From an uncultured Candidatus Saccharibacteria bacterium (GTDB lineage: Bacteria; Patescibacteriota; CAZHWT01), in the NCBI GenBank assembly GCA_964554805.1, contig CAZKPX010000002.1:49889-113888 (forward strand): a DNA stretch of 64,000 bases. Reading direction: 5' to 3'. Position numbers and translations under genes: made by a program. Below the pieces are notes generated by a model. It worked only from the letters and a program-made list of their open reading frames with translations. It was not told where the DNA came from and made no database searches. Positions within the stretch are counted from its first letter, which is position 1; the number at the start of each line of letters is the position of its first letter. Below, one piece after another: positions 1-64,000 of the stretch.

Positions 1-1
1 A

Positions 2-358
2 CAAGATGACTCAGCTACTTCCCTGCTGATGCACAGATTAACAATTGCCTATACAAAGTATTTCAATGAAAAATATAATAGAAAGGGCAGTCTTGTTCAA
101 GGGCCCTTTCGAACAACTTATATTAACAACGAAGCATCTTTGCTACAAGAAAGCAGATACATTCACCTAAACCCAATTAGAGCCAGACTTACAGAAAGAG
201 TAGCAAATTACCCTTGGTCAAGTATTCAAGAATACTTAGGCAATGGTACACAGATCTGCCAAAGAGATGTTGTTATGAGCTATTTTGCAGGAGCAGCAGA
301 TTACTTAGGCTTCGTTGAGAGAATTCAACCTGACGATTTTCCACATAAACGAGAATAA
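2..358 (+). mobile_element. IS200-like / REP-associated tyrosine transposase (Y1 HUH transposase), C-terminal part; N-terminus lies outside the window
   Basis: The ORF is open to the window edge. The translation YTKYFNEKYNRKGSLVQGPFRTTYINNEASLLQESRYIHLNPIRARLTERVANYPWSS matches the conserved C-terminal block of COG1943/Y1_Tnp transposases (Y..YFN.RY.R.G.LWQGRF...Y..RYIHLNPV+AGLV...YPWSS), including the catalytic Tyr. A REP-like hairpin sits ~30 bp downstream. Confidence 0.75.
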
Positions 359-387
359 GCAGCAAACCATGACCAATGATTCAATCG

Positions 388-439
388 CTTATACAAGATT
401 TAATCCCGCACGACGCGTTAGGATTAAATCTTGTATAAG
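388..439. repeat. REP-like palindromic element: 19-bp perfect inverted repeat cttatacaagatttaatcc / ggattaaatcttgtataag around a GC-rich 14-nt loop
   Basis: Read directly: left arm 388-406, loop 407-420 (cgcacgacgcgtta, with an inner cgc/gcg stem), right arm 421-439. The core AGATTTAATCC...GGATTAAATCT recurs at 63380-63423. It lies just 3' of the RAYT-like ORF. Confidence 0.6.
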
Positions 440-505
440 TTGTATAAGCCATGTGGTTTGGAATGAGGCTTGACGAACTATTGGAGATAGGTGTAGTTTA
501 GAATT

Positions 506-892
506 ATGATTAATGCACTTATTACCTGGCTCGTTACAACTATTTTGGTTATTATTGGAAGTTATATTATTCCAGGCATTACGCTAAGCGGCGGAGACTT
601 TACTATATTTGGGATGTCGTTGGAAGGTTTTAATGTGGCCTTGGTTGTGGCTTTGATATTTGGTATTTTAAATGCCTTTGTCCGACCAGTTTTGGGAATT
701 ATCGCTCTTCCTATAACCATTTTGACGCTAGGATTATTTGCCCTGGTGCTCAATGCCGGCATGGTATGGCTGACCTCTTTGATTGTAACCGGTTTTGATA
801 TTGATGGGTTTTGGGCAGCGTTTTGGTTTGGATTGTATATGTCAGTTGCTTGCTCATTATTAGGTGCAGTATTGAGCAAGAATAAGGCTTAA
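506..892 (+). CDS. 4-TM membrane protein, phage holin superfamily IV-like (Phage_holin_4_2 / DUF360-like)
   Basis: 128 aa with four hydrophobic helices. The motifs GILNAFVRPVLGIIALPITILTLGLFALVLNA match what I recall of the PF04020 consensus (GLLNAF+RP ... LP.TILTLGLF.LV.NA). Confidence 0.55.
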   Translation: MINALITWLVTTILVIIGSYIIPGITLSGGDFTIFGMSLEGFNVALVVALIFGILNAFVRPVLGIIALPITILTLGLFALVLNAGMVWLTSLIVTGFDIDGFWAAFWFGLYMSVACSLLGAVLSKNKA

Positions 893-902
893 ACAGCTAG
901 GC

Positions 903-1835
903 TTAGTTGTTGTGATGGTGTCGATGCAGGAATCTATTTATGCCAAAGGCGATAGCTGTGGTTGACAACAAGCATATGCCTGCGATGCCAGCAATGCCAA
1001 GGGAAAAGACTGTTCTGTGCTGGATAACTTGATCGTCAGAGCCATCGTAGCGATAAGAGAGGACTATTGTGTAATTGCCGGGCCACCAAGCTGGCTGCAG
1101 TGAGTTGAGTTCAACTTGGTAGTCATGCGTATCATATGGCATCAACAATCCAGATTGTTGGTTAATGATACCTTTGGATATAGACTGACCAAGTGGATTC
1201 TTTAATTCTACTTGACCTCGGGGTACTAGGTGGGTGTTGCCTTGGTTGCTAAAACGAATTGAAGCCCCTTCAACTACTCCCCACCATTCCGATTTTGGAG
1301 CCAGCTCTTTGAAGGCAATGTTGTATACTTCTCCACCTTGCTTATTAACGAATAACAGACTACTTAGCGACTGATTGATAGAGATATCATTGTCGGGCGC
1401 TTCTAGGCTGGCGATTACGGCTGCATAGTGTCCGCCGGGCGTTAGTTGCGAATTATTATTGACGAGCACCTGTAGTTCTTGTTGGCTTTTGGCTGGTATG
1501 TTGAAAACTTGCGGGCTGACTGTTAGCCACTCGGATAGGCGATGGTTGTCCCACGTGTCATCTGGTGTGGTGCCAAGAAAGACCAGTCCTCCGCCCTGTT
1601 CGAGATTGCCAAAATCTTTGAGACTGATATTTAGCCTGACTTCATGATCATTGTGATTGGTTATGATGATTGTTGAGCGGTGCAGTTGTTGGTCTGCCTC
1701 GAGGGACAGGCGCTGGACGGGCGGCGTGATAGATATGCCTGATTGGGGTGTTTGGGCTGATGCTGGCGTTATTAATAGTGGAGTAAGGCTTAGCAGTAAG
1801 CCAATCGTAATACTTAGTGGCAGTAATCGCTTCAT
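903..1835 (-). CDS. Secreted cell-surface protein with N-terminal signal peptide, C-terminal TM anchor and His-rich tail
   Basis: N-terminus MKRLLPLSITIGLLLSLTPLLITPASAQ is a signal peptide. The C-terminus has a hydrophobic helix (GIAGIAGICLLSTTAIAFGI) followed by RFLHRHHHNN. It is a paralog of the 1837..2910 gene. Confidence 0.5.
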   Translation of the reverse strand: MKRLLPLSITIGLLLSLTPLLITPASAQTPQSGISITPPVQRLSLEADQQLHRSTIIITNHNDHEVRLNISLKDFGNLEQGGGLVFLGTTPDDTWDNHRLSEWLTVSPQVFNIPAKSQQELQVLVNNNSQLTPGGHYAAVIASLEAPDNDISINQSLSSLLFVNKQGGEVYNIAFKELAPKSEWWGVVEGASIRFSNQGNTHLVPRGQVELKNPLGQSISKGIINQQSGLLMPYDTHDYQVELNSLQPAWWPGNYTIVLSYRYDGSDDQVIQHRTVFSLGIAGIAGICLLSTTAIAFGINRFLHRHHHNN

Positions 1836-1836
1836 A

Positions 1837-2910
1837 TTAGAAATCTGAGGTATCTCGCCTATTTTGTGAGAGCTTCCATATGCTTCGAATTATCATGACA
1901 ATACCAAACAAGGTTAACCCGCCGATAACCAGGATAGCCAAAATAATTCTCCAAGGGATAACCCAGAAATCGACGCTATCCTCAAGCAGGACATCTCTCG
2001 TTCCATCATCGTAGACAAGTGCTATATGAGCGGTGTATTTACCAAAACGCAGCTGATCTGCGCTTTTAAAATCCCATTCCAGCTCAGCCTTGGGGACTTG
2101 GTTTTCTTGTATTGATGGTTCGGAGTATCGAGGAAAGCCTTGATTCCAGGTGTTCGTAAAGGTCCGTTTGGAGCTGGGCAGAATATTGCCCTGCAACTCA
2201 TTGACCTTCAGACTATCTATCACTTCTTCGCTTCCGCTTCGTGATATATAAATTTCGCCACCGACTCGACTATGGACATTGCCTATATTGCTCAGTACGA
2301 CCGAGAAGGTGGCAGGGAGGAATTCGTACCAATCTTTGTCCGCTGTGAAAGAGTCTATGGATAGTTGGCGCTTGGCATTGGGAGAATCGACTTCAAGCAG
2401 GACTAGGGTGGCAGTGGCGCCGATAATTAAAGCTTGATCGGTCTGATCTTTTTTGCCATCTTTATTTACCCGGCTAAAGGTGGCTGCATAATAATAGCCA
2501 AAGGCCGCCGTAGTGGGCACTTTGATGGTCATTTTGGTCGTGTGTCACTGATTTGGAGTCAAGGTGAATTGCTTGTCAGAAAAGGTAACCCAGTCGAAAT
2601 AGTCGTCGCTTGGCTGCCGTTCGGCAAGCTTGGCAACTCCTGTTAATCCATCGGCGGAAAACTTGAGCAAGCCTACCTCCAGGGTTTCATTTTGGGTGCT
2701 ACTGTTTCGAATGCGTAGCTCAGTGGTGACGGTTTGACCTGGCTTAGCCGTTAAGGAGATTGGAAGAGGTGAGGTGGTTAATCTGAGCCCCTGGTTGGTA
2801 TTTTGTTGCGCCTCTACTGTCAAAGGAAGGGCGGATGCTACAGTAACTGCTGCAAGTGTAAGTAAGGAGAGGCGCCGTAAGGTAATCATTTCTGAACTAT
2901 GATAGCACAC
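1837..2910 (-). pseudogene. Paralog of the 903..1835 surface protein, split by a single in-frame TGA at 2545-2547 (ORFs 2545..2910 and 1837..2532 are in the same frame)
   Basis: The upstream ORF carries the signal peptide (MITLRRLSLLTLAAVTVASALPLTVEA) and ends ...FTLTPNQ-TGA. Four codons later (HTTK) an ATG resumes the same frame (MTIKVPTTAAFGYYYAATFS...), which ends with a TM anchor. The intact paralog aligns across the stop (GGHYAAVIAS vs FGYYYAATFS). Confidence 0.5.
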
Positions 2911-2964
2911 CGCGATAGGGATGTGGTAGAAGATCTGTGCGAATTATGGTTGTGAAAAGGGTGA

Positions 2965-3873
2965 TTAGAAAGAACCTGCGGCTACCAAGGTGACAGTATC
3001 TGAGTAGTCGGCAGCAGGAGGTGTGCTGGTGCTAATGGCGGCCCGGAAGATTAGTGAAGTGACATCACCAGTGCCAGTGGCGGTACCGTTGGAGCTGGAG
3101 ACGGGACGATATTGAGTTGGATCAAGAGTGCCGACCTTATTGGTTGATCCATCATAGGCTGCATTGACGGTTGGGCTTCCTGTGCCTGTATTATGGGTAA
3201 CCGTGGCACCCATACCATACCCTTCAGTGCCAGCTGTTAGTATTGCTGAGGCTGCTCCAGGAGCGGCGCTGCTGGCGATATAGGAGCCCGAGCCAGCTGA
3301 CATTAACGCTCCTCTGCCTGAACCGTTGTTGTTGGCATCTCTGGCCCACAGATACCAACCTGAGGCAGCATTGGTGGTGATAGTAGCAGTGATAGGTGTG
3401 GTTGCGCTGACGCCTCCGGAATCAAGAATACCGAGTGCAGCTGAGTTGGCGCTAAGGGCAAAGGTAAAGGTTGCTCCGACCGAAGCGGTGACTACGACTT
3501 GATCATCGGCAATAACACGAGTCGTAACGGTAGATGTATCAATGGTGGCTGGGACGGACGTGCGAGTGGTGACTGTGACAGGATAAGCATTGGGAGTGGC
3601 GTGGGTTGTAATACCAGTGGCGATATTAATGCCGTATAGAGTTCCGACGGTTAAATCGGTTATTCCAGAAATGGTAACTACCTGGGCCGCCCCGGCTGCG
3701 GTATGTGATCCTGGCATGACCGTAGCTCCGTCAATAGCGACTCCAGTCGTGTTGACCGTTGGCGAGGCTGATACAGTAAATCCAGCTGGGAATGTAACCT
3801 GCATGCTGGCTTCGGTGGCTACTGTTGTTGGGCGGATGAGTATGCGCACATTGGTGGCCGTTGAGGCTTTCAT
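2965..3873 (-). CDS. Thr/Ala/Gly-rich secreted surface protein; true N-terminus probably lies at ATG 4017-4019 in the +1 frame, separated by a frameshift in an A6 tract (3989-3994)
   Basis: Upstream of the annotated Met the same frame encodes a signal peptide (HGNIYIHSSKKLALSLALLSIASLAIQAIIFPLNVKAAAFQ) with no in-frame ATG/GTG/TTG. An ATG at 4017-4019 (METFIYTHQK...) would join this frame if the A6 run were A7. The C-terminus ...DYSDTVTLVAAGSF resembles the C-terminus of 4196..5251 (...YQELLTIIASAGF). Confidence 0.5.
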   Translation of the reverse strand: MKASTATNVRILIRPTTVATEASMQVTFPAGFTVSASPTVNTTGVAIDGATVMPGSHTAAGAAQVVTISGITDLTVGTLYGINIATGITTHATPNAYPVTVTTRTSVPATIDTSTVTTRVIADDQVVVTASVGATFTFALSANSAALGILDSGGVSATTPITATITTNAASGWYLWARDANNNGSGRGALMSAGSGSYIASSAAPGAASAILTAGTEGYGMGATVTHNTGTGSPTVNAAYDGSTNKVGTLDPTQYRPVSSSNGTATGTGDVTSLIFRAAISTSTPPAADYSDTVTLVAAGSF

Positions 3874-4195
3874 TCGATCAAATCGGACTGTTGCACTCTG
3901 AAAAGCGGCGGCCTTGACGTTGAGCGGGAATATGATAGCCTGAATGGCTAAAGAAGCAATAGAAAGTAGCGCAAGAGACAGCGCTAACTTTTTTGATGAG
4001 TGTATATAAATGTTTCCATGTAGGTCAGTTAGTTAACAAAATAGGAGGATTACTGGAGTTAGCAGCTTGCCTGTTAACATTGTCTACCTTCTTGATTTCC
4101 ATGTCAATAGTTTATTTATGATTGTGGCTAAAGCCGGGCCTCATTTTGCTTACAGAGGTCTTTAAATCAACGCCAAGAGGTTATTACTAATCGTA

Positions 4196-5251
4196 TTAGA
4201 ATCCTGCCGAAGCGATGATGGTTAACAATTCTTGGTAGTCACTACCAGCCGGAGCGCTTGATGATGGTTTGGCTTTAACGAGCAAAGAGGCTCGGCCATT
4301 TGTGACTGGTCCAGCGGTGTTGGCTAATTTGGTATAGCTGGTTGGTATGGCTGCTACATTATCAGCAGCTAAGCTGAAGGATGGCTCAAATGCGAATGGC
4401 CCTCCACTAGACTGAACAATAGTGTCTCCGCGGAGTCCAAACCCCTCACTGGCGACCGCTAGATTGGCCGCAGTGCTGGTTATGTTATACCCAGTTGCCG
4501 CGCTATTAAGGCTACCATTCTGGCCAACGATATAGATAGTACCACCAGTTCCGGTGTTGCTATCAAGAGTGAGCCAGATTTTGTTGGTGGCGGTGGTGAC
4601 AGTGCCGGCCAAGAGTGTGCCAAGTGAAAGGATGTATGGCGGTGATGTTGGTGTATCTGTGGCTGATATGTCAATGTCAAAGGTTAAGGTGGCATTGACA
4701 GTGCTGGCGTTGGCGGAAGGTCCAAAGCCAGATTCAGTGAAATTGCCATGCAGGGCTTTGACTTTGACTTGATAGTTGGTCGACGGCAGTAGCCCTACCA
4801 CATTAAAACCACTGTCGCCGCCCCAGGCGGCATAGCTTTGATAATCGGTTATTGTCAGACTGCTGCCGATAGCTTGATCAGACTTTACATATTGCGTGGT
4901 GACAAAGTTGTCGCTGGATATGGCTATAGCATACAGCGCATCGGAAGGATTGCCGCTGGTATTGACTATAATCTGCAGCTGATCATAGTAGCTGGCGGGA
5001 TTAGAAACTGTTGGCGCTGCGGGGACGAAAGCCATTTGGGTAAAACCGAAGCCCAGCCCACCATTGTAGGTGGTGCCACTCATCGGCGTGCCTTGCTCAG
5101 ACACTAAGCCTTCAAATGAGTACTGACTTGATTTGCCTACGCCACCGCCACCGCCAAAGTCTAGTTCTCGAAGGGAGTAGTTGCTGCTAACGGGGGTGAC
5201 TAGTATTAATAACGAAATGGCAAGGAGATGGTTAAGGCGAAGTTTCTTCAT
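4196..5251 (-). CDS. Secreted Thr/Gly/Ser-rich surface protein, paralog of 2965..3873
   Basis: Signal peptide MKKLRLNHLLAISLLILVTPVSS, low-complexity T/S/G-rich body, shared C-terminal motif ending AGF. Confidence 0.55.
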   Translation of the reverse strand: MKKLRLNHLLAISLLILVTPVSSNYSLRELDFGGGGGVGKSSQYSFEGLVSEQGTPMSGTTYNGGLGFGFTQMAFVPAAPTVSNPASYYDQLQIIVNTSGNPSDALYAIAISSDNFVTTQYVKSDQAIGSSLTITDYQSYAAWGGDSGFNVVGLLPSTNYQVKVKALHGNFTESGFGPSANASTVNATLTFDIDISATDTPTSPPYILSLGTLLAGTVTTATNKIWLTLDSNTGTGGTIYIVGQNGSLNSAATGYNITSTAANLAVASEGFGLRGDTIVQSSGGPFAFEPSFSLAADNVAAIPTSYTKLANTAGPVTNGRASLLVKAKPSSSAPAGSDYQELLTIIASAGF

Positions 5252-6347
5252 GAGTTGGGGATGGTTTATTTATTGTACCATCGTTTTGGATACGTCCTTT
5301 TATCGGCACTTCTAAGCATTGTCCTCGTAAAATATGCGAGATAGTAAGTGGTTGTTTCCAAATAGGCTGGTCAGGAGAATCATTTAAAGCCACAGCAATA
5401 TCGTAATGGCCTGGTTGAAGGCGTAGTTGATAGCGGCCGAACTGGTCGGTGGTGGTGGATTTGATGGCGCCCTCTCGCTGTTGATCCGTTTGATAGACCT
5501 GAACGGTTGCTTGGCCCATTAGCTGACCGTTAATGATAGCTTCGCCAAAGGTGAGGGTTTGTCGTCTCCAAAATAGCCAAAGCTGCAAGATAAATTTTCT
5601 GTGAATAATCCAAGAAATGAGTCCAATAAGTAGGAGGCCAACCAGCAGGCTTAACCAGCCGACTTCGGTGATAGTTGGTCCATGAGTGGATGGGGATGGG
5701 GCTGTATGAGTGGGTTGAGGAGTGATGGTGGGGTCGATCGGCGAAGCTGGCTGGTTGCCGGTAGGGCTTGGTGTCGAAATAAGGGTTGGTGTGGTTGCCG
5801 GTTTGGCTGATGGTTTGTAGGTGTATCGTAACGGCTGTGAGACTAGCTGTGTTCCGGAGCTGGTCAGAGAGGTTGTGATGGCAAGATCGATGTGCTGGTT
5901 GGCTAAACCCTGAGGGTCGACTGATAATTGCCAGGTGACTGTGCGGCCAGTGCCGGGAGGCATGAGGCTAATATACCAGGTGATTGTCTGCTGAGCTAAA
6001 TTAATTTGCGGTTGTGAGCCTTGGATGGCGGGAGTGGCGCTGTTTTGTATGTACTGTAAAATATGTGGGCTCAAGGGAGATTGCTGCCAATTGACGATCA
6101 GGGCAACGCTGTCAGTCTGAGTGCTAATATATGAGCCGTAGTTCAGGGTAAAGGTTATTATTTGGCCGGTGTTTACGGTTGATGAAGCGGCATTGCTGGT
6201 GACATTGACTTGAAAATGTTCCGGTCTGGCAGCTACCAGGGCGGTTATTTGAAGATCGGCAGCCATACTTGTCGAGGTGGTCAAGCCAATCAGTAAGCAC
6301 AGTGATAGAGTAAGAGCAGAAATGGTGCGAAACAAAGAGGCAGGCAT
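5232..6347 (-). CDS. Secreted, membrane-anchored protein with a C-terminal carboxypeptidase-regulatory-like (CarboxypepD_reg-like) beta-sandwich domain
   Basis: Signal peptide, a P/T linker, a TM segment (WLSLLVGLLLIGLISWII), then GQATVQVYQTD...GRYQLRLQPGHYDIAVAL, typical of CarbopepD_reg-like domains. Confidence 0.45.
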   Translation of the reverse strand: MPASLFRTISALTLSLCLLIGLTTSTSMAADLQITALVAARPEHFQVNVTSNAASSTVNTGQIITFTLNYGSYISTQTDSVALIVNWQQSPLSPHILQYIQNSATPAIQGSQPQINLAQQTITWYISLMPPGTGRTVTWQLSVDPQGLANQHIDLAITTSLTSSGTQLVSQPLRYTYKPSAKPATTPTLISTPSPTGNQPASPIDPTITPQPTHTAPSPSTHGPTITEVGWLSLLVGLLLIGLISWIIHRKFILQLWLFWRRQTLTFGEAIINGQLMGQATVQVYQTDQQREGAIKSTTTDQFGRYQLRLQPGHYDIAVALNDSPDQPIWKQPLTISHILRGQCLEVPIKGRIQNDGTINKPSPTHEETSP

Positions 6348-6483
6348 GTGAAGATATTATGGCTTGAATATGTCAGGCCTGCAAGCTGGGCGGGTCTGGT
6401 ATCGAGTATTACATATAGGCTATACTAATGATGTAGCTGCGTGGTTGTATATGTATCGCACGAAAATAAATTTCAATTTTATA

Positions 6484-7893
6484 AAAATGGGAGCAAGTCT
6501 GAGTTTGATGCTGACTGTATTGGGCTTGGTTGCGGTTGGGATGACGTCTCCAGTTATAGCTGCTTCGCCAATCTCTATCGTTGCAAGCACTCCAGCGCAT
6601 AGCCAGGTGGGTGTCGGCGTTGATGTGTTGGCTGGCGGCATTTCTTTGCAGCATCAATTGACCAATGGTTCTGATCCGCAGATTTATTGTTGGCCAAGCA
6701 TTGATTCGCTCACTGATCAGGCTATCACTTTATCTGAGACGGCCAATGCATCTATTGTTCATCCTGTGTATACCGCTAGTTGGAATAAGCCTAATGTTGT
6801 TCCGACACCCTCCCCTACTACTGTAAGTAAGGGTAGTTTTGTATTGAGAAATGTCCAGCCGGGCTACCAACTTCAGGCCAATACTCGTTACACTTTAGCT
6901 GTCAAAGGCGGGGTAGCTGGCATGCAGTTTGTTTGCAGTGATAGTCAGAGTACTCTTTTATCGTCGGATTATTCGATGCAATTCCAAACCGGACCAGATA
7001 CTGTCCCGCCCACTATTTCCAATGCACAGGCAGTGGGGACCCTTAATAATGGCTTGGTGGAGTGGTCTACGGCTGAGCTGACCACTGGTAAGGTAGAATA
7101 CGGAACGACAACAAGCTATGGCCAGACCATTTTGAGTACGAGTGCGGTCCAAGATCATGCTATTGTCCTGCCCAATTTGCAACCAGGTACAACCTATTAT
7201 TATCGCATAACCAGCACCGATACGGCGCCCACGCACAATAGTAGTCAGCAGTCAGGAAGTTTTGCTACTTGGTCAATGGGGTCGGTGATCGTATCAGATG
7301 TAACTGGTCATGAGGTAACTATCCGATGGACAACCAGTGTGCCGACTGATTCTATAATTGAATATGGGACAAGCCCGAGTTTTGGTTTGCGGTCTGGCGG
7401 CACAGATCTTATTCAGCAGCATAATGTGCGTTTGGTGCATCTTAAATCAAACACAAATTATTTTTTTAGAATTAAAGCTACTACCGCTGATGGGGTGGCT
7501 GTAACACAGGCATTACGATTTGCCACCAGAGATGCCTTGGCTGGTCCATCTCCGGACGTTATAACATTTGAACCTGAAATTCTTGGGGTGGCTGACGAAT
7601 GGAACAGATTTAATCTCAAAGATTTTCCGAATGACATGATGGAAGCTAGCTCCTCATCACAAGCTAGTGAAGGGGCAGTCTTGTCTGCTCGTGATGGCGA
7701 TCAGTCGCTGATGAGTCGAGTGTCGAAGGCTACCGGCCAGGCAGTTGATCAATATGGATGGTTATTGTGGTATGTGGTGCCGCTGCTTATAATTGTAGCC
7801 TTGGTGGCGGCATTCTATTTGTACTACAAGCATGACTTGCGTATGAATGGTTTGAGACTTGAACTAAAGCGTCAGTCGTCACGGCAGAAATAG
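6484..7893 (+). CDS. Surface protein with signal peptide, fibronectin type III-like repeats and a C-terminal TM anchor
   Basis: Probable start is the internal Met MGASLSLMLTVLGLVAVGMTSPVIAASP. The ORF track begins at 6364, which would cover the divergent promoter region. Repeats of ...GKVEYGTTTSYGQT...LQPGTTYYYRITSTD... are FN3-like. C-terminus has WLLWYVVPLLIIVALVAAFYLYY. Confidence 0.5.
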   Translation, partial: KMGASLSLMLTVLGLVAVGMTSPVIAASPISIVASTPAHSQVGVGVDVLAGGISLQHQLTNGSDPQIYCWPSIDSLTDQAITLSETANASIVHPVYTASWNKPNVVPTPSPTTVSKGSFVLRNVQPGYQLQANTRYTLAVKGGVAGMQFVCSDSQSTLLSSDYSMQFQTGPDTVPPTISNAQAVGTLNNGLVEWSTAELTTGKVEYGTTTSYGQTILSTSAVQDHAIVLPNLQPGTTYYYRITSTDTAPTHNSSQQSGSFATWSMGSVIVSDVTGHEVTIRWTTSVPTDSIIEYGTSPSFGLRSGGTDLIQQHNVRLVHLKSNTNYFFRIKATTADGVAVTQALRFATRDALAGPSPDVITFEPEILGVADEWNRFNLKDFPNDMMEASSSSQASEGAVLSARDGDQSLMSRVSKATGQAVDQYGWLLWYVVPLLIIVALVAAFYLYYKHDLRMNGLRLELKRQSSRQK

Positions 7894-7958
7894 TGTTGTA
7901 GCGCAATGATCTTATAAAAGGGCCGGGTTGAATGTGTGGCCTGGTGTATACTAATTTT

Positions 7959-8777
7959 ATGATTAATTTTGATGTATTAAGTGTGATGCAGGCGCTGATT
8001 CTGGCTTTGGTGGAGGGATTGACTGAGTTTTTGCCCATTTCTTCGACTGGTCATTTAATTTTGACAACGAAATTTATGGGTATAGCGGATAGTGATTTTG
8101 TGACGACATTTAATATAGTTATTCAGCTGGGAGCGGTGTTGGCTATAGTCTTGTTGTATAAGGATAAATTGCTTCAAGGGCCGAAGGTATGGAAGAATAT
8201 TGTGATTGCTTTTATCCCAACCGGGATCATCGGACTAACTGTTTATCGAGTGGTCAAAGATGTGCTGTTGGCGCATCCTCTCAATGCAGCCATTACGGTT
8301 AGTACTTTGTTTGCGGGGGGTGTGTTGATATTGCTACTTGAGAAGTATTATTTCCCCAAACGGTTGGCTAAATCGGAAGCTGACGGCTCACCGGAAATTG
8401 AAGATATTTCGATTAAACAAGCTTTGGCTTTGGGGACCATTCAAACGTTAGCCGTCGTGCCGGGAGTGTCGCGGTCCGGGGCAACTATATTTGGTGGCAT
8501 GGCGCTAGGGTTAAATCGACAAACAGCTACCCAGTTTTCTTTTTTGCTGGCGATCCCAACTATGCTGGCAGCTAGTGGCTACGACTTATTGAAAAGCGGG
8601 ACTGATTTTAGTAGTGATGAATTTGGACTTTTGGCAGTAGGTTTTGTGGGCGCCTTTGTGTTTGCCTATATTGTGGCTAAGTGGTTTTTGAAGTTTGTGC
8701 AGAGCCATACCTTCGTTATCTTTGGATGGTATAGGATTGTGATGGCGGTTGTTATGTACTGGTTGTTGCTTAGTTAG
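7959..8777 (+). CDS. uppP: Undecaprenyl-diphosphatase (UppP/BacA)
   Basis: LALVEGLTEFLPISSTGHLIL and PGVSRSGATIFGG are the two hallmark UppP motifs; 8 TM helices. Start chosen at the Met that gives an N-terminus of typical length (the track starts at 7932). Confidence 0.85.
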   Translation: MINFDVLSVMQALILALVEGLTEFLPISSTGHLILTTKFMGIADSDFVTTFNIVIQLGAVLAIVLLYKDKLLQGPKVWKNIVIAFIPTGIIGLTVYRVVKDVLLAHPLNAAITVSTLFAGGVLILLLEKYYFPKRLAKSEADGSPEIEDISIKQALALGTIQTLAVVPGVSRSGATIFGGMALGLNRQTATQFSFLLAIPTMLAASGYDLLKSGTDFSSDEFGLLAVGFVGAFVFAYIVAKWFLKFVQSHTFVIFGWYRIVMAVVMYWLLLS

Positions 8778-8810
8778 TTTGAATCCAAGCATAAGTTGTC
8801 ATTATTAAAA

Positions 8811-8840
8811 AAGAAGGACCTTGAGGGTCCCTCTTTTTTG
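8811..8840. terminator. Bidirectional rho-independent terminator between uppP (+) and the 8858..9415 gene (-)
   Basis: aagaaggacc-ttgag-ggtccctctt stem (one mismatch), flanked by an A-tract upstream and a T-tract downstream. Confidence 0.6.
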
Positions 8841-8857
8841 GATGATGTCAATCTGGC

Positions 8858-9415
8858 TTATTTAGCGCTATCTGATTTTGCTTCAACTGCTGGAGTTGCA
8901 GCGGCAGGAGCCTCGGAGAGTTTAGCTTTTCCTGTGTAATAGTCGCGCACTTGGAAGAGAATGTATAGGCCGATGATTACACCTAGCGCTCCACCTAGTA
9001 AGGAGCCACCGTTGAAGCCGCCTACAAAGCTGACAATGGCAGAAGCTATGGCCAAAGCTTCTGTATAGTAGATGTAACGCCAGCCGGACTCCTGATGGCT
9101 CTTTAGTCCAGGGAAGGCCATGAACAGTAGGATTATATTGATAATACCAATGATCAGACTAGCCCATGCCATGGCGACGTAGAGGCCTGATTGCGGAACG
9201 TATACTCCGTAAGCTCCCAGCATAGCTGTGCCTAGGCCAAGTGCTGAAAGTATTCCGAATAAGCCAAATACTGATAGGACGGCCACAGCAATTATTACCC
9301 ATGGGGCAATCTTAACGATGAATTCTCGTCCCCCGGTGGGGATTTGAAATGGAGCCTTGGTGGTGAAATATGGCTTTAATGTTGGTATGAGCTGATCTAG
9401 TGCTTGAATCTGCAT
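8858..9415 (-). CDS. Multi-pass membrane protein of unknown function
   Basis: 185 aa, 4-5 hydrophobic helices, charged C-terminal tail. Confidence 0.45.
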   Translation of the reverse strand: MQIQALDQLIPTLKPYFTTKAPFQIPTGGREFIVKIAPWVIIAVAVLSVFGLFGILSALGLGTAMLGAYGVYVPQSGLYVAMAWASLIIGIINIILLFMAFPGLKSHQESGWRYIYYTEALAIASAIVSFVGGFNGGSLLGGALGVIIGLYILFQVRDYYTGKAKLSEAPAAATPAVEAKSDSAK

Positions 9416-9545
9416 GGATACTCCTTGATAATAAAGTTTATATAAGGTAATTAATACTCCTGTTTGAAGATGACGTCAATCCCTGAAACGCTTGGCTGAT
9501 TATTGGGTCGGTAGATGTAAGTATCTATAAGAAGGTAGCAATTGT

Positions 9546-9941
9546 ATGACGAAAAACATGAAGAATATTGGTTTGATTGCGGGGGCGATTGTATTGTCTC
9601 TTGGCTTGGTAGCAGCTGTGTATATGTTTGTTAAGCAGCAGCCACAGACTGAACCGAACCCGCCTGCCTCTCAAGGACAAGTCACTCTGACTGGTACCTT
9701 AACCTGTTTGCCTAAAAAAGGTGATGGTCCGCATACCATGGAATGTGCGTACGGATTGTTGTCGGCTGGCAAGTACTACGGGCTGGATATGAGCCAGATC
9801 GATAGCGACTTATTTAATTACACCTTTGATGATCAGCTCAAGGTTAGCGGTGAGTTGGTGGAGCCTGAAGATGGCACAACCTATGCCATTGAAGGGACTG
9901 TGACGGTGGATAGTATTGATCTGGTGAGTGGGGCGAGTTAG
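9546..9941 (+). CDS. Small secreted/membrane-anchored protein of unknown function
   Basis: N-terminal signal-anchor (IGLIAGAIVLSLGLVAAVYMF), soluble remainder. Confidence 0.4.
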   Translation: MTKNMKNIGLIAGAIVLSLGLVAAVYMFVKQQPQTEPNPPASQGQVTLTGTLTCLPKKGDGPHTMECAYGLLSAGKYYGLDMSQIDSDLFNYTFDDQLKVSGELVEPEDGTTYAIEGTVTVDSIDLVSGAS

Positions 9942-9943
9942 TT

Positions 9944-10393
9944 TTATTGATGGTGATAGGGTTCGCCGAGGGCAATAGACTGGGCACGATACAGCTGCTC
10001 GGTTAAGAGGAGGCGGACCAGTTGATGAGGAAAGACTAAGGGTGAAAGCGACCACATGAAATCGGCCCTGTCCTTGACAGTTTGGTTGACACCGAAGGCT
10101 CCGCCAATAATAAAAGTGATTGGCTGGGCATTAGTTTGGATGGTTTGAATTTTAGCGCTCAGCTGAAGTGAGTTTAGCTGTTGACCGGTTTCATCTAGCA
10201 ATATGACAAAATCTTTGTCAGGGCAGTGTTGGAGTATTTTGGTTGACTCGTCGTCAATGGCTTTGCTGGCAATTGGTTGATGAGGTATATAGGTCCAGTC
10301 GAGGAGGAAGGGGCGGCGCAAGCGTTGTTGGTAAACGGTTATGCCCTGCTCTATCCAAGGATTGTTCTTTTTGCCAATGGTGATTACTTTCAT
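9944..10393 (-). CDS. rlmH: 23S rRNA (pseudouridine1915-N3)-methyltransferase RlmH (SPOUT family)
   Basis: MKVITIGKKNNPWIEQGITVYQQRLRRP... matches the RlmH N-terminus (MKI.IIAVGK.K...G...Y.KRL). The ~150-aa size and C-terminal SPOUT block fit. Confidence 0.7.
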   Translation of the reverse strand: MKVITIGKKNNPWIEQGITVYQQRLRRPFLLDWTYIPHQPIASKAIDDESTKILQHCPDKDFVILLDETGQQLNSLQLSAKIQTIQTNAQPITFIIGGAFGVNQTVKDRADFMWSLSPLVFPHQLVRLLLTEQLYRAQSIALGEPYHHQ

Positions 10394-10461
10394 GAGGATT
10401 TACGATTTAGGATTACTGCTTCCTGTATTCTATTCCTCTAAACCGCTCACAAGCTAGCGTT

Positions 10462-12816
10462 TTAGTATCCTCCGCCAGGGACGCCAAAGTATTGTTCGGC
10501 GGTTAGGCCGGAGGCGTAAATGGCAGTGGCTGTGTCGACGCCAAAGTAGCGGAGATGCCATGGCTCGTATTTATAGCCAGTCAGGCTATCTTTGCCTTTG
10601 GGATAGCGAATGATAAAGCCGTATTTATGACCGTTGGCGGCAACGAACTTGCCTGCTTTGGTGGTGGCGAAGCACTCCGCCAAATCGCAACCCGGCACAT
10701 CTCTATCTCCCAGGTCGAATGATAAGCCTGTTTGGTGTTCACTATGCCCTGGTCGAGCGCTGAAGGTGTCTGCTGAGGCTCGGCCATAGTTGGCTACATA
10801 GTTGTTGTAGAGCGTATCTTGGGTCCAGTAGGATCGATAGCCGGAACGCAAATGCATGCGAATGCCTTGCTTAAGCGCGTCGGCGTTCATTTTTTCTAAT
10901 GCTGTGGCTGCTTCCGGGTGAAGCGGCTGATTGTTAATTAGAGGAATAGCGACCGTGCGCAGACCGGCCGGTACATAGCTGGAGGGGAGCTTAAACTTCT
11001 TGTTTACGATCGATAGGATGCTGGTATTGTTCTGAGCGGGTTGTGGCCATTTGGTGTTAGAAGGCCAAGGGGTTGGCGTAACTCTGGGAGTTGGGGTGGG
11101 CGCTTTGGTGGGAGTTGGAGTTGGAGCCTGAGTTGGGGTTGGGGTAGGTTTTGGTGTTGGGGTAGGTGAATTGCCGACAATAGTATACGTGGTAGTTAGT
11201 TGATTGTCACTTAGGTCGTCACGTGTTTCTAGGCCATTAAAGTTAACAAAAACGCGGGCTGTGTAGGTGCCAGGAGTGGTTTGCTTGAAGGAGCGGGTTG
11301 TGCCGGTAAAACGGCCTAGTGACCAATGGCCTGGGGTTGATTGGTACCAGTTGGTGATATTGCTTGGTGTAACGGCAAAGCTGCCATGGAGCAAGGAGAA
11401 TTGAGGGCTATCGGTAGTGCCGACAGTAACAGCTTGAGGTCGATGAGCATAGATTTGAGTTTGCATGCCGCTGACTCCAGGCTGCGCGCCTCTGTTGCCG
11501 ATGGTTAGTTGGACATAGATGGCTTCATTGATGGCAAAGGAAGTTTTGGCCTGGCCGCTGGCATTCATTAGAGTCAGACTCTCCGGGCGAAGTTTAACTT
11601 GATTGTATCCGGCTGGGGTTGGAGTTGAAGTTGGAGCTGAGGTGGGGGTCGGTGATGGGGTTGGAGTTGCTGTTGGAGTCGGAGTTGGCGCTTTGGTGGG
11701 GGTGGGGGTAGTAGTTGGAGTAGCGCCAGTAATAGTGTAAGTAGTAGTCCTCTGATTGTCTGCTTCGTTGGTTTCGCCTAGATTATTATTAGCATCGACA
11801 AAAACCCGAGCGACATAGGTGCCTGGGATTGACTGAGTAAAGTGTGTGCCTAGATTGAATTGGCTGACCCGGCTGCCGCCTGGACGAGACTCATAGGTGT
11901 AGGTGGCACTACTATTGACGGCTGTAAATGTGCCGTGGGCGGTGGAGATCTCAGGAGCGTTTTTGCTACCAACGGCTACGATACTGGGTTGATGAGCGAA
12001 GTATTGGGTCTTGCTGGCTGATTCTTGATATTTGGAGCCAGTGTTGCGCAGCGATGAGCGAACGTAGATTTTTTCACCAGGAGCGAAGCTGGTTTTGACC
12101 TGGCCGCTGGCATTAGTTAACTGAAATGCGGTGACGGCCATATTGACATTATTGTTAACAGTGGCTGGGATGACAGCTGGCGTTGGGGTTGAAGTGGGGG
12201 TTGGAGTCTTGGTGGGAACTGGTGTTGGAGTGGCGGTTGGTTTGGAGGTTGGAGTAGGAGTCGGGACGGTGCCGGTGATGGTGTAGGTGGCTGTTATTTG
12301 ATTGTCGCCAGGGTTGTCACGGCTTTCTTTGGCTGTTGCATCAACAAAGATTCTGGCAGTGTAGGTGCCTGGCGTGCTTTGGGTAAAATAGCGAGTGGCA
12401 GTGGCAAAGCGGTTAAGCGAAAAATGGCCAGGAGTGGATTGGTAAGCATTGGGATTGGTGGCTGGAGTTGGCAGAAAAGGTCCGTGAAGGAGCGATAACT
12501 CGGGGGTGTTTTTGCTGTTTTTGGCAGCTGCCGTGGGCATATGGGCATAAAACTGAGTGGTGATACCACTAACACCAGAGGCTGTCCCGCGATTGGAGAT
12601 GGTTGCTTTGACATAGATTGGCTCATTGGGAGCAAAGGCGGTTTTTGCTTTGCCAGCTGAATCAACCAGTACAAATGACTCTGGTTTGAGCATGACAGGA
12701 GTTGCAGCAGCCATAATGGATAGCTGTGATATAAGCAAGGGCTGACTGGTCAAAAGAGCCAAGAGGGTGACAATAATAGAGAGCTTGGCGAACTTGATGA
12801 GGCGAATTTGATTCAT
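10462..12816 (-). CDS. Large secreted protein with three ~180-aa internal repeats joined by Pro/Thr linkers and a C-terminal VanY-type D-Ala-D-Ala carboxypeptidase (peptidase M15B) domain
   Basis: Signal peptide; PTPTPT... linkers. The repeated module is ...FAPNEPIYV.A.ISNRG...YAH.P...TPGTYTARVFVD.... The C-terminus (LRSGYRSYWTQDTLY...SARPGHSEHQTGLSFDLGD...YGFIIRYPKGK...GYKYEPWHLRY) matches the VanY/M15B zinc-binding blocks. Confidence 0.6.
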   Translation of the reverse strand: MNQIRLIKFAKLSIIVTLLALLTSQPLLISQLSIMAAATPVMLKPESFVLVDSAGKAKTAFAPNEPIYVKATISNRGTASGVSGITTQFYAHMPTAAAKNSKNTPELSLLHGPFLPTPATNPNAYQSTPGHFSLNRFATATRYFTQSTPGTYTARIFVDATAKESRDNPGDNQITATYTITGTVPTPTPTSKPTATPTPVPTKTPTPTSTPTPAVIPATVNNNVNMAVTAFQLTNASGQVKTSFAPGEKIYVRSSLRNTGSKYQESASKTQYFAHQPSIVAVGSKNAPEISTAHGTFTAVNSSATYTYESRPGGSRVSQFNLGTHFTQSIPGTYVARVFVDANNNLGETNEADNQRTTTYTITGATPTTTPTPTKAPTPTPTATPTPSPTPTSAPTSTPTPAGYNQVKLRPESLTLMNASGQAKTSFAINEAIYVQLTIGNRGAQPGVSGMQTQIYAHRPQAVTVGTTDSPQFSLLHGSFAVTPSNITNWYQSTPGHWSLGRFTGTTRSFKQTTPGTYTARVFVNFNGLETRDDLSDNQLTTTYTIVGNSPTPTPKPTPTPTQAPTPTPTKAPTPTPRVTPTPWPSNTKWPQPAQNNTSILSIVNKKFKLPSSYVPAGLRTVAIPLINNQPLHPEAATALEKMNADALKQGIRMHLRSGYRSYWTQDTLYNNYVANYGRASADTFSARPGHSEHQTGLSFDLGDRDVPGCDLAECFATTKAGKFVAANGHKYGFIIRYPKGKDSLTGYKYEPWHLRYFGVDTATAIYASGLTAEQYFGVPGGGY

Positions 12817-12957
12817 AGACGATACTTCTCGATTATAGAGCTATAACAATATTATAGGTTTGATTATACGGCACCATGTCAATTATGTAGGTTGCGGTTG
12901 ATGGTAGAACTTAGGCGTCAGCGGTTGTGTTTTGGATTGTGGTAGAATGTAGGTATT

Positions 12958-13070
12958 AATTCATCAAGAGTGATGGCTAGAGTTTCGGCTCAGTGATCCA
13001 TCCAGCAACCGATTGTTTCAATGAACAATACGGTGCTTCAACCGACCCTTTGGGGACTGATGTGAGCTAT
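12958..13070 (+). promoter_or_regulatory. SAM-I (S-box)-like riboswitch in the metK leader, followed by a hairpin that sequesters the Shine-Dalgarno
   Basis: Conserved SAM-I blocks are present in order: ATCAAGAG (12963-12970), a P2 helix gatgg/ccatc, AGCAACC (13004-13010), GGTGCT (13032-13037) and a closing GATGTGAG (13059-13066). Downstream, acctcc-aag-gggcatatatgcc-taaa-ggaggt (13087-13118) pairs an anti-SD with the AGGAGG that precedes ATG 13126. Confidence 0.55.
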
Positions 13071-13125
13071 TTTAGCTAAACAGACTAACCTCCAAGGGGC
13101 ATATATGCCTAAAGGAGGTATTTTT

Positions 13126-14250
13126 ATGTCCAAGTTTTCCGCAAAGGAAACAGTATTTACATCAGAGTCAGTATGCGCTGGGCATCCGGACAAAATAGCT
13201 GATCAGATTAGTGATGCTATTTTGGATCAAATTCTGATTCAAGATAGTCAGGCTCGAGTGGCAGTAGAAACATTGGTTGCCAAACAGCGCGTGGTGTTGG
13301 CTGGAGAGATATCGACCACGGCTCAGGTTGATTATCGTGAGGTGGCGCGATCTGTAATTGCAGAGCTTGGCTACACTAATCCTGCTTTTGGTTTTGATGG
13401 CGATGCCACAATTGCTAGCTATATTCACCAACAATCCCCTGATATTGCGGTAGGCGTTGATCGAGATGGTGCCGGCGATCAAGGGATGATGTTTGGCTAT
13501 GCTACAAGTGAAAACGGGGCATATTTGCCTTGGCCGATTTGGCTAGCTCATCAGCTGAGCCGAGCCATTGATCAAGCAAGAATTAGTGGAGCTGTCCCCT
13601 ATCTTCGTCCTGATGGTAAGACTCAAGTCGGCGTGAGATATGTAGATGGCAAGGCTGTCGGTATTGATTCGGTAATTATGGCGGTGCCGCATGCCGAACA
13701 TGTTTCACAGCAGCAGCTGCAGTCTGATTTGGAAAAGGTTGTGGTGGGGCCGATATTGCAAGCTAACGGATTCGATCGAGCAGATAAAATAGTCGTAAAT
13801 GGGACTGGAGTGTGGCATATTGGCGGCCCGTCTTCTGATGTAGGGCTGACTGGTCGAAAAATTGTGGTTGATGGGTATGGAGGGATGGCGCGGGTGGGTG
13901 GTGGCTGTTTCAGCGGCAAAGATCCAAGCAAAGTCGATCGATCCGGAGCATACGCTGCTCGATACTTGGCTAAAAATATTGTGGCTGCCGGGTTGGCTGA
14001 CCAAGCTGAGGTCCGATTGGCTTATGTTATTGGCCAATCTCAGCCGTTAATGCAAGAGGTTGAAACTTTTGGAACCGCCAAAAAGAATGATAAAACGATT
14101 GCCGATTATACTGCTGGCTTGCTGGATACATCGGTGAGAGGAATCATTGAGGGCTTGGCATTGCAGCAACCGACCTACAAAGCTACCGCAAGTTACGGAC
14201 ACTTTGGTCGGGAAGAGTTTAGTTGGGAGCGGATTGTATCTAGAATATAA
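13126..14250 (+). CDS. metK: S-adenosylmethionine synthetase (methionine adenosyltransferase)
   Basis: FTSESVCAGHPDKIADQISDAILD, GGGCFSGKDPSKVDRSGAYAARY and other MetK signature blocks. Start taken at the Met after the AAGGAGG Shine-Dalgarno (the track lists 13105). Confidence 0.9.
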   Translation: MSKFSAKETVFTSESVCAGHPDKIADQISDAILDQILIQDSQARVAVETLVAKQRVVLAGEISTTAQVDYREVARSVIAELGYTNPAFGFDGDATIASYIHQQSPDIAVGVDRDGAGDQGMMFGYATSENGAYLPWPIWLAHQLSRAIDQARISGAVPYLRPDGKTQVGVRYVDGKAVGIDSVIMAVPHAEHVSQQQLQSDLEKVVVGPILQANGFDRADKIVVNGTGVWHIGGPSSDVGLTGRKIVVDGYGGMARVGGGCFSGKDPSKVDRSGAYAARYLAKNIVAAGLADQAEVRLAYVIGQSQPLMQEVETFGTAKKNDKTIADYTAGLLDTSVRGIIEGLALQQPTYKATASYGHFGREEFSWERIVSRI

Positions 14251-14271
14251 AACACATCACATATCAATACG

Positions 14272-14318
14272 AACCTCGGAGGTTGACGGAAGTTGCCAAC
14301 CTCCGAGGTTCTTGGTTC
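14272..14318 (+). terminator. Rho-independent terminator of metK
   Basis: Perfect 13-bp stem aacctcggaggtt / aacctccgaggtt (14272-14284 / 14298-14310), followed by a T-rich run. Confidence 0.65.
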
Positions 14319-14406
14319 TTGGCTGAAATTTCGTCGGCGATGGAGCCGCAATGGCTACTACTATAACTACTGAATGTTTCGGCTCAATCGGACATTGGCT
14401 TGTGAC

Positions 14407-14634
14407 TCAGTAAAGCCGGTTTTGTTGGTAAAGTGGGTTGATTCTAGGGGCTGATGGCCGGTAATGGCACGCATGAAGCCATCTTTTAGCATGATGAACC
14501 CAAGTTGCGGCGACTGATAGGGCTGTGCCAGCTGGCTGATAATTAGCTTGATCGTCGGTCAAGCCATCGATTGCGCCCAAGAAAACCTGGTGAGCGTCCT
14601 TCGCTGGCTGTGTTAAAAGTTCGGTGATAGTCAT
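14407..14634 (-). pseudogene. Possible DinB/YfiT-like (DinB_2 superfamily) gene remnant, apparently frameshifted
   Basis: A 75-aa ORF (MTITELLTQPAKDAHQVFLGAIDGLTDDQANYQP...WVHHA) ends in junk. A second frame continues downstream to ~14350. Family assignment is weak. Confidence 0.25.
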
Positions 14635-14844
14635 ATAGTCTCCTTTGTATATTAAGGTACAGGGGTATTTTAAGAGAAATGACCAAACATAGCCATGAAT
14701 TATACGGATAGATTGGATTTTGGCTAGAAGGGAAAGTGCTTAAAACAAGCGTAAGAGCAAGGCGATGGAGGTCGCTTTTGCTCTTACGTGGGCAATTATA
14801 CCATTAGCTATAGGATGTAGCAAGCTTGCCTCGCGAGGCTGGTG

Positions 14845-15639
14845 TTACTTTTTTAGGAGAAGAGACAAGATGAAAATCGTCAAGGCGGATAGCACAATAG
14901 CTCCGCCAGCAGCCAAGCTGAGGTAGAAGGCCAGTGCTAGGCCAATCAAGACCGAGATGACTGAAAAAACGATGGCCAGAATGATGGTTTGCTTGAAGCT
15001 GGATGTAAATTGCGCGGCGCTGACAACAGGAATAACCAGCAGCGCTCCAATCAATAGTCCGCCAACTATTCTCAATGACAGAACAACCAATACTGCCGTT
15101 AGTATGGCCAGAAGATAATTAAGTAGGCTGACTTTGTAGCCGGCAATGCGCGCTCCGTCTTCATCAAAGGCTGCATACAGAAGCCCTTGATAATTAAACA
15201 GAATAATCGCTAAAGCAATCACCACGGTTATGCCTAGGATGACAATGTCTGACCATTGGGTGGTAACGATACTACCAAAGAGATAGCTATTAAAATCAAT
15301 GCTAACACCTTTGGCTAGGCCTGCTAGGACAACTGCCAGGGCTAGTCCCCCACTCATTAAAATAGCCAAACTGGTCTCGCCGCTGATATGTTGTCGCTGT
15401 CTGAGCCATTCTAATAAAATCGCTCCCAGAACTGTGACGGGAATGGCAATCAGGATTGGTGATGAGCCAAGCAGAAGACCTAGGCCGATACCGGCCAAAG
15501 ACACATGCGCCAAACTATCGGCAATCAATGAATATCGTCGAGCCACCAAAAAACTGCCCATGACTGGAATGGTTAATGCCACAAGAAGCCCGGCCACAAT
15601 CGCCCGGATCATAAAGCTGTATTGAAGAATGTCGATCAT
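14845..15639 (-). CDS. znuB: Zinc/manganese ABC transporter permease (ABC-3 family, ZnuB-like)
   Basis: 264 aa with 8-9 TM helices and the typical ABC-3 layout. It is last in an operon with a ZnuC-like ATPase and a ZnuA-like binding protein. Confidence 0.75.
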   Translation of the reverse strand: MIDILQYSFMIRAIVAGLLVALTIPVMGSFLVARRYSLIADSLAHVSLAGIGLGLLLGSSPILIAIPVTVLGAILLEWLRQRQHISGETSLAILMSGGLALAVVLAGLAKGVSIDFNSYLFGSIVTTQWSDIVILGITVVIALAIILFNYQGLLYAAFDEDGARIAGYKVSLLNYLLAILTAVLVVLSLRIVGGLLIGALLVIPVVSAAQFTSSFKQTIILAIVFSVISVLIGLALAFYLSLAAGGAIVLSALTIFILSLLLKK

Positions 15640-16391
15640 GAGTTGCTCCCCGCGGTGGAAGTTTTGTGTTTTTCGAGACGATGATGATGGATGATGCGGT
15701 GCTGTTGGGTGTAGTAGCGAGGCATAAATTTATCTGGCTCAAAGTGAGCCGGAGGGCCATCATAGAGGATGGTTTGGTTGAGACAAATGACCCGCTTGAC
15801 CAATTTCAAGACGGTATCGATATTATGCGAAATCATAACTATGGCAATGCCTTGGCTTTGGAGGTGGTTAAGCAGCTCATAGAATTCTGTTTGAGAGCGT
15901 TCGTCAATGCCGGTGGTGGGCTCATCTAGGATTAGCAGGCAAGGGTCGCTGGCTAAGGCTTTGGCGATATAGACTCGTTGTTGCTGCCCGCCGGATAGCT
16001 GGTCAAAACGTTTGTGTGCTTGGCGGGACATATTAACGCTGGCGAGAGCGTGCATGGCTATATCGGCGTTGCCTTTCGCTCCCAGCTTGACGATTTCTAT
16101 GACGCTAATTGGAGTTTGGCGTTCGTGGATTGAGCCTCGTTGTTGAACATAGCCGATCGTTCCGTCAACGTGTTTGTGGACTGTGCCGTGATGCGGTATG
16201 AGGCCAAGCATGGCTTTGAGAAACGTGCTTTTGCCGGCTCCATTTGGTCCGATTAAGCCAACAAACTCTCCCGGATAAATGGCCAGTGAAATGTCTTTGA
16301 GAACAGCTTGACGATGATAGCTGACTGACAGATTGTCTATGTCCAGTAATGGTTGATCACTGGCATGCGAGTGCGAGGCGGAGGTGGGCAA
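15636..16391 (-). CDS. znuC: Zinc ABC transporter ATP-binding protein (ZnuC-like)
   Basis: Walker A GPNGAGKST, signature LSGGQQQRV, Walker B LLILDEPT. Probable TTG start at 16391, preceded by AAAGGAG. The track's ATG at 16457 would overlap znuA by 100 nt. Confidence 0.8.
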   Translation of the reverse strand: MPTSASHSHASDQPLLDIDNLSVSYHRQAVLKDISLAIYPGEFVGLIGPNGAGKSTFLKAMLGLIPHHGTVHKHVDGTIGYVQQRGSIHERQTPISVIEIVKLGAKGNADIAMHALASVNMSRQAHKRFDQLSGGQQQRVYIAKALASDPCLLILDEPTTGIDERSQTEFYELLNHLQSQGIAIVMISHNIDTVLKLVKRVICLNQTILYDGPPAHFEPDKFMPRYYTQQHRIIHHHRLEKHKTSTAGSNS

Positions 16392-17376
16392 GATTGCTCC
16401 TTTGAACGGTAAGATAATTTTGATTAGTATCCAGGGCCGATTGGGCGAGGCTTTCAATGGGATTCAAGACCAAGGTTTGGGTGTTTGTTTCACGGGCTAG
16501 GGCTTGAGCAAGTTGAGGACTTGTCTGGCTCTCAAAGAAAATATACTTGATTTGGTATTGCTTGACTAGCTTGGTTAATTCGGCTAGCTTGGCGACGCTT
16601 GGTTCCTGTTCAGGACTAAGGCCCGAAATGGGCAGGACAGCGATATTGTAGCGCTCAGCCAGATAAGAAAAGGCTGAATGAGAGGTAATGATGGTAGGCC
16701 TTTGGCACTTAGCCAGCCCTTGGCTAAAGTCTTGGTCCAACTGGGCCAGCTGGGCTTTGTAGGTATCAGCATTGGCCTGATAGGTGGAGGCATTGTGAGG
16801 GTCAGCTTTTTTATAGCCTTCAGCAATCGCCTGAACGATTGATTGAGCCAGGAGGGGGTCAGTCCATGAATGTGGGTCGTTGGCGTGATCATGGCCATGT
16901 TTGCGATCTTCGTCTTCTTGATGATCTTCCTCAGAATGATGGGTGTTTTTCACGGCGTCAACTGTCTTAACGACTTGCCCTTTGTAGTCGGTCAAGAATT
17001 TTTCTGTCCATGGCTCCATATTGGGGTCATTATAGATAAACAGGTCTGCTTGCATGGCAGCTACCAGATTCTGTGGTGAAGGCTCATAATCATGAGCTTC
17101 TGCTCCAGCTGGAGTGCTATTGGTAACATCGACCAAATCTCCGCCAACTTGCTTGGCAAAGTCGTATAGAGGGTAAAAGGTCGCCGTGACTTGAAGTTTG
17201 TTGGTATCTGTGTTGGCCGATATTGACTGAGAAATAAATATCCAACTTAGTCCACATGCAATCGTTGCGAGAAGCAGGAGGCCGACCCATTGTCTGGGTT
17301 GAAGGGTTTTGAAGTAGTGACTAACTCTTTTGGTAAAAGAAGACTTTGGGCTGGTTAGTTTCTTTGTTTTTGGCAT
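16357..17376 (-). CDS. znuA: Periplasmic zinc-binding protein of the ABC transporter (ZnuA/TroA family) with a His/Asp/Glu-rich loop
   Basis: TroA-like fold blocks plus the zinc-specific His-rich insertion HHSEEDHQEDEDRKHGHDHANDPHSW. N-terminal signal anchor. Start taken at MPKTKKL (17376). Confidence 0.8.
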   Translation of the reverse strand: MPKTKKLTSPKSSFTKRVSHYFKTLQPRQWVGLLLLATIACGLSWIFISQSISANTDTNKLQVTATFYPLYDFAKQVGGDLVDVTNSTPAGAEAHDYEPSPQNLVAAMQADLFIYNDPNMEPWTEKFLTDYKGQVVKTVDAVKNTHHSEEDHQEDEDRKHGHDHANDPHSWTDPLLAQSIVQAIAEGYKKADPHNASTYQANADTYKAQLAQLDQDFSQGLAKCQRPTIITSHSAFSYLAERYNIAVLPISGLSPEQEPSVAKLAELTKLVKQYQIKYIFFESQTSPQLAQALARETNTQTLVLNPIESLAQSALDTNQNYLTVQRSNLAHLRLALACQ

Positions 17377-17396
17377 GTCAATATAATACTGTCTGC

Positions 17397-17440
17397 AGGT
17401 AATATTTGCAAAAGTGTTGCAAATATATGATATATTTGCA
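17397..17440. promoter_or_regulatory. Candidate Zur/Fur-family operator in the znuA-zur divergent intergenic region
   Basis: Perfect inverted repeat ATATTTGCAA-N5-TTGCAAATAT (17402-17411 / 17417-17426), with a third ATATTTGCA half-site at 17432-17440. It overlaps the presumed -10 regions of both divergent genes. Confidence 0.55.
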
Positions 17441-17442
17441 GT

Positions 17443-17883
17443 ATGATCCATACAGAGAAGCAACGTCTGGCTGAAATTTTAAAACATAACCGCTTTAGTT
17501 TAACTAAAGGGCGGTTGTTGGTCTTTGACTTGCTGCATAACCAGCCGCCCTTATCTATGGCTGAGTTGAATGAGTTGATAGATGGTCGCATGGATCCAGC
17601 CAGTTTGTATAGGATCATTAAGCTTTTTGAAGGTTTGGGGATCGTTAAGCGAGTGCAATTGGGATGGAAATACAAACTAGAGTTGAGTGAGTTATTTTCT
17701 CACCACCACCATCATCTAACTTGCCTGCAATGCGGTCAGGTGATAGTTTTGGATCATGACGATATCTTGGAAAAGAGATTGGTGCACATTGGTCAAGCTA
17801 ATGGCTTTGCGGCACTTGTTCATCATTTAGAATTGCAGGGTGTCTGTCCTAGGTGTCAAAGTGCTGCGCAAAAATTTAATTAA
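17443..17883 (+). CDS. zur: Fur-family metalloregulator, likely zinc uptake regulator Zur
   Basis: Winged-helix N-terminus; C-terminal metal sites HHHHLTCLQCGQ...CPRC (CxxC...CxxC). Divergent from znuACB. Confidence 0.75.
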   Translation: MIHTEKQRLAEILKHNRFSLTKGRLLVFDLLHNQPPLSMAELNELIDGRMDPASLYRIIKLFEGLGIVKRVQLGWKYKLELSELFSHHHHHLTCLQCGQVIVLDHDDILEKRLVHIGQANGFAALVHHLELQGVCPRCQSAAQKFN

Positions 17884-18523
17884 GATGATGGTTGGAAGAT
17901 GGTTGAGGCAGGCCCACTTTATTGAGGTAGCAATGAGCGCATAATGACTCGTAGGTAATTGCGTTCTGATTGTCTATAGCAATTTGATCACCCTGATTGG
18001 TGAAGGTATCGTTGACCATGCGGCCATTAAATAGAGCTTTTTGTCCACATCGGCAAATAGTTTTTAACTCTTCTAGGCTGTGCGCTAATTCAAATAAGCG
18101 GACTGAGCCTGGAAAAGCTTTGGTTTGGAAGTCGGCGCGTAGGCCATAGCAAATGACGGGAATATTGTATTCAACAGCAATGGAAAATAATTGTTCAATG
18201 TGAGTGGGGGCAAAGAATTGAGCCTCATCCACCAGTAGGCAGTCAATTTGTTGCTCAACTTGATGGGCTGTTATTAGCTGAGTGATATCCTGGTCGCTAT
18301 TTATAAGGTAGTCTACTTTGCGGCTGGTGCCAATTCTCGATACGACTTCGTGGTACCCTTTGGTGTCGGTGGCGGGCTTAATGATGATAGCTTGCATATT
18401 CCGCTCATGATAATTGTGAGCGACTTGAATCAAAGCGGTGGTTTTTCCACAATTCATTGCACCATATCGAAAGTAGAGTTTGGCCATATCTATAAGATTA
18501 AAGCGATAGACTTTTAGATTCAA
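17876..18523 (-). CDS. tdk: Thymidine kinase
   Basis: P-loop YGAMNCGKTTALIQ plus a C-terminal zinc ribbon (CRCGQKA...CAHCY), typical of type II TK. Confidence 0.85.
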   Translation of the reverse strand: MNLKVYRFNLIDMAKLYFRYGAMNCGKTTALIQVAHNYHERNMQAIIIKPATDTKGYHEVVSRIGTSRKVDYLINSDQDITQLITAHQVEQQIDCLLVDEAQFFAPTHIEQLFSIAVEYNIPVICYGLRADFQTKAFPGSVRLFELAHSLEELKTICRCGQKALFNGRMVNDTFTNQGDQIAIDNQNAITYESLCAHCYLNKVGLPQPSSNHHLN

Positions 18524-18552
18524 GATATTGAATGATTGATCAATATCTGATC

Positions 18553-19320
18553 TTACTTGAAAGCTTGTTGAAGCCCAGCAAGACTCTGCCTGAGCTGTTC
18601 ATCTTGGGCTTTGATGAGCGCCAGATGGTCGGTGGCAAGCTTATCAAAAGAGTCATATTTTGGGGTCAATTCAGATTTTTTGGTCAGGAACTCGGCCTGG
18701 TTAGTTTTCTTGTATAGTTCTGATAGGTCGGTGAAGTCGGAGGAAATATCTTCAATGGTGCTGAGTAGTTTTTGGCTAAAGTTTTGACTTGCTTGGGGCA
18801 CAATGATATTGGATAAGTGCTGGTGAGCTTGTGACCAAGTGGTAGCAAGTTGCGCTTGCTGCTCAGCATCGGCGGCTTGGCCTTGGTTTAGTTTGGCAAG
18901 CACCGGTGCCAGTTGAGATTGGTAGTGGCTGAGCTGATAGCTGAGACTTAGCTGATCATCGGCTTGTTTAAAAGCGGCAGCGATGTTTTGATTTGCTTGC
19001 TGTTGTTCTGAAGACAGCAATGACAGGCTGAATATCCTGGGATTGGCTGGCATCTGCTTGGCTATATTTTGTAAATCTTGCTGCAGAATATTGAGATAAC
19101 CATCAAGCAAAAAATCCTCATTTTCTCGATTATCGTTGAGGTCTATGTTGGCTCTATTGAGACGAGCTTCTGTCAATTGCTTTTGTTGCTGGTAAGCAGC
19201 TTGGTATTGTTGATGACTAAACCATACCCAAGCAAATACAAGTAAAGCGGTGAGGATCAATGCGGAGAGAGCAGAAATGATACGCTGTTTTTTGGTGAAT
19301 GATAGTCGAGTCAGCTTCAT
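18553..19320 (-). CDS. Membrane-anchored, Gln-rich coiled-coil protein of unknown function
   Basis: N-terminal TM (IISALSALILTALLVFAWVWF), then a Q/A-rich helical body. Its stop overlaps the start of the upstream metalloprotease gene. Confidence 0.45.
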   Translation of the reverse strand: MKLTRLSFTKKQRIISALSALILTALLVFAWVWFSHQQYQAAYQQQKQLTEARLNRANIDLNDNRENEDFLLDGYLNILQQDLQNIAKQMPANPRIFSLSLLSSEQQQANQNIAAAFKQADDQLSLSYQLSHYQSQLAPVLAKLNQGQAADAEQQAQLATTWSQAHQHLSNIIVPQASQNFSQKLLSTIEDISSDFTDLSELYKKTNQAEFLTKKSELTPKYDSFDKLATDHLALIKAQDEQLRQSLAGLQQAFK

Positions 19321-19321
19321 A

Positions 19322-20098
19322 CTAGAGTCCTAATGCCGGTGATCGTAATTCGCTATTCAGAGGCCAAGGGTTGAAATGGCAGCCTTGCAAGTTGATTGAT
19401 TGCTGCTGCATGACAGGAGCGGCTTGACCTGCTCCACCGCATTGGCTGTGACCGTGCCCTAGCCAGTGGCCGGTTTCATGATTAACTACCATGTGTTGAT
19501 AATCCCGAAGGCTTCCTCCAGCGTTGTTCCAAGAAGTTGTTGCTCCCAGCCATCGATCTTGGTTGATAATGACATAACGACCAACTCGACAACTGTAATC
19601 GCTGCTACAACTGGAGCTAAAAATGGGGAGTTGATCAGCACTCGCCAAAACAAGCGTAAAATTGCCCCCGCTGGCGACTTGGCTAAAACTGACTCCCAGT
19701 CGTCTCCAGCCACGCTGGTCATCGTATGTTTGTTGGGCCAGAGTTTTAAATGTTTGAAGATCGGCGGTAATTGAGCCGCGAGTTGTCACATCATAGGTAA
19801 CATGCTGAGTGCCGCCCGCTCTGGCTGGTATGGAGCTCGGCGTGGGTGTGGGGGGCGCTACTATATTGGGAGCAGCTAGTTCTTCAAGACTGGCGGATAA
19901 GGCATTGCTTTGCTGTAGCGGGCAGTCTAGCGGTTGTTGACAGCTACTGTCCGTTTTTGAATCAGCATTGATGTCTGATTGGGCTTTGGATAAATGTGGA
20001 CTGATGAGCCACATCGCTATTGGAATACAGGCGACTAAAAGACCAATAGAAAGCGATAATTTAAAATGGTGGAATGGCGAATGGTTTTGTGGCAGCAT
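19322..20098 (-). CDS. Secreted zinc metalloprotease with a metzincin motif (HExxHxxGxxH)
   Basis: N-terminal signal anchor. HETGHWLGHGH matches HExxHxxGxxH (snapalysin/M7-like). Cys-containing C-terminal region. Confidence 0.55.
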   Translation of the reverse strand: MLPQNHSPFHHFKLSLSIGLLVACIPIAMWLISPHLSKAQSDINADSKTDSSCQQPLDCPLQQSNALSASLEELAAPNIVAPPTPTPSSIPARAGGTQHVTYDVTTRGSITADLQTFKTLAQQTYDDQRGWRRLGVSFSQVASGGNFTLVLASADQLPIFSSSCSSDYSCRVGRYVIINQDRWLGATTSWNNAGGSLRDYQHMVVNHETGHWLGHGHSQCGGAGQAAPVMQQQSINLQGCHFNPWPLNSELRSPALGL

Positions 20099-20177
20099 GG
20101 TGTTTTGAATAGAGGCATATCTAGTGTATCACAGCTCGAAATTGATGTGTGGTTTGGGGCTATTTTAGAAAGCTTGG

Positions 20178-20206
20178 TTGACAATGGTTGACAGTTGGAC
20201 TATAAT
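20178..20206 (+). promoter_or_regulatory. Sigma70-type promoter for the GlsB/YeaQ-family gene
   Basis: TTGACA (20178-20183), 17 bp, TATAAT (20201-20206), about 75 bp upstream of ATG 20282. Confidence 0.45.
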
Positions 20207-20281
20207 ATAATCGTATACTGATATTGATATATAGAAATATAATTTAAATTACATTACTACATACAATAGGAGGAAATAAAT

Positions 20282-20542
20282 ATGGGTATTCTGTCATGGA
20301 TAATCTTGGGTGCATTGGCTGGGTGGGTAGCTTCAATGATTATGAAGACTGATGGTCAACAAGGATGGTTGGGGAATATAATCGTTGGTATTGTCGGTGC
20401 AGTGGTCGGTGGTTGGATTGCTGGATTGTTCGGTATGGGCGGCTTTGACGGCTTTAATGTCGGAAGCTTTTTAGTGGCATTGGTTGGTTCGTTAGTCGTG
20501 CTGTTTGTGTACAAGAAGTTAGCCGGTCGCAAGGCAGTTTAA
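20282..20542 (+). CDS. GlsB/YeaQ/YmgE-family small membrane protein (transglycosylase-associated)
   Basis: MGILSWIILGALAGWVASMIM...GWLGNIIVGIVGAVVGGWIAGLFG is the family consensus almost verbatim. Confidence 0.85.
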   Translation: MGILSWIILGALAGWVASMIMKTDGQQGWLGNIIVGIVGAVVGGWIAGLFGMGGFDGFNVGSFLVALVGSLVVLFVYKKLAGRKAV

Positions 20543-20563
20543 TCAAGGATGTGTCCCAATTTT

Positions 20564-20599
20564 AAAATACCCTGTGCGTGGCGCGGGGTATTTTTATGC
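20564..20599 (+). terminator. Rho-independent terminator
   Basis: aaaataccc / gggtatttt stem with an inner gcg/cgc stem, followed by TTTTT. Confidence 0.6.
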
Positions 20600-20638
20600 T
20601 TTAGTTTGGAGTAAAGTTTTATTGTTAAACTCTTGGCT

Positions 20639-21898
20639 TTAGTTCTTAACAAGTACGATGGCGTTGGGCAGTAATCTACCAGGTCCAGCTTTGTAGGCGC
20701 CACTAATATACAGGGCACTGGAGCCGCCGCCATCAAGATTAAGGGCATGAGTGGCGCCAAGTGACTGCATGACTGTAGCCAGGTCAGTTATTGAAACGCC
20801 ACTTGCGACGACTAAAAAGATGTCCGTACCATTAACGCCAAGTGCACCTTTGAGATTTCGTGATTTTTGGGCCAAGGATTGGCTATTCTCATCGCTGTTG
20901 ACTTGGTTATTGAATAGTATGAGTGGTGGGAAGTTTGAGATGGCTGCAGTTACGGCGTGGCCTGGATAGGTAGCCCCATTCTTGTAGGCTTGGGCGGTAC
21001 TGCCGGTGAAGGTGATCATGCCGATGCTGTCCCAGAATCGGGCGTTGGGATTGTGCCAGTTACCGGCTCTGCTGTTAAAGACAGCAAAATCAAATGAGTA
21101 CGTTTTGCCGGCGCAAGAAGCATAATCTGGAGGACAGAAGTAGCTGCCGTTGATACCGGCGTAGGCTCCATTTTCGGCGACGTATTGGGCCAAGGTTTTG
21201 GCTGGGCAATTATTGGTGCAGGCGGAGTCGGCGCCAGTGACTGTCTTAACCGTATATTGGTTGAGAGGAAGCTTGATTAATTTAACCGCGAAAGCACCTC
21301 GGGATGTATTGACAGTGGAGCTGCTATAACCTGACGGATTGGCTGTGCTCCCTCCTCCCCCGCTTGCGGTAGCGGCCTTGGTTGGGACTGGCGTCGCTTT
21401 GGGTAGACTGGCTTGGTATTGCTGGAATTGGGTGTCAAGAACAGTTTGAGTATCGGTTAGACTTTTACGGAGCTCGTCATGCTTTTTGCTGAGCAGTAAA
21501 TTGCCCCAATTGGCATAGCTATCCGTGGTGGATTTGGTATCAATTTTGGCTAAGTTATTTCTGTCCACCTTCGTTTGTATGTCACTGTATAAATCAAAGA
21601 TTTGTTGAAGCGGCGTCCATTGACTGGATGAGGAAGTGGCTTGAATGTCAGCTACTTGCTTTTCCAGTTCAGCTTTTTGGCCTTGAATTGTCGCTAGTTG
21701 AACGGTTAGTTGATTGGATTGTTCGAGAAAGGACTGTTGATCTGAGTGTTGATGCTGATTAGCTTGCTGCAGTTGGATATTCTGCCACAGCAACCAGCTA
21801 CTGGTTACGGCAGCTAGAATTACTACGACGATAAGAACACTCAGCCATCGCCAGGTTGTTGGTTGAAAATGAATAGCAGGCAAAGCCAATTTGGGCAT
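20639..21898 (-). CDS. Phosphodiester glycosidase family protein (NAGPA-like/DUF2233), membrane-anchored with a coiled-coil stalk
   Basis: N-terminal TM, Q-rich coiled coil, and the C-terminal hallmark ALNLDGGGSSALY. Confidence 0.55.
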   Translation of the reverse strand: MPKLALPAIHFQPTTWRWLSVLIVVVILAAVTSSWLLWQNIQLQQANQHQHSDQQSFLEQSNQLTVQLATIQGQKAELEKQVADIQATSSSSQWTPLQQIFDLYSDIQTKVDRNNLAKIDTKSTTDSYANWGNLLLSKKHDELRKSLTDTQTVLDTQFQQYQASLPKATPVPTKAATASGGGGSTANPSGYSSSTVNTSRGAFAVKLIKLPLNQYTVKTVTGADSACTNNCPAKTLAQYVAENGAYAGINGSYFCPPDYASCAGKTYSFDFAVFNSRAGNWHNPNARFWDSIGMITFTGSTAQAYKNGATYPGHAVTAAISNFPPLILFNNQVNSDENSQSLAQKSRNLKGALGVNGTDIFLVVASGVSITDLATVMQSLGATHALNLDGGGSSALYISGAYKAGPGRLLPNAIVLVKN

Positions 21899-21962
21899 GA
21901 TGCTATTGTAGCCTATTGGCGCTTGTCTGTTAAGTTTTCGGTAGAATGTGAATGAGAGGCTT

Positions 21963-23081
21963 TTAATTGAGTTTCGACTGAGGAGCGGTCAGGAATGTGT
22001 CTGCTAAGGCTGATTTTAGGTCGTCGATGCCCTGGTTAGCCTGAGCAGAAATAAATTGGGGCTGATACATACGGTAGTTGCCTGCCAGTTGTTCTAGTGA
22101 CTGACTTGACTGCAAATCAAGCTTGTTGAAAATAAAGATCTGTGGCTTGTCGGCTAAGCCTAGTTGTTCAACAATGTCTTGAACGACCTTGATCTTCGAC
22201 TCCATTTGAGGATCGCTGGTATCAATAACATGGAGCAAAATGTCGGCATAGACAGACTCCATTAGCGTGGATTTGAAGGCTTCAACTAATTCGAGCGGCA
22301 AGTCTTGGATAAAGCCAATGGTGTCGGAGACGAGTATGGCTTGATCAATGGATGGGAGATATACCTTGCCGACTGCTGAGTCTAGGGTGGCAAATAGGAC
22401 ATCCTCGGCTAGTTTATCTTTCTTTGTTAGGCGATTGAACAGGGTGCTTTTGCCGGCATTGGTGTAGCCAATAATGGAGGCAGTCTTAAGTCCGATTCGT
22501 CGTCGCTGGTCTAGTTGTCGATGGCGTTCGTTGGTTAGCTTTTCTAATTTGGTTTCAGCCAATTTGATTTGATCGCGCCAGTGACGCTTCATGCGCTCGG
22601 TATTCGTTTCCCCAATGCCTCGTCCACCGATACCACCGCCCTGACGAGACATCTCCATGCCCATGCCGTAGATGCGCGGACCCATATGTCTCATGGCTGC
22701 TAGTTCAATTTGCAGTCTAGATTCGGTGGTGTTGGCATGTTTGGCGAAGATTTTGAGAATGAGGTCTACTCTATCCCAGACTTCAATCTGCGGATCGGCT
22801 TTGCTGAGAAATTCTTTGATGTCGTAAATATGGCCCGGTTTAATAATACCGTTTAGTACTACCACATCAGCCTTATTGTCCTTAATGCTTTGTGCAACCT
22901 CTTCTAGTTTGCCTTGGCCTAGAAATGAGCCTTTGTCGTGGACTTCCCGTTTTTGGATAATATGATCTACAGCCTTGCCGCCATAGGATGTTATGAGGTG
23001 TTGGCTTTCGCGGAAATATATAAAGGCTTGTTCGTCGGATAGACTCTTAGGCTGGATACCGGTTAGAATGAATTTGGTCAC
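21963..23081 (-). CDS. hflX: GTPase HflX
   Basis: HflX N-terminal domain, then G-domain motifs GYTNAGKSTLFN (G1), DTIGF (G3) and NKLD (G4). Confidence 0.85.
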   Translation of the reverse strand: MTKFILTGIQPKSLSDEQAFIYFRESQHLITSYGGKAVDHIIQKREVHDKGSFLGQGKLEEVAQSIKDNKADVVVLNGIIKPGHIYDIKEFLSKADPQIEVWDRVDLILKIFAKHANTTESRLQIELAAMRHMGPRIYGMGMEMSRQGGGIGGRGIGETNTERMKRHWRDQIKLAETKLEKLTNERHRQLDQRRRIGLKTASIIGYTNAGKSTLFNRLTKKDKLAEDVLFATLDSAVGKVYLPSIDQAILVSDTIGFIQDLPLELVEAFKSTLMESVYADILLHVIDTSDPQMESKIKVVQDIVEQLGLADKPQIFIFNKLDLQSSQSLEQLAGNYRMYQPQFISAQANQGIDDLKSALADTFLTAPQSKLN

Positions 23082-23140
23082 ATGAGTATTATACTATGCT
23101 TCAGCTTAGCCATGCTTAAGTTGGTATGGATTTGAAATTA

Positions 23141-23181
23141 TAAAAATAAGGAGGCATACTGGGTTCAGTGAACCCAGTATG
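23141..23181 (-). terminator. Rho-independent terminator downstream of the 23195..23668 gene
   Basis: Perfect 11-bp stem catactgggtt / aacccagtatg with loop cagtg. On the minus strand it is followed by a T-tract (plus-strand ataaaaataa). Confidence 0.6.
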
Positions 23182-23194
23182 GATGGGCAATGGA

Positions 23195-23668
23195 CTAGAC
23201 TAGAAGTGCCTGGCCTTGATTGACGATAGCCTGGAGACTATTTCTTTGGTCTCTGATTTCTCCGAGTGGTTCGTCAAATGTTTGACGAGATCTTAGCTCG
23301 TCATCGAGCTGAATAAGCTGATCTTCGGCCTGCGCCAGGGCATTTTGCAGCACCGTGTTGCAATGCTGTAAGACCTTTTTTATGAACTGGTCGACCAGTT
23401 CGGGTGGTAGATCTTGGCTTCTGTCGCTATGAGAAACTTCTTGAATTTCAAGCTGGCGACGATTGTCGTATCTGGTAATCTTCCAGTTGGCCCTTTCTGA
23501 ATTTTCCGGGAAGGGCATATATAGGCCAAGGATAGCCTGGATGTGGATTATGGGTGGGTTGTGCTGGAGGAAAAGTATCCCTTGCTGCTCACAGGCGTTA
23601 AGCTGGTCGAGCACTTCTACCCTGGTCATCACTTGAACGAACAAGCTGGTTTGATTGCTTGCCGACAT
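23195..23668 (-). CDS. Hypothetical protein
   Basis: 157 aa, no recognisable motif. Confidence 0.4.
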   Translation of the reverse strand: MSASNQTSLFVQVMTRVEVLDQLNACEQQGILFLQHNPPIIHIQAILGLYMPFPENSERANWKITRYDNRRQLEIQEVSHSDRSQDLPPELVDQFIKKVLQHCNTVLQNALAQAEDQLIQLDDELRSRQTFDEPLGEIRDQRNSLQAIVNQGQALLV

Positions 23669-23744
23669 TTTTAACTATCCTTCACTAGAACGAATACGTC
23701 AGCTATCTTGTAGCATTTTAGTAGTAATAAATCAAGCGATAGTC

Positions 23745-25508
23745 TTAAGAAGCTTTGCGGCCGTCCATTAGTAGCTCCATGGCGTGTTTTAGGGAGCCGG
23801 CGTTGGTGATGGTGCCTGAATTGACGAAGAAGATTTGATCAGCCTTTTCGATAGTATTGAGTCGATGGGCAATGATGATCTTGGTGGTGCTTGATGGTAA
23901 TCGGTCGAGGATTTCTTGCAAGACTTGCTCGGTGATGGTGTCGACATTGGCAGTAGCTTCGTCTAGGATGAGTAGTTTTGGCTGTCGCACTACGGCTCTA
24001 ATGAAGGCAATGATTTGCTTTTGGCCGAGGCTGAGGCTGTCGCCAGTGTTTTGGATAGGGGTGTCGAGGCCTTGGCTAAACTTTTCGATTAGGTGGTAAA
24101 GTTTGAGATCTTGGAGGGTGGCTGTTATTTGGTCGGAGTCAACTGGCTGCAGTTTGGCATTGCCGTAGGCAATATTTTCGGCGATAGTGCCATTGAATAA
24201 GAAGGGTTCTTGAAGGATGAAGCCGATTTCTTGAGCTCGCTGCTTTGGTTCATAGCCGCGGATGTCTCGGTTATCGAGCAGTACCATGCCTTGGCTTGGG
24301 TCAAATAACCTAGCGATCAGTGAAGCGGTAGTTGTTTTTCCGCCACCAGTCGGGCCTACCAGGGCGTATGTTTTGCCGTGGTCGAGAGTGAAGTTGATAT
24401 CATTGAGGACTTGTTTGCCTTCCGGGTAATGGAATGACACGTTCTTGAACTCAATCATGGCGCCAGCTTTGTGTTCGATCAGCTGATTATCCGGATGGGT
24501 GGTTAGATCTGATTTGAGCCCAAGCAAATGGTTTACTCGGTCCCAGGCGGCTAGGGCTTTTTGGAAATTGCTCCACATATTGGCTAGCTCTCGTAATGGA
24601 TCATAGAATGATTTGACATAGGCCATATAGGCAATCAGGGCGCCGATTGACAATGCGTCTTGAGAAGCAAGATGTAAGCCGAAGATGAGAACAAGTGCTT
24701 GGGCGATATTGGCGCTCATATCGAAAATTGGCGAAAGAGTGGTGTTGGCGACACTAGCTTTGAGGTTGGCCTTGTAATTTCGTTGGTTGAATTGGTCGAA
24801 TTTGTATTGGAAGTAGTCTTGGCGATTGAAGGCTGCGATAACTTTGAAGTTGTTGAGGTTTTCTTGAATCTCGCCGCTTAGTTCACTGGTGGATTGGAGT
24901 GATTTGGCGTTTTGACTCTTGAGCCAGCCTGAGGTTAATTTGGTCGCCATGATAATAATAATGGCGGGGATAAGCGCGACTAAGCCGAGCTGCCAATTGA
25001 TGAATAGCATAAAAATGCCGGCACCGGTAATGATAATGCTGTTGCTGAGCATCCAGCCCAAGCTTTCAGAAAAGAAGCTGCTGAGATAATTGGTATCGTT
25101 ATTAAGGCGGCTAATCAAATCACCACTGCGGTTTTGATTGAAGAAGGCTAGGGGCAGCTGCTGCAGTTTGTCGAAGATGCGATTACGCAAATCAAATAGT
25201 ATTTGTTGACTAATGGCTCCGAGATAGCTGGTTTGAATATAATCGAGAACGAAGGCGGTGATAAAGATGCCTCCGAGGATAGCTGCCCAGCGCAGGACGC
25301 CGCTGAAATCTTTGCCGGCTATAAAGGTGTCGATGACATGAGCCAAAATAAGTGGCCATAGTAAGGTCAAGCCTACACTGAGCATCGACACGCCGATAGC
25401 TAGGCTGAATTTGACTTTATGAGGAGTCATCAGGCCAGCCAGTTGCTTGAGTGTGTGCCAGAATGGCGGTTGAATTGTGTCGTTTCCGCTAGTCAGCTTG
25501 TAGTTCAT
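23745..25508 (-). CDS. ABC exporter, fused permease-ATPase (type I exporter half-transporter)
   Basis: Six-TM transmembrane domain, then Walker A GPTGGGKTT, signature LSLGQKQ, Walker B LLILDEAT. Confidence 0.85.
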   Translation of the reverse strand: MNYKLTSGNDTIQPPFWHTLKQLAGLMTPHKVKFSLAIGVSMLSVGLTLLWPLILAHVIDTFIAGKDFSGVLRWAAILGGIFITAFVLDYIQTSYLGAISQQILFDLRNRIFDKLQQLPLAFFNQNRSGDLISRLNNDTNYLSSFFSESLGWMLSNSIIITGAGIFMLFINWQLGLVALIPAIIIIMATKLTSGWLKSQNAKSLQSTSELSGEIQENLNNFKVIAAFNRQDYFQYKFDQFNQRNYKANLKASVANTTLSPIFDMSANIAQALVLIFGLHLASQDALSIGALIAYMAYVKSFYDPLRELANMWSNFQKALAAWDRVNHLLGLKSDLTTHPDNQLIEHKAGAMIEFKNVSFHYPEGKQVLNDINFTLDHGKTYALVGPTGGGKTTTASLIARLFDPSQGMVLLDNRDIRGYEPKQRAQEIGFILQEPFLFNGTIAENIAYGNAKLQPVDSDQITATLQDLKLYHLIEKFSQGLDTPIQNTGDSLSLGQKQIIAFIRAVVRQPKLLILDEATANVDTITEQVLQEILDRLPSSTTKIIIAHRLNTIEKADQIFFVNSGTITNAGSLKHAMELLMDGRKAS

Positions 25509-27372
25509 AGGTGTTAAGGCTTTGCTGAGAATTATAAATTTGAACGTAGTCAGGGGATGATTTTAATAATTGTTTATGCGTGCCACGAGCCAAGAGTTCG
25601 CCATCCATCAATAGGAGGATCTGATCGTAGCCATCGATTGAGGTAATTTTTTGAGTCACAGAAATGAGTGTTAGTTGCGGATATAAGCGTTTGATATTGG
25701 CGATAATCTTGGCTTCAGTATTGATATCCACTCTGGCGGTGAAATCATCGAGCAGTAAGACTGATGGGTTAAGGGCTAGGGCTCGGGCCAACATTAAGCG
25801 TTGTTTTTGGCCGCCCGACAGACTGGAACCGCGCTCTGAAACTACTGTTTGCAAGCCTTGGGGAAGATTGTTGATAAAGTCAGTCAAATCGGCCGCTTCG
25901 ATGGCTTTGTCCAGTTCGGTCGGCCCTACCTCATTATTGAATGCAATATTCTGCTCTAAGCTGAGGTTGAAGACTGAGCTGTCTTGAAAAACTAAACCAA
26001 CTTGTTGGTAGAAAGATTTTTTGTCCAGCTGTTCGAGCGGTTGATCGTCGTACAGTATGGCGCCATTGGTGGGCGGGATTAGGCCAGCTAGGGTGTACAG
26101 CAGCTGACTTTTACCCGCGGCAGTCGGACCGATGATTGCTGTTTTGCTGCCTGGTTGTAGATCAAAATTTATATCCTTGAGAACTTGCTTTTGATCGTGG
26201 GTGAGCCCCAGGTTTTGGACCTGGACATGTCCGGAAAGTTTTTGATCGAGTGTGCCGGTGTGTTCAGGCGGTTCGATAGCGAGAACTGCGGCTACGCGTC
26301 CGTAAGATGCACTGGCTTCGGCCATCATGCTGCTCATGATGCCCAACATAATGATTGGCCAGATTATTAACCCCAGATAACCATTAAAAGCAGTTAGGTC
26401 GCCGAGCGTCATTTGCTCATTGATGACTTGATAGCCGCCATATACCAGAATAATTAAGACAGCTAGGTTGGCGAAGAAGCCGACCGAAGGGATGATGATG
26501 GCAAATAATTGAACGATCTTGAGCCCAATGGACAGTGATTCTTGGTTGGTCTTGCTGAAACGAGCGATTTCATCGTGATTGGAATACAAGACTCTAATCA
26601 GGGCCGAGCCCATAATTGTTTGATTGATAACGGCGTTGAGCTTGTCGATGACTTCTTGGGCGGAAATGAATAATTTGGAAGCTTTGCCGAAGACAAAACC
26701 AAAGGTGCCGCCGATCAGGGGGATAATTACTAGGACCGCTAAGCCGAGCTTCCAATTGATAACAATCAGGATGATGCTGGCCATTACTAACATAAATAAT
26801 GATGAGATAGCCATGGAAACTGTTGAGCCAACGAATAGCTTAACATTGTCGACATCTGAAGTGATATTGGTTAGCAACTTGGCTGGATCATTATTTTGAA
26901 TCTGTAGGTATGACTGATGCGCTATCTTGTGACTCAGTTGCTGGCGTAGGTCTCGTGCAACCTTTTCAGCAGTAAAGGCTTGGATTATGTTCTGCAGATA
27001 GGCAAAAACCAAGATGCCGACTATTAACAATGAGAATATAATTGCCACAGATTCGAAATGGTATTGTCCGGCGGTGAATTTATCAATACTTTGACCAATG
27101 AGCCAAGGCAGCATGAGCGCTAAACCGCTGGTGACTGATGTTGTTAGTAGGACTGCAGCTATCAGCCACTTGTATGGCTTGAGGACGGCGAAGATATTTG
27201 CCTGCGGGGCAGTTGGTGTTTCGGTAACAGCGGCTGGCTCTACTTCCTGCCTGTCTGGTGATGGGGAATCGAGTTGTTTTTTGGTTGATGATTTGGCCAT
27301 AGAACAAAGTTTTTTGCAAGGGTTTCTTAGTGTTTTTTTGAGTTTAAAATAGCGATCGCCTGGTTTTGGCAA
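25489..27372 (-). CDS. ABC exporter, fused permease-ATPase; partner of 23745..25508 (heterodimeric pair)
   Basis: TMD plus Walker A GPTAAGKSQ, signature LSGGQKQR, Walker B LLLDDFTA. A 20-nt overlap with the downstream partner suggests coupling. N-terminal start is uncertain (an alternative is MAKSST at 27300). Confidence 0.8.
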   Translation of the reverse strand: MPKPGDRYFKLKKTLRNPCKKLCSMAKSSTKKQLDSPSPDRQEVEPAAVTETPTAPQANIFAVLKPYKWLIAAVLLTTSVTSGLALMLPWLIGQSIDKFTAGQYHFESVAIIFSLLIVGILVFAYLQNIIQAFTAEKVARDLRQQLSHKIAHQSYLQIQNNDPAKLLTNITSDVDNVKLFVGSTVSMAISSLFMLVMASIILIVINWKLGLAVLVIIPLIGGTFGFVFGKASKLFISAQEVIDKLNAVINQTIMGSALIRVLYSNHDEIARFSKTNQESLSIGLKIVQLFAIIIPSVGFFANLAVLIILVYGGYQVINEQMTLGDLTAFNGYLGLIIWPIIMLGIMSSMMAEASASYGRVAAVLAIEPPEHTGTLDQKLSGHVQVQNLGLTHDQKQVLKDINFDLQPGSKTAIIGPTAAGKSQLLYTLAGLIPPTNGAILYDDQPLEQLDKKSFYQQVGLVFQDSSVFNLSLEQNIAFNNEVGPTELDKAIEAADLTDFINNLPQGLQTVVSERGSSLSGGQKQRLMLARALALNPSVLLLDDFTARVDINTEAKIIANIKRLYPQLTLISVTQKITSIDGYDQILLLMDGELLARGTHKQLLKSSPDYVQIYNSQQSLNTYELQAD

Positions 27373-27398
27373 TTGCCATATTTTACCATAGATACAGC

Positions 27399-27424
27399 AA
27401 AAGAGCCACTAGCGCGGCTCTTTT
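27399..27424. terminator. Hairpin terminator downstream of the aquaporin gene (minus strand)
   Basis: aaaagagcc-actagcgc-ggctctttt (9-bp stem) with flanking A and T runs. Confidence 0.5.
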
Positions 27425-27439
27425 GGTATTTATGTAAAC

Positions 27440-28063
27440 CTACTTTTCGTCGGATGGCTTTAACTGCGTGTAGGCCAGGCTGGCCAAGGCTCCGCCGACT
27501 AGCGGTCCAACAAGGTATAGTCCAATTCCAGACCAGTACTGAGAGATGTTTGATAGGTCGAAAAGGAGAGGGCTAATGCCCACGGCTGGATTAAAGGCTG
27601 CCCCGGATATAGATCCGACACAGAAAGCGCCGGCGACCACTGTTAAGGCGATGGCCAATCCAAAGTACTGGTTACCTTGAGCCTTTTTGGGTAGCGCCAC
27701 ATTGAGAACAGTGAATGCTAGCAAGAAGGTGAAGATGATTTCGGCAGATACAGCGGTTAACCAATTTACTGATTCGCCGGGAGCGGGAATAAACTTTTGA
27801 CTAAGAATGAAGAAGCTGACTGCAGCAGCCAACAAGCCACCGATCATCTGAGCTACCACATATCGACCGAGTTCCAGACTGGAGATTTTTTTCTGCATCC
27901 AGATGGCTAGAGATACTGCTGGATTAAAGTGTGCTCCTGAAACCGGCGCACCTATATAGATAATGGCTGCCAGTACCGCTCCAATGGCAAAGATATTGCC
28001 ACTCATGGCTACTGTTAGAACGAGAAAGAACGTTCCCAGTAACTCGACTGCATATTTTTTCAT
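27440..28063 (-). CDS. Aquaporin / MIP-family channel
   Basis: Two NPA boxes, GAHFNPAVSLA and GAAFNPAVGIS; 6 TM helices; ~207 aa. Confidence 0.8.
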   Translation of the reverse strand: MKKYAVELLGTFFLVLTVAMSGNIFAIGAVLAAIIYIGAPVSGAHFNPAVSLAIWMQKKISSLELGRYVVAQMIGGLLAAAVSFFILSQKFIPAPGESVNWLTAVSAEIIFTFLLAFTVLNVALPKKAQGNQYFGLAIALTVVAGAFCVGSISGAAFNPAVGISPLLFDLSNISQYWSGIGLYLVGPLVGGALASLAYTQLKPSDEK

Positions 28064-28278
28064 AGCTGTCCCCTTATAGTATGTAATGACTTTACTATAT
28101 ATCGAGCAGGCAAGGGTGTAAAGGATTTATTAATTTTGAACAGCGGTATTTCTTTAACTGAATCTTTTTGAAAATTTTATTCTAATAATTCAAACTCTTG
28201 CTCGTTGATTCAAACATGCAATATATGCTTCAAATTGAACGGAATGTAGTAACCGCCCGGAGTGACCGGGCGGTTAGC

Positions 28279-28737
28279 CTAGTTGAGGTGAGTTTGTTTA
28301 TACCGAGTGGTTGAACCAATGTCAGGTTGACTGTCAATAGATAATACCAGCAACTGCTCAATGGGTTGACCAAACTGTCGACTAATCAGGTCAACTAGAA
28401 CGCGGTGTCGGATGTCGAGGAAATCAACAATCTCGATCGGTGTTTGCTTGAAGTGGGAGCCTTCGAGATGATTCTTTAACTTTTGAGTAAACTGAGGTTC
28501 ATCGTTGTATTGTGGGAAGGCGAGCAGAATCATGTGGGGCAAAACCTGCCCATAAATGGCTTCCACTTTGTCTTTGACCTCCAACAATATATATTCCAGC
28601 ATATCTTCGGTAAGGAGTAGGGTTGCATTGATAGGAATAACAATGGACGCCAGGTTGTTCTGTCTTACTCCGCAGTCTGTAATCAAAAGGTCCGGAAAGA
28701 GGTAGTTGCCGGAGCTATCTTTCTGCAAAAACCACAT
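28279..28737 (-). CDS. Hypothetical protein
   Basis: 152 aa, no recognisable motif. Confidence 0.4.
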   Translation of the reverse strand: MWFLQKDSSGNYLFPDLLITDCGVRQNNLASIVIPINATLLLTEDMLEYILLEVKDKVEAIYGQVLPHMILLAFPQYNDEPQFTQKLKNHLEGSHFKQTPIEIVDFLDIRHRVLVDLISRQFGQPIEQLLVLSIDSQPDIGSTTRYKQTHLN

Positions 28738-28822
28738 TGCTCACTCTCCCTTTGTCGTCTCGGCCCTGTAGGGAGTTTATAAGCTTTTGAATACATAAAG
28801 TCAATTTTGTATATAAATCTAT

Positions 28823-28868
28823 AAAAATGGAACCACCCCCGATGGTCCGCGTGTGCGGGTCGGGGGTG
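28823..28868 (-). terminator. GC-rich hairpin terminator downstream of the 28888..29727 gene
   Basis: cacccccga ... tcgggggtg 9-bp arms (28834-28842 / 28860-28868), followed on the minus strand by a T-run (plus-strand aaaaa 28823-28827). Confidence 0.55.
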
Positions 28869-28887
28869 TTTGGAATGTGTTCCTTGC

Positions 28888-29727
28888 TTAGGAAACCCAG
28901 AAGTTGGGTTCCGGTCTCCAATCGAGACCCTTTTGAACCATGTTGCCGATGTAGTTTCGGCGTATATATCCAAGCGCGACGAGAAGGATCAGCCATCCGA
29001 AAACGCCGACAATGCTGCCGGTCGTGTGCCAGATGAACCAGGTGGCCACAGCTAGTGTGGCAACCATTGCCGTGTTGGGATGAAGCCAGAACTGCTGGCG
29101 TTTCATGGCAACCGTGCGCGCTTTGCTTTGTAGTAGCCAGAGCAATATGAGCGCGGCCAATGCCATCGAGATCAAGGTGCTTGCTAGCGTCTCGTCATTT
29201 ACATAGGCCCGAGTAGCGCCAACAAGCGCAGTGAGGATTGTTATGGTAACCGCCAAAGTGACGAGTGCGCGATGTCGGGTCTTTATCTCAGCCGCCCAGC
29301 TAATGAACTGTAGGCTGGCGAAGATAGTAATGATAATACCCGCCAAAATTACTCCAAGCTGGAATGTCATCAGCTGCTCTGATGCCAGAACAGCGAAAAA
29401 GGCGGCAAAGAGCCCAAGGCCGTATAGGCCGCCTGATAGCGATTGCCTGTCAGCGCCTTTCTTGGTGTGAGATTTGAATATATCAGCCGCAGCCCCATCT
29501 GATGGGATGAGGATGTGCTCGACGATGACATACACAAGCACAAGCGTGCTTGAGATGCGGATTCCCAGCCACCAGCCGTCCTTCCAGCCAGCATCGAAGC
29601 CGGCTTTGAGCGTCTGAAACGCGATATAGAGAACCATGAGTCCTCCGATGATCCCAATTGCATTGGTGATCATGGTTGGTATCCCGCTTGTGCGGGGAGG
29701 GTATGTTTCGATGATCTGAGTACGCAT
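28888..29727 (-). CDS. Polytopic membrane protein of unknown function
   Basis: 279 aa with 7 or more hydrophobic helices. Confidence 0.45.
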   Translation of the reverse strand: MRTQIIETYPPRTSGIPTMITNAIGIIGGLMVLYIAFQTLKAGFDAGWKDGWWLGIRISSTLVLVYVIVEHILIPSDGAAADIFKSHTKKGADRQSLSGGLYGLGLFAAFFAVLASEQLMTFQLGVILAGIIITIFASLQFISWAAEIKTRHRALVTLAVTITILTALVGATRAYVNDETLASTLISMALAALILLWLLQSKARTVAMKRQQFWLHPNTAMVATLAVATWFIWHTTGSIVGVFGWLILLVALGYIRRNYIGNMVQKGLDWRPEPNFWVS

Positions 29728-29856
29728 CGCTTGCTACCTTTCATTGTAAAAGAACAACATTCCAGCTGCCATTGTACCAAATTATAGGCGTAAAGTCAAA
29801 TGCTATAGGTCGCTAGTATAAGCGAGGACAGAGAAGAAAGAAGTGAGAAATTGGGG

Positions 29857-30912
29857 TTATTTGTCTCTGTTAGTACATTTATCGACTAGGGCTAGGAAGG
29901 GTTGTTGTTGGTCTGTGCTAAGAGAGAGTTGATTGAGGGAGTTGGTGGCTTGGGTGGCGTAGGACTGGATGAGGGCTTCAGTTTGGGATTTGGCGGTGCT
30001 ACTGTCCCCTATTTGCCTGACCTTTTCGACATCTGAAAGAGTTACGTTGGGATTGCCCCAGACTTGGGCGAAATAAGCTTGATCTTGGGGTTTGGCTAGT
30101 TGTTGGATGAGAGCGAAGAAATGAGTCTTTTTGCCTTCGCGTAGATCGCTAGTTATGGGTTTGCCAGTGGTTTCTGCATTGCCATAGACTCCTAGAAGAT
30201 CGTCAGCTAACTGAAAAGCAACGCCTAAGTTGTGACCGAAGTCGGTTAAATGCTGAATAGATTGCTTATCGGCGGAAGCAAGTATGGCTCCAATAACTAA
30301 TGGACCGATAAATGAGTAGCTGGCCGTTTTGTAATGAGCGATTTTGAAATAATCAGTAGGCTCGAAATCAGGAATGGTGCCTTCCATATCCAATAGCTGG
30401 CCGCCGGCTACCTCAAAGATAGTTTGACCCAGTTGAGTGATGGCGGCCAGTTTTTGATCGGCCGGGAATCTGGTCTGGCTGATTAATTGATAGGCTAAGG
30501 AAATAGTCAGGTCGCCGGCCAACAGAGCGGCACCGTTGGCATAGTGATTGGTGTCCTGACGGGCGTTTTTGTAGATGGTAGCATAGGTGCCGGTAATATT
30601 ATCCTGGCCATAACGGGTGATATCGCGGTCAATAATGTCGTCATGGACTAACAAGGCGAAGTGTAAGACTTCCTGGGCTGCGGCTACCTGCATAATGTCA
30701 TCCAGCTCCTGGTCAGCGAAAGTCTGATATGCCAGATAGGTCAAATAAGGCCGGATACGCTTGCCGCCGACCATCAGTAGCTGCTCCATGGATTGCCATA
30801 GTCTGGCGTAGGCTGGATCGATGTCAGCTGCTTGATGGCGATATGTGTTCATGTGTTGCTGGAGGATGATGTTGATTTGATCTTTAACTTGTGCGGGATT
30901 GAGAAGAGACAT
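29857..30912 (-). CDS. Polyprenyl diphosphate synthase (trans-isoprenyl diphosphate synthase family)
   Basis: First Asp-rich motif LLVHDDIIDRD and second motif FQLADDLLG, with overall IspA/GGPPS-like conservation. Confidence 0.85.
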   Translation of the reverse strand: MSLLNPAQVKDQINIILQQHMNTYRHQAADIDPAYARLWQSMEQLLMVGGKRIRPYLTYLAYQTFADQELDDIMQVAAAQEVLHFALLVHDDIIDRDITRYGQDNITGTYATIYKNARQDTNHYANGAALLAGDLTISLAYQLISQTRFPADQKLAAITQLGQTIFEVAGGQLLDMEGTIPDFEPTDYFKIAHYKTASYSFIGPLVIGAILASADKQSIQHLTDFGHNLGVAFQLADDLLGVYGNAETTGKPITSDLREGKKTHFFALIQQLAKPQDQAYFAQVWGNPNVTLSDVEKVRQIGDSSTAKSQTEALIQSYATQATNSLNQLSLSTDQQQPFLALVDKCTNRDK

Positions 30913-30974
30913 AGTGAGTTAGCCTTTTATTTGAAGCTAAGGATAGTGATTAACCAGCGAGGCCTGTTTTTGAT

Positions 30975-31529
30975 TCAGCGGCGTGGCTTAGTTTGTTTGA
31001 TTTCCTGAGTACGAATAACGGTATCGGTAGCAACAGTTGAGGCGATAGTGACTGGTTTATTTGCTGGTTGAGCTTGCTGTTGGGCTTGTTGTTGAGCCAG
31101 CTCTCTTTGGCGTTGCTGTTCTTGTTGTTCGAGCGCCAGCAGCTCGGTACGCTTGCGCTCTTTGTAAAGACGGGCCTGGGTGTCAACATATGAGATAAAC
31201 TCGCTGACGACCCACATCAAGAAGAAATAGACCAGGATAGCAAATGCAGCGGATACATCGAAGTAACTATCGCCGCCGACTGGCTTGGCTGGGAAGATGC
31301 CGGTGAAAGGACGCATGTAGTCAGCCGACACATCATAAATAAAACGGACAAACGGAGTGGCTGGATTGGCAGCGGCCAGAAGTAGGAAGATGCGCATAGC
31401 CAAAGCGAAAATACCAATAATAGTCCAGAGGCGGACCAGGTAGCCAGCTATTTGGCCCATTCTTAAGTAACCAGGGATTTTGATTGGGGCTAGAGATGCT
31501 GGCAGCTTGACTGGGGTTTGGTCTTCCAT
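30975..31529 (-). CDS. YggT-family membrane protein with a C-terminal Gln-rich coiled-coil tail
   Basis: RLWTIIGIFALAMRIFLLL...FIYDVSADYMRPFTGIFP....GDSYFDVSAAFAILVYFFL matches the YGGT repeat. The tail is EQQEQQRQRELAQQQAQQQAQ. Confidence 0.55.
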   Translation of the reverse strand: MEDQTPVKLPASLAPIKIPGYLRMGQIAGYLVRLWTIIGIFALAMRIFLLLAAANPATPFVRFIYDVSADYMRPFTGIFPAKPVGGDSYFDVSAAFAILVYFFLMWVVSEFISYVDTQARLYKERKRTELLALEQQEQQRQRELAQQQAQQQAQPANKPVTIASTVATDTVIRTQEIKQTKPRR

Positions 31530-31611
31530 ATAACACTCCTAGGTTGAGGGCAGCTTATACTGCTTGGTCAGTATTATACTCTTTCGGAGATATACAGCCT
31601 AGTCAGAGGAT

Positions 31612-32334
31612 TTAGATTTCATTTGAGCCAAAGTTGGTTGCTTTAGGATCGGGCTTTATGATTAGACCTTTATGATTGAAATAGTCTTCAAAATGTTGGT
31701 AGGTCAATTGACTATTGGCTTGGGTTTGGTCAGAGCGGCCGCCAGGATTGTGAAAGGTGATGGTGCGAGTGTCATCGTTGTAGCCTGTTATGACAACAAG
31801 ATGGCCTGTATTGCTGGGATGAGCAGGAGCTAAATCAATATTGGATGAGACCGAAGCGATGACAAAGTCACCTCGGTGTAGCGACTTTTTTATTTTGTGA
31901 AGCGTCAATGGTCTGGCGATGGTAGTTTTCATATTATATTTCTGACGGGCAAAGTCTTGGAAGGCGCGATAATGCAAACCGACATGCTGGTCGAGAGGCA
32001 GTTTGTAGCCACCGAAGGTAGCGCAGTCTTGAGCAAGGTCAATGGTGGGCACTGAAATATGTTGACTGGCGGCCAAGATCATTTTGAAGCTAGCCATGCC
32101 ACAGATGTGGGGTGCCCAAAGGCTGTATTGTTCGGCAGATTCGGCTCCGGAGTTGGCCCATTGCGGGTCATCGATTGCCGATTTCTTATTGCTAATAAAA
32201 TCGTTGATACGTTTCGGAGATTCCCATTGCGCAAAGTAAGGAATGTCTTGTGAAGCCTGTTTGGGTGGGCTTGTAATGTCAAATTTTTCGATGAATCGGG
32301 TGATAGCTATGTTGATTTGGTGGAGGTAGGGCAT
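31612..32334 (-). CDS. Papain-fold cysteine peptidase, C39-like (Peptidase_C39_2/BtrH-like), cytoplasmic
   Basis: W..HICGMASFKMILAA (Cys), a later GHLVVITGYNDD (His), and no signal peptide. Confidence 0.45.
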   Translation of the reverse strand: MPYLHQINIAITRFIEKFDITSPPKQASQDIPYFAQWESPKRINDFISNKKSAIDDPQWANSGAESAEQYSLWAPHICGMASFKMILAASQHISVPTIDLAQDCATFGGYKLPLDQHVGLHYRAFQDFARQKYNMKTTIARPLTLHKIKKSLHRGDFVIASVSSNIDLAPAHPSNTGHLVVITGYNDDTRTITFHNPGGRSDQTQANSQLTYQHFEDYFNHKGLIIKPDPKATNFGSNEI

Positions 32335-32367
32335 GGGGATTGAGGATTTATGATTGTTTTTGCCAAA

Positions 32368-33732
32368 CTATTTGTTCAGGTAGTGCTCAGATAGTTGGCG
32401 GTAGTATTTGCTACGCATGGCGAAGATGGTTATAACGAGTCCAATTATACCGGTAAGGGTGAAGACGAGGGCGAAAGCGCGGGTTTGGCCTGTACCAAAC
32501 CAATCGCCGATCGATTGGGCTCCAAAACCGTCTGTCATAAAAGGAATAAAGTACAATTGGGTTAACGGACCGACCAAAAAGGCGGTTAATGGTGAGGCTG
32601 CCTGCTCGACGCTTTGGGCAAAACCAAAGACTCGGCCTTGACGTTCATACGGTACAACCTTTTGCATGACGGTTTGCTCGGAGGCTTCGATGAATGGCAT
32701 CAAAATCATATAGATCATCATGCCGGCCAGGAACAAGGGTAGCCATGCCTGGATAGTAAAGAAGATACAGACAGTCCAGGTTACTAGGTTGATGATGAAA
32801 ATTGTTCGGACAGGATTTTTGCCCAGCCCCCTTTTGGCAATGATCATGCCGCCAATGATAAAGCCACTGGACAGAACTGCCAACCAAATGCCCCAGGGAA
32901 TTACTCCGACCATGTCTATGCCATAGGCATCCATAAGGGCCATGAAGACGCCGCCTAGGAAGTTGTTGATGGTGGCGAAGATGATCAAGGCCATTAGGCC
33001 AGGTATGTTGAGGATGACTTTGATTGTGCCCTTTATGTCAATCCTGCCTTTTGGCTTGGTGAGCGGCTCATTTACTTGAGCGGCTTCAGCAGTGGTTTGG
33101 CTATCGGCTAGGTGAACAACTTTGGGTTCATGGATCCTTATCACCAACAGATGGATGATGGCGAGTATGGAAATTGAGATAGCTAGAATCAGAGCTCCAT
33201 GCATGGCTGTCAAACCGACCAAAATTCCGCTAATAGCAGAGGTGGCCATAAAAGCGACACCTGTAATAGTACCGACTAAGCCATTGGCTTTATCCCGTTC
33301 GCCGTCAGGGATCAACATAGTGACTAAGGTTGACATAGCGATACCGCGAATATTGCCGGCTACTACTCCGATTAGCGAAAGGCCAATAATCAGCCAAATC
33401 CACGGGCTGCTCTGATCAGCTAGGCTTGACTGTGGTTGGCTGAGATATACAAGATACGTGGCACAATATAATGCCAGTGAAACTATAGTTGAGCCAATCA
33501 TGACTGTCTTCTTGCGATAATGATCGACAAAGCTGCCTAACCAGAAACCGGTTAAGGCAATTAAGACAAGATAAATACCGCCCGCGACTCCCGTCACCAA
33601 TACGGATCTCGTGGTGTCATAGGCCCAAAAAATAAGAGCGAACCAGACCGTGGAGTTAATAATTGACACAGCTCCAGTGTTGATGAGCGCTTGGTAGAAT
33701 GATTTTTTGTTGGATTGTCTTTGGTCCGACAT
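32368..33732 (-). CDS. MFS transporter
   Basis: 454 aa, 12-14 TM helices, MFS-like loop motifs (GPLTQ..., DR...G). Confidence 0.7.
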   Translation of the reverse strand: MSDQRQSNKKSFYQALINTGAVSIINSTVWFALIFWAYDTTRSVLVTGVAGGIYLVLIALTGFWLGSFVDHYRKKTVMIGSTIVSLALYCATYLVYLSQPQSSLADQSSPWIWLIIGLSLIGVVAGNIRGIAMSTLVTMLIPDGERDKANGLVGTITGVAFMATSAISGILVGLTAMHGALILAISISILAIIHLLVIRIHEPKVVHLADSQTTAEAAQVNEPLTKPKGRIDIKGTIKVILNIPGLMALIIFATINNFLGGVFMALMDAYGIDMVGVIPWGIWLAVLSSGFIIGGMIIAKRGLGKNPVRTIFIINLVTWTVCIFFTIQAWLPLFLAGMMIYMILMPFIEASEQTVMQKVVPYERQGRVFGFAQSVEQAASPLTAFLVGPLTQLYFIPFMTDGFGAQSIGDWFGTGQTRAFALVFTLTGIIGLVITIFAMRSKYYRQLSEHYLNK

Positions 33733-33870
33733 GCTGTTTTGCCTGTGCTTATAGCCTTTAAAACGGTTGACTGTTGGAATATAGCATACTTATTTTCAAC
33801 TATCTAGGGGTTAATTTCGGGTATTTGGTATAATGAAGATCTTGTCCGCTGTAATCATGGAGAGTAGGCA

Positions 33871-34278
33871 ATGAAACGACTGCATAGGCCATGGCCGAGC
33901 TTCTTACCATTTCCCAGAAAGGAATGCCGTTCGGAAAGTTATCGACGTCAAAGGTTGGAATATTGGGCCTTGCTGCATTCTTGTGGGAGACAGCGGCATG
34001 CAGACGCTGCCGCCGTGCTGATGATTGACGATATCGCCAAGGTTTATCGCCTTCAAAAACCGGGTTGGAACAGGCGGTATGTCTGTGTGGCCCGTTGCCC
34101 AAACTGCAGAAAACTGGTTCTTATCAAAAAAGCGGCAGATCTGCCGCCGGAGTGGTGGATGGATAAAACCGCCGAAGCAGGGTGGTGGGAGGATTCTGGG
34201 TATTGGAGTATGTTTGCTCCACACAAGCGGTTCAAGCTGCAAAAGACAACCCATTCTGGCTGGTTGTGCAAGCGGTGA
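33871..34278 (+). CDS. Hypothetical Cys/Arg/Trp-rich small protein (possible zinc-ribbon protein)
   Basis: 135 aa; CVARCPNCRK cluster. The surrounding 33.7-34.3 kb region has overlapping ORFs on both strands, so the coding assignment is unsure. Confidence 0.3.
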   Translation: MKRLHRPWPSFLPFPRKECRSESYRRQRLEYWALLHSCGRQRHADAAAVLMIDDIAKVYRLQKPGWNRRYVCVARCPNCRKLVLIKKAADLPPEWWMDKTAEAGWWEDSGYWSMFAPHKRFKLQKTTHSGWLCKR

Positions 34279-34339
34279 TTCGGAGATGACATATGAGCTC
34301 TCGGCTTCGGCTGAGAGCTCATTTCTCTATGTCGAGACG

Positions 34340-34744
34340 CTAGGCTTTTTCGGCGATACCTTTTAAGCGATTGAGGGCTCGCTGGGTGGAGCGGCTGAGT
34401 TGGTTGGCGGCGTCATAGGTAATGCATTCTTCGGTCATGATTAGGTAGGTTGTGTTGTTGTTGGTTGGTTGAAGTTGGTAAGAAGCTCCAAGGAGATTGT
34501 TATAGCCCTTGTAATTAATGGTCAACTCACGATTTGGCTCAATGGTTTCGATCACGCCTCTCCAACTTAATGCGATTTTGTCCTGAATGCCGTAGGCTTT
34601 GAAGGTGATGGTCGAGCCTTTTTGATAATCAGTCTCGATTTTGATCCTATTGAGCCACTGATAGCATATATCCTTATCTGTTAAGCAATGCCAGACATGC
34701 TCGATAGGCGCCTGAATGGTCAGCTCATAGGTATTTGTCTTCAT
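34340..34744 (-). CDS. SRPBCC-superfamily protein (AHSA1/START-like)
   Basis: MKTNTYELTIQAPIEHVWHCLTD......W is the typical AHSA1/SRPBCC N-terminal block; ~135 aa. Confidence 0.55.
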   Translation of the reverse strand: MKTNTYELTIQAPIEHVWHCLTDKDICYQWLNRIKIETDYQKGSTITFKAYGIQDKIALSWRGVIETIEPNRELTINYKGYNNLLGASYQLQPTNNNTTYLIMTEECITYDAANQLSRSTQRALNRLKGIAEKA

Positions 34745-34895
34745 ATTCCCTCCCTCTTCTAAAACCATACAATACTACTATAACAGATAGCTAAGAGATT
34801 ATATATTTAAGACAATGCTTACTGCTTGACTTAATGTGTACTATCGGCTAGTATTTGTCAGTTAATCGTTGTCATGGAAGCAGAAGGAGATTGAT

Positions 34896-35810
34896 ATGAC
34901 AACCAAGACCGAGACTGAAGATATATTCGCTTCGCCGCAAGAGCTGTATGACGAATATGTGGGTGATGAAAGCACCATGAGCGCGGCAAGGTTTTGTGGC
35001 GAAATGTATAGGACTTTTTGTCAGGTCAAAATTGAACGGAAAGAGATTCCTGAAAATGCTACAGAATATATGCTAGGCCATGCCTTTGCTGAGTTTAGCG
35101 GACGCAATCTTTCCTCGTTGCATCAAATTGCACGAGGTGAAACGCCTCTGAATTTGGACATGGCTCGCTTGCTGTTCCTTCATTGGGGATTCTCTGAGGG
35201 TGAAACCGACAAACTAGTCGAAACTACTGAAAAGAAGAACGACGAGTTTGAGCAAGGGTACGAGTTTGGCCATATGCCGCGCACCCTGGTAGGCGGCCTG
35301 CCTCGATACCAAAAGTCAAGAAAACTGGTAGGTGGTCGCCCTCCCAAGCGCAATAGTGTGCCTTCTGAGGCTGAAAGCAGTAAAGAGCCTGTTGTCGATG
35401 AGTCTATTGATGATGTGAAAAGGCCCACCCAAGATAATAATCAACAGCTGAGACAGGTTGTGTCCAAGTCACTTTTGCAGGGCAAACAGCCTTACAGGTG
35501 TCGTGTGATGGTGGTGCAGTCTGCAGTAATTAAGGTTTTCCCGACTCGCGCCGATCTGGATTTATTCAAGGAGCAGATATCTCAGCAAAGCGGGTTGCCT
35601 ATAAACTATGTTGACCGGGCGGTGTGGAACACCAATCCTTCAGAGAAAGCTTTGTTTAGGGTCGCATCCGCCTTGGTTCGCCATGGATGGTTGACTGTCG
35701 AGCAGAGCTTGAATCTGCAAGAAGACTTGCAAGAGATTGAGGACCAGACGGCTAAGCCGCGATGGATATCGCCGATGCTGGAGATTGAGGAGACAGACCC
35801 TCACGAATAG
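34896..35810 (+). CDS. XRE-like HTH protein with C-terminal repeated 'GWLT...LQ.IED..KPR' modules; paralog of 57650..59017
   Basis: N-terminal segment FCGEMYRTFC...SGRNLSSLHQIARGETPLNLDMARLLF resembles HTH_XRE (IS..IERG...P.......LA). The C-terminal module ALVRHGWLTVEQSLNLQEDLQEIEDQTAKPRWISP recurs in the paralog. Start placed at the ATG after GAAGGAG (the track starts at a TTG, 34869). Confidence 0.5.
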   Translation: MTTKTETEDIFASPQELYDEYVGDESTMSAARFCGEMYRTFCQVKIERKEIPENATEYMLGHAFAEFSGRNLSSLHQIARGETPLNLDMARLLFLHWGFSEGETDKLVETTEKKNDEFEQGYEFGHMPRTLVGGLPRYQKSRKLVGGRPPKRNSVPSEAESSKEPVVDESIDDVKRPTQDNNQQLRQVVSKSLLQGKQPYRCRVMVVQSAVIKVFPTRADLDLFKEQISQQSGLPINYVDRAVWNTNPSEKALFRVASALVRHGWLTVEQSLNLQEDLQEIEDQTAKPRWISPMLEIEETDPHE

Positions 35811-35819
35811 TGTATTAGT

Positions 35820-35860
35820 GCGCCTCTTGTTTGGAGTAAACAGGAGGCGCTTTTCTTTTT
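35820..35860 (+). terminator. Rho-independent terminator
   Basis: gcgcctcttgt / acaggaggcgc stem (35820-35830 / 35840-35850), then TTTTCTTTTT. Confidence 0.65.
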
Positions 35861-36015
35861 ATGGGAAGATCGTAATAAATTTGCAGAACTGATTCAGCCT
35901 CTAGCCGAATCTGAGTCTTATCTGGTATAATCCTGTACGCAATCGGTTGAGTCATGGGCTGTCTGTCAATATTGATCGATGGTACATTTGACTAAGGATA
36001 AGGGTGTTGAGTTTT

Positions 36016-36102
36016 GCCAGGGTGGTGGAATGGTATACACGACGGACTTAAAATCCGTTGCCCTCATACGGCTTAAGGGTTCGAGTCCCTTCCCTGGTAC
36101 CA
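36016..36102 (+). tRNA. tRNA-Leu (anticodon UAA), type II with a long variable arm
   Basis: Acceptor GCCAGGG/CCCTGGT. Anticodon stem acgga/tccgt with loop cTTAAaa. 16-nt variable arm. T-arm aaggg-ttcgagt-ccctt. Encoded CCA at 36100-36102. Confidence 0.8.
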
Positions 36103-36248
36103 CTCAGCACCATTATTTGATTGTGTTTGGTAGAATATAGGTAATACTTTTGGCTTCAACTTTAGAGTTTGTCTTAAAGATCAAATAAATTTGGCTGCAA
36201 CTCGTCCAGCCAAAAAATTTACAAATGAATATTTATTAATTTAATTTT

Positions 36249-36322
36249 TTGGCTGATAGTGAAATGGCATCACGACAGGTTTTGGTCCTGTTATTCTAGG
36301 TTCGAATCCTGGTCGGCCAGCC
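36249..36322 (+). tRNA. tRNA-Gln (anticodon UUG)
   Basis: Acceptor TGGCTGA/TCGGCCA with the U1-A72 pair typical of bacterial tRNA-Gln. D-stem gtga/tcac. Anticodon stem acagg/cctgt with loop ttTTGgt. T-arm ctagg-ttcgaat-cctgg. Discriminator G, encoded CCA. Confidence 0.8.
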
Positions 36323-36381
36323 AAAAGAAAGCGCCTCAGCGAAAGCTGGGGCTTTTTCTTTGGTTGTTCGACATTGGATTT
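36317..36381 (+). repeat. Direct repeat copy 1 (tRNA-Gln 3' end plus terminator plus 30 nt); about 90% identical to 40116..40181
   Basis: cagccaaaagaaagcgcctcagcgaaagctggggctttttctttggttgttcgacattggattt aligns with 40116-40181 (3 mismatches and 1 indel). Confidence 0.6.
36332..36360 (+). terminator. Terminator hairpin after tRNA-Gln
   Basis: gcctcagc-GAAA-gctggggc, then TTTTTCTTT. Confidence 0.6.
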
Positions 36382-36426
36382 CGAACCTCTGCGAGGCAGT
36401 AAGGGGCGTCGTGCGAGTGATTTATC

Positions 36427-36451
36427 GCGACATCCTGGTCGGCCAGCCAAA
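36427..36451 (+). repeat. Partial duplicate of the tRNA-Gln 3' end (20/20 nt identical to 36305-36324)
   Basis: atcctggtcggccagccaaa is repeated about 125 bp downstream of the tRNA, an att-like signature. Confidence 0.55.
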
Positions 36452-36566
36452 TTGGATGTTGTTAGAAATAGACCGGGTATCCTCGGCCTATTTTTGGATT
36501 TATTAATTTGTTGTAGGCAACAGCCTATCAGGTCTCCGCTTATTGGGCAGAATATTCGCTGTCTAC

Positions 36567-36953
36567 TTATAGCAAGATGCTGGCAATCGCCACAGCCAAG
36601 CCGATAGCAGCAGAGCTACCAAAGATTTGCAGGGCTTTGCGACGGTCTTGGGCTCGAAACTCGGCCCGCATAACCGTATCAGTTTTGCCAACTTCGGAAT
36701 TAAGGTTGAATACACCCTTGAGGCCAAAGCCAGCGCAGAAGCGTAAGTGGGCCTGCAGGAAACCGCTCGCAGCCAGGGTTGCTGGGAAAAATACTAACAA
36801 TCGAGCCGCCACTGGTGCGTCCAGCCAAACCAGTAGGCTGAGCAGCAGGGCTGCCGCCGCTAAGCCCAGCCACCCGGCCTGGCGACGCTTGGCAATCTCG
36901 GCTGGACCGATATTGCAGACACCGGGGATATAGTGATGTGTTGTGGTCTCCAT
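36567..36953 (-). CDS. Hypothetical membrane protein, last gene of the MacB-like operon (higher-GC segment)
   Basis: 128 aa, 3 TM helices. Its GC is higher than the surrounding genome, and it follows the permease gene on the same strand with a 21-nt gap. Confidence 0.4.
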   Translation of the reverse strand: METTTHHYIPGVCNIGPAEIAKRRQAGWLGLAAAALLLSLLVWLDAPVAARLLVFFPATLAASGFLQAHLRFCAGFGLKGVFNLNSEVGKTDTVMRAEFRAQDRRKALQIFGSSAAIGLAVAIASILL

Positions 36954-36974
36954 AGAGCCTCCTCTAACTCTGGC

Positions 36975-38282
36975 TTATTCGTATCGCAGGGCGTCAATTG
37001 GGTTTTGGCGGGCGGCTCTTCGGGCAGGCAGTGAGCCAGCCAGGAAGGCTATGCCCATAATAATAGCCATAGTTAAGCCGATTGATTGCCAGGAGAATAC
37101 CAGCAGGTCAAAGCCAGGTAAATCTTGCAAGAAGCTGCCTGAGGCGATGGCGTTAATGACATTGCCCGCCAAGATACCAATAGCCGCTCCCAAGGCACTT
37201 CCCCAGAAACCAATAATGACGGCCTCCAGACTAAATAGGGTGAAGATTCTGCCCCGAGGCATGCCCATAGCTTTCATTAAGCCGATTTCTTTAGTCCGCT
37301 CTTGAACGGCCATCAGCAAGGTATTGACAATGCCGAAGCTGGCGGCCAGCAGGGCGATGGCAGCGAAGAAGTTTAAGACCATGACAATAGCATCAATAAC
37401 TTGCTTGAATACCCCAATCTGATCTTCAACCGTCGTTCCTCTAAACCCTTGCTGCTCTAAGGTGTCTTTGATGGTTGCTAATTCTTCTGGGCTAGTATCT
37501 GGATGCACCTGGGCGATAACTTGCTGGAATTGATCAGCTTGAGCCGCCGGTATGCCGGTGATCTGAACAGCTCGAATGGCTTGGGTCAATGACTGGTTGC
37601 TTTGGCCACCGGCGCCTGAGCTAATCAGTGATTGCTCGGGCACGCCAACCACTCGGGCTTGTATCTGCTGCTGTGCTCCGGTAGCCGAGCTGACCCCCAA
37701 AGTTACCATCTGCCCAGTAGCGGCCTCGGCAGTGCTAAAGCCCAAAGGTTGGACAAAACTGTCTGCCAGTAGCAGCTGGTATTCAGAAGCTTGGTTATCT
37801 AAGCTCTGGCCTGCTGCCACATCGATATGGAGACCATCAACATAAGGTTGCATCATCAGACGGAACTTCTGGCCATTAGTCCCTTGGATGTAATCAGGCA
37901 TAGGGATAATCATTGGCTCAGCACTGGTTATCCCAGGCACGGCGCTAATGGCTTGAACGTCGGCATTGGTTAAGACAGGTATGCTGACCGGTCCAAAAGA
38001 GCCAGAGGAAAAGGCTTGATCGGGATCATAGGGCTGAGGTCCGCCGGAAAAGGGATCTTCAAATCTGGCTTGAACGATCAGCATGTTTTCGGCACCAATG
38101 GTGCCTAGTTGTTTATCGATATAGCTGGAAACGCCGGCACCTATGCCATTGGTCAGAGTCAGGGTGAAAGCACCGACAAAAATAGCAATAATGGTGAGCG
38201 CTGTTCTTAATTTACTTCTAAATATATTGCCGCTGGCTGTGGTCAGAATATCCCAATAGGTCATGTTACTGAACCTCCTCAA
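36975..38282 (-). CDS. MacB-type ABC transporter permease (FtsX/MacB family, 4 TM with a large periplasmic domain)
   Basis: TM1, a ~250-aa extracytoplasmic domain, then three C-terminal TM helices and FtsX-like blocks (e.g. KEIGLMKAMG, DALRYE). Confidence 0.8.
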   Translation of the reverse strand: MRRFSNMTYWDILTTASGNIFRSKLRTALTIIAIFVGAFTLTLTNGIGAGVSSYIDKQLGTIGAENMLIVQARFEDPFSGGPQPYDPDQAFSSGSFGPVSIPVLTNADVQAISAVPGITSAEPMIIPMPDYIQGTNGQKFRLMMQPYVDGLHIDVAAGQSLDNQASEYQLLLADSFVQPLGFSTAEAATGQMVTLGVSSATGAQQQIQARVVGVPEQSLISSGAGGQSNQSLTQAIRAVQITGIPAAQADQFQQVIAQVHPDTSPEELATIKDTLEQQGFRGTTVEDQIGVFKQVIDAIVMVLNFFAAIALLAASFGIVNTLLMAVQERTKEIGLMKAMGMPRGRIFTLFSLEAVIIGFWGSALGAAIGILAGNVINAIASGSFLQDLPGFDLLVFSWQSIGLTMAIIMGIAFLAGSLPARRAARQNPIDALRYE

Positions 38283-38958
38283 TGATATGGCCGTCTACTA
38301 TCTTGATTTGCCGATCGCACCGACTGGCTAAATCCTGATCATGGGTGACGATTATAAGGGTGATACCGTTGTTCTTGTTTAGACTAAAAAGCATATCTTC
38401 AATAACTTTGCCAGTGGCGGTGTCCAGATTTCCGGTCGGCTCATCGGCAAAGATAACCGATGGGTTATTAATCAGTGCTCGGGCAATCACTACCCGCTGC
38501 TTTTGACCGCCGCTTAAATCATTGGCCTTGCTTTTGGCTTTGTCGTCTAATTCAACCTGACGCAAGACTTCCATGCCCCGCCGCTTGCGCTCTCTAGCGC
38601 CAACCTTGCCGATTTTGAGTGGCAGAATGACATTTTCCAAAACGGACGCGTTGGCATTGAGGAAGAATTGCTGGAAGACAAAACCGAATGACTCATTGCG
38701 CAGCTGGTTGAGTTTGGCACTGCTGAGTTTTTCCGCGTCTTGGCCGTTGATAACTATGCTGCCCTGACTGGGACTATCCAGCAAGGCCATGATGTGCATC
38801 AGGGTTGATTTGCCAGAACCACTTTTGCCGATAATAGCCACACTCTCCCCCTTGCCAATGGTTAAACTAAGATTGTGGAGGGCTGTAAAGGCGCTATTGC
38901 CCTTACCATAGGTTTTACTGAGATTACTGGCTTCAAGAGTAGGACTGGTTTTAGTCAT
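38266..38958 (-). CDS. ABC transporter ATP-binding protein (MacB/LolD-type)
   Basis: Walker A GKSGSGKSTL, Q-loop, signature LSGGQKQRV, Walker B VIFADEPTGNLD. The ATPase stop overlaps the permease start (38266-38282). Confidence 0.85.
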   Translation of the reverse strand: MTKTSPTLEASNLSKTYGKGNSAFTALHNLSLTIGKGESVAIIGKSGSGKSTLMHIMALLDSPSQGSIVINGQDAEKLSSAKLNQLRNESFGFVFQQFFLNANASVLENVILPLKIGKVGARERKRRGMEVLRQVELDDKAKSKANDLSGGQKQRVVIARALINNPSVIFADEPTGNLDTATGKVIEDMLFSLNKNNGITLIIVTHDQDLASRCDRQIKIVDGHIIEEVQ

Positions 38959-39223
38959 GATCCTCCTGAGGCGATTTTTTTGATGACTGCTTATTTACCG
39001 ACACCTGCTCTTGAAGATCAAACATGCCTTGGCTGATCTGTTTTAGATGCTCTTCAAATACCTCAAGGCGAACCAGAGCTACGGCTCCTTTCATGGGAGT
39101 GTCAAAGACCAGCATTTTGTCCCCAGCACTGACTTGCAGTGCTTCTCTTGCCTCTACTGGTATAACCACCTGGCCTCTTTCGCCTACAGTGACGGTGCCG
39201 TACAGTTTTGGATTGCCAAACAT
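38951..39223 (-). CDS. AbrB/MazE/SpoVT-family DNA-binding protein (swapped-hairpin barrel), first gene of the ABC operon
   Basis: GTVTVGERGQVVIPVEAREALQVSAGDKMLVFD matches the SpoVT_AbrB consensus. 90 aa. Overlaps the ATPase start by 8 nt. Confidence 0.55.
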   Translation of the reverse strand: MFGNPKLYGTVTVGERGQVVIPVEAREALQVSAGDKMLVFDTPMKGAVALVRLEVFEEHLKQISQGMFDLQEQVSVNKQSSKKSPQEDHD

Positions 39224-39330
39224 ATATTTCTCCTATTAGTCATATCATTCATACATTTCATATAGTACGCTATCTATAACCACTAGACCAGCATAAAGAC
39301 AAGCAACAAATAAAGCACGGGGGTACCGCA

Positions 39331-39984
39331 ATGTCACTTATACGAGGAACCGTTCTCGAATTCACTAGTAAGCACCATGAGCATGATGATATCTATAGCT
39401 TTCACTTTAAGCCAACAAAACCGCTTAAACACAAAGCCGGACAGCATGGCTTATTTTCTCTGAAAGGATTTTTGGGGATTAAGGCCTTCTCCCTCACTTC
39501 ATCGCCCGAAGATAATGAGGTGATTATTACTACTCATGTACGCCAGCAGAGTCGATTTAAACAGTTGCTGGATGCCTTGCAACCTGGTGATACGGTTAAG
39601 ATGCGGGGACCGATTATGAACTTTGTGCTTAAGCCTGATGAGCGCGAGGTGGTGTTTTTAGCTCAAGGTATTGGCATTACGCCGTACCGGTCATTACTGC
39701 GCCATATTCGCAACCAGAAACTCAGTGTTCACAGTACACTGCTCCATGTCAGTTCATCTGAGCATACCTTTAAAGCAGAAACCAGCAGATTGGCTACCAA
39801 GGCTATCTATGCTGTCAACTCTCAAGAATTCCGGCAGGTGCTTGATGTCATACTAATGGATCATTCCCAAGCCACCTACTATATATCTGGAGGAGGACAG
39901 TTCTTGACCAGTACCGTTAAGCAATTGAAAGATAAGGGGATTAAGGGCTCCAGTATTCGCCAGGATCGGTTTTTGGGTTACTAG
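39331..39984 (+). CDS. Ferredoxin-NADP reductase-type FAD/NAD(P)-binding oxidoreductase
   Basis: FAD-binding motif K-A-F-S-L-T-S (RxYS-like) and NAD-binding motif LAQGIGITP. ~217 aa, two-domain FNR-like size. Confidence 0.5.
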   Translation: MSLIRGTVLEFTSKHHEHDDIYSFHFKPTKPLKHKAGQHGLFSLKGFLGIKAFSLTSSPEDNEVIITTHVRQQSRFKQLLDALQPGDTVKMRGPIMNFVLKPDEREVVFLAQGIGITPYRSLLRHIRNQKLSVHSTLLHVSSSEHTFKAETSRLATKAIYAVNSQEFRQVLDVILMDHSQATYYISGGGQFLTSTVKQLKDKGIKGSSIRQDRFLGY

Positions 39985-40115
39985 CCTAGCATGCTTGTTT
40001 GGGGCCAAAATCACGCACCCTTGTTTTATGTAAGCATGGCGCACCATCTTGTTTGTGGCATTCACTAGAGATACATATGTGGCTATGATGATATATACAT
40101 CTGTATCGTGACGCT

Positions 40116-40181
40116 CAGCCAAAAGAAAGCGCCTCAGCGAAAGCTGGGGGCTTTTCCTTTTTGTTGTTCGACCTTGGATTT
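40116..40181 (+). repeat. Direct repeat copy 2 of the tRNA-Gln 3' flank/terminator segment
   Basis: See 36317..36381. Includes the same terminator hairpin (gcctcagc-gaaa-gctggggg). Confidence 0.6.
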
Positions 40182-40190
40182 TGGGTGCAG

Positions 40191-40755
40191 TCAACTAAAG
40201 CGGAACAACGTTGCGCGCAGATAGGCTTGAGGGCTTCTAAATACGTGTGCTTGGTTACACCGGGCCATCCATTCATTAAGGAATACCTGCAGTCTGGCCG
40301 TAGTCATCCCTACATGAGAGAGGATGCGCCGTGCACGTCGCTTCATTCGACTCCACAGATTCTCAATACGATTGGTGCCGGTAAAGTGTCCTTTAGAATG
40401 GTTCCAGATCTCCCGACCATAGCCCATCCATTCAATGCCTGCATAATAGCCTGCTGTGTCAGTAACGACCAAGGTACTTGGGGTGACATGCCTCTCCAGA
40501 AAACCTTGAACCAGATCTGCATCTGGTGCTGAAGGCAATATCTCCACTTTTATCCGACCACTACCTTGCTCAATGGCGCCAATAACAATTGCTTGTCTGC
40601 CGTAGCGTTCTTTGCCAAACCATGACTCATCCAGCTCCACCACCCCATCTAGCTGGTCACGGTCAGGCTCTTGAGGTAGGTGCTCCCTAAAGCGCGTATA
40701 CCAGCGGTTAACCGTTAGTAACCCCGGGGGTTGCTTTCTAGCTGAACCTCTGAGT
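40191..40755 (-). mobile_element. IS1595-family (ISXO2-like) transposase remnant, N-terminally truncated (pseudogene)
   Basis: VELDESWFGKERYGRQAIVIGAIEQG...TDTAGYY...HS.GHFTGTNRIENLWSRMKRR matches the DDE_Tnp_IS1595 domain (VEVDETY.GGK...). The reading frame is open upstream to a stop at ~40755 and encodes only a partial HTH (NRWYTRFREHL). No zinc-ribbon N-terminus and no ATG start. Confidence 0.65.
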
Positions 40756-40922
40756 GCTTGTTTAGGAGAATGTGTTTACATACAAGGAGTAAAATAAGAA
40801 TATATGCTGCTGTGACAACTGAATGTTTCAGTCAGTTGAGTCAATATAAGCATAATCAAACAACCGGAGGTTCAGCCTCAGTTTAACTCTCGGGGTTCCG
40901 GAAAAGGTATTGGCTTTCCAGG

Positions 40923-40988
40923 TTAGCACTGGCCAACCTTTCCAGGCCATTTATCTCAGATAGCCGCGTTAGCACTTTATGGAAACTT
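40923..40988 (+). repeat. Composite ~65-bp intergenic element, copy A: two TTAGCACT(C/T)T half-sites flanking a TATCTCAGATA core, second half-site extended as TTAGCACTTTATGGAAA
   Basis: Read directly. Member of a 5-copy family (40.9, 42.2, 46.7, 47.7 and 52.7 kb), all in the same orientation. Confidence 0.55.
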
Positions 40989-41193
40989 TAGCTTTTCTAC
41001 CTAGCGATAAAACGCTTAGATGAACACTATAATAATTTAGGTCTATACAAAATATGGGCTACGGTGATTGATGAACCGTTATTTAATACGGCCAGAGTTT
41101 TGAGTTTGAAGATGACCTTTGAAATATTGACATACTCTGATTTTTCTGGTATGTAGAATGTATTGACCCACCACTAGTCAGGAGAAGGATGAG

Positions 41194-41385
41194 ATGTCAC
41201 CTGCGGACACGGTTATGGGTATTCCGGCGATCTTTATCCCATTCATCACTGGTCTGATTACTTGGATCCTTATAACGGTCTTATTTACCAAGGATGGTGG
41301 CGATATCGGCGATGCATTCGCGGCTGCCTGGGCGCCTGCCATGATTGTGGCTTTTATAACGATTTACTTCTTGGCAAAAGCCTAG
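41194..41385 (+). CDS. Small 2-TM membrane protein
   Basis: 63 aa with two hydrophobic helices, followed by a terminator. Confidence 0.4.
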   Translation: MSPADTVMGIPAIFIPFITGLITWILITVLFTKDGGDIGDAFAAAWAPAMIVAFITIYFLAKA

Positions 41386-41405
41386 TCTGTCCTTTTGTGT
41401 TTTAT

Positions 41406-41447
41406 GCCCCGTCTTCTTGATTGAAGGCGGGGCTGCATTTGTTTTAT
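41406..41447 (+). terminator. Rho-independent terminator
   Basis: gccccg-t-cttc / gaag-g-cggggc stem (41406-41433) and a T-rich tail. Confidence 0.55.
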
Positions 41448-41537
41448 GAGTAAATCTTGTGCTTAATCCTATAATCCTTTATAATTCATTATAGGCTAGT
41501 ATTTAACTAGCAAGACGTCTTATCAAAGGAGACTGAG

Positions 41538-42131
41538 ATGCGCTTGGAGGGACTGTTGTTTCAGGGGCCATACGATATGGCGGATGCTTTGACGGCGGCA
41601 AAAGTATGTCTGGTGCTTTGGCTTGTGGCTCTTGCCTCGGTAGGTTGTTTTATCTTCATTCAACGTGCCACGTTCCAACCACAGAGTTACTTCACCGACA
41701 ACCTGCTGGCAGCGCTGGGTAATCTCATCTTGTTTAGCCTGCTTGTGTTCGTGTTGATCGGAGTGGAATCGATATTTTTGTGGGGAGACAAGCCTGTCTA
41801 CACGATGCAGGATATGACCCAGGCCAACTTGTGGCCGTGGATCATCGGTCACTTGCTTGCAGGAATTGTATTACAGATGCTAGTAGTGGATAAATGGGGG
41901 TATGGGCAAATGAACACTCTCATTTTTTACTCAGCTGTTCCCGTGGCCGTTCCTCTGGTCGGTTTGATTTACCTTAGTATGCTGTGGTGGCCAGGCTTGT
42001 TCACCTTTCCAGTGCTAACAGCGACCGTCATGGTATCTCAAACTGCTGTTGTTGGTATATTAGCCGTTCCACTTGGTCTCATGGCCGTTTGGTTTGTAAT
42101 TTTAGGGCCATTGAAATGGTCTCTGAGCTAG
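41538..42131 (+). CDS. Polytopic membrane protein of unknown function
   Basis: 197 aa, 5-6 TM helices. Confidence 0.45.
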   Translation: MRLEGLLFQGPYDMADALTAAKVCLVLWLVALASVGCFIFIQRATFQPQSYFTDNLLAALGNLILFSLLVFVLIGVESIFLWGDKPVYTMQDMTQANLWPWIIGHLLAGIVLQMLVVDKWGYGQMNTLIFYSAVPVAVPLVGLIYLSMLWWPGLFTFPVLTATVMVSQTAVVGILAVPLGLMAVWFVILGPLKWSLS

Positions 42132-42227
42132 CCCATGCTGAGCCTCATTCTCTGACCAGGGAATGAGGCTCTTGTTGCAAGAAGGCAGTCTCAAGTATCT
42201 TTTTCATAAAATCTTTGATTTTCCACA

Positions 42228-42294
42228 TTAGCACTCTCCCCTGTTCTTAAGGTGATTATCAGAGATAAGTTGGTTAGCACTCCATGGAAATTTT
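42228..42294 (+). repeat. Composite intergenic element, copy B (ATTAGCACTCTCCCC...TTATCAGAGATAA...TTAGCACTCCATGGAAATTTTG)
   Basis: Same architecture as copy A. Lies upstream of the 42375 gene. Confidence 0.55.
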
Positions 42295-42374
42295 GGTTTT
42301 AATGCAGATAGCTAACTTGTTCTAGGTTGAACATCTAATTCGCACTTTTATTTGATTGTGCAAAGTAGTGTCAG

Positions 42375-42890
42375 TTGCAAATATCAAGTATCATATGTGG
42401 TATGAAGATATTGCACGAAGCAAGAAAGCAACTACTATCAAATTGGTATGCCTGTAGATTAGTATCTGGAAAAAGGAGTGCTCAATATGGCATTCGCTTT
42501 AGTTATCCGGTATTTATTTTACTAGTGGGATTGAGTATATTCTTTGTTAATCCGGCTGCCTTGTTATTAGCGGTGATTATTGCGTTGTTTGCGATAATTC
42601 TGCCTATGCACCCCTTAGATTATGTATATAACTTTGTCTTTGCTAGGTTTGCAGGACTAGCGAAGATTCCGGGTCGAGGAACTGAGTTGGCAGTTTCTTC
42701 GAGCATCGCTGCGGTGTTTAGTTTGGTAGTGATTGGACTGATATTGCTTGGTGCTCAGATAAACTTTGCCATCATGGCGTTGATCTATGTTGCAAGCAGC
42801 GTATTCTTTATTGTAGTTCTGTTGTTTAAGGATGACTTTTCTATGCACTCTCTCTTCGGTTGGCTCATAAAGAGCGATACAAAGCCGTGA
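42375..42890 (+). CDS. Membrane protein of unknown function (4 TM)
   Basis: 171 aa with hydrophobic helices. TGA stop. Start uncertain. Confidence 0.45.
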   Translation: MQISSIICGMKILHEARKQLLSNWYACRLVSGKRSAQYGIRFSYPVFILLVGLSIFFVNPAALLLAVIIALFAIILPMHPLDYVYNFVFARFAGLAKIPGRGTELAVSSSIAAVFSLVVIGLILLGAQINFAIMALIYVASSVFFIVVLLFKDDFSMHSLFGWLIKSDTKP

Positions 42891-43050
42891 ATATGCAAGG
42901 TTAGTTTTATTAGACCATCGACTGCGATATTTATAGGCATTGAAACACCTCAGGTTCCACCTGGCCTAGGCGGTTCAGGTGGAGCCTGAAGTCGGAAAAC
43001 TGTGTCGTAGATAAAGTTGAAGCGACACCCGGGAGGGGTGTCGCTTATCG

Positions 43051-43548
43051 TTAGGGCGATCGATTTTGGAGTTGCTCGATTTTTAGATCGAGGAGTGCGA
43101 GGTAGTTGCTGCACACACTCCGCCAGGCTTGCAACTCAGCCACAGCTTCCTCGGTCGATAAACTATTTATGATGAGGTTTATCTGATCAGGGCTCCGGAC
43201 GGCTGGAGTTAACGTATCCCCCGTATCTGTTGCTGGAAGCCACAATGATGATTCAGGTAGATCTAGGGCTTCAGCGAGATTAGCGACAATCTCCATAGAA
43301 GGAGATCTGGTAAAATTTCGCTCTAAGCGGCTAAGGTAACCCGCAGACACATGAGAAATAACTGCCAGGTCTGAAATAGTCATCCTTCGCTCTAGTCTTT
43401 TCTCCCTTACAATATCTCCGTTAAAAACACGGTAACTGTGCAAACCCCCGGCTCGGAGATGGCTATTTGCCGGCAACTCTTTGCGGCCTCTTTTCATGAT
43501 TACTCTCCCTGCAGGACAAACGAACTGATGACTAACGGGATTATACAC
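43051..43548 (-). CDS. XRE-family HTH transcriptional regulator
   Basis: RLERRMTISDLAVISHVSAGYLSRLERNFTRSPSMEIVANLAEALDL is a classic HTH_XRE helix-turn-helix with the ...LS..ER motif. Confidence 0.6.
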   Translation of the reverse strand: MYNPVSHQFVCPAGRVIMKRGRKELPANSHLRAGGLHSYRVFNGDIVREKRLERRMTISDLAVISHVSAGYLSRLERNFTRSPSMEIVANLAEALDLPESSLWLPATDTGDTLTPAVRSPDQINLIINSLSTEEAVAELQAWRSVCSNYLALLDLKIEQLQNRSP

Positions 43549-43631
43549 GTCTTATAGTAAATATCAAGTGAATAGCCCTTTTAGATGCTACGAAGGGTAA
43601 AGATAGTTGATGTCTCTGATATAATGGGCGA

Positions 43632-44273
43632 ATGACTGATGAATTAAAAGAAGTTTTGATTAGCATTGCCACGGAGCGCATACCGAACGACGACCCTTCG
43701 CATGATATTGAACACACGCTTCGCGTTTTGGCAAATGCGTTGCGGATTGCGGATGAGGAGCAAGCTGATATTGATGTAATTATTCCAGCAGCCTTGTTTC
43801 ACGATATTATTACTTACCCCAAGAATGATCCGAGGTCGCTGAATGCTCAGGAAGAAAGTGCGCAGATGGCTCACAGTATTTTGACAAACTTGCCGGAGTA
43901 TCCGGTAGAAAAAATACCAGCTGTGATGGAGGCTATTCTGTTGTGCTCTTTTACCAAAGGGGTTGTGCCGGAACTGCTTGAGGCAAAGATTTTACAGGAT
44001 GCTGATGGACTAGAGGCTACCGGAGCCATTGCAGTTATGCGAACCTATGCATCGACCGGACAAATGCAGCGACCTTTTTATCATCCGACTGATCCGTTTG
44101 GTGTTAATAGACAAACAGATAGTAAGGCCTATGCCCTTGATTTGTTCTTTGATCGATTATTGAAGGTGGAGGGTAGAATGCATACGCAATCTGCTAAGCA
44201 CATAGCTCAGCGCCGAACAGTCTTTTTGTATGAATTCCTAGAAGAATTTCGGTTGGAGCTTGAAGGCAAGTAG
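43632..44273 (+). CDS. HD-domain metal-dependent phosphohydrolase
   Basis: His...HD...D metal-ligand pattern: HDIEHTLRV, ALFHDII and LQDADGLEA. Confidence 0.6.
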   Translation: MTDELKEVLISIATERIPNDDPSHDIEHTLRVLANALRIADEEQADIDVIIPAALFHDIITYPKNDPRSLNAQEESAQMAHSILTNLPEYPVEKIPAVMEAILLCSFTKGVVPELLEAKILQDADGLEATGAIAVMRTYASTGQMQRPFYHPTDPFGVNRQTDSKAYALDLFFDRLLKVEGRMHTQSAKHIAQRRTVFLYEFLEEFRLELEGK

Positions 44274-44308
44274 GTTTCTTAATATACTGGCATGTTACTA
44301 TTTAAGCT

Positions 44309-44827
44309 ATGAATAATCCATATGATTTTCAAAATGTGGTGGCGGCTAAGTTGTTGATTAAGAAGGGTGATCAGATATTACTGTTGCGTGAACCGTTGAC
44401 CAATGAGTGGATGCCGGGGAGGTTGGGATTGCCTGGAGGGAAGCCGGTGCTTCATGAAAGTTTGTCTGAGGCATTGCAGCGAAAGATAAAGACTGAAGTC
44501 GGCATCGCTATTGATATTAAGGGCTTGGTTAAGGTCATTGATATTATTATGCCTGAGAAAACTGTCTATCATTTTGTTATTGCGGCTGAGTATGTTGCGG
44601 GTGATATTGATGTGGAAGCGATTGAAGCTGATGATATGCGCTGGTTTACGATCGACGAAGTCAGTAAGCTGTTAAAAAATGATTTTACTGAGTACTACAA
44701 CGACGAAGTAATTAAAGATTATTTAGCAGGAATGCTGAACGCAATCCCTATGAGTGTTTTTGTTGAGCAAGATAATAGAACAGATGAAATAATGGATTGG
44801 ATGGTGAAGGGTCAAAGCATCCGATAA
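44309..44827 (+). CDS. NUDIX hydrolase (divergent Nudix box)
   Basis: GGKPVLHESLSEALQRKIKTEVGI fits GX5EX7REUXEEXGU, with K and T at two of the usual Glu positions. Confidence 0.55.
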   Translation: MNNPYDFQNVVAAKLLIKKGDQILLLREPLTNEWMPGRLGLPGGKPVLHESLSEALQRKIKTEVGIAIDIKGLVKVIDIIMPEKTVYHFVIAAEYVAGDIDVEAIEADDMRWFTIDEVSKLLKNDFTEYYNDEVIKDYLAGMLNAIPMSVFVEQDNRTDEIMDWMVKGQSIR

Positions 44828-44898
44828 AGCGGGGATTAATACAAGTTTGCGGTATTGGTTTATATCAACTAAGGCAAGCTGTCTGATATACTAGTTTA

Positions 44899-45357
44899 GT
44901 GCATGCAGGTCAAGATTATATTGGTGTCATAACTCCTTTCTTTTGTCACAATGGTCGTGGTCAGTTTTTGTTTTATCGTCGAGGTAAAGAGGCTAAGGAT
45001 GAGTTGGGAGTGTGGGATTGTAGCGGCGGTTCTATGCAGTTTGGTGAGCAGCCAGTTGAGACGGTGTTGCGAAAACTTAAATCTCAGTACGGTGTCGAGC
45101 CGGTGAATTTTGAAGAATTGCCCGCGCATTCTGTTTTGGTAGATATAGATGGAATTCCAAATCATTGGCTGGCTATTCCATTCATCGTGCAAGTCGATCC
45201 CGAGCAGGTACGAATTGGTGAGCCACATAAAATGGATGAGATAGGATGGTTTGATTTGGACGCATTGCCTGAGCCAATCCATCCTGGAGCAGCTGATATT
45301 TTGCGAACATACAGTGAGCGATTTTCTGCTCATACTAAAAAACAAACAGCGAATTGA
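44899..45357 (+). CDS. NUDIX-fold protein (degenerate Nudix box)
   Basis: GGSMQFGEQPVETVLRKLKSQYGV. The fold pattern is retained but the catalytic Glu residues are partly replaced, so it may be non-catalytic or act on unusual substrates. Confidence 0.45.
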   Translation: MHAGQDYIGVITPFFCHNGRGQFLFYRRGKEAKDELGVWDCSGGSMQFGEQPVETVLRKLKSQYGVEPVNFEELPAHSVLVDIDGIPNHWLAIPFIVQVDPEQVRIGEPHKMDEIGWFDLDALPEPIHPGAADILRTYSERFSAHTKKQTAN

Positions 45358-45458
45358 GCTGTACCGTGGTTAAATATTTTACTAGTATAGGGAATGCTAG
45401 GCAGTGTGTAGCTAGATGGGCATTCGTGCTCATTGCTGAGCAGAATGCCCATCTAGGC

Positions 45459-45959
45459 TTAGATCCAAGCTTGATCCAGGAGGTAATCTGGGAGCTTGAA
45501 TTCTGAATGGTTCCAAGCTACCTGCGGGCTGGTCCATTCTAGGATGCTTGCCCCGGTCGGGTCATAATTCTTAAGGCCTGGAGTGCTCCACCAGTAGGGG
45601 CTCTTTTGCGCGAGAACCGCAAAAGTAATGGCAAAAACAGAACTTGGCTTCTCACTATTCCCCGGATTGATTCCTGGGTCAACATAGAGTTCCAAAGTTG
45701 CTGTAACAAAGGTCGCTACCTCGGATTCAAACACAAAATAGTCCCTGGTTTCATCTCCCCACTTGGGATTGAAGTGAATATACACCTTTGCAATGCCGGT
45801 CAACTTGTATTGACTGCGCAGCTGATTGATTCGTCGCTCAACCTTTTGGCTGGCTAATGCCGTCAGGTCATTCGGCTTGGTGTTCACTTTGTCTATGCTC
45901 CTTAGCTCGGTGCGACTGCGCAACTGCGCAGTAATCTTCCCCGAATGGAAGATGATCAC
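45459..45959 (-). CDS. Hypothetical protein
   Basis: 166 aa, no recognisable motif. It is the only minus-strand gene inside the NUDIX cluster. Confidence 0.35.
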   Translation of the reverse strand: MIIFHSGKITAQLRSRTELRSIDKVNTKPNDLTALASQKVERRINQLRSQYKLTGIAKVYIHFNPKWGDETRDYFVFESEVATFVTATLELYVDPGINPGNSEKPSSVFAITFAVLAQKSPYWWSTPGLKNYDPTGASILEWTSPQVAWNHSEFKLPDYLLDQAWI

Positions 45960-46006
45960 TCGACATTATCACTAGAAATGGATACTGTCAATAAATACTA
46001 CAGCAG

Positions 46007-46642
46007 TTGAAGCCTGCTCTGCGGTACTTCTGTTATAATCATCTTATGAAAATAAACTTTGAGTTGCCTAGTGATGGGTTGATGCATCGATATTGTTTTA
46101 GTTGTTTGAAGGAAGGGGCCAAGCAGGTAAAGATTGATGGGATAACTCAGTATCATTGCGATGCATGTGGGCAGGATAATGGACGAGCGATTTACTTTGA
46201 TAAGCATAAGGTATGGCTCGATGATCAGCGAGAACTGTGGCATGAGTCGGCTGGGGTGTTTGTTCGTCGAGCAGATGGGAAGTTTTTGTTTTTTCAAAGA
46301 ACCGAGTACCCATTATATTTAACCGTGCCATCTGGTCATGTAGATCGAGGCGAAGATCCATCAGTGGCAGCTGCTCGTGAGTTGGTCGAAGAAACTGGCA
46401 TCATTGGTAGTCCTGTATTGATTGGAACTTCTGATATTGTTGGAGATTCATGTAGTGCCGGTGCGGATGCTCATAAGTGGCATGTTTTCTTATTGAAGCT
46501 TGATGGTCCGAATAGGCAAGTAGAAATACTCGAAGAGGGTGAAAAGGCGCTATGGTTGACATTGGCAGAAGCAAAAGGTCAAGGCATGGTGTTTGTTGTA
46601 GAAAAGGCTGCGGATCTGTTTGGGAAACAGCTTGAATCTTAG
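46007..46642 (+). CDS. NUDIX hydrolase with an N-terminal zinc ribbon (NudC/NADH-pyrophosphatase-like architecture)
   Basis: CFSCLKEG...HCDACGQ zinc ribbon, then the canonical Nudix box GHVDRGEDPSVAAARELVEETGI. Alternative start at ATG 46036. Confidence 0.6.
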   Translation: MKPALRYFCYNHLMKINFELPSDGLMHRYCFSCLKEGAKQVKIDGITQYHCDACGQDNGRAIYFDKHKVWLDDQRELWHESAGVFVRRADGKFLFFQRTEYPLYLTVPSGHVDRGEDPSVAAARELVEETGIIGSPVLIGTSDIVGDSCSAGADAHKWHVFLLKLDGPNRQVEILEEGEKALWLTLAEAKGQGMVFVVEKAADLFGKQLES

Positions 46643-46664
46643 GCACTTTCCATATCAAAATTGA

Positions 46665-46730
46665 TTAGCACTCTACCCTGTTTGAGATCTTGCTATCTCA
46701 GATAAATGATTTAGCACTCTATGGAAAGTT
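46665..46730 (+). repeat. Composite intergenic element, copy C (GATTAGCACTCTACCC...TATCTCAGATAA...TTAGCACTCTATGGAAAGTTG)
   Basis: Between two NUDIX genes. A sigma70-like promoter (ttgtct...tatataat) follows immediately. Confidence 0.55.
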
Positions 46731-46789
46731 GTCTTGTATTCAAAGTTATCCCATGGTGTATATAATGAGGCTTATTAGGGAGTTTTTGA

Positions 46790-47323
46790 ATGCCACATAT
46801 ACATATTGAACCTGGTCAACATGATCATACGGTGAGCGCTTATATTGTTCGAGTTGATGGTGATGAACCTCGACTGCTTCTGCACCGGCATAAGAAGCTG
46901 GGGGTGTATATGCAGATTGGTGGGCATATTGAGCTGGATGAAACACCTTGGCAAGCTATCTCGCATGAACTGCGTGAGGAGACTGGCTATGAGTTGGATC
47001 AGCTGGAAATATTGCAGCCCAAAGAGCGACTGTTAAAACTGTCTGGTGTGGACTCTCATCCGTTGCCGTTTAATCACAATACTCATGCGGTGGGAGGTAG
47101 CGATCATTTTCACACTGATATCACTTATGCATTTGTGGCGACCGAAGATTCACGGATTGATCTGGAAGAGGGCGAGTCAAGCGATATTAAATTATTTACC
47201 AAGGCTGAGTTGCAGGCTCTTTCTGCAGAAGAAATTTATGAAAATGTTCGCGAGCTGGGCGTGTTTGTACTAGAGGTGATTTTGGATGCCTGGAATAGGA
47301 TTCCAGCCACCAATCTTCGGTAG
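46790..47323 (+). CDS. NUDIX hydrolase
   Basis: Canonical Nudix box GGHIELDETPWQAISHELREETGYE. Confidence 0.65.
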   Translation: MPHIHIEPGQHDHTVSAYIVRVDGDEPRLLLHRHKKLGVYMQIGGHIELDETPWQAISHELREETGYELDQLEILQPKERLLKLSGVDSHPLPFNHNTHAVGGSDHFHTDITYAFVATEDSRIDLEEGESSDIKLFTKAELQALSAEEIYENVRELGVFVLEVILDAWNRIPATNLR

Positions 47324-47530
47324 AAGAGTTTATTTAGGCAGGTACGTATTAATACTTAGCATTGCTGCTCGAAGGTAGTGTTGGTTTTGTCGGACTAATT
47401 TCTTCAAATGAGAAAAGGTGGAGCTGGCGAGGTGCTAGTCTGTGGCCCTCGGAATTGAAGCGTAGTGTCGTTGTTGCACGGCGCCATGTATGGGTATATT
47501 GTTATATTGAAATATACTTGAGTTCATTTT

Positions 47531-47710
47531 ATGTTTTCGCGCAAATTTCTTATTTACCTTGGTGTGATTGTTGGGTCGGGATTGGGTAGTCTGGTGCCAA
47601 AGTTGTGGGGGGCGGGGTTGTTATCCAGTTGGGGGATCCTGTTTAGTAGTGTCGGTGCTTTTGTGGGATTTTATGTGGGATATAAACTGGGAGAAATGAT
47701 AGAAGGTTAG
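47531..47710 (+). CDS. Small hydrophobic protein (59 aa, 2 TM), below the ORF-track size cut-off
   Basis: ATG 47531 ... TAG 47708-47710 encodes MFSRKFLIYLGVIVGSGLGSLVPKLWGAGLLSSWGILFSSVGAFVGFYVGYKLGEMIEG. Gly-zipper-like helices. Repeat copy D begins 4 nt after the stop. Confidence 0.35.
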   Translation: MFSRKFLIYLGVIVGSGLGSLVPKLWGAGLLSSWGILFSSVGAFVGFYVGYKLGEMIEG

Positions 47711-47713
47711 TCG

Positions 47714-47781
47714 TTAGTACTCTGCCCCACTTTGGCTTTTGTATATCTTAGACAAGAGGGTTAGCAGTCTATGGAAATTTT
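47714..47781 (+). repeat. Composite intergenic element, copy D (GTTAGTACTCTGCCCC...TATATCTTAGACAA...TTAGCAGTCTATGGAAATTTTG)
   Basis: Most diverged copy. Lies about 330 bp from the 3' end of the giant minus-strand gene. Confidence 0.5.
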
Positions 47782-48115
47782 GTAATTTCTACGACAGGCA
47801 AGCTAGGCGTGTTGGGATGCACGCCCGGGAGGGGTGGGAATTTTGATTGGCACGGAAAAAGGTGTGGACTTTGCTGAAAAGGTTAACTTTTTGCCGCTAG
47901 GCATGGCCACTTCTCCTGAATTGTGAAAGGGCTGACAATCTGACAATTTGCCGTTAGGCTGATGTATTATAGGTTATTCTGAAGTAACTTTCAGCAGAAA
48001 CTACAACGCTCTATAACATCTCACATTGCAGGTGGTACTATTCGTATATTTCAAATTTGAAATTTGGGGTACTGGAAGATTAGCTCGTAATTACGATAAT
48101 GAAAACCTATCAGTA

Positions 48116-51100
48116 TTAATGATCTATGTAGCGTCTGCTAAACTGCAAATCTACAGTTCTTTGGTATGAATCTGAGCTTTTTTGAGGACTATCCTTGGCT
48201 TGGACAGCCAGCGCCGTGAAATAACGCAAGAAATTAAGTTCGAAATCGTAGCTTCCAGATAGATGATGCATTGCTTCGTGGATATAAACTTCAAGTAGTT
48301 GCTTCGGATTATTAATCAGTGATTGATTTACTTCTATTTGTGCAGCATCATTTTCGATTCCGAGATAAAGACCTGCAAATGGGTTTAAACTACTGCCGAC
48401 AGAAATATCCTGTTCTGTCATTTGCAATAATTGGTCGATGCGCTGTTCAAGAACATGATTTTCTGCCTGCATATTTCTCGAACGGTACTCGCTATCTACC
48501 TCTGAATCTTCATATTGTTCTCTATGCCAAGCGCGACCAAGATATTCTCTTTTGTCTGGATCTAGGAGCATATCCTTAAAGTAGTCGACTATGACTTGAT
48601 TGACTTGACGCGCATACTGCCCTACTTGATGCTTTTCCTCAGCGGTTAAGTCAATTTGAATTCCTCTAAGTTCTTGGCAGAAATCTTGTGTGGTATAGAC
48701 AAACTTTGATAGCTCTCTAGTTAAATCCTCTGGTAGCCTGATGGCGTTGGACCGTTCGAGGTGGACTTTGAGAGACTCTTCCATCTGAGCATTTTCGGAG
48801 CTAAGACTGGCAATTGATAATATTGCGTTTCTGCCGAAGACTTCATAGTACATTTGTCTCCACATCTCTTTATTGTTCTCTATTCCGGTTAATGAATTTA
48901 CGTTTTCATCTAACAGTTCATATTCGAGGTACTCAACTTGAGGATTGAGTTTTGCCTGAGTGAGAATATGCTTAACTACGGTGCGATCTATTGTTTGAGT
49001 GAGATAGTCTGATGCGACCAGATAGAACTCTGCGGGGTCGATAGCATTTCGTTCACGAGTGTTTATTGTGGATTTTTGCAAGTTGTAGCCCAACATTAAC
49101 GGTGAGGATCTATGCAAACTATCTTTGCCATTAGGTACAAGAAGGTTTTTTTCGAATATTTGGCCCGGTCTATCTAATAGTACTGATACTGCTAAGCTAG
49201 AATGGATCTCTGTAGCTGGCGATATGATGTATTTATCAAGCCCTGCATACCCGGCAGCATCGGTAATCCTGGGGTCTAAAACATCTAGCCACTGCTTCCA
49301 GATTTGCAGTTTTTGAGATAATTGATGAGAATTGCTCTGCTCTGTGATGTTTGGTGACAAATATTGAAGCTGGCTTCGCTGTTCTGGATTTAAAGATTGA
49401 AGCTGTGTGTCGAATAATGAAAATGTTGTTTGAGAGCCAGTTCTTGGCTCATCTTGCCATTGCATATTGTAGCCTAGCATGTCAAACTCCTGCAGCTGTT
49501 GGGTTTCATGATTCATGGCTGATTGCTTGTGACTAGTTGGCTTGGCAGACCAATTACGGGAGCGTAGCTCTAGGTGTATGCCCTGCAGAGTAGCCGAAGC
49601 GGCGAGCATTTTTAAGCCTTCGCCGAATTTGCCTGCGTCGGCATCTGATTTAGTTGTTCTACCGAGATCCGTTAGATAGGGCGTGGTGTAGCCATCTCCC
49701 TGATCCAGTATTGATACACTTATGATGTTCCAGCTTTTGTCTAAGCTTGCAAGTTGTTGACTATCAACTTCCTGAATATGTCCTTCACCATTTGTAACTT
49801 TATATTGTATGGTTGGAAATTGGCCATGGTTGGCATCGATATGATTTTGGATGGCATCTAGCATGATTCTTCTTGGGTCTGCCCAGACCTTGCCCCCATA
49901 ATCCAGGGTGTTATTGGCTGCAATGTACTCTTCGCCTTGATTAATCTCGGTTAATTGATTTGAAAACGGTTCAGATTCATCGCTTAGCTTGAGAGCTTCG
50001 AGCCTTCCATTTAGCATTAGTAGTTCCCCGACAATCTCGAGGCCTACATCGTCATTTACTTGGCCTGAATCTATGACTGGATTACCGTTATGCACGGAGA
50101 CGGTATAGTCCTGATCTGCTAGTGGGGTAAACGAATTGCCCGAAGCCGTTCTGGTAATGGCTACTTTGTGTTGGGATTCAGAAGTGGTTATGGAGAAAAT
50201 AGACGTATGGTTGACTTGCACTGGCAGAGGAACAAAGTATAGAGGCAGACGAGCTTCATTGGGATCTATATATGGAATCGGCTCGCCTGGCGTGAGCAGT
50301 ATTGGTAGCGATTCTTGGTGGGTTGACGAGGCGTCTACAAATTCTAATTGTTGGTTTAACGACAGAAGTTTGCCGGCGAAGTAAAATGGCGCGGTGGGAA
50401 ACTGTTTTCCTATTGCTAAATCAAGTGCCTGTGGGTTGATATTGGCGAAAAATTGTCGTGCATGCATCAGTCTGTCGCTGAACAGTTTAATATTTTCGAT
50501 TGAATTTAGAGTTTTTGATGCTTGAACTAATTCGATAACCGTGACAACTAAATTGTCATGTTGCTCTAGTTCATTTTTATAGCCTATTTGAGGCGACTCA
50601 CCCGCTTCTCTTGAAGCAATTTGGTCTGACAGATTGATTTCTAGTAACTCTGGGTGACGCTCGATTAGTGCCCGTGCAACAAACGTTCCTAGCCTAAGCT
50701 GTAGCTTGTCAGAAAATGACACGTCCATAGATTCCACTTGATTGGCTAACAGAACCACGTCCATAGCTCTGGCATATGAGCTGGTAGGTTGACTATTGAC
50801 ATCAACCATAACTGCATGTTCGTTCATATTGTATGAAAATGGATAATCATCAACAAACATCTCGCTTTGGGTATTGTTAGGTGACTGCAAAAAAATAGCT
50901 TGATCGAGAACATCTGTCACGTCATATGATGTATATTTTTGAGCTATTAGTCGTATCTCAGTTTCTAGGTTTGGGTCAATTGGTTGATAGGTGCCAGTCT
51001 CTCCATTTAGTAATTCGAGAACTTGATCAATGTGGGCAGGTTCGTTGTATATAGACTTGAGTAGTTCTAGTAGGTTGTGTATGTTTGGCCGAATATCAAT

Positions 51101-52549
51101 TAGCTGATAGCCGCGCTGCTCCATTATTCGTCTTTCTTCGAATGTAGCACTGATAGGACAAAATAGTGTCTTGCCTGGAATGTAATTATAAGTGGAGGTA
51201 ATGGCTTGCTGCCACAAATCTTTTTGCGACTGACTGAAGTTTTGCCCATCCGGAAGATTGTTGGCTTCGATTGTGTATGATAGTGGGCTATCTGTATTGA
51301 AGGAGCTGACCAAAAGCTGTAGTGAGGCTAGGTCGTCAATGTGCTCGATAGCCTCATTGACTACTTGCTCTAAGGCAGAATATTGCACGGTGCTGCGATC
51401 GCGACCAGATATGGCCCATTTATTCTTGATGTTATAACTCCAAAGTTGATCGGTTCGGTTTTCTTCGACAAGCAGGCCTTTAACATAGACTCGTCCCGGT
51501 GGTATATTCTCTTCTATTAGGCGACAGCTGGTATCGAGCTTTTCTAATGATAATGAATGGTTGTACTCTAGTACGTACTTTCCTAGTCCTTGATCGTTTT
51601 GCCTGAGATCTAGAATTTGTCTGACATTATGCCATTCTTCCTCTGACATGGTAGCCGAGCTTAAGTCAACTAATGTTCGTGAGCCAAGCATCTTGGAATC
51701 TGTGCCATGCTTTGGTCTCCGAGTGGTGCTTTTGCCTTCTAAGGTTAATAAACCGTTATTTTGTTGTGGACCAAGCCACCAGGATTCGTCGGAGTTTTCG
51801 GATGCGATGCGGATATCGGCTCCGGTGCGATTGAGTTGAGCAACGCTCATTTTTAAACCTTCGCCCAATCCACCGCGTTTGCCAGGATCCTCTTTTTTAG
51901 TAGAGGCTCCAATCATGCTAAGTAATTTGTGATCGAAGCCTGCTCCTTGATCTGCTACTAAATAGCCAACAACTTGCCACTCCTCTGGCTCCAAAACAAC
52001 TCTGTCATACTCTACAAATTTTGATTGACTGCCATTGCGTAATTTTAGCTTTATCGAGGGGGGCTTATAGGCAGCATCAGCTAATTTGGCACGTAGATCC
52101 TCTATGTAGTCGCGATTACTGACTCTTTGCTGGTATATCTTGTCAGGCCAGTCTACGATGCGAGCTAGAGTGTCAAAAGTTCGAAGCTGTTCTTCTGGGT
52201 CTGAAGATAGTTGCAGTTTGGCAAGCTGTTCAAGGATGATGTCGTGCGCTGGATGGCTAGGGTCGAATTCAGTGGCGTCGATAAGCTCTAAGCGGGCCAT
52301 TCCATAGGAGGTGGTATTAGCATCGAGGTGATTCTGTAAGATATCTACGATAGACTGAGACGGTCGCCACGTTTTCTCTCCATAATTTAGATCAATGCCG
52401 GTGGAATGTTCAATAGAAGATATCGGTGAACGCGGTTGATAAATAGGTAAGCTAGAAGAGGTTTGTGGTGGTGTTCTATCCGAATCTTTTGGATGATTAT
52501 TTTCTGTTTGAGTTGAATCTGAGTAACCTGAAGAGTGTTCTGGTGCCAT
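48116..52549 (-). CDS. 1477-aa protein with two tandem GHKL (Bergerat-fold, Hsp90/MutL/MORC/sacsin-type) ATPase modules and a C-terminal HExxH motif; function unknown
   Basis: Each module has a motif I (N-box), a G1 box (motif II, DxGxG) and a G2 box (motif III, GxxGxG). Module 1: motif I VDILQNHLDAN (aa 66-78, nt 52322-52348), G1 DQGAG (aa 200-204), G2 GGLGEGLKM (aa 226-234, nt 51848-51874). Module 2: motif I DAIQNHIDAN (aa 898-907), G1 DQGDG (aa 949-953), G2 GKFGEGLKM (aa 973-981, nt 49607-49633; checked by back-translation). C-terminal HEAMHH at aa 1424-1429 (nt 48266-48280). Ser/Thr/Pro-rich disordered N-terminus. Uninterrupted 4.4-kb ORF. Confidence 0.6.
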   Translation of the reverse strand: MAPEHSSGYSDSTQTENNHPKDSDRTPPQTSSSLPIYQPRSPISSIEHSTGIDLNYGEKTWRPSQSIVDILQNHLDANTTSYGMARLELIDATEFDPSHPAHDIILEQLAKLQLSSDPEEQLRTFDTLARIVDWPDKIYQQRVSNRDYIEDLRAKLADAAYKPPSIKLKLRNGSQSKFVEYDRVVLEPEEWQVVGYLVADQGAGFDHKLLSMIGASTKKEDPGKRGGLGEGLKMSVAQLNRTGADIRIASENSDESWWLGPQQNNGLLTLEGKSTTRRPKHGTDSKMLGSRTLVDLSSATMSEEEWHNVRQILDLRQNDQGLGKYVLEYNHSLSLEKLDTSCRLIEENIPPGRVYVKGLLVEENRTDQLWSYNIKNKWAISGRDRSTVQYSALEQVVNEAIEHIDDLASLQLLVSSFNTDSPLSYTIEANNLPDGQNFSQSQKDLWQQAITSTYNYIPGKTLFCPISATFEERRIMEQRGYQLIDIRPNIHNLLELLKSIYNEPAHIDQVLELLNGETGTYQPIDPNLETEIRLIAQKYTSYDVTDVLDQAIFLQSPNNTQSEMFVDDYPFSYNMNEHAVMVDVNSQPTSSYARAMDVVLLANQVESMDVSFSDKLQLRLGTFVARALIERHPELLEINLSDQIASREAGESPQIGYKNELEQHDNLVVTVIELVQASKTLNSIENIKLFSDRLMHARQFFANINPQALDLAIGKQFPTAPFYFAGKLLSLNQQLEFVDASSTHQESLPILLTPGEPIPYIDPNEARLPLYFVPLPVQVNHTSIFSITTSESQHKVAITRTASGNSFTPLADQDYTVSVHNGNPVIDSGQVNDDVGLEIVGELLMLNGRLEALKLSDESEPFSNQLTEINQGEEYIAANNTLDYGGKVWADPRRIMLDAIQNHIDANHGQFPTIQYKVTNGEGHIQEVDSQQLASLDKSWNIISVSILDQGDGYTTPYLTDLGRTTKSDADAGKFGEGLKMLAASATLQGIHLELRSRNWSAKPTSHKQSAMNHETQQLQEFDMLGYNMQWQDEPRTGSQTTFSLFDTQLQSLNPEQRSQLQYLSPNITEQSNSHQLSQKLQIWKQWLDVLDPRITDAAGYAGLDKYIISPATEIHSSLAVSVLLDRPGQIFEKNLLVPNGKDSLHRSSPLMLGYNLQKSTINTRERNAIDPAEFYLVASDYLTQTIDRTVVKHILTQAKLNPQVEYLEYELLDENVNSLTGIENNKEMWRQMYYEVFGRNAILSIASLSSENAQMEESLKVHLERSNAIRLPEDLTRELSKFVYTTQDFCQELRGIQIDLTAEEKHQVGQYARQVNQVIVDYFKDMLLDPDKREYLGRAWHREQYEDSEVDSEYRSRNMQAENHVLEQRIDQLLQMTEQDISVGSSLNPFAGLYLGIENDAAQIEVNQSLINNPKQLLEVYIHEAMHHLSGSYDFELNFLRYFTALAVQAKDSPQKSSDSYQRTVDLQFSRRYIDH

Positions 52550-52685
52550 GGTAGCTTAAGTATAGTACGTATGATTTATGCCTGTCTATTGCCGAAGCTG
52601 TGTTGGCTGCATTTCTAAATTTAAGGCGTAGCAACGTCTAAGGTATGGCGGGCTGTCACAATTGACTATTCTAGCGTTTCTATGG

Positions 52686-52752
52686 TTTGCACTCTCCATA
52701 CTCTACGGGCTTCTTATCAGAGATACTACTATTGGCACTCTATGGAAAATTG
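52686..52752 (+). repeat. Composite intergenic element, copy E (TTTGCACTCTCCATAC...TTATCAGAGATAC...TTGGCACTCTATGGAAAATTGG), preceded by an extra partial half-site TAGCGTTTCTATGG (52669-52682)
   Basis: Sits in the divergent region between the giant gene start (52549, minus) and the NlpC/P60-like gene (52824, plus). Confidence 0.55.
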
Positions 52753-52823
52753 GCCGTACAATAGTATGTTGAATAGGGATGTGTTTATAGCAGGGTCGCA
52801 TCAAACTTATCTGCTATACTGAC

Positions 52824-53624
52824 ATGGATATGACACCTGAAATAAAACATGCAAACAATCTGGCCTGGAAGAGAGTGCATGATTATCAGCGACTGAAAAT
52901 TGGTGGCCAAGAAGTGGGCTGTCCGTATGCAATAAATTTGCTGTCCCGCAATGTAATCTCATTAATGACGCAGGCGGGTACTGAAGAATCGTTGATTTCC
53001 TCAGTTACTGAACTGTATAAGCAGCGGCAGGTTCCGTATGGTTGGTATCGGGGGAAAGGGACTCCGGAAGAAATTGTGGCGGCGGCGGAAGCGCTGGCTG
53101 AGGTTCATGGCTATAATCTGGCCAACTCGACGGCGGAGGGGATAGTGGAATTTATGAAGCTGTTTGGGTTGGGGGTTGATTGTTCCGGATTTGTCTATCA
53201 TGTTCTGGATTTCGCTTGGTCAGCGGTGGTGGGGCACGATCGGTTTGTGGCTGGTTTTGCCTGGCCCAGTGATAATCAGAAGGGTGTCAATTATGCTGGG
53301 ACTCAATTTTTAGCTGCTAATTCAAGCCTGGTTGAACCAAATGATGTGCAGCCACTTGATCTGGTTTGCATCCATCAAGACCAAGTTTATTCTCATATTG
53401 GGTTAATTTTAAAAGATGATCAGGGGTGGCAGATAGTTCAATCTAATATCAGCAATTTGCCGACTGGGCTGAATGTCTCAGGATTGCAGATTAAGGATGG
53501 TGCTGTAAATTTTGAGTACAAACCAGCTATTGGCAGGGCATGGAATGATTATAAAGATTCTACTATAGAGTTTAGAAGATTGAGTCTGGTCAATGAGCTC
53601 AAGCCTCAATCTGATGGCAAGTGA
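52824..53624 (+). CDS. NlpC/P60-family (papain-fold) cysteine peptidase/amidase-like protein, no signal peptide
   Basis: Catalytic Cys block GVDCSGFVYHVLDF and His block DLVCIH...YSHIGLIL match the NlpC/P60 motifs (DCSGFV ... DLVFF...H.GIY). The N-terminus is hydrophilic, so the protein is presumably cytoplasmic. Confidence 0.5.
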   Translation: MDMTPEIKHANNLAWKRVHDYQRLKIGGQEVGCPYAINLLSRNVISLMTQAGTEESLISSVTELYKQRQVPYGWYRGKGTPEEIVAAAEALAEVHGYNLANSTAEGIVEFMKLFGLGVDCSGFVYHVLDFAWSAVVGHDRFVAGFAWPSDNQKGVNYAGTQFLAANSSLVEPNDVQPLDLVCIHQDQVYSHIGLILKDDQGWQIVQSNISNLPTGLNVSGLQIKDGAVNFEYKPAIGRAWNDYKDSTIEFRRLSLVNELKPQSDGK

Positions 53625-53816
53625 TTGATAGTTGCAACTGAAAGGGGCGGATATGGATGAAGTTTTAGATAGACAAGGTTTTGATTTTAAAAGCAGTCAG
53701 ACTATGCAGGGCAAAGAACTTCATGATTTTTTGTTCCGGTTGTACGATTATGCGACAGCATTGCCGGCAAAATACAATCTGGCGATACAGATAGCGATAA
53801 CTAATTTTTAAGTCTG

Positions 53817-54065
53817 GTGATAATTGAGAAATTTTTTGACAGAATTGGCCGGGCTGAAATCAGTCGGGCGACCAGGGAGGCTGATGATGAGAATATTGAT
53901 GTCAGCAGGTCGTTGAATGAAGCTCATCGGCGGATTGATCTACTGCGCCATCGAACTTCTCTAATCTCTCAGCAAAATAATTTTGATGATAGTCTGGATT
54001 ATGTTGGCCGGCAATTGGCGGTTGAATGGCGTAGGAGGGATGCTAACCAGCAATCGTCAAATTGA
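53817..54065 (+). CDS. Hypothetical small protein (82 aa), preceded by another 52-aa ORF (53653..53811)
   Basis: Charged, Arg-rich; no motif recognised. Confidence 0.3.
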   Translation: MIIEKFFDRIGRAEISRATREADDENIDVSRSLNEAHRRIDLLRHRTSLISQQNNFDDSLDYVGRQLAVEWRRRDANQQSSN

Positions 54066-54123
54066 TATCTGTCTGGAGTCTGGATATTGGTGCTGGCTGT
54101 ATTGATGTGTATAATGCTTAACT

Positions 54124-54483
54124 ATGAGCGCACCATTGAGTCCATTTTATAGAGCGGGTGAGTTGGTTTTTATTTCTGGTCAGGTTGGATCGGATATTGA
54201 GACTAAGGTGATTCCTGAAGATTTTGAATCACAAGCGCTGAATGTGTTTCGCAATCTTGAACAAGTTTTGGCGTCGGCTGAAGTTGATAAGTCGCAGATT
54301 GTTAAAACGACTGTTTTTCTGACCGATATGTCTTTTTACAGTAAAATGAATGAGTTGTATGTTGAGTTTTTTGGTGATCATAAACCAGCCAGATCAGCTA
54401 TTGGCGTAGCAGCCTTACCGAAATTTCCTGGTGATCCGAGAGTTTTTATAGAGATAGAAGCTGTGGCGTATATTTCGAGTTAA
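54124..54483 (+). CDS. RidA/YjgF-family reactive-intermediate deaminase
   Basis: YRAGELVFISGQVG...PARSAIGVAALP...IEIEAVA are the Rid-family signature blocks. 119 aa. Confidence 0.8.
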   Translation: MSAPLSPFYRAGELVFISGQVGSDIETKVIPEDFESQALNVFRNLEQVLASAEVDKSQIVKTTVFLTDMSFYSKMNELYVEFFGDHKPARSAIGVAALPKFPGDPRVFIEIEAVAYISS

Positions 54484-54603
54484 ATCACTGACTGACAAAT
54501 CCATCTATAACCATAATACATTGTGCTCGTATTTGCTCTGCTGTGATACTATAGGCGTAGTTGTCTAGCAGTTTTTGCAGACGCGTTGGATAGGAGTGAG
54601 ACA

Positions 54604-55530
54604 ATGATGGGGTTGATTGGGCGTAGGTTATTGGCCACCTTTAACCGTCTTGATGATTGGATGTGGCGAGTGCCGGAGAAGGTCACAGCTCAGAGCACAG
54701 ACCCTGTCTCTGATCCAGTATGGATTCTGAGGACCAGGAAGGTGTATCGAGCTATGGTTGAGCGAGTCTTTGGCTACGCTATCATCTGGTTGTTTGGCTT
54801 CGGTCGTGTGCGTCCACTTATGAAAAGTGGACAAGTCAACGTGTATGGTATCGAGAGATATTACGCGGCAATGGCTCAGGGCAAGGGAGTCATGCTGATT
54901 CCAAATCACGGGACTCTTGTAGAACCAGTCTTGTTAGACGGAATTTTTTGGAGAAAAATGCTTTTCAATCGAAGCTATTTTCCATTCCAAACTCCTGATG
55001 ATAGGCTATTTCCAGCCCAACTAAAAAACCTTTTTTACCGTTACGGACAATGCATTCCGGTAATTCGTGAGCGCATGAATAGCGACATGAATAAAGTTGC
55101 CGGACGGCGTATGATCCAGGTCCTGCAGGCTGGTTATTGTCTGATTGTGTTCGGCGAAGGAGGGCGTACTCGAAAGTACACAGAGCGCAATCAAAATTTG
55201 CTCAAAGGCGAGCTTTTGCCTAATGGCCGTCGCAGACAAATTTCGGAGATCAAGCGATTTGTTGGCAATACAGCCGGTGAGTCGGGCTGTCTTGTTATGA
55301 CAGTCTATATTGATTTGCCTGACGAGTGGTCATGGCTATCGATTGAAGATGCGCTTCGTCTATTGCGCAATGGTGATATGTCCGGAGTTAGTATCTACTT
55401 CGGCCCCGAGGCATTCTCTGTTCCTTGGTCAGAAAATTACCAAGAACAGAAAGTCATCATGAAAGAGGTTTCAGACAAAGTTCAAGAACACTTGCTGTTC
55501 CCAAGCAAGTTTGATAGCTACGCTGAATAA
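54604..55530 (+). CDS. Lysophospholipid acyltransferase-family protein (PlsC-like)
   Basis: Motif I-like MLIPNHGTLVEPVLLD (H-x4-E/D) and motif III-like VFGEGGRTR. Start placed at the ATG after AGGAG (the track uses TTG 54586). Confidence 0.45.
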   Translation: MMGLIGRRLLATFNRLDDWMWRVPEKVTAQSTDPVSDPVWILRTRKVYRAMVERVFGYAIIWLFGFGRVRPLMKSGQVNVYGIERYYAAMAQGKGVMLIPNHGTLVEPVLLDGIFWRKMLFNRSYFPFQTPDDRLFPAQLKNLFYRYGQCIPVIRERMNSDMNKVAGRRMIQVLQAGYCLIVFGEGGRTRKYTERNQNLLKGELLPNGRRRQISEIKRFVGNTAGESGCLVMTVYIDLPDEWSWLSIEDALRLLRNGDMSGVSIYFGPEAFSVPWSENYQEQKVIMKEVSDKVQEHLLFPSKFDSYAE

Positions 55531-55746
55531 TCTGCCTAGCTGAGAGAAGAATACAGGGCTCCCCATTCTGGGGAGCCTATTTTGTTATCTATTTTTTGAA
55601 AAATATCACAGTGAATGTCTCTGATATGGCTGCTCGTTGACAGGAGTGTCTATAATATTTTCAATACTATAACCCATAGGACTTATTATGAACGCTACGG
55701 CTAATACCCAGGAACGGGTGGTGTGCATCAAGACATTAAATAGTTT

Positions 55747-56175
55747 GTGGTATCTATTAAGAAAGTTATTTTGCTTAATCTGGTTACCATGGGCGTCTAC
55801 TCTATTTATTGGTTTTATAAAAATTGGACAGCGATTCAGTTGGCTGAACCGACTAAGATCTCACCAGTATGGCGCACTATCTTCTCTGAATTGTTTTACT
55901 GGTCGCTACATCGTCGAGCGTTTGCCTCCCTGCTCTATTCGTTTATTCAGCTATTAAAGGCCATGACTTTTGTAAATGAGCACTCTAAGGCTGAGGATAA
56001 GGGAAATCTGGCCACCGGATGGGAGACTTTTTGGATTGTGCTCGGGGTTGTGTCTAGTGCCTTAGTAATGGTCGGTGTAATAATTGCCATAATTCTAATG
56101 TCACTACCTCAGTTGCAGGGGTATTTTGATGAGGTAGCTGAGCAAGGAATTCTTGTTGAGGATTTAACCAAATAG
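55747..56175 (+). CDS. Membrane protein of unknown function
   Basis: 142 aa, 3-4 hydrophobic helices. Confidence 0.4.
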   Translation: MVSIKKVILLNLVTMGVYSIYWFYKNWTAIQLAEPTKISPVWRTIFSELFYWSLHRRAFASLLYSFIQLLKAMTFVNEHSKAEDKGNLATGWETFWIVLGVVSSALVMVGVIIAIILMSLPQLQGYFDEVAEQGILVEDLTK

Positions 56176-56425
56176 GCTAAAAGCTGTACAGAAGATGCGG
56201 ATTCTCGATTTGAAGGCTTGGACCCTGCTAATCAAGAAGATGTTGATGCTTACAATGCTGATGCAGATGTCTGTGATACCATAGTTGAGATCAGTAACAC
56301 GAAGCTGTTGAGGAATATCAGAACCTACTTGACGGTGAATCTGTTCAGCTGACAGACCGATTAAGAGCTATTTCAATATAGTGGCACAATGCCGGGTATT
56401 TTTATTCTGATATAGATTAGCCAAT

Positions 56426-56453
56426 AAAAAGAACCGCCTAGGCGGATCTTTTT
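56426..56453. terminator. Bidirectional terminator between convergent genes; palindrome CCGCCTAGGCGG flanked by A5/T5
   Basis: aaaaa-gaaccgcctaggcggatc-ttttt. The same 12-mer palindrome is the loop core of the REP-like element at 63380-63423. Confidence 0.55.
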
Positions 56454-56500
56454 ATATAGGTAAATGTAATCTTTGTGCAGCGCAGATTACTTATTTAACA

Positions 56501-56998
56501 TTAAGCGGCAGGTTGATCTACCTTTAATTCGCTACCATGAACAATCACGGCCCATAAGATAAAGATGTCGATGACGAACATCATGATTGACCAGAATGGA
56601 TATACGGGAACGAAAGCCATATTGATAACAGCGCTGGCTACAGCAACTAATACGGCGATAATACGGCCATACATATGACCATTGGCAAGTGAAGCTGCAG
56701 CTGTAAGAGCTATCAAGCCACCAATTATGTGTAGCCAGCCCCATGTGCTCGAGTCAAACATCCACACTGAGTTGGCTGTGACCATATAGAGGTCATTCTG
56801 AAAGAGAGCTACGAAGCCCGCTACCATATGTAATATTCCGACTAAGGCCAGCATTGTTGCTGCGAATCCAATCCAGCCTACCCAACCACTAACATTTGTT
56901 GTTTGGTTTGCCATACTATTTACTCCTTTATATTTGATAATAAATTCATTATGATTGCCTAATACTAGACTGTCAATATAGGTAATTGCTAATATCAA
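56501..56998 (-). CDS. Membrane protein of unknown function (4 TM)
   Basis: 165 aa, hydrophobic helices with Trp-rich loops. Confidence 0.4.
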   Translation of the reverse strand: MILAITYIDSLVLGNHNEFIIKYKGVNSMANQTTNVSGWVGWIGFAATMLALVGILHMVAGFVALFQNDLYMVTANSVWMFDSSTWGWLHIIGGLIALTAAASLANGHMYGRIIAVLVAVASAVINMAFVPVYPFWSIMMFVIDIFILWAVIVHGSELKVDQPAA

Positions 56999-57139
56999 GA
57001 TATGCTATATTACTAGTGTATATCTATTACATAATCCAGCGTTTATTATGCTTTATTTTTTACTATCACAATAATAAAAATGCGACTTCACTTTACAATG
57101 AAGTCGCATTCTTATTTACGTATAGGACATAGGTATTCT

Positions 57140-57466
57140 TTAGGCCGACTTGCCCTTAGCAGCAAGTATGCCTTTGATAGATGGACTTATATCTTTGTCG
57201 GTACGATGAATACAGCCTATCCAGCAACAAGGCCGACGTCTGCCTTCGAACATTTCCTCTGAAGTGCGGCGAATTCGGCGGGCTCTGGTTTCATCTTGAA
57301 CAGCGCTCTCTACCCAGCAGATAAACTCATTGCGACCAAGTGGAGTTAGGCTCTCCCACAACTCAAGAGCTTTGAGATCTGCCTGAAGTGATTGCTGAAG
57401 GTCGGTTGGTACGGTAGCATGGATTGTGCCGCCAGAAATTTTAATAGACATACTGTAATTATACAC
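57140..57466 (-). CDS. YdeI/OmpD-associated-family C-terminal-domain protein (short)
   Basis: LTPLGRNEFICWVESAVQDETRARRIRRTSEEM matches the C-terminal block of YdeI/OmdA proteins (...W...AK..ETR.RRI). Confidence 0.5.
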   Translation of the reverse strand: MYNYSMSIKISGGTIHATVPTDLQQSLQADLKALELWESLTPLGRNEFICWVESAVQDETRARRIRRTSEEMFEGRRRPCCWIGCIHRTDKDISPSIKGILAAKGKSA

Positions 57467-57649
57467 CGCCTTGTCAGCTGGTGATTATATATGGTTGTAT
57501 CAGAGGAGACTATCTCTTGGATAGATATGATAAAATTTGCTAAATGAATTTATTCTTGTCTAGAAAGAAGGGATAAGGTGGTGCGGCACCCCTGCTGATT
57601 TGTGGTAGCAGGGGTGCCGATACTGGCAAACAGATGCCGGTCTGGAAGT

Positions 57650-59017
57650 TTATGCTTCGGTCGCTGGTTGATGACGACTGTTGTCAATCCGCTGAAGTTG
57701 TTCTCGCAGATTCTCATTTTGCTGCCGGGTGAGCCAACCAAAGTCTAGCAAGGCGTGCTGGATGGCTTCGGTGACCGTCTTGCTTCGCAGTTTTCTGGCC
57801 ATGAACCGCTTTACTTGTAGTGGATCTAGGTTGACCAGGCAGGCAAAATTCGTAATGTTCTGCTCTCTTTTGGATTGATCGCCGCGGTAAATTGCTTGAC
57901 CAAGGGCTACCCGAATGATACCAATCCGCAGGGCGTATGCCTGCTGGTTACTGAGTTGGAGTGGCGTTTCAAGGTCTGCATCCTCCTCAAAAGATAGTTG
58001 CGGCGTGACGGTGCGAGGCTTGGAGGTTTGGTCCTCGATGTGTTGTAGTTGACGTTGCAACAGGCTGCGCTCTTCTGCTGATATCCAGTCTCCCTGGCCC
58101 ATGGCGATCAAAACTTTGTATATGATTCTTGATCGCTGTTGGCCTCTATTGAGAACCTCTGCAATTGTCCCGACGGGCAAGCCTGCTAGACTGTTGAGCT
58201 GATCGACAGCCTGATCATCTAGGCTGTATCCTTTGAGAAGCCCAAGAAGGCAACCTCGGACTACTTGTGCTCTGCGATAGTGAGCCATTTGCCCGCTAAT
58301 GGTCTGCGTCTTGTCGAGATGATCGACAGGAAGATGCCATGTTGGATATTGCGCCAATCGGCTTGTCTCCAACTCAAGCGACTGATGCTGCCTGGGGGTT
58401 GAGACTGGTTGCGATTGTTCTGACTTCGATGCTAGCTTGGATATCGGGTCGTCGGTGATTGTATTTTCCTTTGACTCAAGCCGTTGCAGATGTTCGTTGC
58501 CAGTTGTTCTTTGCGGTGCAGATGGCAAAGCGGAACTGGTTGCACGCGGATTTTCGGAGCGGTATTCTTCAGCAGCCAATGCTGACTGAACTGAAGTTGA
58601 CTCGTCGGCCAAGAATCGAGGCAACCTACCCTCGTAAGTTTTGGGGGTGTGACTATGCTCATACTGTATGGGCATTTTGTGAGGGTTACTATGAGAACTC
58701 TCGGCCAATTGCTCAGCCTGAATTTCAGAGAAGCTCCAGCTTCTAGCCAATTCCATGATGGCGTCTGGGGGTAGCGTAACTTCACCTCGAGCAATCTGAT
58801 GAAGGCTGTTTGAAGTTCTGTTGCTACGTTTAGCAAAGGCATGCTCAAGCTCAGCTTCGAATGTGTCGGCAGTGATCTGTCCCAATTCCTGGAGTCGCTC
58901 ACAGAAGATCGTGTATATCTCACTGCAAAACTCAGCAAAGGTCATCGTGGGGCTTGTCAGATATTGATTAAGGATCTGGTGTCGTTTATCCCAGGCGGAA
59001 GTCGTTGCCGTTACCAT
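57650..59017 (-). CDS. XRE-like multi-HTH protein, paralog of 34896..35810, with repeated 'GWL(T)..Q...L+EQLQ.I(E)D' modules
   Basis: N-terminus FCSEIYTIFCERL...SNRTSNSLHQIARGEVTLPPDAIMELARSWSFSE aligns with the 34.9-kb paralog (...SGRNLSSLHQIARGETPLNLDMARLLFLHWGFSE). There are two further HTH-like repeats (LAGLPVGTIAEVLNRGQ..; LDPLQVKRFMARKLRS..). Internal antisense ORFs are spurious. Confidence 0.5.
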   Translation of the reverse strand: MVTATTSAWDKRHQILNQYLTSPTMTFAEFCSEIYTIFCERLQELGQITADTFEAELEHAFAKRSNRTSNSLHQIARGEVTLPPDAIMELARSWSFSEIQAEQLAESSHSNPHKMPIQYEHSHTPKTYEGRLPRFLADESTSVQSALAAEEYRSENPRATSSALPSAPQRTTGNEHLQRLESKENTITDDPISKLASKSEQSQPVSTPRQHQSLELETSRLAQYPTWHLPVDHLDKTQTISGQMAHYRRAQVVRGCLLGLLKGYSLDDQAVDQLNSLAGLPVGTIAEVLNRGQQRSRIIYKVLIAMGQGDWISAEERSLLQRQLQHIEDQTSKPRTVTPQLSFEEDADLETPLQLSNQQAYALRIGIIRVALGQAIYRGDQSKREQNITNFACLVNLDPLQVKRFMARKLRSKTVTEAIQHALLDFGWLTRQQNENLREQLQRIDNSRHQPATEA

Positions 59018-59161
59018 GTTGTGCTTCTCCTACTATATGGAAAACGGAGGGGCGATGGGCGGATAGTAACTGATGGGACTGAGGCTGTCAAGTCATGCTT
59101 GGTTTGTTATTTTATGTTAGCGCAGTAGTGTAGCAATGATGGTTATGGTATAAAGAATTGG

Positions 59162-59971
59162 ATGAACCGCATACAAGCAGTTATTTCTGATGCAGACGGA
59201 ACTTTGGTCGATACTGTTCGATTGATTCGTCATGGTCAATATGAAACTGCAAAAGCTTATTTTATTAAACATGGTATTCCGGCTGGAGAAATTCCTAGCT
59301 ACGAAGCCTATGAAGCTTTGCTTAATAAGCTGGTCGGCGGATTTGCCAGAAACACTTTGGAGCAGACGGCTCGTGTGTTGTATGCTGAGTCGCCTCACCA
59401 CTTGGAGTCCATGGATTTTGAAGAGCTGCATCATATGTTGAATCCGGTTCAAGATAGCCTGGCCTTGCAGTATGTTAGGCCATATGACAATTTGGCCAAT
59501 ATGTTTAGAAACGTGGGCAGTCTTGGTCTGAAGCTGGCTATATTTACCAGTGGCACTCCGCACCATATTGTCAGAAATTTTGGGATTGCTTTGCCTGAAT
59601 TGGGCTTGGAGAAGCTATTTTTAGATATAAGTTTGGGTGATGACGATAAGCTGATCGTGTTTGTTAATCAAGTCAAAAGCTACTTTGGCCTATCAGATTT
59701 TGTTGTGATAACAGCAGCCGAGACTACTCGAGAAAAGCCGGACCCACAATGTTTGATGATGGCAATGGAAAGATTGAATGTGCATCCTGATCAATCAATG
59801 GTTATAGGTGATCATAAGGTAGATATGCAATCTGCTGTTAATGCCGGCGTGGAGACGCGGATTGGTATTAGTCATGGTTTTGACGATAGAGATTCACTAG
59901 AAAAAGCCGGAGCGACCCAGGTTATTGATTCATTGGAAGAACTGATGAGCATCTTGAAGCATTTGGGATAG
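59162..59971 (+). CDS. HAD-superfamily hydrolase (phosphatase)
   Basis: Motif I ISDADGTLVDT, motif II/III features (FTSGTP), and a terminal Asp pair in ...IGDHKVDMQSA. Confidence 0.7.
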   Translation: MNRIQAVISDADGTLVDTVRLIRHGQYETAKAYFIKHGIPAGEIPSYEAYEALLNKLVGGFARNTLEQTARVLYAESPHHLESMDFEELHHMLNPVQDSLALQYVRPYDNLANMFRNVGSLGLKLAIFTSGTPHHIVRNFGIALPELGLEKLFLDISLGDDDKLIVFVNQVKSYFGLSDFVVITAAETTREKPDPQCLMMAMERLNVHPDQSMVIGDHKVDMQSAVNAGVETRIGISHGFDDRDSLEKAGATQVIDSLEELMSILKHLG

Positions 59972-60066
59972 TCTTGGGATTTAGCTCCTTGTGATAAGAG
60001 GTCTAAACTTGAGGTCGTCATTCTAAAATAGCTATCTTAACAGAGATGGAGTAGTCTTTGGAACAA

Positions 60067-60591
60067 TTAGCCTTGTAATGACTTGGCCATTCTGATTTCT
60101 GAAAGTTGAAAATTGTTGTGCTGCTCTATCTTTGTGCCACCATCCGGCAGGTAGCCTTTTGAGGTGTACCACTTTATTGATTTGGCGTTAGTATCCAATA
60201 CCCACAGCGTGGATCGACTAAACTTGTGTTGTACCAGCCATTTTTCAGCAGCTTCAATTAGTCGAGAACCGACCCCGCTTCCTTGATGCTCAGCTAAAAC
60301 ATAAATACCATATACTTCTCCGGAGTTTGCTGGGGCATCTTCATCTCGAGATGTTCCGGCTGTACACCAACCTATAATCTGGTTGTCATGCTCAGCCACC
60401 ACATTGATTTTAGTCGGCTTCATGGCTTGGATAATCTCTTGCCAGTGCTTGGCTCTTTGATCGATATCTAGGCTGTCCAATAAATCTTGAGGCATGAGAC
60501 CTGTATAGGCAGTGTGCCAGGTTTTGACATGAACGGTGGCTATGCCATGGGCATCGTCTGCGCGAGCTGGTCGGATTGTTATGGAAGTCAT
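60067..60591 (-). CDS. GNAT-family N-acetyltransferase
   Basis: IRPARADDAHGIA...; acetyl-CoA binding block HQGSGVGSRLIEAAEKW (Q/RxxGxG/A). Confidence 0.8.
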   Translation of the reverse strand: MTSITIRPARADDAHGIATVHVKTWHTAYTGLMPQDLLDSLDIDQRAKHWQEIIQAMKPTKINVVAEHDNQIIGWCTAGTSRDEDAPANSGEVYGIYVLAEHQGSGVGSRLIEAAEKWLVQHKFSRSTLWVLDTNAKSIKWYTSKGYLPDGGTKIEQHNNFQLSEIRMAKSLQG

Positions 60592-60986
60592 CTTAGTATT
60601 ATCCCCATAAGATGATTCATTGCAAAGATACTGCTTCCAATAACAATAATGAGCACAAATACAATACGTAAAGTCAACCCAGATTGGCTTGGTTCTGTGT
60701 GTAGATTATGGTGATCTATGTATTTTACTGCACGTGAGATAAAGTAGATGATAATACCTAGCCAGGTGATGAAGGACACAATAATAGTTATAAAGAATGC
60801 CCCCAAAGCAATCCAAAAGTCCTGGATTCCTCCTAGACTAGAATGGAATAATTTGTAAAGGGGCATGTAGACCAGAAGTGTGAGAGCTATAGCTATGACT
60901 GAGCCGAGTCCAATAAAACCAAATAAGATACCGTATTGACGAAGAGTGTTATGAGTACTTGGAGTGGTGGTTGTTGAATTTGCCAT
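60588..60986 (-). CDS. Small membrane protein (3-4 TM) translationally coupled to the GNAT gene
   Basis: 132 aa, hydrophobic. Its stop overlaps the GNAT start (60588-60591). Confidence 0.4.
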   Translation of the reverse strand: MANSTTTTPSTHNTLRQYGILFGFIGLGSVIAIALTLLVYMPLYKLFHSSLGGIQDFWIALGAFFITIIVSFITWLGIIIYFISRAVKYIDHHNLHTEPSQSGLTLRIVFVLIIVIGSSIFAMNHLMGIILR

Positions 60987-61144
60987 GGTGTTTTAAAGAT
61001 TACCTCGATTGCGATCATTGAATGGCATGCTGTTGAAACTATAGCATAGCCACCGTTTGTAGAATAGTTATATTCGGGTTTTGTTCTGGTTTTATTGAAA
61101 TGTTTCTGCTATGATAATTTCTATAACTATCTAGGAGCAAATCT

Positions 61145-61597
61145 ATGGCAAAGCGCGAGCGATTTAAGATGTCTGTATCGGTGTTTTTGTTCTTGCGGGA
61201 TGGTAATAAGATATTGGTATTAAAGCGGGCTCAGACTGGTTGGATGGATGGGTATTTTAGTGTGCCGGCCGGTGCGATTGATGGTGACAAGACTTTGATT
61301 GAGGCGGTTGCCCGAGAGGCGCAGGAAGAAGTAGGGGTTATTGTTCAGGCTGCCGCTTTGAAATTGGTTCATACTATGCATTGCTTTACTGGGGAAGATG
61401 AGTGGCTAGGTCAGTTCTTTATGGCAGATAGCTGGCAAGGTGAGCCGCGGTTGGGAGAGCCTGAAAAACACAGTGACTTGCAATGGGTGGAGATGGATGC
61501 ACTTCCTGACGAGATGATTCCGTATGTTCGCCAGGCGATTGTGGGTAGTAGTCAGGGTGCGTACTATTCGACTTATCGAGATATTGAAAGTCATTAA
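61145..61597 (+). CDS. NUDIX hydrolase
   Basis: Nudix box AGAIDGDKTLIEAVAREAQEEVGV. Confidence 0.7.
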   Translation: MAKRERFKMSVSVFLFLRDGNKILVLKRAQTGWMDGYFSVPAGAIDGDKTLIEAVAREAQEEVGVIVQAAALKLVHTMHCFTGEDEWLGQFFMADSWQGEPRLGEPEKHSDLQWVEMDALPDEMIPYVRQAIVGSSQGAYYSTYRDIESH

Positions 61598-62202
61598 TGG
61601 CGGAAGTTAACTGGGATATACTGTACATAATGAAACAAGATTACCAAACTATTGAATTTAAAAACCCTCGCGAATGGCGAGGATGGTTGGATGCTCATCA
61701 CGCTCTTGTAGAGGGAATATGGCTAAGGATGAATAATAAGGATTCTGGAATAGAATCGATTGATTATGCAGGTGCGTTGGATGAGGCGCTGTGTTATGGG
61801 TGGATCGATGGGGTGCGCCGAAGCTTGGATGAGGTGTCGTGTGTCCAGAAATTTACTCCTCGGCGTAAGAGCAGTTTGTGGTCTAAGCGCAATATTGAGT
61901 ATATTGATCGGCTGACCAAAGCTGGGCTGATGATGCCGGCTGGATTGGCAGAGGTGGAGCGGGCTAAAATGGATGGGCGATGGGCGGCGGCTTATGATAA
62001 AGCAACTGACATGACTGAGCCTGAATACTTGTTGGTAGAGTTAGACAAGAGACCGAAGGCTAAGGCTTTTTACGAATTATTGAATAAAACTAATCGGTTT
62101 ACAATTTTGTGGAGATTGCAGACAGTCAAAACCGATAAAGGACGCCAGCAACGGCTGGATAAAATCCTGGCTATGTTGGAGGATGGAGAGAAGTTTCATT
62201 AA
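61597..62202 (+). CDS. YdeI/OmpD-associated-family protein (bacteriocin-protection-like)
   Basis: EWRGWLDAHH...WL..........ALDEALCYGWIDGVRRSLDE...FTPRRKSSLWSKRNIEYIDRLTKAGLMMPAGL...AKMDGRWAAAYD closely parallels B. subtilis YdeI blocks (CFGWID...FTPRKPKSIWSKVN...G.MTPAG...K.NGSW). The start overlaps the NUDIX stop (TAATG). Confidence 0.7.
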   Translation: MAEVNWDILYIMKQDYQTIEFKNPREWRGWLDAHHALVEGIWLRMNNKDSGIESIDYAGALDEALCYGWIDGVRRSLDEVSCVQKFTPRRKSSLWSKRNIEYIDRLTKAGLMMPAGLAEVERAKMDGRWAAAYDKATDMTEPEYLLVELDKRPKAKAFYELLNKTNRFTILWRLQTVKTDKGRQQRLDKILAMLEDGEKFH

Positions 62203-62227
62203 AGGCTAATACGTAAGAAAGGTTTTT

Positions 62228-62881
62228 ATGGCTCGAGAATTTGAAAAGATAGTTTATTTTGTGCGACATGGGCAGAGCGAGGGGAATTTGGGTTTAGTTT
62301 TTCAAGCATCCGATTCACCTTTGACAGAGCTTGGCCAAAAACAAGCCAAGCTGACGGCTCATCGTGTTGGCAAGTTGGATTTTGATACTCTGATTGCTAG
62401 TCCGTGGATTCGAGCCAAGCAGACGGCTGAGTTTGTTTCTGAGCTTACTGGTAAGGAAATAGTCTTCAGTGAATTATTTGTGGAACGCGTACGACCGACT
62501 AGCTCATCTGGGAAGTCGAGAGATAATGAGCAGGCGGTGCAGCTGGAAGCGTTGTGGTATGAAAGTTTGTTTAATCCAGAATTGAGAGCCGAAGACAGCG
62601 AAAATTATAGTGATGTATTGGCTCGAGCTGATGAATCTTTGGCCTATTTAAGCGCGCTGGATACTAAGAGTGCTGTAGTGGTAACGCACGGCTTCTTTTT
62701 GCAAGTTATTATTGCTCGGGTGTTGTTGGGTGACTCTTTGAATCCTGATTCCCTACGCTCAATACAGAAGCATATGAGCCATGAGAATACTGGCATTACC
62801 GCCATGGTCTATAATTTTAAGGGCAACAAACCAGGTTGGTCGCTGTGGATCTTTAACGATCACGCTCATTTGGCTGATTAG
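62228..62881 (+). CDS. Histidine phosphatase superfamily (phosphoglycerate-mutase-like) protein
   Basis: N-terminal catalytic motif YFVRHGQSEGN (RHG). ~217 aa. C-terminal His in VTHGFF. Confidence 0.75.
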   Translation: MAREFEKIVYFVRHGQSEGNLGLVFQASDSPLTELGQKQAKLTAHRVGKLDFDTLIASPWIRAKQTAEFVSELTGKEIVFSELFVERVRPTSSSGKSRDNEQAVQLEALWYESLFNPELRAEDSENYSDVLARADESLAYLSALDTKSAVVVTHGFFLQVIIARVLLGDSLNPDSLRSIQKHMSHENTGITAMVYNFKGNKPGWSLWIFNDHAHLAD

Positions 62882-62938
62882 TAATTACGGAAGTTAGTTT
62901 TACTAGTTTTGCGAGACTTTATCGCTTATATTTACCAT

Positions 62939-63277
62939 ATGAGTCGAGAAACTAAAACACTTAAATTTACGCCAAAGCTTATACCGCTGGTTTTGTCGGG
63001 CGAGAAATATGCTACATGGCGGTTGTGGGATGAGAAGATTATTGAGGTTGGCGATGAGCTGCAGCTGTTGAATAAGTCAACCTTGGAGCAGTTTGGTCTC
63101 GCAGTGGTTAAGAGAGTTACTGAAAAGCCATTAAGCGAATTGATGGCGGCTGATAAAGAAGGCCATGAAGTCTTTTCTAGCGATGAAGAGATGTGTGCTA
63201 CCTTTGCCAAATACTACCACAAGCCAGTCGGGCCAGAGACGCCGGTTAAGATTATTTGGTTTGGGCTGGTTGATTAA
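62939..63277 (+). CDS. ASCH-domain protein
   Basis: LIPLVLSGEKYATWRLWDE...GDEL is the ASCH beta-barrel block with a GxK-x-x-T/S-x-R motif. Paralog at 63578..63877. Confidence 0.55.
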   Translation: MSRETKTLKFTPKLIPLVLSGEKYATWRLWDEKIIEVGDELQLLNKSTLEQFGLAVVKRVTEKPLSELMAADKEGHEVFSSDEEMCATFAKYYHKPVGPETPVKIIWFGLVD

Positions 63278-63379
63278 TTTCTTGAGTTCTGGTTCTAGGC
63301 AAGGGGTATTGTAGGAAAGATTATCCCGAGCAAACCGTCTTTAATTTGCTAGATTAAATAAAATACGTGATTTAAGTGA

Positions 63380-63423
63380 TTTAAGATTTAATCCCGCCTA
63401 GGCGGCTGGGATTAAATCTTAAA
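63380..63423. repeat. REP-like palindromic element, second copy: 16-bp perfect inverted repeat tttaagatttaatccc / gggattaaatcttaaa with loop gcctaggcggct
   Basis: Shares the AGATTTAATCC(C)...GGATTAAATCT core with 388-439. Preceded by direct gatttaag repeats. Lies between the two copies of the local tandem duplication. Confidence 0.6.
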
Positions 63424-63449
63424 TCAAGAACTATCGCACCGGAGGCGAT

Positions 63450-63563
63450 GAGGTTGTTTGTTGAGCACAGTGGCCACGAAAATACTGGTATTCCAGCTAT
63501 CGTACGGGGCTTCAGTTATACAAGCCCGGCTGGTCATTGTGGATGTATAATGATCATGCCTAT
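63450..63563 (+). pseudogene. Degenerate 3' fragment of a histidine-phosphatase gene (duplicate of the end of 62228..62881), frameshifted
   Basis: HENTGIPA... then in another frame KPGWSLWMYNDHAYLVE*, versus the intact gene's ...HENTGITAMVYNFKGNKPGWSLWIFNDHAHLAD*. Nucleotide similarity is visible by eye. Confidence 0.5.
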
Positions 63564-63577
63564 TTGGTTGAGTAAAC

Positions 63578-63877
63578 TTGGTTTTTGATATGAATACGTC
63601 AAGATTGACAATCAAATTTGCAGAAAAATTGGTAGCGTCTGTTCTGGCAGGAGAAAAGGCCTCAACATGGAGACTGTGGGATGACAAGGATTTAACTGAA
63701 GGACAAATCATTGACTTGATTAATTCGGAAACTAATCAAACGTTTGCCATTGCTCGGATAACCAAAGTCTCCTGTAAGCAATTGGGCCATTTAACAGAGG
63801 AAGATAAGCGTGGTCAGCTGGGATTTGCGGATGATACACAGATGTGCAAAGTCTTCGCTAAATATTACCGAGAGTAG
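63578..63877 (+). CDS. ASCH-domain protein, paralog of 62939..63277
   Basis: LVASVLAGEKASTWRLWDDK...GQII aligns with the paralog's LIPLVLSGEKYATWRLWDEK...GDEL. The C-terminal ...CKVFAKYYRE matches the paralog's ...CATFAKYYHK. Confidence 0.55.
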   Translation: MVFDMNTSRLTIKFAEKLVASVLAGEKASTWRLWDDKDLTEGQIIDLINSETNQTFAIARITKVSCKQLGHLTEEDKRGQLGFADDTQMCKVFAKYYRE

Positions 63878-64000
63878 GTTGATTCTATGACGACTGTAAA
63901 AATTATACAATTCGAATTGCTTATGGAGGCTAGCTGGCTATATCTGTGAATACTAAAATATTATGAGCAACAAACTTAAATCATTAAAATTCGCACCTCA

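What the first reader, a model, noticed from the sequence alone, without database searches (positions are those of the whole stretch)
36249..40755. tRNA-Gln integration hotspot: the tRNA 3' flank is duplicated around a GC-richer ABC-transporter cassette, followed by an IS1595 transposase remnant
Downstream of tRNA-Gln(UUG), the last 6 nt of the tRNA plus its terminator plus 30 nt (36317-36381) recur as a ~90% identical direct repeat at 40116-40181. The 3.7 kb between them has visibly higher GC. It carries a minus-strand operon (AbrB/SpoVT-like, MacB-type ATPase, MacB permease, small membrane protein) and a divergent FNR-like oxidoreductase.

A further exact 20-nt copy of the tRNA 3' end (36432-36451) lies 125 bp after the tRNA. 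This is the classic footprint of site-specific integration at a tRNA 3' end. Immediately after the second repeat is an N-terminally truncated IS1595-family transposase (40191-40755). No integrase gene is present.

This therefore looks like the decayed remains of one or two integration events. They define the left boundary of the accessory region that contains the NUDIX cluster and the giant GHKL gene. The two spurious ORFs 36241..36450 and 39853..40194 simply translate the repeat (shared PQLSLRRFLLA).
Basis: seen in the sequence. Interest (0 to 1): 0.6.

Follow-up and report, generated by a model that had tools for sequence, protein, structure and literature searches.

The report
Recombination scars beside a tRNA-Gln gene
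Next to a glutamine tRNA gene in an uncultured Saccharibacteria genome, short pieces of the tRNA's end and its terminator are repeated around an ordinary transporter operon and beside a dead insertion sequence: real but inactive scars of past DNA rearrangement, not a clearly foreign gene cassette.

Summary
The sequence features are all real. tRNA-Gln(UUG) lies at 36250-36323. A 64/66-nt unit, made of the last 6 nt of the tRNA, a long terminator hairpin and a 15-nt tail, recurs at 40116-40181 with 92% identity, and its first 34 nt are exact. An exact 20-mer running from the T-loop to CCA+2 recurs at 36432-36451. An IS1595 transposase lacking about 99 N-terminal residues abuts copy 2. No recombinase is present.

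The "GC-richer foreign cassette" reading is not supported. GC, tetranucleotide and codon usage of the 3.7 kb fall within the native range. The window's GC change-point is at about 40.75 kb (the IS remnant), not at the tRNA. The AbrB-ATPase-MacB-permease trio is a conserved Saccharibacteria operon, and its best non-self hit (65%) is no more distant than that of a core gene (59%).

An empty site could not be tested. The host is a deep-branching Saccharibacteria lineage with no close relatives in any collection searched.

Best reading (confidence about 0.45): inactive relics of recombination at the tRNA-Gln 3' end that now bracket resident DNA. A purely local duplication-deletion history trimmed by the IS is nearly as likely (about 0.3). 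This is an ordinary finding of low interest.

The parts
36016..36102 (+). tRNA-Leu(UAA). It has no partial copies elsewhere in the window.
36190..36216 (+). Hairpin TTTGGCTG-N9-CAGCCAAA between the two tRNAs. Its arms mimic the 5' and 3' ends of tRNA-Gln: TCGTCCAGCCAAAA matches the tRNA 3' end at 13 of 14 positions.
   Evidence: family D2; -9.4 kcal/mol, z -3.45
36250..36323 (+). tRNA-Gln(UUG), intact, with CCA encoded.
   Evidence: (57.3 bits)
36306..36325 (+). 20-mer copy a: last 2 nt of the T-loop, the T-stem 3' strand, the acceptor 3' strand, G, CCA and AA.
36318..36381 (+). Long repeat copy 1 (M1). The last 6 nt of the tRNA form the base of a roughly 22-bp GAAA-loop hairpin (36318-36366; terminator stem 36333-36352), followed by a 15-nt tail. 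This is the present tRNA-Gln terminator.
   Evidence: (-29.7 kcal/mol, z -4.7)
36382..36431 (+). Unique 50-nt spacer between M1 and the second 20-mer. It has no similarity to the tRNA body or to anything else in the window.
36432..36451 (+). 20-mer copy b: an exact, displaced tRNA-Gln 3' end with sharp edges on both sides.
36462..36497 (.). Second, unrelated terminator hairpin (T0). It lies directly after 20-mer b and faces the 3' end of the minus-strand operon.
   Evidence: stem 36473-36486; -15.9 kcal/mol
36567..36953 (-). 128-aa predicted membrane protein, last gene of the operon. It has no Pfam or NCBIfam family and is not linked to the operon in relatives.
36975..38264 (-). MacB-type ABC permease (MacB_PCD + FtsX), 429 aa.
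38266..38958 (-). ABC ATPase of the LolD/MacB type, 230 aa.
38951..39223 (-). AbrB/MazE-fold small protein. It overlaps the ATPase start by 8 nt. It is the conserved first gene of this operon in relatives.
39331..39984 (+). Divergent FNR-like flavin reductase, 217 aa (weak FAD_binding_6 and NAD_binding_1 matches).
40116..40181 (+). Long repeat copy 2 (M2). It has the same hairpin with a slightly weaker fold, placed to terminate the FNR-like gene. No tRNA remnant lies to its left.
   Evidence: (-24.1 kcal/mol)
40191..40775 (-). IS1595-family transposase remnant. The DDE domain is complete, about 99 N-terminal residues including the zinc ribbon are missing, and no inverted repeats were found. 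Its stop codon is 9 nt from the M2 edge.
40650..42200 (.). Support interval of the single best GC change-point of the window (best at about 40750): GC 0.472 to the left and 0.437 to the right.

Best explanation
The locus carries inactive scars of at least two recombination events at the 3' end of tRNA-Gln in a deep-branching Saccharibacteria chromosome.

Event 1. An element that used a 20-nt identity block (T-loop to CCA+2) integrated into tRNA-Gln. Almost all of it was later deleted. What remains is a 106-nt relic (36326-36431) between the rebuilt tRNA end and the displaced original end (36432-36451). The relic supplies the hairpin terminator that tRNA-Gln uses today. The displaced end is still followed by what was probably the original terminator (T0).

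Event 2. The same hairpin module, carrying the last 6-8 nt of the tRNA, is present again 3.8 kb downstream, at the edge of the AT-richer accessory region. There a later IS1595 insertion and deletion cut it off.

The AbrB-ATPase-MacB permease operon and the FNR-like gene caught between the two module copies are resident, lineage-typical DNA, not alien cargo. Nothing here is mobile now: there is no recombinase and the IS is truncated.

Shown: the repeats, their sharp edges, their position in the tRNA, the hairpins, the gene identities, the native-like composition, and the phylum-typical operon.
Inferred: that a site-specific integrase made the junctions, the order of events, and which side was the insert.
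For: - Neither repeat arises by chance, and both are in direct orientation downstream of the intact tRNA.
- All four flank comparisons are at chance identity, so the edges are junctions and not decayed homology. No tRNA body remnant lies left of either partial copy.
- The 20-mer spans the T-loop to the 3' end, a standard att identity-block location (own knowledge: Williams 2002, NAR 30:866; the reference is listed in PMC12302457).
- The sequences to the right of 20-mer a (module M1) and to the right of 20-mer b (terminator T0) are unrelated, as expected for attL and attR arms.
- All 5 differences between M1 and M2 lie in the right 32 nt and the left 34 nt are exact, as expected for a crossover within an identity block.
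- The module must derive from a tRNA-Gln context, because its hairpin base is the tRNA's own CAGCCA.
- tRNA-Leu, 150 nt away, has no partial copies.
- An IS remnant and an AT-richer, orphan-rich region adjoin the locus.
- Resident status of the ABC operon: GC, tetranucleotide and codon usage are within the native range. The GC change-point is at about 40.75 kb, so the cassette groups with the left chromosome. The AbrB-ATPase-permease trio is conserved in relatives. The best non-self permease hit is 65% and the best ATPase hit 71%, against 59% for the core polyprenyl synthase. Named hits for both searches are Saccharibacteria, Saccharimonadia or Patescibacteria.
Against: - No integrase or relic of one occurs anywhere in 64 kb.
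- The 20-mers bracket only 106 nt, far too little for any element, so a large deletion has to be assumed.
- The long repeat lies almost wholly outside the tRNA and begins exactly at the base of the hairpin. That could equally reflect hairpin-prone illegitimate recombination.
- Neither the att-like 20-mer nor a 27-nt core of the module occurs on any IMG/VR viral contig.
- No empty site or alternative arrangement could be found.
- The weak GC3 skew of the cassette genes, especially the FNR-like and AbrB-like genes, hints that at least part of the segment has not sat long in its present orientation.
Confidence: 0.45

Rival explanations
1. Purely local duplication and deletion, with no integrase. 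A tandem duplication copied a 3,798-bp unit (36318-40115), or just the tRNA flank, creating the novel junction 40115|CAGCC. The redundant second copy was then destroyed by an IS1595 insertion at the module/spacer boundary and by IS-associated deletions. Only the first 66 nt survive. The 20-mer and the acceptor-like hairpin at 36190-36216 are deletion relics of tandem tRNA-Gln gene copies.
For: - No recombinase is present.
- The composition is native-like and the operon is lineage-typical.
- Homology of copy 2 stops 9 nt from the stop codon of the IS remnant, as expected if IS insertion and deletion set that edge.
- The left edge coincides with the base of a strong hairpin, a known hotspot for illegitimate recombination (the hotspot property is own knowledge).
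- A third acceptor-end mimic lies just upstream of the tRNA, suggesting repeated local duplication of tRNA-Gln sequence.
- Deletions also produce sharp edges.
Against: - The sequences to the right of the two 20-mers are unrelated. A tandem duplicate of tRNA plus flank should share them.
- The differences between M1 and M2 are confined to one half: all five fall in the last 32 of 66 columns, which has probability (32/66)^5, about 0.03, if they were placed uniformly. Two of the five are homopolymer indels, however.
- Several independent, precisely placed deletions have to be assumed.
Confidence: 0.3
2. The 3.8-kb unit (module, spacer, 20-mer, ABC operon, FNR-like gene) entered as a circle by Campbell-type recombination across the 66-nt module downstream of tRNA-Gln. 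It may still be excisable, with the recombinase supplied in trans or by RecA.
For: - The 3,798-bp unit is bounded by direct repeats with a 34-nt exact core.
- The right halves of the repeats differ, as hybrid attL and attR would.
- GC skew and GC3 skew of the segment are weaker than in neighbouring genes.
- The operon sits in a different neighbourhood in each of the distinct relative contexts examined.
- The k=31 unitig graph of two samples fits either the integrated form or a circle plus an empty site.
Against: - GC, tetranucleotide and codon usage are native-like, and the cassette groups with the left chromosome.
- No near-identical copy exists elsewhere among 5.8 billion proteins; the best non-self hit is 65%.
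- Plasmid and phage databases gave only generic ABC hits.
- The unit has no recombinase.
- The donor circle would itself need to contain a displaced tRNA-Gln 3' end plus a terminator, which presupposes the other scenario in the donor.
Confidence: 0.1
3. The 65-nt module is one member of a dispersed terminator, REP or MITE-like hairpin repeat family of this genome. Its adjacency to tRNA-Gln is incidental.
For: - The unit is a self-contained long palindromic hairpin plus a short tail, and its edges sit at the hairpin base.
- Both copies sit in terminator positions.
Against: - There are only two copies in 64 kb. A covariance model with filters off finds nothing else above 12 bits apart from the palindrome's own reverse strand, and nothing in 157 kb of relatives' loci.
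- The first 6 nt of the module are the functional end of the tRNA. An inserted element would have to match CAGCCA by chance.
- Viral contigs that share the 20-nt stem-loop have unrelated flanks.
Confidence: 0.08
4. Assembly artefact: the contig was mis-joined across the 34-nt exact core, and the 3.8-kb piece belongs elsewhere or is an episome.
For: Independent Logan assemblies of two runs break at exactly this core into left, middle and right unitigs.
Against: - A 34-nt repeat is trivially spanned by 100-150-nt reads and by the larger k-mers used by MAG assemblers.
- All three unitigs are 100% identical to the window, and their ends match the expected graph for the window's order.
Confidence: 0.04

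Closest known systems
tRNA-gene-targeted integrative elements and genomic islands with attL/attR partial-tRNA direct repeats (Williams 2002, NAR 30:866; general island criteria as summarised in PMC12302457)
   Same: An intact tRNA is followed by direct-orientation partial copies of its 3' end. The 20-mer spans the T-loop to the 3' end as an att identity block does. The edges are sharp. An IS remnant and an accessory, AT-richer region lie nearby.
   Different: There is no integrase. The exact repeats enclose only 106 nt. The long repeat is terminator sequence outside the tRNA. The enclosed 3.7 kb has native composition and carries a phylum-typical operon. Sporadic distribution could not be tested.
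Tandem accretion hotspots at tRNA genes, such as Prochlorococcus islands/tycheposons with arrays of degenerate partial-tRNA repeats (own knowledge, not checked here)
   Same: Several partial copies of one tRNA's 3' end lie in series downstream of it and separate blocks of different history. Transporter genes are among the contents.
   Different: No element-encoded recombinase or other tycheposon hallmark genes are present. Only two or three relics are seen. Population variation is unknown.
Tandem duplication remnants trimmed by IS-mediated deletion
   Same: A direct repeat bounds a unit of native-like DNA. One repeat copy ends at an IS remnant. The breakpoint lies at a hairpin.
   Different: This does not explain the unrelated right flanks of the two 20-mers, or why all differences between the long repeats fall in one half.
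IS1595 family insertion sequences (Pfam PF12762, NCBIfam NF033547)
   Same: The DDE_Tnp_IS1595 domain is complete (Pfam 5.7e-15; NCBIfam 76 bits vs cut-off 75). The WYTRFREH motif is shared with a full-length 270-aa relative.
   Different: About 99 N-terminal residues, including the zinc ribbon, are missing. No terminal inverted repeats or 8-bp target duplication were found. There is a single copy in the window. It is a dead remnant.
MacB-type (type VII) ABC exporters: separate LolD-like ATPase plus MacB_PCD/FtsX permease
   Same: The domain architecture matches, and the ATPase and permease genes are adjacent (1-nt gap).
   Different: The operon is preceded by a translationally coupled AbrB/MazE-fold gene that is conserved in Saccharibacteria relatives. 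No membrane-fusion or outer-membrane partner is present. The substrate is unknown.

Membership tests
tRNA-integrated genomic island / integrative element | Lies directly at the 3' end of a tRNA gene | tested here: met
   tRNA-Gln is at 36250-36323 and the repeats start inside it at 36306 and 36318.
tRNA-integrated genomic island / integrative element | Bounded by direct repeats that contain the 3' part of the tRNA (attL/attR) | tested here: inconclusive
   The 20-mer (18 nt of tRNA) is exact but bounds only 106 nt. The repeat that bounds the 3.7 kb contains only 6 nt of tRNA and otherwise consists of terminator and flank.
tRNA-integrated genomic island / integrative element | Encodes an integrase (tyrosine or serine recombinase) near an att site | tested here: not met
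   Pfam scans of the cassette and IS-remnant ORFs and of ORFs sampled across 41-61 kb found none. tblastn of the whole window with tyrosine and serine recombinases from related loci gave no hit better than E = 0.27.
tRNA-integrated genomic island / integrative element | Composition differs from the host chromosome | tested here: not met
   GC is 0.487 vs 0.470 on the left. 11% of same-size windows are at least as GC-rich and 32% are at least as distant in tetranucleotide usage. Codon-usage distance is 0.752 against a null of 0.625 +/- 0.122. The GC change-point is at about 40750, not at the tRNA. Only GC skew is atypical.
tRNA-integrated genomic island / integrative element | Sporadic distribution: an empty site in related genomes | not testable with these tools
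   The nearest relatives are only 55-59% identical in a core gene and are not syntenic on the tRNA side. The tRNA and left-flank searches found no relatives.
tRNA-integrated genomic island / integrative element | Cargo has foreign phylogenetic affinity or near-identical copies in other taxa | tested here: not met
   Permease homologues form a smooth 65-50% identity gradient, and the named hits are Saccharibacteria or Patescibacteria. The operon is conserved in relatives. Plasmid and phage searches gave only generic hits.
IS1595 family insertion sequence | DDE_Tnp_IS1595 catalytic domain | tested here: met
   PF12762 at 5.7e-15 covering profile positions 1-149 of 153. NF033547 at 76 bits vs cut-off 75.
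IS1595 family insertion sequence | Full-length transposase with N-terminal zinc-ribbon region | tested here: not met
   The frame is closed upstream of about 40775. The full-length relative L015 (270 aa) aligns only from its residue 100.
IS1595 family insertion sequence | Terminal inverted repeats and 8-bp target-site duplication | tested here: inconclusive
   No inverted repeat was found around 40100-41400. The only relatives retrieved are 33-34% identical and gave no usable ends.
Dispersed REP/MITE-like hairpin repeat | Many copies scattered over the genome | tested here: inconclusive
   Two copies only in 64 kb and none in relatives' loci. The rest of the genome could not be read.
Integron gene cassette | attC-type recombination site and an IntI integrase nearby | tested here: not met
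   No integrase was found. By eye the hairpin lacks the RYYYAAC / GTTRRRY core sites; no formal attC model was run.
MacB-type ABC transporter operon | MacB_PCD + FtsX permease with an adjacent ABC ATPase gene | tested here: met
   PF12704 at 1.1e-12, PF02687 at 5.6e-23 and PF00005 at 5.9e-35. LolD/MacB-type NCBIfam hits are below the equivalog cut-offs.

The most novel reading that the evidence does not exclude
The 3,798-bp unit is a still-mobile, recombinase-less cassette of Saccharibacteria. It would excise and reintegrate through the 34-nt exact core of a terminator hairpin that overlaps the CCA end of tRNA-Gln, using a recombinase supplied in trans or RecA. That would make it a small mobilisable transporter cassette in a CPR genome. 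The k=31 unitig graphs of two independent samples fit the integrated form just as well as a circle plus an empty site.
Probability: 0.06. Interest if true: 0.55.

Novelty: new member of a known kind. Interest (0 to 1): 0.2.

Why it matters
The importance is modest.

- It documents recombination scars at a tRNA gene in a deep-branching, poorly sampled Saccharibacteria lineage, where little is known about integrative elements.
- It is a cautionary case. A tRNA, direct repeats and an IS remnant look like a textbook island. Yet composition, phylogenetic affinity and the change-point analysis show that the enclosed operon is resident-type DNA, and that the true compositional boundary lies 4.4 kb further right.
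- For annotation, the two repeat-translating ORFs should be dropped, and the IS1595 ORF should be marked as a pseudogene.

Tried and rejected
1. Empty site or synteny. None of these gave a usable relative:
- The left-flank protein found no relative in genome contigs and only itself among 5.8 billion proteins.
- The tRNA-Gln 3' 25-mer in genome-contig hit only four unrelated Armatimonadota tRNA-Gln genes.
- A 37-mer of the tRNA had 0 hits in metagenome contigs.
- The closest core-gene relatives (59% and 55%) are not syntenic on the tRNA side and carry no tRNA.

2. Exact-protein look-ups returned only unitigs of the same strain from SRR16798008 and SRR16798009. These break at the 34-nt core and show no alternative arrangement.

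3. attP on viruses. The 20-mer and a 27-nt core of the module are absent from IMG/VR. Three viral contigs share the 20-nt GAAA stem-loop but have unrelated flanks, so this is coincidence.

4. Conserved synteny of a 212-aa gene and a NUDIX gene beside the ABC operon in L022 and L023. Rejected, because neither is detectably homologous to the window's FNR-like or NUDIX genes.

5. The tail of the repeat as the IS1595 terminus. This could not be tested. Metagenome relatives are only 33-34% identical and show no clear inverted repeats.

6. A decayed second tRNA-Gln left of copy 2 or left of 20-mer b. Rejected: the alignments are at chance and there is no Rfam tRNA hit.

7. Plasmid and phage BLAST of the segment gave only generic ABC-ATPase or phage tRNA-Gln hits.

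8. Naming the organism from cluster records returned no names. A literature search on the run accession found nothing.

9. Integron attC reading. Rejected: no IntI is present, and no core-site consensus was seen by eye.

Full report
OBSERVATION

ARAGORN and Rfam place tRNA-Leu(UAA) at 36016-36102 and tRNA-Gln(UUG) at 36250-36323, with CCA encoded.

The long direct repeat is real. It spans 36318-36381 and 40116-40181, 3,798 bp apart. Of 66 aligned columns, 61 are identical, with three substitutions and two single-base indels. The first 34 nt are exact, and all five differences lie in the right half. Dinucleotide-preserving shuffles gave no matches to the 34-mer.

The exact 20-mer ATCCTGGTCGGCCAGCCAAA occurs at 36306-36325 and 36432-36451, with a chance expectation of about 0.01. 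In tRNA terms it is the last two T-loop bases, the 3' strands of the T stem and acceptor stem, the discriminator G, CCA, and two flank bases.

Pfam and NCBIfam confirm the gene content:
- a 128-aa gene with no family, 36567-36953(-);
- a MacB_PCD+FtsX permease;
- a LolD/MacB-type ATPase;
- an AbrB/MazE-fold gene that overlaps the ATPase start;
- a divergent FNR-like reductase;
- an IS1595 DDE remnant at 40191 to about 40775.

A full-length 270-aa IS1595 relative aligns to the remnant only from its residue 100. The two ORFs that merely translate the repeat are there.

ANATOMY OF THE REPEATS

The long repeat is essentially one long hairpin. CAGCCAAAAGAAAGCGCCTCAGC-GAAA-GCTGGGGCTTTTTCTTTGGTTG folds at -29.7 kcal/mol with z = -4.7, and copy 2 folds at -24.1 kcal/mol. 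A 15-nt tail follows. Both copies are called as intrinsic terminators.

The base of the hairpin in copy 1 is the tRNA's own last six nucleotides. The module must therefore originate from a tRNA-Gln context and cannot be an element that happened to land there.

All four flank comparisons are at chance identity: left and right of the long repeat, and left and right of the 20-mer. Neither partial copy has any tRNA-body remnant to its left. Both repeats therefore have junction-type edges.

The second 20-mer is followed immediately by a different, good terminator (T0, 36462-36497) and then by the 3' end of the minus-strand operon.

Copy 2 of the long repeat stops 9 nt from the stop codon of the IS remnant.

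tRNA-Leu has no partial copies. A hairpin at 36190-36216 between the two tRNAs mimics both acceptor ends of tRNA-Gln.

IS THE 3.7 KB FOREIGN?

Composition says no.
- GC is 0.487 against 0.470 for the left 36 kb, and 11% of same-size windows are at least as GC-rich.
- Strand-symmetric tetranucleotide distance is ordinary: 32% of windows are at least as far.
- Codon usage of the operon lies about 1 sd from same-strand native gene blocks: 0.752 against 0.625 +/- 0.122, with 10% of native blocks at least as far.
- A likelihood change-point scan puts the single GC shift of the window at about 40,750, with support 40,650-42,200. GC is 0.472 to the left and 0.437 to the right. A boundary at the tRNA end fits far worse, with LLR 17.9 against 36.4.

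The segment therefore looks 'GC-richer' only in comparison with the AT-richer region to its right.

The one anomaly is GC skew. This genome has a strong G excess on the plus strand that is independent of gene orientation. The cassette sits at about 0, in the lowest 2% of windows. Its GC3 skews are weak for the ABC genes and near zero for the AbrB-like, FNR-like and IS genes.

Phylogenetic affinity also says no.
- The permease has more than 4,000 homologues in a smooth 65-50% identity gradient. The named ones are Saccharimonadia, Saccharibacteria or Patescibacteria. None from another organism is near-identical.
- The core polyprenyl synthase 5 kb to the left has a best non-self hit of only 59%, again with Saccharibacteria names. 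The host is therefore a deep-branching Saccharibacteria lineage, and the cassette genes are no more distant from relatives than a core gene is.
- The AbrB-ATPase-permease trio recurs as a unit in relatives (L010, L011, L020, L021). ATPase plus permease recur in L009, L022 and L023. The neighbourhood differs between the distinct contexts, and the operon is never next to tRNA-Gln.
- Plasmid and phage databases give only generic hits.

COMPARATIVE TESTS THAT FAILED

- The left-flank 304-aa protein is an orphan.
- tRNA-based scans found only unrelated Armatimonadota tRNAs in genome contigs and nothing in metagenome contigs.
- The 59% relative (L012) is syntenic leftward of the polyprenyl synthase (MIP, two ABC genes, HflX) but not rightward. 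Synteny is therefore already lost at about 30.9 kb.
- Exact-protein look-ups returned only unitigs of the same strain from two runs. They are 100% identical to the window and break inside the 34-nt core: the left unitig ends at 36347, the middle one spans 36322-40145, and the right one starts at 40120. At k=31 that graph fits the window's order and also fits a circle plus an empty site, so it decides nothing.
- No recombinase or recombinase relic exists in the window.
- A covariance model of the module finds only the two copies in 64 kb and none in 157 kb of relatives' loci.

INTERPRETATION

The 20-mer has the span and the sharp, differently flanked edges of an att identity block (own knowledge of Williams 2002; the reference is listed). 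However, it encloses only 106 nt.

The simplest account has two steps. First, an element integrated at tRNA-Gln and was then almost entirely deleted. It left its tRNA-proximal arm, which is the hairpin module now serving as the tRNA terminator, and 50 nt of its distal arm. Second, the displaced tRNA end, its original terminator T0 and the ABC operon are the original flank.

The second copy of the module, 3.8 kb away at the compositional boundary and cut off by a dead IS1595, needs a second event. That event could be a related integration, a secondary-site integration, or a Campbell-type exchange. The confinement of all differences to the right half of the repeat fits a crossover within the 34-nt identity block.

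A rival needs no integrase. In it, a tandem duplication of the 3,798-bp unit had its second copy destroyed by IS insertion and deletion. This explains the native-like composition and the IS-abutting edge equally well. It explains the unrelated right flanks of the two 20-mers less well.

I give these weights:
- integration-relic reading: 0.45;
- duplication-deletion reading: 0.30;
- dispersed hairpin family: 0.08;
- mis-assembly: 0.04.

VERDICT

It overstates two points. The cassette is neither GC-rich nor foreign by any test available, and the tRNA is not the compositional boundary of the accessory region.

The feature is a new instance of a well-known kind and of low general interest. Its value lies mainly in annotation and as a target for a simple read-mapping test.

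Noticed in passing
window 36190-36216: The hairpin TTTGGCTG-CAACTCGTC-CAGCCAAA between tRNA-Leu and tRNA-Gln looks like a tRNA-Gln reduced to its two acceptor ends. TCGTCCAGCCAAAA matches the tRNA 3' end at 13 of 14 positions. Its 3' arm can also pair over 13 bp with the tRNA-Gln leader and 5' end (36243-36255). It could be a tRNA-Leu terminator, a relic of a deleted tRNA-Gln copy, or a processing structure.
   Followed up: partly
window 1-64000: A strong G>C skew on the plus strand (mean +0.156) holds whatever the gene orientation. The many minus-strand genes in the left 35 kb therefore have C-rich third positions (GC3 skew -0.2 to -0.6). Only 36-41 kb is near zero. Either most genes here lie on the lagging-type strand or the skew convention is unusual in this lineage.
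   Followed up: partly
window 40650-42200 (best at about 40750): The single best GC change-point of the window falls at the truncated end of the IS1595 remnant: 0.472 on the left and 0.437 on the right. The AT-richer right-hand region carries orphan small membrane proteins, an HTH gene, an HD gene, four NUDIX genes and the 1,477-aa gene.
   Followed up: partly
window 38951-39223; L010 8627-8866; L011 3119-3424; L020 2830-3075; L021 898-1143: An AbrB/MazE-fold small protein is the conserved, translationally coupled first gene of this MacB-type ABC operon across Saccharibacteria relatives (41-45% identity). Its role is unknown; it could be a regulator or a transporter accessory.
   Followed up: partly
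window 21963-30912 vs L012 4044-11847: Synteny with the closest sampled relative (59% polyprenyl synthase) covers polyprenyl synthase, MIP, two ABC exporters and HflX. It ends immediately to the right of the polyprenyl synthase. The variable region may therefore begin near 30.9 kb, well to the left of the tRNAs.
   Followed up: partly
window 34896-35810: The 304-aa protein just upstream of the tRNA pair is a complete orphan. Its only hit among 5.8 billion proteins is itself, and it has no Pfam family.
   Followed up: partly
window 36231-36242, 36498-36509, 28125-28136: The AT-rich 12-mer ATTTATTAATTT recurs just upstream of tRNA-Gln, just after terminator T0, and once at about 28.1 kb. It may be a promoter-like element or chance.
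   Followed up: no
L011 11576-13285 and L013 14605-15591: Related Saccharibacteria loci do carry recombinases: a large serine recombinase 6 kb from the ABC operon in L011, and a tyrosine recombinase in L013. Such enzymes exist in the phylum even though none is in this window.
   Followed up: no
window 35820-35860: A strong terminator follows the orphan gene. Its 3' part, GAGGCGCTTTTCTTT, is the reverse complement (13 of 15 positions) of the start of the repeat module. This is judged to be chance-level similarity between terminators.
   Followed up: partly

Follow-up and report, generated by a model that had tools for sequence, protein, structure and literature searches.

Five copies of an element of about 65 bp, all in the same orientation, are present in the intergenic regions of a 12-kb island in a CPR/Patescibacteria genome. 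We analysed a 64-kb stretch of DNA carrying the island (hereafter, the window), and on the evidence of its sequence patterns we put at about even the probability that the element is a composite site for one or more lineage-specific regulators that control several transcription units of the island. Most likely, it is an ordinary kind of feature, namely a lineage-specific operator-like repeat, although its sequence is new. Because CPR/Patescibacteria are seldom grown in culture, how they regulate their genes has hardly been studied, and the element could yield one of the first local regulons to be defined in the lineage. As a well-defined and statistically secure 65-bp site with candidate regulators nearby, it offers an in vitro target that can be approached culture-free with synthesised proteins and DNA.

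Architecture and conservation of the element

The pattern TATCNNAGANANNNNNNTNNGCANTNNATGGAAA (20 positions) matched the window five times, at 40923, 42228, 46665, 47714 and 52686, all on the plus strand, compared with 0.01 matches expected from shuffled sequences, and the same five copies were recovered by an independent repeat search (family D2). No further match with up to three mismatches was found elsewhere in the 64 kb, leaving the other 52 kb empty. The coordinates and the common orientation given by a preceding sequence-only reading, as well as its remark that the first 35 kb of housekeeping genes showed no copy, were thereby confirmed. Each copy consists, in this order, of the half-site TTAGCACTCT (HS1), 19-20 nt, the core TATCnnAGATA, 6 nt, and a second half-site TTAGCACTCT (HS2) that runs into an ATGGAAAnTT tail. 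The distance from HS1 to the start of the core was 29, 29, 29, 30 and 29 nt in copies A-E and that from the core to HS2 was 17 nt in all five; therefore, the half-sites are 46 bp apart from start to start (47 bp in copy D), so that the regular spacing noticed earlier holds but its value of about 45 bp does not. Likewise, the shared half-site sequence holds as a consensus, the exact TTAGCACTCT being present in 3 of the 10 half-sites and the others having one or two mismatches.

Pairwise identity between copies was 84% for each of HS1, the core and HS2 and 91% for the tail, whereas the spacers (22-35%) and the flanks (30%) were at the random level. Such blocks of 84-91% identity, separated by random-level spacers and with a spacing fixed within 1 nt, indicate selection on contact positions rather than recent duplication, and we infer that the blocks are sites of protein contact. 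This block-wise pattern, like the intergenic position, the single orientation and the lack of copies in the other 52 kb, favours a protein-binding element of the operator type over a relic duplication, an RNA and a MITE, the last of which the sequence-only reading had raised as an alternative. According to the gene calls, all five copies are intergenic and co-oriented in a region (40.9-52.9 kb) of which about 20% is intergenic. They occupy 5 of the approximately 12 intergenic regions of the island, so that the element is intergenic, as had been said, but is not a general mark of such regions. Successive copies are 1305, 4437, 1050 and 4971 nt apart with genes in between and show no periodicity of tens of nucleotides, in agreement with the earlier view that this is not a CRISPR array.

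Settings of the five copies

The copies and their parts are as follows.

40923..40988, plus strand: copy A; HS1 40923-40932 (TTAGCACTGG), core 40952-40962 (TATCTCAGATA), HS2 40969-40978 (TTAGCACTTT), tail 40979-40988 (ATGGAAACTT)
42228..42294, plus strand: copy B; HS1 42228-42237, core 42257-42267 (TATCAGAGATA), HS2 42274-42283, tail 42284-42293
46665..46730, plus strand: copy C; HS1 46665-46674, core 46694-46704, HS2 46711-46720, tail 46721-46730
47714..47781, plus strand: copy D; HS1 47714-47723 (TTAGTACTCT), core 47744-47754 (TATCTTAGACA), HS2 47761-47770 (TTAGCAGTCT), tail 47771-47780; one extra nucleotide in spacer 1
52686..52752, plus strand: copy E; HS1 52686-52695 (TTTGCACTCT), core 52715-52725, HS2 52732-52741 (TTGGCACTCT), tail 52742-52751

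Four of the five copies (all but D), the same four as in the sequence-only reading, end 60-206 nt upstream of plus-strand genes. Copy A ends 206 nt before the gene for a 63-aa membrane protein (ATG 41194). Copy B follows the terminator hairpin of a 197-aa gene, and the gene for a 171-aa membrane protein (TTG 42375 or ATG 42402) begins 81-108 nt downstream of it. Copy C, located 23 nt past the stop of one NUDIX gene (46007-46642) and ending 60 nt before another (46790), is the only copy with a perfect TTAGCACTCT in both half-sites, and it is enclosed by two 10-nt sequences, ACTTTCCATA (46645-46654) and TATGGAAAGT (46720-46729), that are perfect inverted repeats of each other. Copy E is located between the NlpC/P60-like gene (ATG 52824) and the divergent giant gene (ATG 52549, minus strand), whose assignment as GHKL-type in the earlier reading is backed by homologs with PF02518. 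The exception, copy D, begins 4 nt past the stop of a 59-aa gene, with a terminator-like hairpin (47784-47845) on its other side; it has no downstream plus-strand gene and faces the 3' end of the giant gene. In addition, a TTTCCA/TGGAAA inverted pair of 6-10 nt is present in copies A, B and C, imperfect in E and absent in D.

Promoters and stand-alone core palindromes

Three further features bear on the relation of the element to promoters.

46739..46766, plus strand: sigma-70-type promoter TTCAAA-16-TATAAT found by the sigma-70 scan, directly 3' of copy C
43610..43622, no strand assigned: stand-alone core-like palindrome, 13-mer ATGTCTCTGATAT, in the region divergent from the XRE gene
55615..55627, no strand assigned: the same 13-mer ATGTCTCTGATAT, again standing alone, in the intergenic promoter region upstream of gene 55688

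Copy C was the only copy with a scan-passing sigma-70 promoter just 3' of it. The promoter previously read there, ttgtct-N17-tatataat, had been miscounted (its gap is 24 nt), and the sigma-70 match is the one listed above. When the start site is taken about 7 nt after the -10, HS2, the core and HS1 of copy C would lie near -57, -74 and -103, respectively. The nearest plausible -10 is about 25-114 nt from HS2, varying by copy, and the promoter distance is thus not constant.

The core palindrome also occurs without the half-sites. At 43610, the core-like palindrome (TGTCTCTGATA) lies partly over the extended -10 TGATATAAT (43617-43625) of an HD-NUDIX-NUDIX operon (ATG 43632), which is apparently leaderless, and the XRE gene has its own promoter (TTGATA-16-TATAAT, 43567-43540) as detected by the sigma-70 scan. 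The core class T[AG]TC-N3-GA[TC]A was found 13 times versus 3.2 ± 1.8 expected, and its strict form 5 times versus 0.9.

Candidate regulators

The genes considered as sources of a binding protein are as follows.

43051..43548, minus strand: XRE-family HTH regulator, Pfam HTH_3 (E=8.6e-11), probable start ATG 43497 (148 aa)
57650..59017, minus strand: 455-aa orphan protein with three helical modules (8-110, 243-330 and 357-448)
34896..35810, plus strand: 304/313-aa paralog of the 455-aa protein (26% identity, E=1e-33)

If the element is a composite site, sequence-specific DNA-binding proteins would contact the three separately conserved blocks at fixed spacing, namely a pair of direct 10-bp half-sites, TTAGCACTCT, with a spacing of 46 bp, of which the second continues into ATGGAAAnTT, and the 11-bp palindrome TATC-N3-GATA between them. 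In a 12-kb accessory region, the sites would co-regulate several transcription units, those of the small membrane proteins, a NUDIX gene and the NlpC/P60-like gene, and perhaps also the giant GHKL-type gene in divergent orientation. The XRE-family protein, whose gene lies within the region and whose earlier identification is borne out by the HTH_3 match, would bind the central palindrome. This protein is the best candidate binder of the core, since the palindrome is found by itself over the -10 of the HD-NUDIX operon, beside the divergent XRE gene. A second factor would bind the direct half-sites, and the only specific candidates for it are the two orphan multi-module paralogs on either side of the region.

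In the 455-aa protein, the two C-terminal modules share homology with one another, and the gene for its paralog, on the opposite side of the region, adjoins tRNA-Leu and tRNA-Gln. Both the element and this flanking family are lineage-restricted. The family had been described as multi-HTH paralogs; the paralogy was confirmed, but the HTH nature is weakly suggested by a structural model with a pLDDT of 51 and non-significant fold matches (E >= 1.1). It is speculative to regard the 455-aa protein as a binder of the two direct half-sites, and it is a long shot that the two paralogs recognise the element with each of the duplicated C-terminal modules reading one half-site. If they do, they would represent an undescribed DNA-binding family with a long composite site that organises a CPR island, whether by forming a regulon or by marking the boundaries of cassettes for recombination.

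Taken as an operator for an island regulon, as was proposed at the outset, the element has in its favour the block-wise conservation, the intergenic location, the single orientation and the restriction to one part of the window, together with the core copies in promoter regions and the XRE HTH gene within the region. On the other hand, there is no fixed promoter geometry, copy D has no gene downstream, and relatives' loci lack the element.

Distribution in other genomes

Searches of 185,579 species genomes, of JGI metagenomes, viral contigs, phages and plasmids, and of the loci of the nearest relatives did not recover the element. Specifically, no copy was found in loci L007-L011, which carry orthologs of the 266-aa (NlpC/P60-like) gene (47-58% identity), or in loci L012-L013, which carry homologs of the giant gene (33-41%). 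The conservation upstream of orthologs for which the sequence-only reading had suggested a check was therefore not found, and the missing element at orthologous loci counts against a conserved regulon; note that this is a weak conservation test because the relatives with orthologs are distant (only 41-59% protein identity).

Alternative explanations

We consider it rather unlikely that the element itself is a promoter for a non-housekeeping polymerase specificity, whether an alternative sigma factor or a different RNA polymerase. In that case, recognition would be of the 23-nt block GTTAGCACTCTATGGAAAnTTnG, transcription would start near ATGGAAA, and copy D would produce an RNA antisense to the giant gene. 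Consistent with such a role, the most conserved stretch is a contiguous block of about 20 nt at the 3' end of each copy (84-91%), all five copies point toward downstream genes, and TTAGCA resembles a -35 hexamer; furthermore, CTCTATGGAAA agrees at 8 of 11 positions with the -7 to +4 segment of T7/SP6-type promoters (CACTATAGAAG). However, no conserved -10-like hexamer is present 3' of HS2: the hexamers 18-19 nt after TTAGCA are not conserved among the five copies, the columns 13-20 nt downstream differ in all of them, and the scan reported no sigma-70 promoter assembled from the conserved blocks. The island ORFs scanned included no gene for a sigma factor or a single-subunit RNA polymerase, and the neighbouring genes are served by canonical sigma-70 promoters. 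A promoter would also leave HS1 and the palindromic core unexplained.

Recombination or mobility sites, meaning gene-cassette boundaries or a decayed MITE-like element, are quite unlikely. A recombinase or transposase encoded elsewhere would recognise the copies, and the region would thus be a cassette array rather than a regulon. The array begins about 280 bp from an IS1595 transposase remnant (40191-40643) and near a duplicated segment of about 70 bp from the 3' part of tRNA-Gln, but among the window ORFs scanned (32-62 kb) this truncated fragment is the sole transposase, and none of them encodes a recognisable integrase or recombinase. The copies, 1.0-5.0 kb apart and in direct orientation, bound gene groups, and the inverted TTTCCA/TGGAAA brackets A, B and C (over a perfect 10 nt in C) and, imperfectly, E; yet target-site duplications and long terminal inverted repeats are not visible, and the interior is unrelated between copies, unlike that of MITE copies. 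Neither an attC-like hairpin nor RYYYAAC/GTTRRRY inverted cores are present, and the palindrome would be a poor tyrosine-recombinase core because its arms are only 4 bp and its centre is variable. Relatives differ in gene content around the orthologs, and one of them, L012, carries a dispersed repeat family of its own, unrelated to the element, between small toxin/antitoxin-type genes. Against this, assembly breaks in the two metagenome samples do not coincide with the copies.

An action at the RNA level, as a conserved leader, as a small uORF from the invariant ATG of ATGGAAA, or as the site of an RNA-binding protein, is very unlikely. Although the strand bias is strict, and copies C and D are probably transcribed by read-through given their positions 4-23 nt past upstream stops, fold z-scores on both strands were -1.2 to +1.4, the RNAalifold consensus structures had 0 and -2.4 kcal/mol with no covariation signal on either strand, and no Rfam family matched at the gathering threshold or at E<=1. 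The frames that the invariant ATG opens, as read from the sequences, are 14, 13, 14, 4 and 26 codons long; they vary in sequence as well as in length, one having only 4 codons, and they have no Shine-Dalgarno sequence, whereas nearby genes have one. Finally, it is highly improbable that the copies are functionless neutral relics of old local duplications, as their confinement to 12 kb and the local duplication indicated by several NUDIX paralogs in the region might suggest, since neutral decay erodes all positions alike, yet the blocks are at 84-91% with random spacers and a spacing within 1 nt, and the downstream genes are not paralogous to each other.

Comparison with known systems

To our knowledge, two direct 10-bp repeats 46 bp apart around an 11-bp palindrome with 4-bp arms are unlike any described operator, and we know of no regulator family with a 46-bp spacing of direct half-sites. 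The composite site resembles XRE and phage-repressor operators (lambda cI, 186 CI, SinR and HigA-type) in its short blocks, fixed spacing and location in intergenic DNA, in the XRE gene divergent from a promoter with a palindrome over its -10, and in the several sites dispersed in one accessory gene cluster; it differs from them in having no constant promoter position. CIRCE, the operator of HrcA, has the form TTAGCACTC-N9-GAGTGCTAA, and the half-site TTAGCACTC is identical to its left arm. However, the inverted partner GAGTGCTAA or GTGCTAA is absent within and next to every copy, the repeats of the element are direct and 46 bp apart, and the downstream genes encode small membrane proteins, NUDIX and NlpC/P60-like proteins rather than chaperone operons. 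The identity with the CIRCE arm may be coincidental because the same 9-mer occurs in eukaryotic tRNA D-arms.

Dispersed repeats and MITEs such as Correia, BOX, RUP, ERIC and REP are also short, multi-copy, intergenic and sometimes modular, and they sometimes carry promoter or protein-binding functions; the weak terminal inverted TTTCCA/TGGAAA of the element is a further likeness. The element differs in its unconserved interior, in the absence of a stable hairpin and a target-site duplication, in its co-orientation with genes, and in that, of the 64 kb analysed, only 12 kb carry copies. Integron attC sites and cassette arrays likewise have co-oriented sites that delimit small groups of genes in a variable region, but the element has no inverted core sites and no folded bottom strand, no integrase was found among the ORFs scanned, and genes lie on both strands between the sites. 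The 58-bp class I repeats of the halovirus HF2 belong to an archaeal virus with archaeal promoter motifs, whereas the blocks of the element have no promoter consensus. These repeats are reported to lie upstream of transcription units and are proposed to coordinate expression, so that in both cases repeats of about 60 bp recur before the transcription units of one genomic unit (PMC8707807).

Copies and architecture of the element

The element, a 65-bp intergenic repeat, is present in five copies in the window, which are located as follows.

Copy A: 40923, plus strand, upstream of the plus-strand gene at 41194
Copy B: 42228, plus strand, upstream of the plus-strand gene at 42375/42402
Copy C: 46665, plus strand, upstream of the plus-strand gene at 46790
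Copy D: 47714, plus strand, preceded by the stop of the 59-aa gene and followed by a terminator-like hairpin (z=-2.0); it points at the 3' end of the giant gene (1477 aa, minus strand)
Copy E: 52686, plus strand, upstream of the plus-strand NlpC/P60-like gene at 52824, and also upstream of the divergent giant gene

The distance from the copy end to the downstream plus-strand gene was 60-206 nt in four of the five. A repeat search returned a five-member family at 40952, 42257, 46694, 47744 and 52715, corresponding to the core-to-tail part of the element. Furthermore, the pattern TATCNNAGANANNNNNNTNNGCANTNNATGGAAA, built only from positions common to all five copies, matched exactly these copies in the 64-kb window, all on the plus strand, even when up to three mismatches were allowed, whereas 0.01 matches were expected from shuffles. 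These two analyses confirmed the coordinates and description of the five copies in the sequence-only reading. That reading had also taken the element to mark the intergenic regions of the island, which is true of five regions and not of the rest of the ~12 between 40.9 and 52.9 kb. The half-site motif TTAGCACTCT it described is present, but most half-sites carry 1-2 mismatches.

As shown in the table, the element consists of two direct half-sites (HS1 and HS2), a palindromic core between them, and a tail after HS2. The HS1-to-core distance was 29, 29, 29, 30 and 29 nt across the five copies and the core-to-HS2 distance was 17 nt in every copy, so that the half-sites are 46 bp apart (47 in copy D).

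Table. Blocks of the element from anchored alignments, with pairwise identity between copies
Block; sequence or length; identity
HS1; (G/A)TTAGCACTCT, then C-rich 3-4 nt; 84%
Spacer 1 (HS1-core); 19 nt, 20 nt in copy D; 35%
Core; TATCnnAGATA; 84%
Spacer 2 (core-HS2); 6 nt; 22%
HS2; TTAGCACTCT; 84%
Tail; ATGGAAAnTT; 91%
40-nt flanks; not applicable; 30%

The conserved blocks, their fixed spacing and the free spacers, together with the intergenic position and the gene-parallel orientation, suggest that the element is most likely a direct protein-contact site of an operator-like kind. The conserved blocks would then be contacts of proteins controlling the downstream plus-strand genes, with the core read by the XRE protein (43051..43548, minus strand) and the half-sites by a second factor, for which two orphan paralogs may be candidates. 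As an operator-like cis element dispersed through a local gene cluster, it resembles the multi-operator regions of XRE or phage-repressor regulators, although its sequence and tripartite layout match no described family known to us. A loose likeness is also seen to the promoter-bearing intergenic repeats of mobile genomes such as halovirus HF2 (PMC8707807). Several points weaken the operator reading: promoter geometry was not constant across copies, copy D stands before a terminator-like hairpin and points at the end of the giant gene, no copy was seen at the relatives' loci, we know of no precedent for the 46-bp direct-repeat spacing, and the scan covered 64 kb.

The core palindrome and the XRE protein

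The core motif class T[AG]TC-N3-GA[TC]A was enriched in the window (13 vs 3.2 +/- 1.8 expected), as was its strict form (5 observed vs 0.9 expected). An identical 13-mer, ATGTCTCTGATAT, stands alone in two promoter regions. One instance, at 43610-43622 in the XRE-divergent region, shares bases with the extended -10 (TGATATAAT) of the HD-NUDIX-NUDIX operon; the other, at 55615-55627, precedes the gene at 55688. A strong promoter, TTGATA-16-TATAAT, serves the XRE gene itself. Since a repressor gene beside its target promoter is a classic layout, the XRE protein is, by inference, the reader of the core. The terminator hairpin that separates the 171-aa and XRE genes is immediately preceded by a third core-like site, TGTCGTAGATA (43003-43013). 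These ATGTCTCTGATAT and TGTCGTAGATA sites are probably operators of a simpler, distinct class akin to the element's core.

The extended -10 TGATATAAT (43617-43634 region) ends 6 nt before the ATG of the HD operon at 43632, and this operon appears to be leaderless. Since genes near it have clear Shine-Dalgarno sequences, both modes of initiation seem to be used. In addition, a 13-mer, CCCGGGAGGGGTG, is common to two hairpins. One copy (43029-43041) lies in a strong stem at 43020-43046 that resembles a terminator for both directions (z=-4.4 and -5.0), and the other (47823-47835) is in the structure after copy D.

The half-sites and the orphan paralogs

The direct half-sites were found nowhere outside the composite on the plus strand, and they need a reader other than XRE. 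The only specific candidates are the two orphan paralogs bracketing the region, of 455 aa (57650-59017, minus strand) and 304/313 aa (34896-35810, plus strand), which flank the tRNA/island region and point in opposite directions. They share 26% identity (E=1e-33), and the 455-aa protein has an N-terminal helical module followed by two mutually homologous C-terminal modules. A word-based search for homologs of the 455-aa protein returned only the protein itself, and a full HMMER search of 1.84 billion representatives with a profile of the pair returned both proteins and one weak match. The 455-aa protein had nothing relevant in Pfam at E<=10, and the best fold matches of its model (pLDDT 51) were XRE-type HTH proteins, none of them significant. 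Because homologs are few, Pfam is silent and the fold matches come from a low-confidence model, a role of the paralogs at the half-sites is speculation.

Alternative explanations

That the element is a dedicated promoter is rather unlikely. The blocks contain no sigma-70 -35/-10 pair, and columns beyond the tail are not conserved. More broadly, inspection of the blocks for sigma-70, sigma-54 and ECF promoters, partly by eye, found no conserved -10 and no match to the -24/-12 pattern. For copy C, the sequence-only reading had proposed a promoter, ttgtct-N17-tatataat, whose gap is in fact 24 nt; the true sigma-70 match is TTCAAA-16-TATAAT at 46739-46766.

Recombination or mobility sites at cassette boundaries are an unlikely explanation. 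An attC-like site was rejected: neither a hairpin nor inverted core sites are present, and the window ORFs scanned include no integrase. The element is also not a typical MITE: its interior is unrelated between copies, the terminal inverted sequences amount to a 6-10-nt TTTCCA/TGGAAA pair (in copies A, B and C, imperfect in E, absent in D), and no target duplication is visible.

An RNA-level function is quite improbable. Single-sequence folds gave z-scores of -1.2 to +1.4 on both strands, alignment folding energies were 0 and -2.4 kcal/mol, and Rfam had no match to the element at the gathering threshold or at E<=1. Very improbable is a neutral relic, which would have to carry conserved blocks at fixed spacing.

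Several known sequence types were also rejected. The copies do not form a CRISPR array, as had been stated before, since they are 1.0-5.0 kb apart with genes in between. The motif TTAGCACTC is identical to the left arm of CIRCE, the HrcA operator, and no inverted arm was found. It is also present in eukaryotic tRNA D-arms; however, a tRNA origin was rejected because the local tRNA-Gln lacks TTAGCACTC and the only tRNAs detected by ARAGORN are tRNA-Leu and tRNA-Gln at 36 kb. Upstream small reading frames were judged unconvincing, as the invariant ATG opens inconsistent frames of 14, 13, 14, 4 and 26 codons without ribosome-binding sites.

Distribution of the element

We scanned one genome per species (185,579 species) with two different degenerate patterns, which gave 0 matches and 1 match; the latter is a tandem repeat in Marinobacter that arose by chance. 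In JGI metagenomes three matches were seen, all attributable to chance and without the half-site (TTAGCAC), viral contigs gave none, and phage and plasmid collections gave nothing better than E>=2. Half-site conservation at orthologous loci, which the sequence-only reading had raised, was not observed: PWM and half-site-pair scans found no copy in the nearest available relatives, namely at loci of orthologs of the 266-aa NlpC/P60-like gene (58% and 47% identity) and of giant-gene homologs (41% and 33%). Since it is absent from all these collections, the element is lineage-restricted as far as the data reach. Note that the metagenome contig adjoining the window is 1 kb, and the element was scanned within the 64-kb window. 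The main interest of the element is that it makes regulation in a CPR lineage accessible to study.

Genomic neighborhood

The window is part of the genome of an uncultivated member of the CPR/Patescibacteria. The names given in the sources to homologs of the NlpC/P60-like protein refer to WWE3, Amesbacteria and Taylorbacteria, and the exact proteins were found only on the 270.6-kb NCBI contig and in two metagenome samples from Logan (SRR16798008 and SRR16798009). The products encoded between 40.9 and 52.9 kb are listed here.

Small membrane proteins of 63, 197, 171 and 59 aa
An XRE-family HTH protein
An HD-domain protein
Four NUDIX proteins
The 1477-aa protein, with HATPase_c and MPN635_N present in its homologs
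The NlpC/P60-like protein

Its GC content is a few percent below that of the first 36 kb, and tRNA-Leu and tRNA-Gln lie to its left. A phage or defence island was rejected, as PHROGs and PADLOC gave only generic matches (XRE, NUDIX and HD domains).

A ~70-bp direct repeat (36318-36385 and 40116-40185; 93% over the first 44 nt) begins within the final 6 nt of tRNA-Gln and takes in the downstream hairpin. It brackets a 3.8-kb segment with genes for a MacB/FtsX permease and an ABC ATPase and an FAD/NAD oxidoreductase-like gene. The segment has the appearance of an insertion at the 3' end of the tRNA, though without an integrase; metagenome contigs are broken at this repeat. A truncated IS1595-family transposase (40191-40643, minus strand; DDE_Tnp_IS1595, E=1.6e-13), whose N-terminal part is gone, lies ~280 bp left of copy A.

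The 1477-aa protein (48116-52549, minus strand) itself has no Pfam match. Within it, a Bergerat-fold-like segment occurs twice (DILQNHLDAN... and DAIQNHIDAN...), in both cases with G.GEGLKM after it, and the C-terminus bears a zincin-like HEAMHH motif. Away from the element copies, the SRR16798009 assembly breaks at 47407-47435, where two contigs (L001 and L003) overlap by 29 nt, suggesting that strains vary in the interval from the NUDIX gene to the 59-aa gene.

Other features of the window and a relative

The relative locus L012:17800-23600 (GCA_964536215.1, contig CAZHWT010000002.1), which carries a giant-gene homolog (41% identical), has its own dispersed repeat of ~170-200 nt (GTACGTACACGTTTACGTAC..., then GGCAGGCTAGGTGTTCTGAGATAACCACCTGGAAGGTGGT). 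Its 5-6 copies are 0.8-2.7 kb apart between small genes (PhdYeFM antitoxin, CdiA_C, DUF2335) and form two overlapping hairpins with compensatory changes between copies (CACC/GGTG vs TATC/GATA). It has no Rfam match and looks like a cassette array. Homology to the element was rejected, as only short chance-like resemblances (GAGATAA, TGGAAGG) were seen; it is a different family.

In the window, a SAM-I/IV riboswitch (12956-13093, plus strand; 44.4 bits vs gathering 41.1) lies upstream of metK (13105-14250). A 784-aa protein (10462-12816, minus strand) ends in a carboxypeptidase domain of the LdcB/VanY type and also has a long repeat region of low complexity, with DNA repeats of the GGGGTTGGAGTT type at 11069-12261. 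Tandem ASCH-domain paralogs occupy the right end of the window (62909-63877, and contig L015), where metagenome assemblies break into 1-kb contigs.

Follow-up and report, generated by a model that had tools for sequence, protein, structure and literature searches.

A YedJ/YpgQ-type HD gene and four mutually distant Nudix genes within 4 kb of a Candidatus Saccharibacteria contig

Gene content and layout

The window (the whole 64,000-nucleotide stretch that was analysed) holds a YpgQ-type HD gene and four Nudix genes packed into 4 kb. A sequence-only reading had listed an XRE regulator, an HD gene, these four Nudix genes and a fifth at 61145; Pfam scores above gathering thresholds bear out this content and its placement, and the Nudix boxes (GKPVLHESLSEALQRKIKTEVGI, GSMQFGEQPVETVLRKLKSQYGV, GHVDRGEDPSVAAARELVEETGI, GHIELDETPWQAISHELREETGY) are as it read them. 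The YdeI/OmdA gene adjoining the fifth Nudix gene is likewise present, and the three upstream genes taken for membrane proteins (41194, 41538 and 42375) fit that description, with 2, 6 and 4 hydrophobic 19-residue segments, respectively. The features referred to below are:

40923-40988, plus strand: repeat copy, upstream of a 63-aa membrane protein gene (41194)
42228-42293, plus strand: repeat copy, upstream of a 171-aa membrane protein gene (42375)
43051-43548, minus strand: XRE-family HTH regulator, divergent from the HD gene (Pfam HTH_3, 8.6e-11)
43611-43625, plus strand: predicted HD promoter core, read from the sequence
43632-44273, plus strand: HD-domain phosphohydrolase, YedJ/YpgQ family (Pfam HD PF01966, 43 bits, 5.1e-11)
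44309-44827, plus strand: NudA, box RKIKTEVG (Pfam NUDIX PF00293, 42.6 bits, 7.4e-11)
44899-45357, plus strand: NudB, box RKLKSQYG (Pfam NUDIX, 42.4 bits, 8.7e-11)
45459-45959, minus strand: unknown ORF, 142-166 aa (gene call in identical metagenome contigs)
46007-46642, plus strand: zinc-ribbon Nudix, canonical box RELVEETG (Pfam NUDIX, 56.4 bits, 4.1e-15)
46665-46730, plus strand: repeat copy, ending a few nt 5' of the NudD promoter
46790-47323, plus strand: NudD, near-canonical box HELREETG (Pfam NUDIX, 51.3 bits, 1.6e-13)
47531-47710, plus strand: 59-aa hydrophobic small protein 3' of NudD, one hydrophobic segment (gene call in identical contigs)
47714-47780, plus strand: repeat copy, downstream of the 59-aa gene and facing the 3' end of a 1477-aa gene
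52686-52751, plus strand: repeat copy, upstream of a 266-aa gene (52824)
61145-61597, plus strand: fifth Nudix, box REAQEEVG, beside the YdeI/OmdA gene (Pfam NUDIX, 2.5e-18)

Four of the five Nudix starts fall within 2.5 kb of the 64-kb window (simulated P = 0.0012). The suggestion that the four clustered genes are paralogs does not hold, as their products share 21-36% identity over partial alignments and each belongs to its own family. All five window Nudix proteins are mutually distant, with distinct homolog sets for NudA, NudB and the zinc-ribbon Nudix protein, and none of the five reaches an NCBIfam equivalog cut-off.

The cluster comprises four or more transcription units, spread over two strands. 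We would divide it into a divergent XRE gene, an HD-NudA-NudB unit (intergenic gaps of 35 and 71 nt), an opposite-strand unknown gene, a separate zinc-ribbon Nudix gene, and a unit of NudD and the small membrane protein preceded by a 66-nt repeat. The opposite-strand ORF (45459-45959, minus), absent from the sequence-only reading, splits the cluster between NudB and the zinc-ribbon Nudix gene; it has zero hydrophobic segments and zero matches in Pfam, NCBIfam, PADLOC and PHROG. Local insertion scars consist of a fragment of IS1595, a duplication of the tRNA-Gln 3' end and a 44-nt repeat, and together with the lack of synteny described below they suggest an accessory region. Around the cluster runs a series of genes for small repair-type enzymes (RidA, HAD, GNAT, His-phosphatase, YdeI), and the fifth Nudix gene is part of the same probable accessory stretch.

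Predicted promoters, operator and repeat element

Gene callers place the XRE start at 43497 (148 aa), as in identical metagenome contigs, and its sigma-70-like promoter reads TTGATA-16-TATAAT (43567-43540, minus strand). The extended -10 of the HD gene (TGATATAAT, 43617-43625) lies only 6 nt 5' of the ATG, so that a leaderless mRNA is predicted. An operator-like box (TGTCTCTGATA, 43611-43621) overlaps this -10 and matches, with one mismatch, the palindrome of an intergenic repeat element; a search for the box returned 13 matches against 4.4 expected, a number reached in 0 of 100 shuffles. The box is a candidate operator at which the XRE protein would plausibly repress the HD operon, and the same protein may also act at the palindrome within the five repeat elements.

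The element is 66 nt long (TTAGCACTC-N20-TATCTCAGATA-N6-TTAGCACTCTATGGAAA); a pattern for its 34-nt core matches the window five times (0.00 expected), and no consensus RNA structure was found across the copies. These copies had been described as interleaved with the Nudix cluster, which is correct for one of the five (46665-46730), the other four lying outside it. After this copy comes the predicted NudD promoter (TTCAAA-16-TATAAT, 46739-46766). Gene callers and homologs indicate that the zinc-ribbon Nudix gene most likely starts at ATG 46046 (198 aa), which stands 6 nt 3' of TGTTATAAT (46031-46039), and the gene is probably transcribed separately and leaderlessly.

The HD protein

The HD protein matches YedJ (PDB 3gw7, 2.7e-36) and YpgQ (5dqv, 1.4e-12), and its score against NCBIfam PRK10119, 164 bits, is under the 286-bit equivalog cut-off and supports a family-level assignment only. 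Residues H28, H57, D58 and D123/D125, invariant among 17 homologs, correspond to the YpgQ metal ligands H29, H58, D59 and D124; YpgQ is a Mn-dependent (d)NTP pyrophosphohydrolase (PMC8177086). The same activity is probable for the HD protein. The nucleotide-diphosphate theme that had been proposed for the cluster is plausible on this footing.

Degenerate Nudix boxes in NudA and NudB

The two non-canonical boxes noted earlier are real, but the accompanying proposal of sensors or lost catalysis through decay is not supported, the substitutions being conserved family traits under selection. From the alignments, the boxes of NudA and NudB are stable subfamily traits with lysine in place of a catalytic glutamate. 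Every one of 21 NudA family members, most of them from CPR, has R58 and K59, and the family has its own C-terminal extension (FTEYYN...QDNR...WM); the AF2 model (pLDDT 91.3) has a generic MutT-like fold. NudA keeps E50 and R58 and is acidic at position 63, and it may retain an altered activity. NudB has lost all three glutamates of REx2EE. Its near clade (10 sequences aligned, with window NudB among them; 51-70% identity to it) reads RKL(K/H/R)xQ(Y/F), mostly RKLKSQYG, and a sister clade of its family retains RE(V/L)xEEYG. Because no REx2EE glutamate is left, the canonical metal site of three glutamates is not available to NudB, whose basic residues probably bind a ligand that carries a diphosphate.

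In an alternative reading, NudB, and possibly NudA, would be not nucleotide enzymes but isoprenoid-diphosphate-handling Nudix-fold proteins (IPP-isomerase-like, or prenyl-diphosphate binders or phosphohydrolases) in a metabolically mixed cluster. The top folds for the NudB AF2 model (pLDDT 92.5) are AtNUDX1 and E. coli IPP isomerase (IDI; TM 0.80-0.82), with AtNUDX1/RhNUDX1 (geranyl-PP hydrolase) leading by E-value and IPP isomerase leading by TM-score at 25% identity over the full length. Aligned by hhalign, the NudB family and E. coli IDI score a probability of 85% with 31% identity over 102 columns, and RKLKSQYG falls on IDI RRCRYELG, R-[RK]-x-[RK] replacing REx2 in both; the IDI query, taken as UniProt Q46822, had the known residue numbering as its sole check. 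PDB and NCBIfam also give weak IDI matches, and in L024 a NudA ortholog has a polyprenyl synthase gene 1.3 kb away. However, C67, H69, E114 and E116, which serve IDI in catalysis and metal binding, are not kept in the NudB-family alignment, the N-terminal histidines of IDI fall outside the NudB-IDI alignment, and NudB is closer to the MutT/NUDIX protein 4dyw (5.7e-9) than to IDI (~2e-3). The NudB family moreover derives from hydrolases, because its sister clade keeps the canonical hydrolase box, and we regard an isoprenoid role as unlikely.

The zinc-ribbon Nudix protein and NudD

The zinc ribbon reads CFSC...CDAC and belongs to a family of ~197-200 aa proteins from CPR and Actinomadura/Streptomyces, in which C17, C20 and C38 are invariant, C41 is nearly so, and a GDSCSAGADAHxWH segment is conserved. 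NudC, a zinc-motif Nudix enzyme, removes NAD caps, and the protein had been called NudC-like; the conserved N-terminal C4 ribbon agrees with this, but the SQPWPFP motif and any NudC match in PDB or NCBIfam are absent. We rejected NudC identity, the top sequence matches being Ap4A hydrolase and ADP-ribose pyrophosphatase. Retention of the ribbon across the family could also point to action on RNA 5' ends (decapping, deNADding or RppH-like) by this protein and its neighbours, with the cluster controlling RNA turnover and not the free nucleotide pool; some family members are labelled RNA-binding zinc-ribbon or RpoP-like by JGI annotators, and weak NCBIfam matches to RppH reach 27 bits. These RppH scores are far under the equivalog cut-offs, however, as are those for NudC where any exist, the closest PDB relatives are the two hydrolases just named, and an ortholog adjoins NDK, a nucleotide-pool enzyme. 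We consider control of RNA turnover quite improbable. NudD matches two uncharacterised PDB entries (3f6a, 2.4e-11; 1jrk, 3.2e-9).

Neighbourhoods of orthologs

Orthologs of NudA (11 loci, 10-kb flanks), NudB (2 loci) and the zinc-ribbon Nudix gene (2 loci) are never beside other window families. NudA orthologs at L004-L008 have no other Nudix gene and no YedJ-type HD gene within 10 kb; the NudB orthologs neighbour IS1595, or MazG and a resolvase, and a zinc-ribbon Nudix ortholog neighbours NDK and tRNA synthetase genes. Because these orthologs sit without other cluster members, the cluster is not a conserved operon. Dispersed homologues, which the sequence-only reading had named as evidence against its proposal, are thus largely what is found at ortholog level, yet HD-Nudix adjacency recurs. 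Around 43 HD orthologs, the 161 kb that lie no more than 3 kb away contain 8 Nudix ORFs, and the 203 kb further out contain 1 (0.50 vs 0.05 per 10 kb, ~10-fold; binomial P = 0.008); this enrichment is based on 9 events, not all of which are phylogenetically independent (L068 and L073 are related). Pfam confirms NUDIX for six of these partners, and a relative of NudD (32% identical) is directly upstream of the HD ortholog at L058. At a distant Woesebacteria locus (L013) a comparable combination of HD, RidA and Nudix genes has arisen independently: a NudA-like gene, HD, RidA, two Nudix and a zinc-ribbon Nudix gene in 7.5 kb. L025 combines NudA with an HD gene of the YfbR type and a Nudix gene. 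Only 4 of ~26 loci have a second Nudix gene. A density of four in 3 kb far exceeds that of nearly all relatives, so pure accretion may understate how far the genes are functionally coupled.

We also weighed a dedicated module degrading a nucleotide-derived immune or signalling molecule (NAD-derived, cyclic oligonucleotides or Ap4A), whether a defence accessory or an anti-defence island, possibly with the 1477-aa protein. Several pyrophosphohydrolases do lie beside an XRE regulator and this giant protein, which has a C-terminal HExxH; its GHKL label rests on motifs (NHxDAN, DQGxG, GxGEGLKM), each present twice through internal duplication, with no Pfam or PDB match. Weak PADLOC matches to the Nudix candidate system PDC-S07 (NudA, 3.1e-12) are consistent with such a module, as are phage-family matches of the HD protein (phrog_3921) and the giant protein (phrog_6077) and the surroundings of two NudB orthologs, one near AAA_15/21, resolvase and MazG genes and the other near SLFN_AlbA_2 and IS1595. 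The PADLOC matches, however, are to the generic Nudix domain and common to all five Nudix proteins; no PADLOC model matched the HD or giant protein, no IMG/VR relatives were found for NudA, NudB or the giant protein, and the neighbourhood has no cyclase, TIR, SIR2 or effector gene. In ~110 loci the giant gene accompanies no ortholog of NudA, NudB, the zinc-ribbon Nudix gene or the HD gene. The signal-clearing or anti-defence proposal is not supported, and we judge such a module very unlikely.

Interpretation and comparison with known systems

With moderate confidence, we interpret the cluster as an ordinary, lineage-specific nucleotide house-cleaning pyrophosphohydrolase neighbourhood in an insertion-prone accessory region of a CPR/Patescibacteria genome, and not as a conserved operon or as a module dedicated to signalling or defence. 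The HD, zinc-ribbon Nudix and NudD proteins would hydrolyse (d)NTPs or nucleoside-diphosphate-X to NMP and PPi or X-phosphate, and in doing so would clean up and recycle a pool of scavenged nucleotides. The lysine-for-glutamate Nudix subfamilies are most likely the only unusual feature.

Compared with B. subtilis YpgQ and E. coli YedJ, the HD protein has a strong sequence match, conserved H...HD...D ligands and similar length; it differs in its sub-equivalog score and in lying preferentially beside Nudix genes, here and on other CPR contigs. E. coli NudC (NADH pyrophosphatase/NAD-cap decapping) likewise joins a CxxC...CxxC zinc-binding element to a Nudix domain, but at ~257-260 aa it is longer than the zinc-ribbon Nudix protein (~198 aa), which matches neither NudC structures nor NF001299, lacks the SQPWPFPxS motif and NudC N-terminal domain, and has its own GDSCSAGADAHxWH segment. 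NudA and NudB resemble the Nudix-domain regulators and sensors NrtR and TRPM2 NUDT9-H (a degenerate box and loss of catalysis have been discussed for NUDT9-H, PMC7555694) in losing catalytic glutamates while keeping the fold; they differ in having no fused DNA-binding or channel domain, the regulator being a separate XRE gene, and Pfam and NCBIfam detected no sequence relationship to either. IDI-1, a non-hydrolytic Nudix fold and the top structural TM-score for NudB, has a helix similarly rebuilt with basic residues (RRCRYELG; RKIKTEVG in NudA), but its catalytic Cys and Glu and its metal ligands are not kept, and a sister clade with the canonical box exists in the NudB family. With the house-cleaning hydrolases (MutT, NudB, NudG, NudI, ADP-ribose pyrophosphatase, Ap4A hydrolase) all four proteins share the Nudix fold and PF00293, their top PDB matches being MutT-like, Ap4A hydrolase and ADPRase structures, and the GX5EX7REUXEEXGU box is canonical in the zinc-ribbon Nudix protein and near-canonical in NudD. 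The cluster departs from these enzymes in reaching no characterised-enzyme equivalog threshold, in the lysines of the NudA and NudB catalytic helix, and in juxtaposing four unrelated subfamilies.

Gene content and setting of the cluster

Open reading frames were found at every position that a sequence-only reading had listed for a cluster of four Nudix genes, an HD-domain gene and a divergent regulator, and Pfam supports the XRE, HD and four NUDIX assignments:

43051-43548, minus strand, XRE-type HTH protein (Pfam)
43632-44273, plus strand, HD-domain protein (Pfam)
44309-44827, plus strand, NudA, NUDIX domain (Pfam)
44899-45357, plus strand, NudB, NUDIX domain (Pfam)
46007-46642, plus strand, zinc-ribbon Nudix, NUDIX domain (Pfam)
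46790-47323, plus strand, NudD, NUDIX domain (Pfam)

Nudix superfamily membership, taken as a Pfam NUDIX score above the gathering cut-off of 21.1 bits, holds for all five Nudix proteins of the window, with PF00293 scores of 42-56 bits for the four clustered genes and 67 bits for the fifth at 61145, which adjoins a YdeI/OmdA gene as claimed (both domains found by Pfam). The box readings also stand (RKIKTEVG in NudA, RKLKSQYG in NudB, RELVEETG in the zinc-ribbon Nudix, HELREETG in NudD, with the ribbon read as CFSC...CDAC), and the three upstream membrane proteins carry 2, 6 and 4 hydrophobic segments. The concentration of Nudix genes is real: four of the five gene starts fall inside 2.5 kb of the 64-kb window (simulated probability 0.0012). 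The cluster is interrupted on the opposite strand by a previously unmentioned ORF of 142-166 aa without known family (45459-45959), which the gene calls on identical metagenome contigs include. Three Logan metagenome assemblies and a 270,561-bp NCBI contig contain the locus as well.

Genes for tRNA-Leu and tRNA-Gln (36016-36323) lie upstream of the cluster. The 20 nt 3' end of tRNA-Gln is duplicated (36306 and 36432, the copy lying 126 nt downstream), and a 44-nt terminator-like repeat occurs at 36318-36361 and, 3.8 kb away, at 40116-40159, the second copy beside an IS1595 transposase fragment (40191-40643). The tRNA-Gln 3' duplication (36306-36451), the 44-nt repeat and the IS1595 fragment have the look of scars left where DNA inserted at the tRNA gene. 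Beyond the cluster, a run of small genes for metabolite-repair and accessory enzymes at 52824-63277 encodes NlpC/P60-like, RidA, acyltransferase, DUF4234, DUF7144, two YdeI/OmdA, HAD, GNAT, Nudix and histidine phosphatase proteins; together with the Nudix/HD cluster it looks like a damage-control gene neighbourhood.

Elsewhere in the window, a SAM-I/IV riboswitch (Rfam RF01725, 44.4 bits; 12956-13093) lies directly upstream of an S-adenosylmethionine synthetase gene (13105-14250). GC skew is positive over nearly all of positions 1-64000, its cumulative value climbing to about 5, although between 14.8 and 39 kb the minus strand carries most of the genes.

Transcription units and the 66-nt element

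The transcription anatomy was read from sequence and is in part inferred. A TTGATA-16-TATAAT promoter serves the XRE gene. TGnTATAAT is common to the regions upstream of the HD gene (43617-43634) and the zinc-ribbon Nudix gene (46031-46048): the former has an extended -10, TGATATAAT, exactly 6 nt before the ATG at 43632, and the latter has TGTTATAAT exactly 6 nt before the ATG at 46046. This spacing predicts leaderless mRNAs for both genes in this CPR genome. It also supports a 198-aa start for the zinc-ribbon Nudix, which gene callers and homologs favour too; exact look-up of the longer, 211-aa ORF gave no match because the predicted true start is internal. The HD, NudA and NudB genes, separated by gaps of 35 nt (HD-NudA) and 71 nt (NudA-NudB), probably form one transcription unit, and NudD has its own TTCAAA-16-TATAAT promoter and Shine-Dalgarno sequence. 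The 'cluster' therefore breaks up into four or more transcription units, which lie on both strands.

A 66-nt repeat element occurs in the window in five copies, all intergenic and all on the plus strand:

40923-40988, plus strand, element copy (pattern search)
42228-42293, plus strand, element copy (pattern search)
46665-46730, plus strand, element copy (pattern search)
47714-47780, plus strand, element copy (pattern search)
52686-52751, plus strand, element copy (pattern search)

Just one of these, upstream of NudD, lies within the Nudix cluster, so the description of copies interleaved among its genes was overstated. The architecture is TTAGCACTC-N20-TATC(TC/AG)AGATA-N6-TTAGCACTCTATGGAAA, that is, two direct TTAGCACTC repeats 46 nt apart around a TATCTCAGATA palindrome, with TATGGAAA at the end; chance expectation for its 34-nt core pattern is 0.00 matches. 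We rejected a structured RNA on the basis of RNAalifold (0 pairs) and the lack of any Rfam match at gathering thresholds in the region. The conserved blocks, separated by spacers that vary in sequence and are fixed in length, together with the absence of RNA structure fit a protein-binding DNA array. Although TTAGCACTC is the CIRCE half-site, its copies are direct and 46 nt apart and form no inverted repeat, so the element is not CIRCE; by itself this 9-mer occurs in the window about as often as chance predicts (21 matches versus 15.3 expected). Nor is it a self-contained sigma-70 promoter, as the TTAGCA blocks are not followed by any conserved -10. A version of the palindromic box with one mismatch lies at 43611-43621, where it overlaps the HD -10. 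The box is also found between genes in two places, at 55.6 kb and 56.3 kb, for a total of 13 matches against 4.4 expected. It is plausible that the XRE protein binds these boxes and the element as a candidate binding array. A scan of 1.28 Mb, nearly all of it from related loci, turned up no copy of the element.

Nudix subfamilies

The five Nudix proteins are mutually distant (21-36% identity over partial alignments) and thus represent separate subfamilies, which excludes recent tandem duplication of one gene; none reaches an NCBIfam equivalog cut-off. Judged against the canonical hydrolase box (GX5EX7REUXEEXGU, with the three REx2EE glutamates), the zinc-ribbon Nudix passes, NudD nearly does, and NudA and NudB fail, bearing out the earlier description of two degenerate boxes. 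NudD is similar to 3f6a and 1jrk, two uncharacterised structural-genomics Nudix proteins.

The zinc-ribbon Nudix belongs to a family of ~197-200 aa proteins found in CPR and in Actinomadura/Streptomyces. In the N-terminal CxxC...CxxC ribbon reported from sequence, C17, C20 and C38 are invariant across the family and C41 is nearly so; Pfam Zn_ribbon_NUD was not detected. The 'NudC-like' label attached to it is unsupported. The protein does not match the NudC equivalog NCBIfam NF001299, no NudC chain (1vk6 and 5iw4 were sought) appears among its 28 PDB matches, and the best PDB sequence matches are to Ap4A hydrolase and ADP-ribose pyrophosphatase. NADH specificity in NudC is associated with an SQPWPFPxS motif downstream of the Nudix box; this motif is absent here, the family, whose box is canonical, instead conserving a GDSCSAGADAHxWH segment. 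The ribbon of the window protein is at the N-terminus, and a NudC-type N-terminal domain is lacking. On the NCBIfam, PDB and motif results we reject NudC identity.

The NudA family is mostly CPR. The closest genome-resolved relatives of NudA come from MAGs that carry the labels Berkelbacteria, Saccharibacteria, Woesebacteria and other Patescibacteria, which marks the source of the window as a CPR bacterium. All 21 family sequences have R58 and K59, boxes read RKxKEELG in distant members and RKIKTE(V/I)G in near ones, and a C-terminal extension (FTEYYN...QDNR...WM) is conserved; the AlphaFold model (pLDDT 91.3) has a generic MutT-like fold. The NudB family forms two clades. In the near clade (51-70% identity to the window protein) RKL(K/H/R)xQ(Y/F) is fixed, mostly as RKLKSQYG, and WDCSGG is conserved; the sister clade has a canonical RE(V/L)xEEYG box. 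Because the lysine-substituted boxes are conserved within their families they are selected states and not products of decay. NudA may keep an altered catalysis. NudB cannot use the canonical glutamate/metal site, and its basic residues probably bind a diphosphate ligand.

For the NudB model (pLDDT 92.5) the best match by E-value is AtNUDX1, and the best TM-score is to E. coli isopentenyl diphosphate (IPP) isomerase, IDI (0.80-0.82). Profile alignment (hhalign), using an IDI sequence checked only against known residue numbering, places NudB RKLKSQYG opposite IDI RRCRYELG. In type 1 IPP isomerase C67 and E116 are catalytic, and H25, H32, H69 and E114 are the metal ligands (E. coli numbering). 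In the same alignment C67 falls at a one-residue gap next to NudB G43, H69 corresponds to S45, E114 to N88 and E116 to W90, so that neither the catalytic pair nor ligands H69 and E114 are conserved; the N-terminal histidines lie outside the alignment. NudB thus resembles type 1 IPP isomerase in its fold and basic helix, yet lacks the catalytic residues, and we reject it as an isomerase.

The HD protein

The HD protein matches PDB 3gw7 at 2.7e-36 over residues 19-212, and 5dqv at 1.4e-12. Across 17 homologs, residues H28, H57, D58, D123 and D125 do not vary, and H28, H57, D58 and D123/D125 correspond to the Mn ligands described for YpgQ, a characterised (d)NTP pyrophosphohydrolase (PMC8177086). 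It shows both the H...HD...D ligands and the full-length similarity of the YedJ/YpgQ group, but scores 163.7 bits against NCBIfam PRK10119/NF007515, below the 286-bit equivalog cut-off. On sequence grounds it is a family-level YedJ/YpgQ relative and not an equivalog, in a very large family (3,463 representative clusters). Among ten long HD homologs none contains a Nudix domain that would provide a Rosetta-stone link, and one is fused to a methyltransferase.

Linkage in other genomes

The sequence-only reading treated the four Nudix genes as a linked set, possibly accompanied by the neighbouring gene for a giant 1477-aa protein; orthologs prove dispersed. In five species-representative genomes no other Nudix or YedJ-type HD gene lies within 10 kb of NudA orthologs, and closer NudA relatives have differing neighbours. 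NudB orthologs adjoin an IS1595 gene, or MazG and resolvase genes; one zinc-ribbon Nudix ortholog has NDK and tRNA synthetase genes as neighbours, and a second has small, unrelated ones. No other window family occurs at any ortholog locus of these three, which rejects a conserved operon or gene cluster, and the giant gene accompanies no NudA, NudB, zinc-ribbon Nudix or HD ortholog.

There is nonetheless a general tendency, independent of family. Around 43 metagenome HD orthologs we found 8 Nudix ORFs in the 161 kb that lie no more than 3 kb away and 1 in the 203 kb beyond, a ~10-fold enrichment (binomial P = 0.008); 6 of these partners are NUDIX by Pfam, and in one case the HD gene has a gene of NudD type directly upstream. 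A 7.5 kb cluster in Candidatus Woesebacteria RIFCSPLOWO2_01_FULL_39_61 (locus L013, 9977-17408) encodes NudA-like Nudix, M48 peptidase, HD/DUF4202, RidA, Nudix, PEMT, Nudix, SDR and Zn_ribbon_Nudix proteins; it mirrors the gene theme of the window and is independent and non-orthologous, its genes all coming from different subfamilies. Another locus (L025) combines NudA with a YfbR-type HD gene and another Nudix gene. We found no relevant literature on Nudix clusters in CPR.

Two metagenome contigs (L068, 3365-4444; L073, 10642-11709) encode, directly downstream of a YedJ-type HD ortholog and abutting or overlapping its gene, a 356-360 aa protein with an N-terminal Nudix domain and ~220 aa of C-terminal sequence without assigned domain. 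In L030 (7684-8620) a degenerate-box NudB ortholog directly follows a MazG-like gene, in a region where a large serine recombinase and an ATPase (AAA_15/AAA_21) are also encoded, which suggests that this copy sits in a mobile or defence-island setting.

Defence, signalling and the giant protein

A signal-clearing or anti-defence module, one of the roles proposed earlier, lacks support because PADLOC matches are generic (Nudix PDC-S07 and HTH only, with none for the HD protein, the giant protein or the ORFs without family), viral relatives are missing and there are no signal-generating genes. PHROG matches are likewise generic, and we reject a defence or anti-defence system. Phage-borne auxiliary genes are rejected too: IMG/VR contains no relatives of the NudA family, the NudB family or the element, and no close relatives of the giant protein.

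The giant protein (48116-52549, minus strand) matches nothing in Pfam or PDB, and neither bears out its earlier GHKL label. It is internally duplicated (BLAST 2e-8 between halves), the duplicated module bearing GHKL-like motifs (NHxDAN, DQGxG, GxGEGLKM); a C-terminal HEAMHH is metalloprotease-like, and residues 200-492 match phrog_6077.

Discussion

The reading with the best support is that of a lineage-specific neighbourhood of enzymes that clean up and recycle nucleotides (house-cleaning), situated in an accessory region and controlled in part by the local XRE regulator. The HD protein, zinc-ribbon Nudix and NudD would probably hydrolyse (d)NTP or NDP-X compounds, all substrates being inferred. 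CPR/Patescibacteria are believed to rely on nucleotides that they scavenge. The unusual density of NTP/NDP-X pyrophosphohydrolases and the HD-Nudix adjacency that recurs in these genomes point to pool sanitation and recycling as a selected trait.

We consider it unlikely that the HD-NudA-NudB unit instead joins, under XRE control, an active (d)NTP pyrophosphohydrolase to two CPR-restricted, lysine-substituted Nudix proteins acting as metal-independent binders of diphosphate ligands or in new chemistry. NudA and NudB could then be, for example, a sensor of a nucleotide or prenyl diphosphate, a chaperone or a sequestering protein, their RK-x-K helix, in which lysines have stably replaced metal-binding glutamates, having converged with that of IPP isomerase. 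They would represent two Nudix subfamilies that are new, non-hydrolytic and confined to episymbiotic bacteria.

The two subfamilies with conserved Lys-substituted boxes are cheap, well-defined biochemistry targets (~150-170 aa, models with pLDDT above 90) that could bring to light a role for the Nudix fold other than hydrolysis.

Apart from this, the locus is ordinary: it identifies no new system and has no bearing on a long-standing open question. Its enzymes are of known kinds, in a cluster that is not conserved and fits no described system, and what is non-routine about it is confined to the two CPR Lys-box subfamilies, the tendency of HD and Nudix genes to adjoin, and the local 66-nt element.
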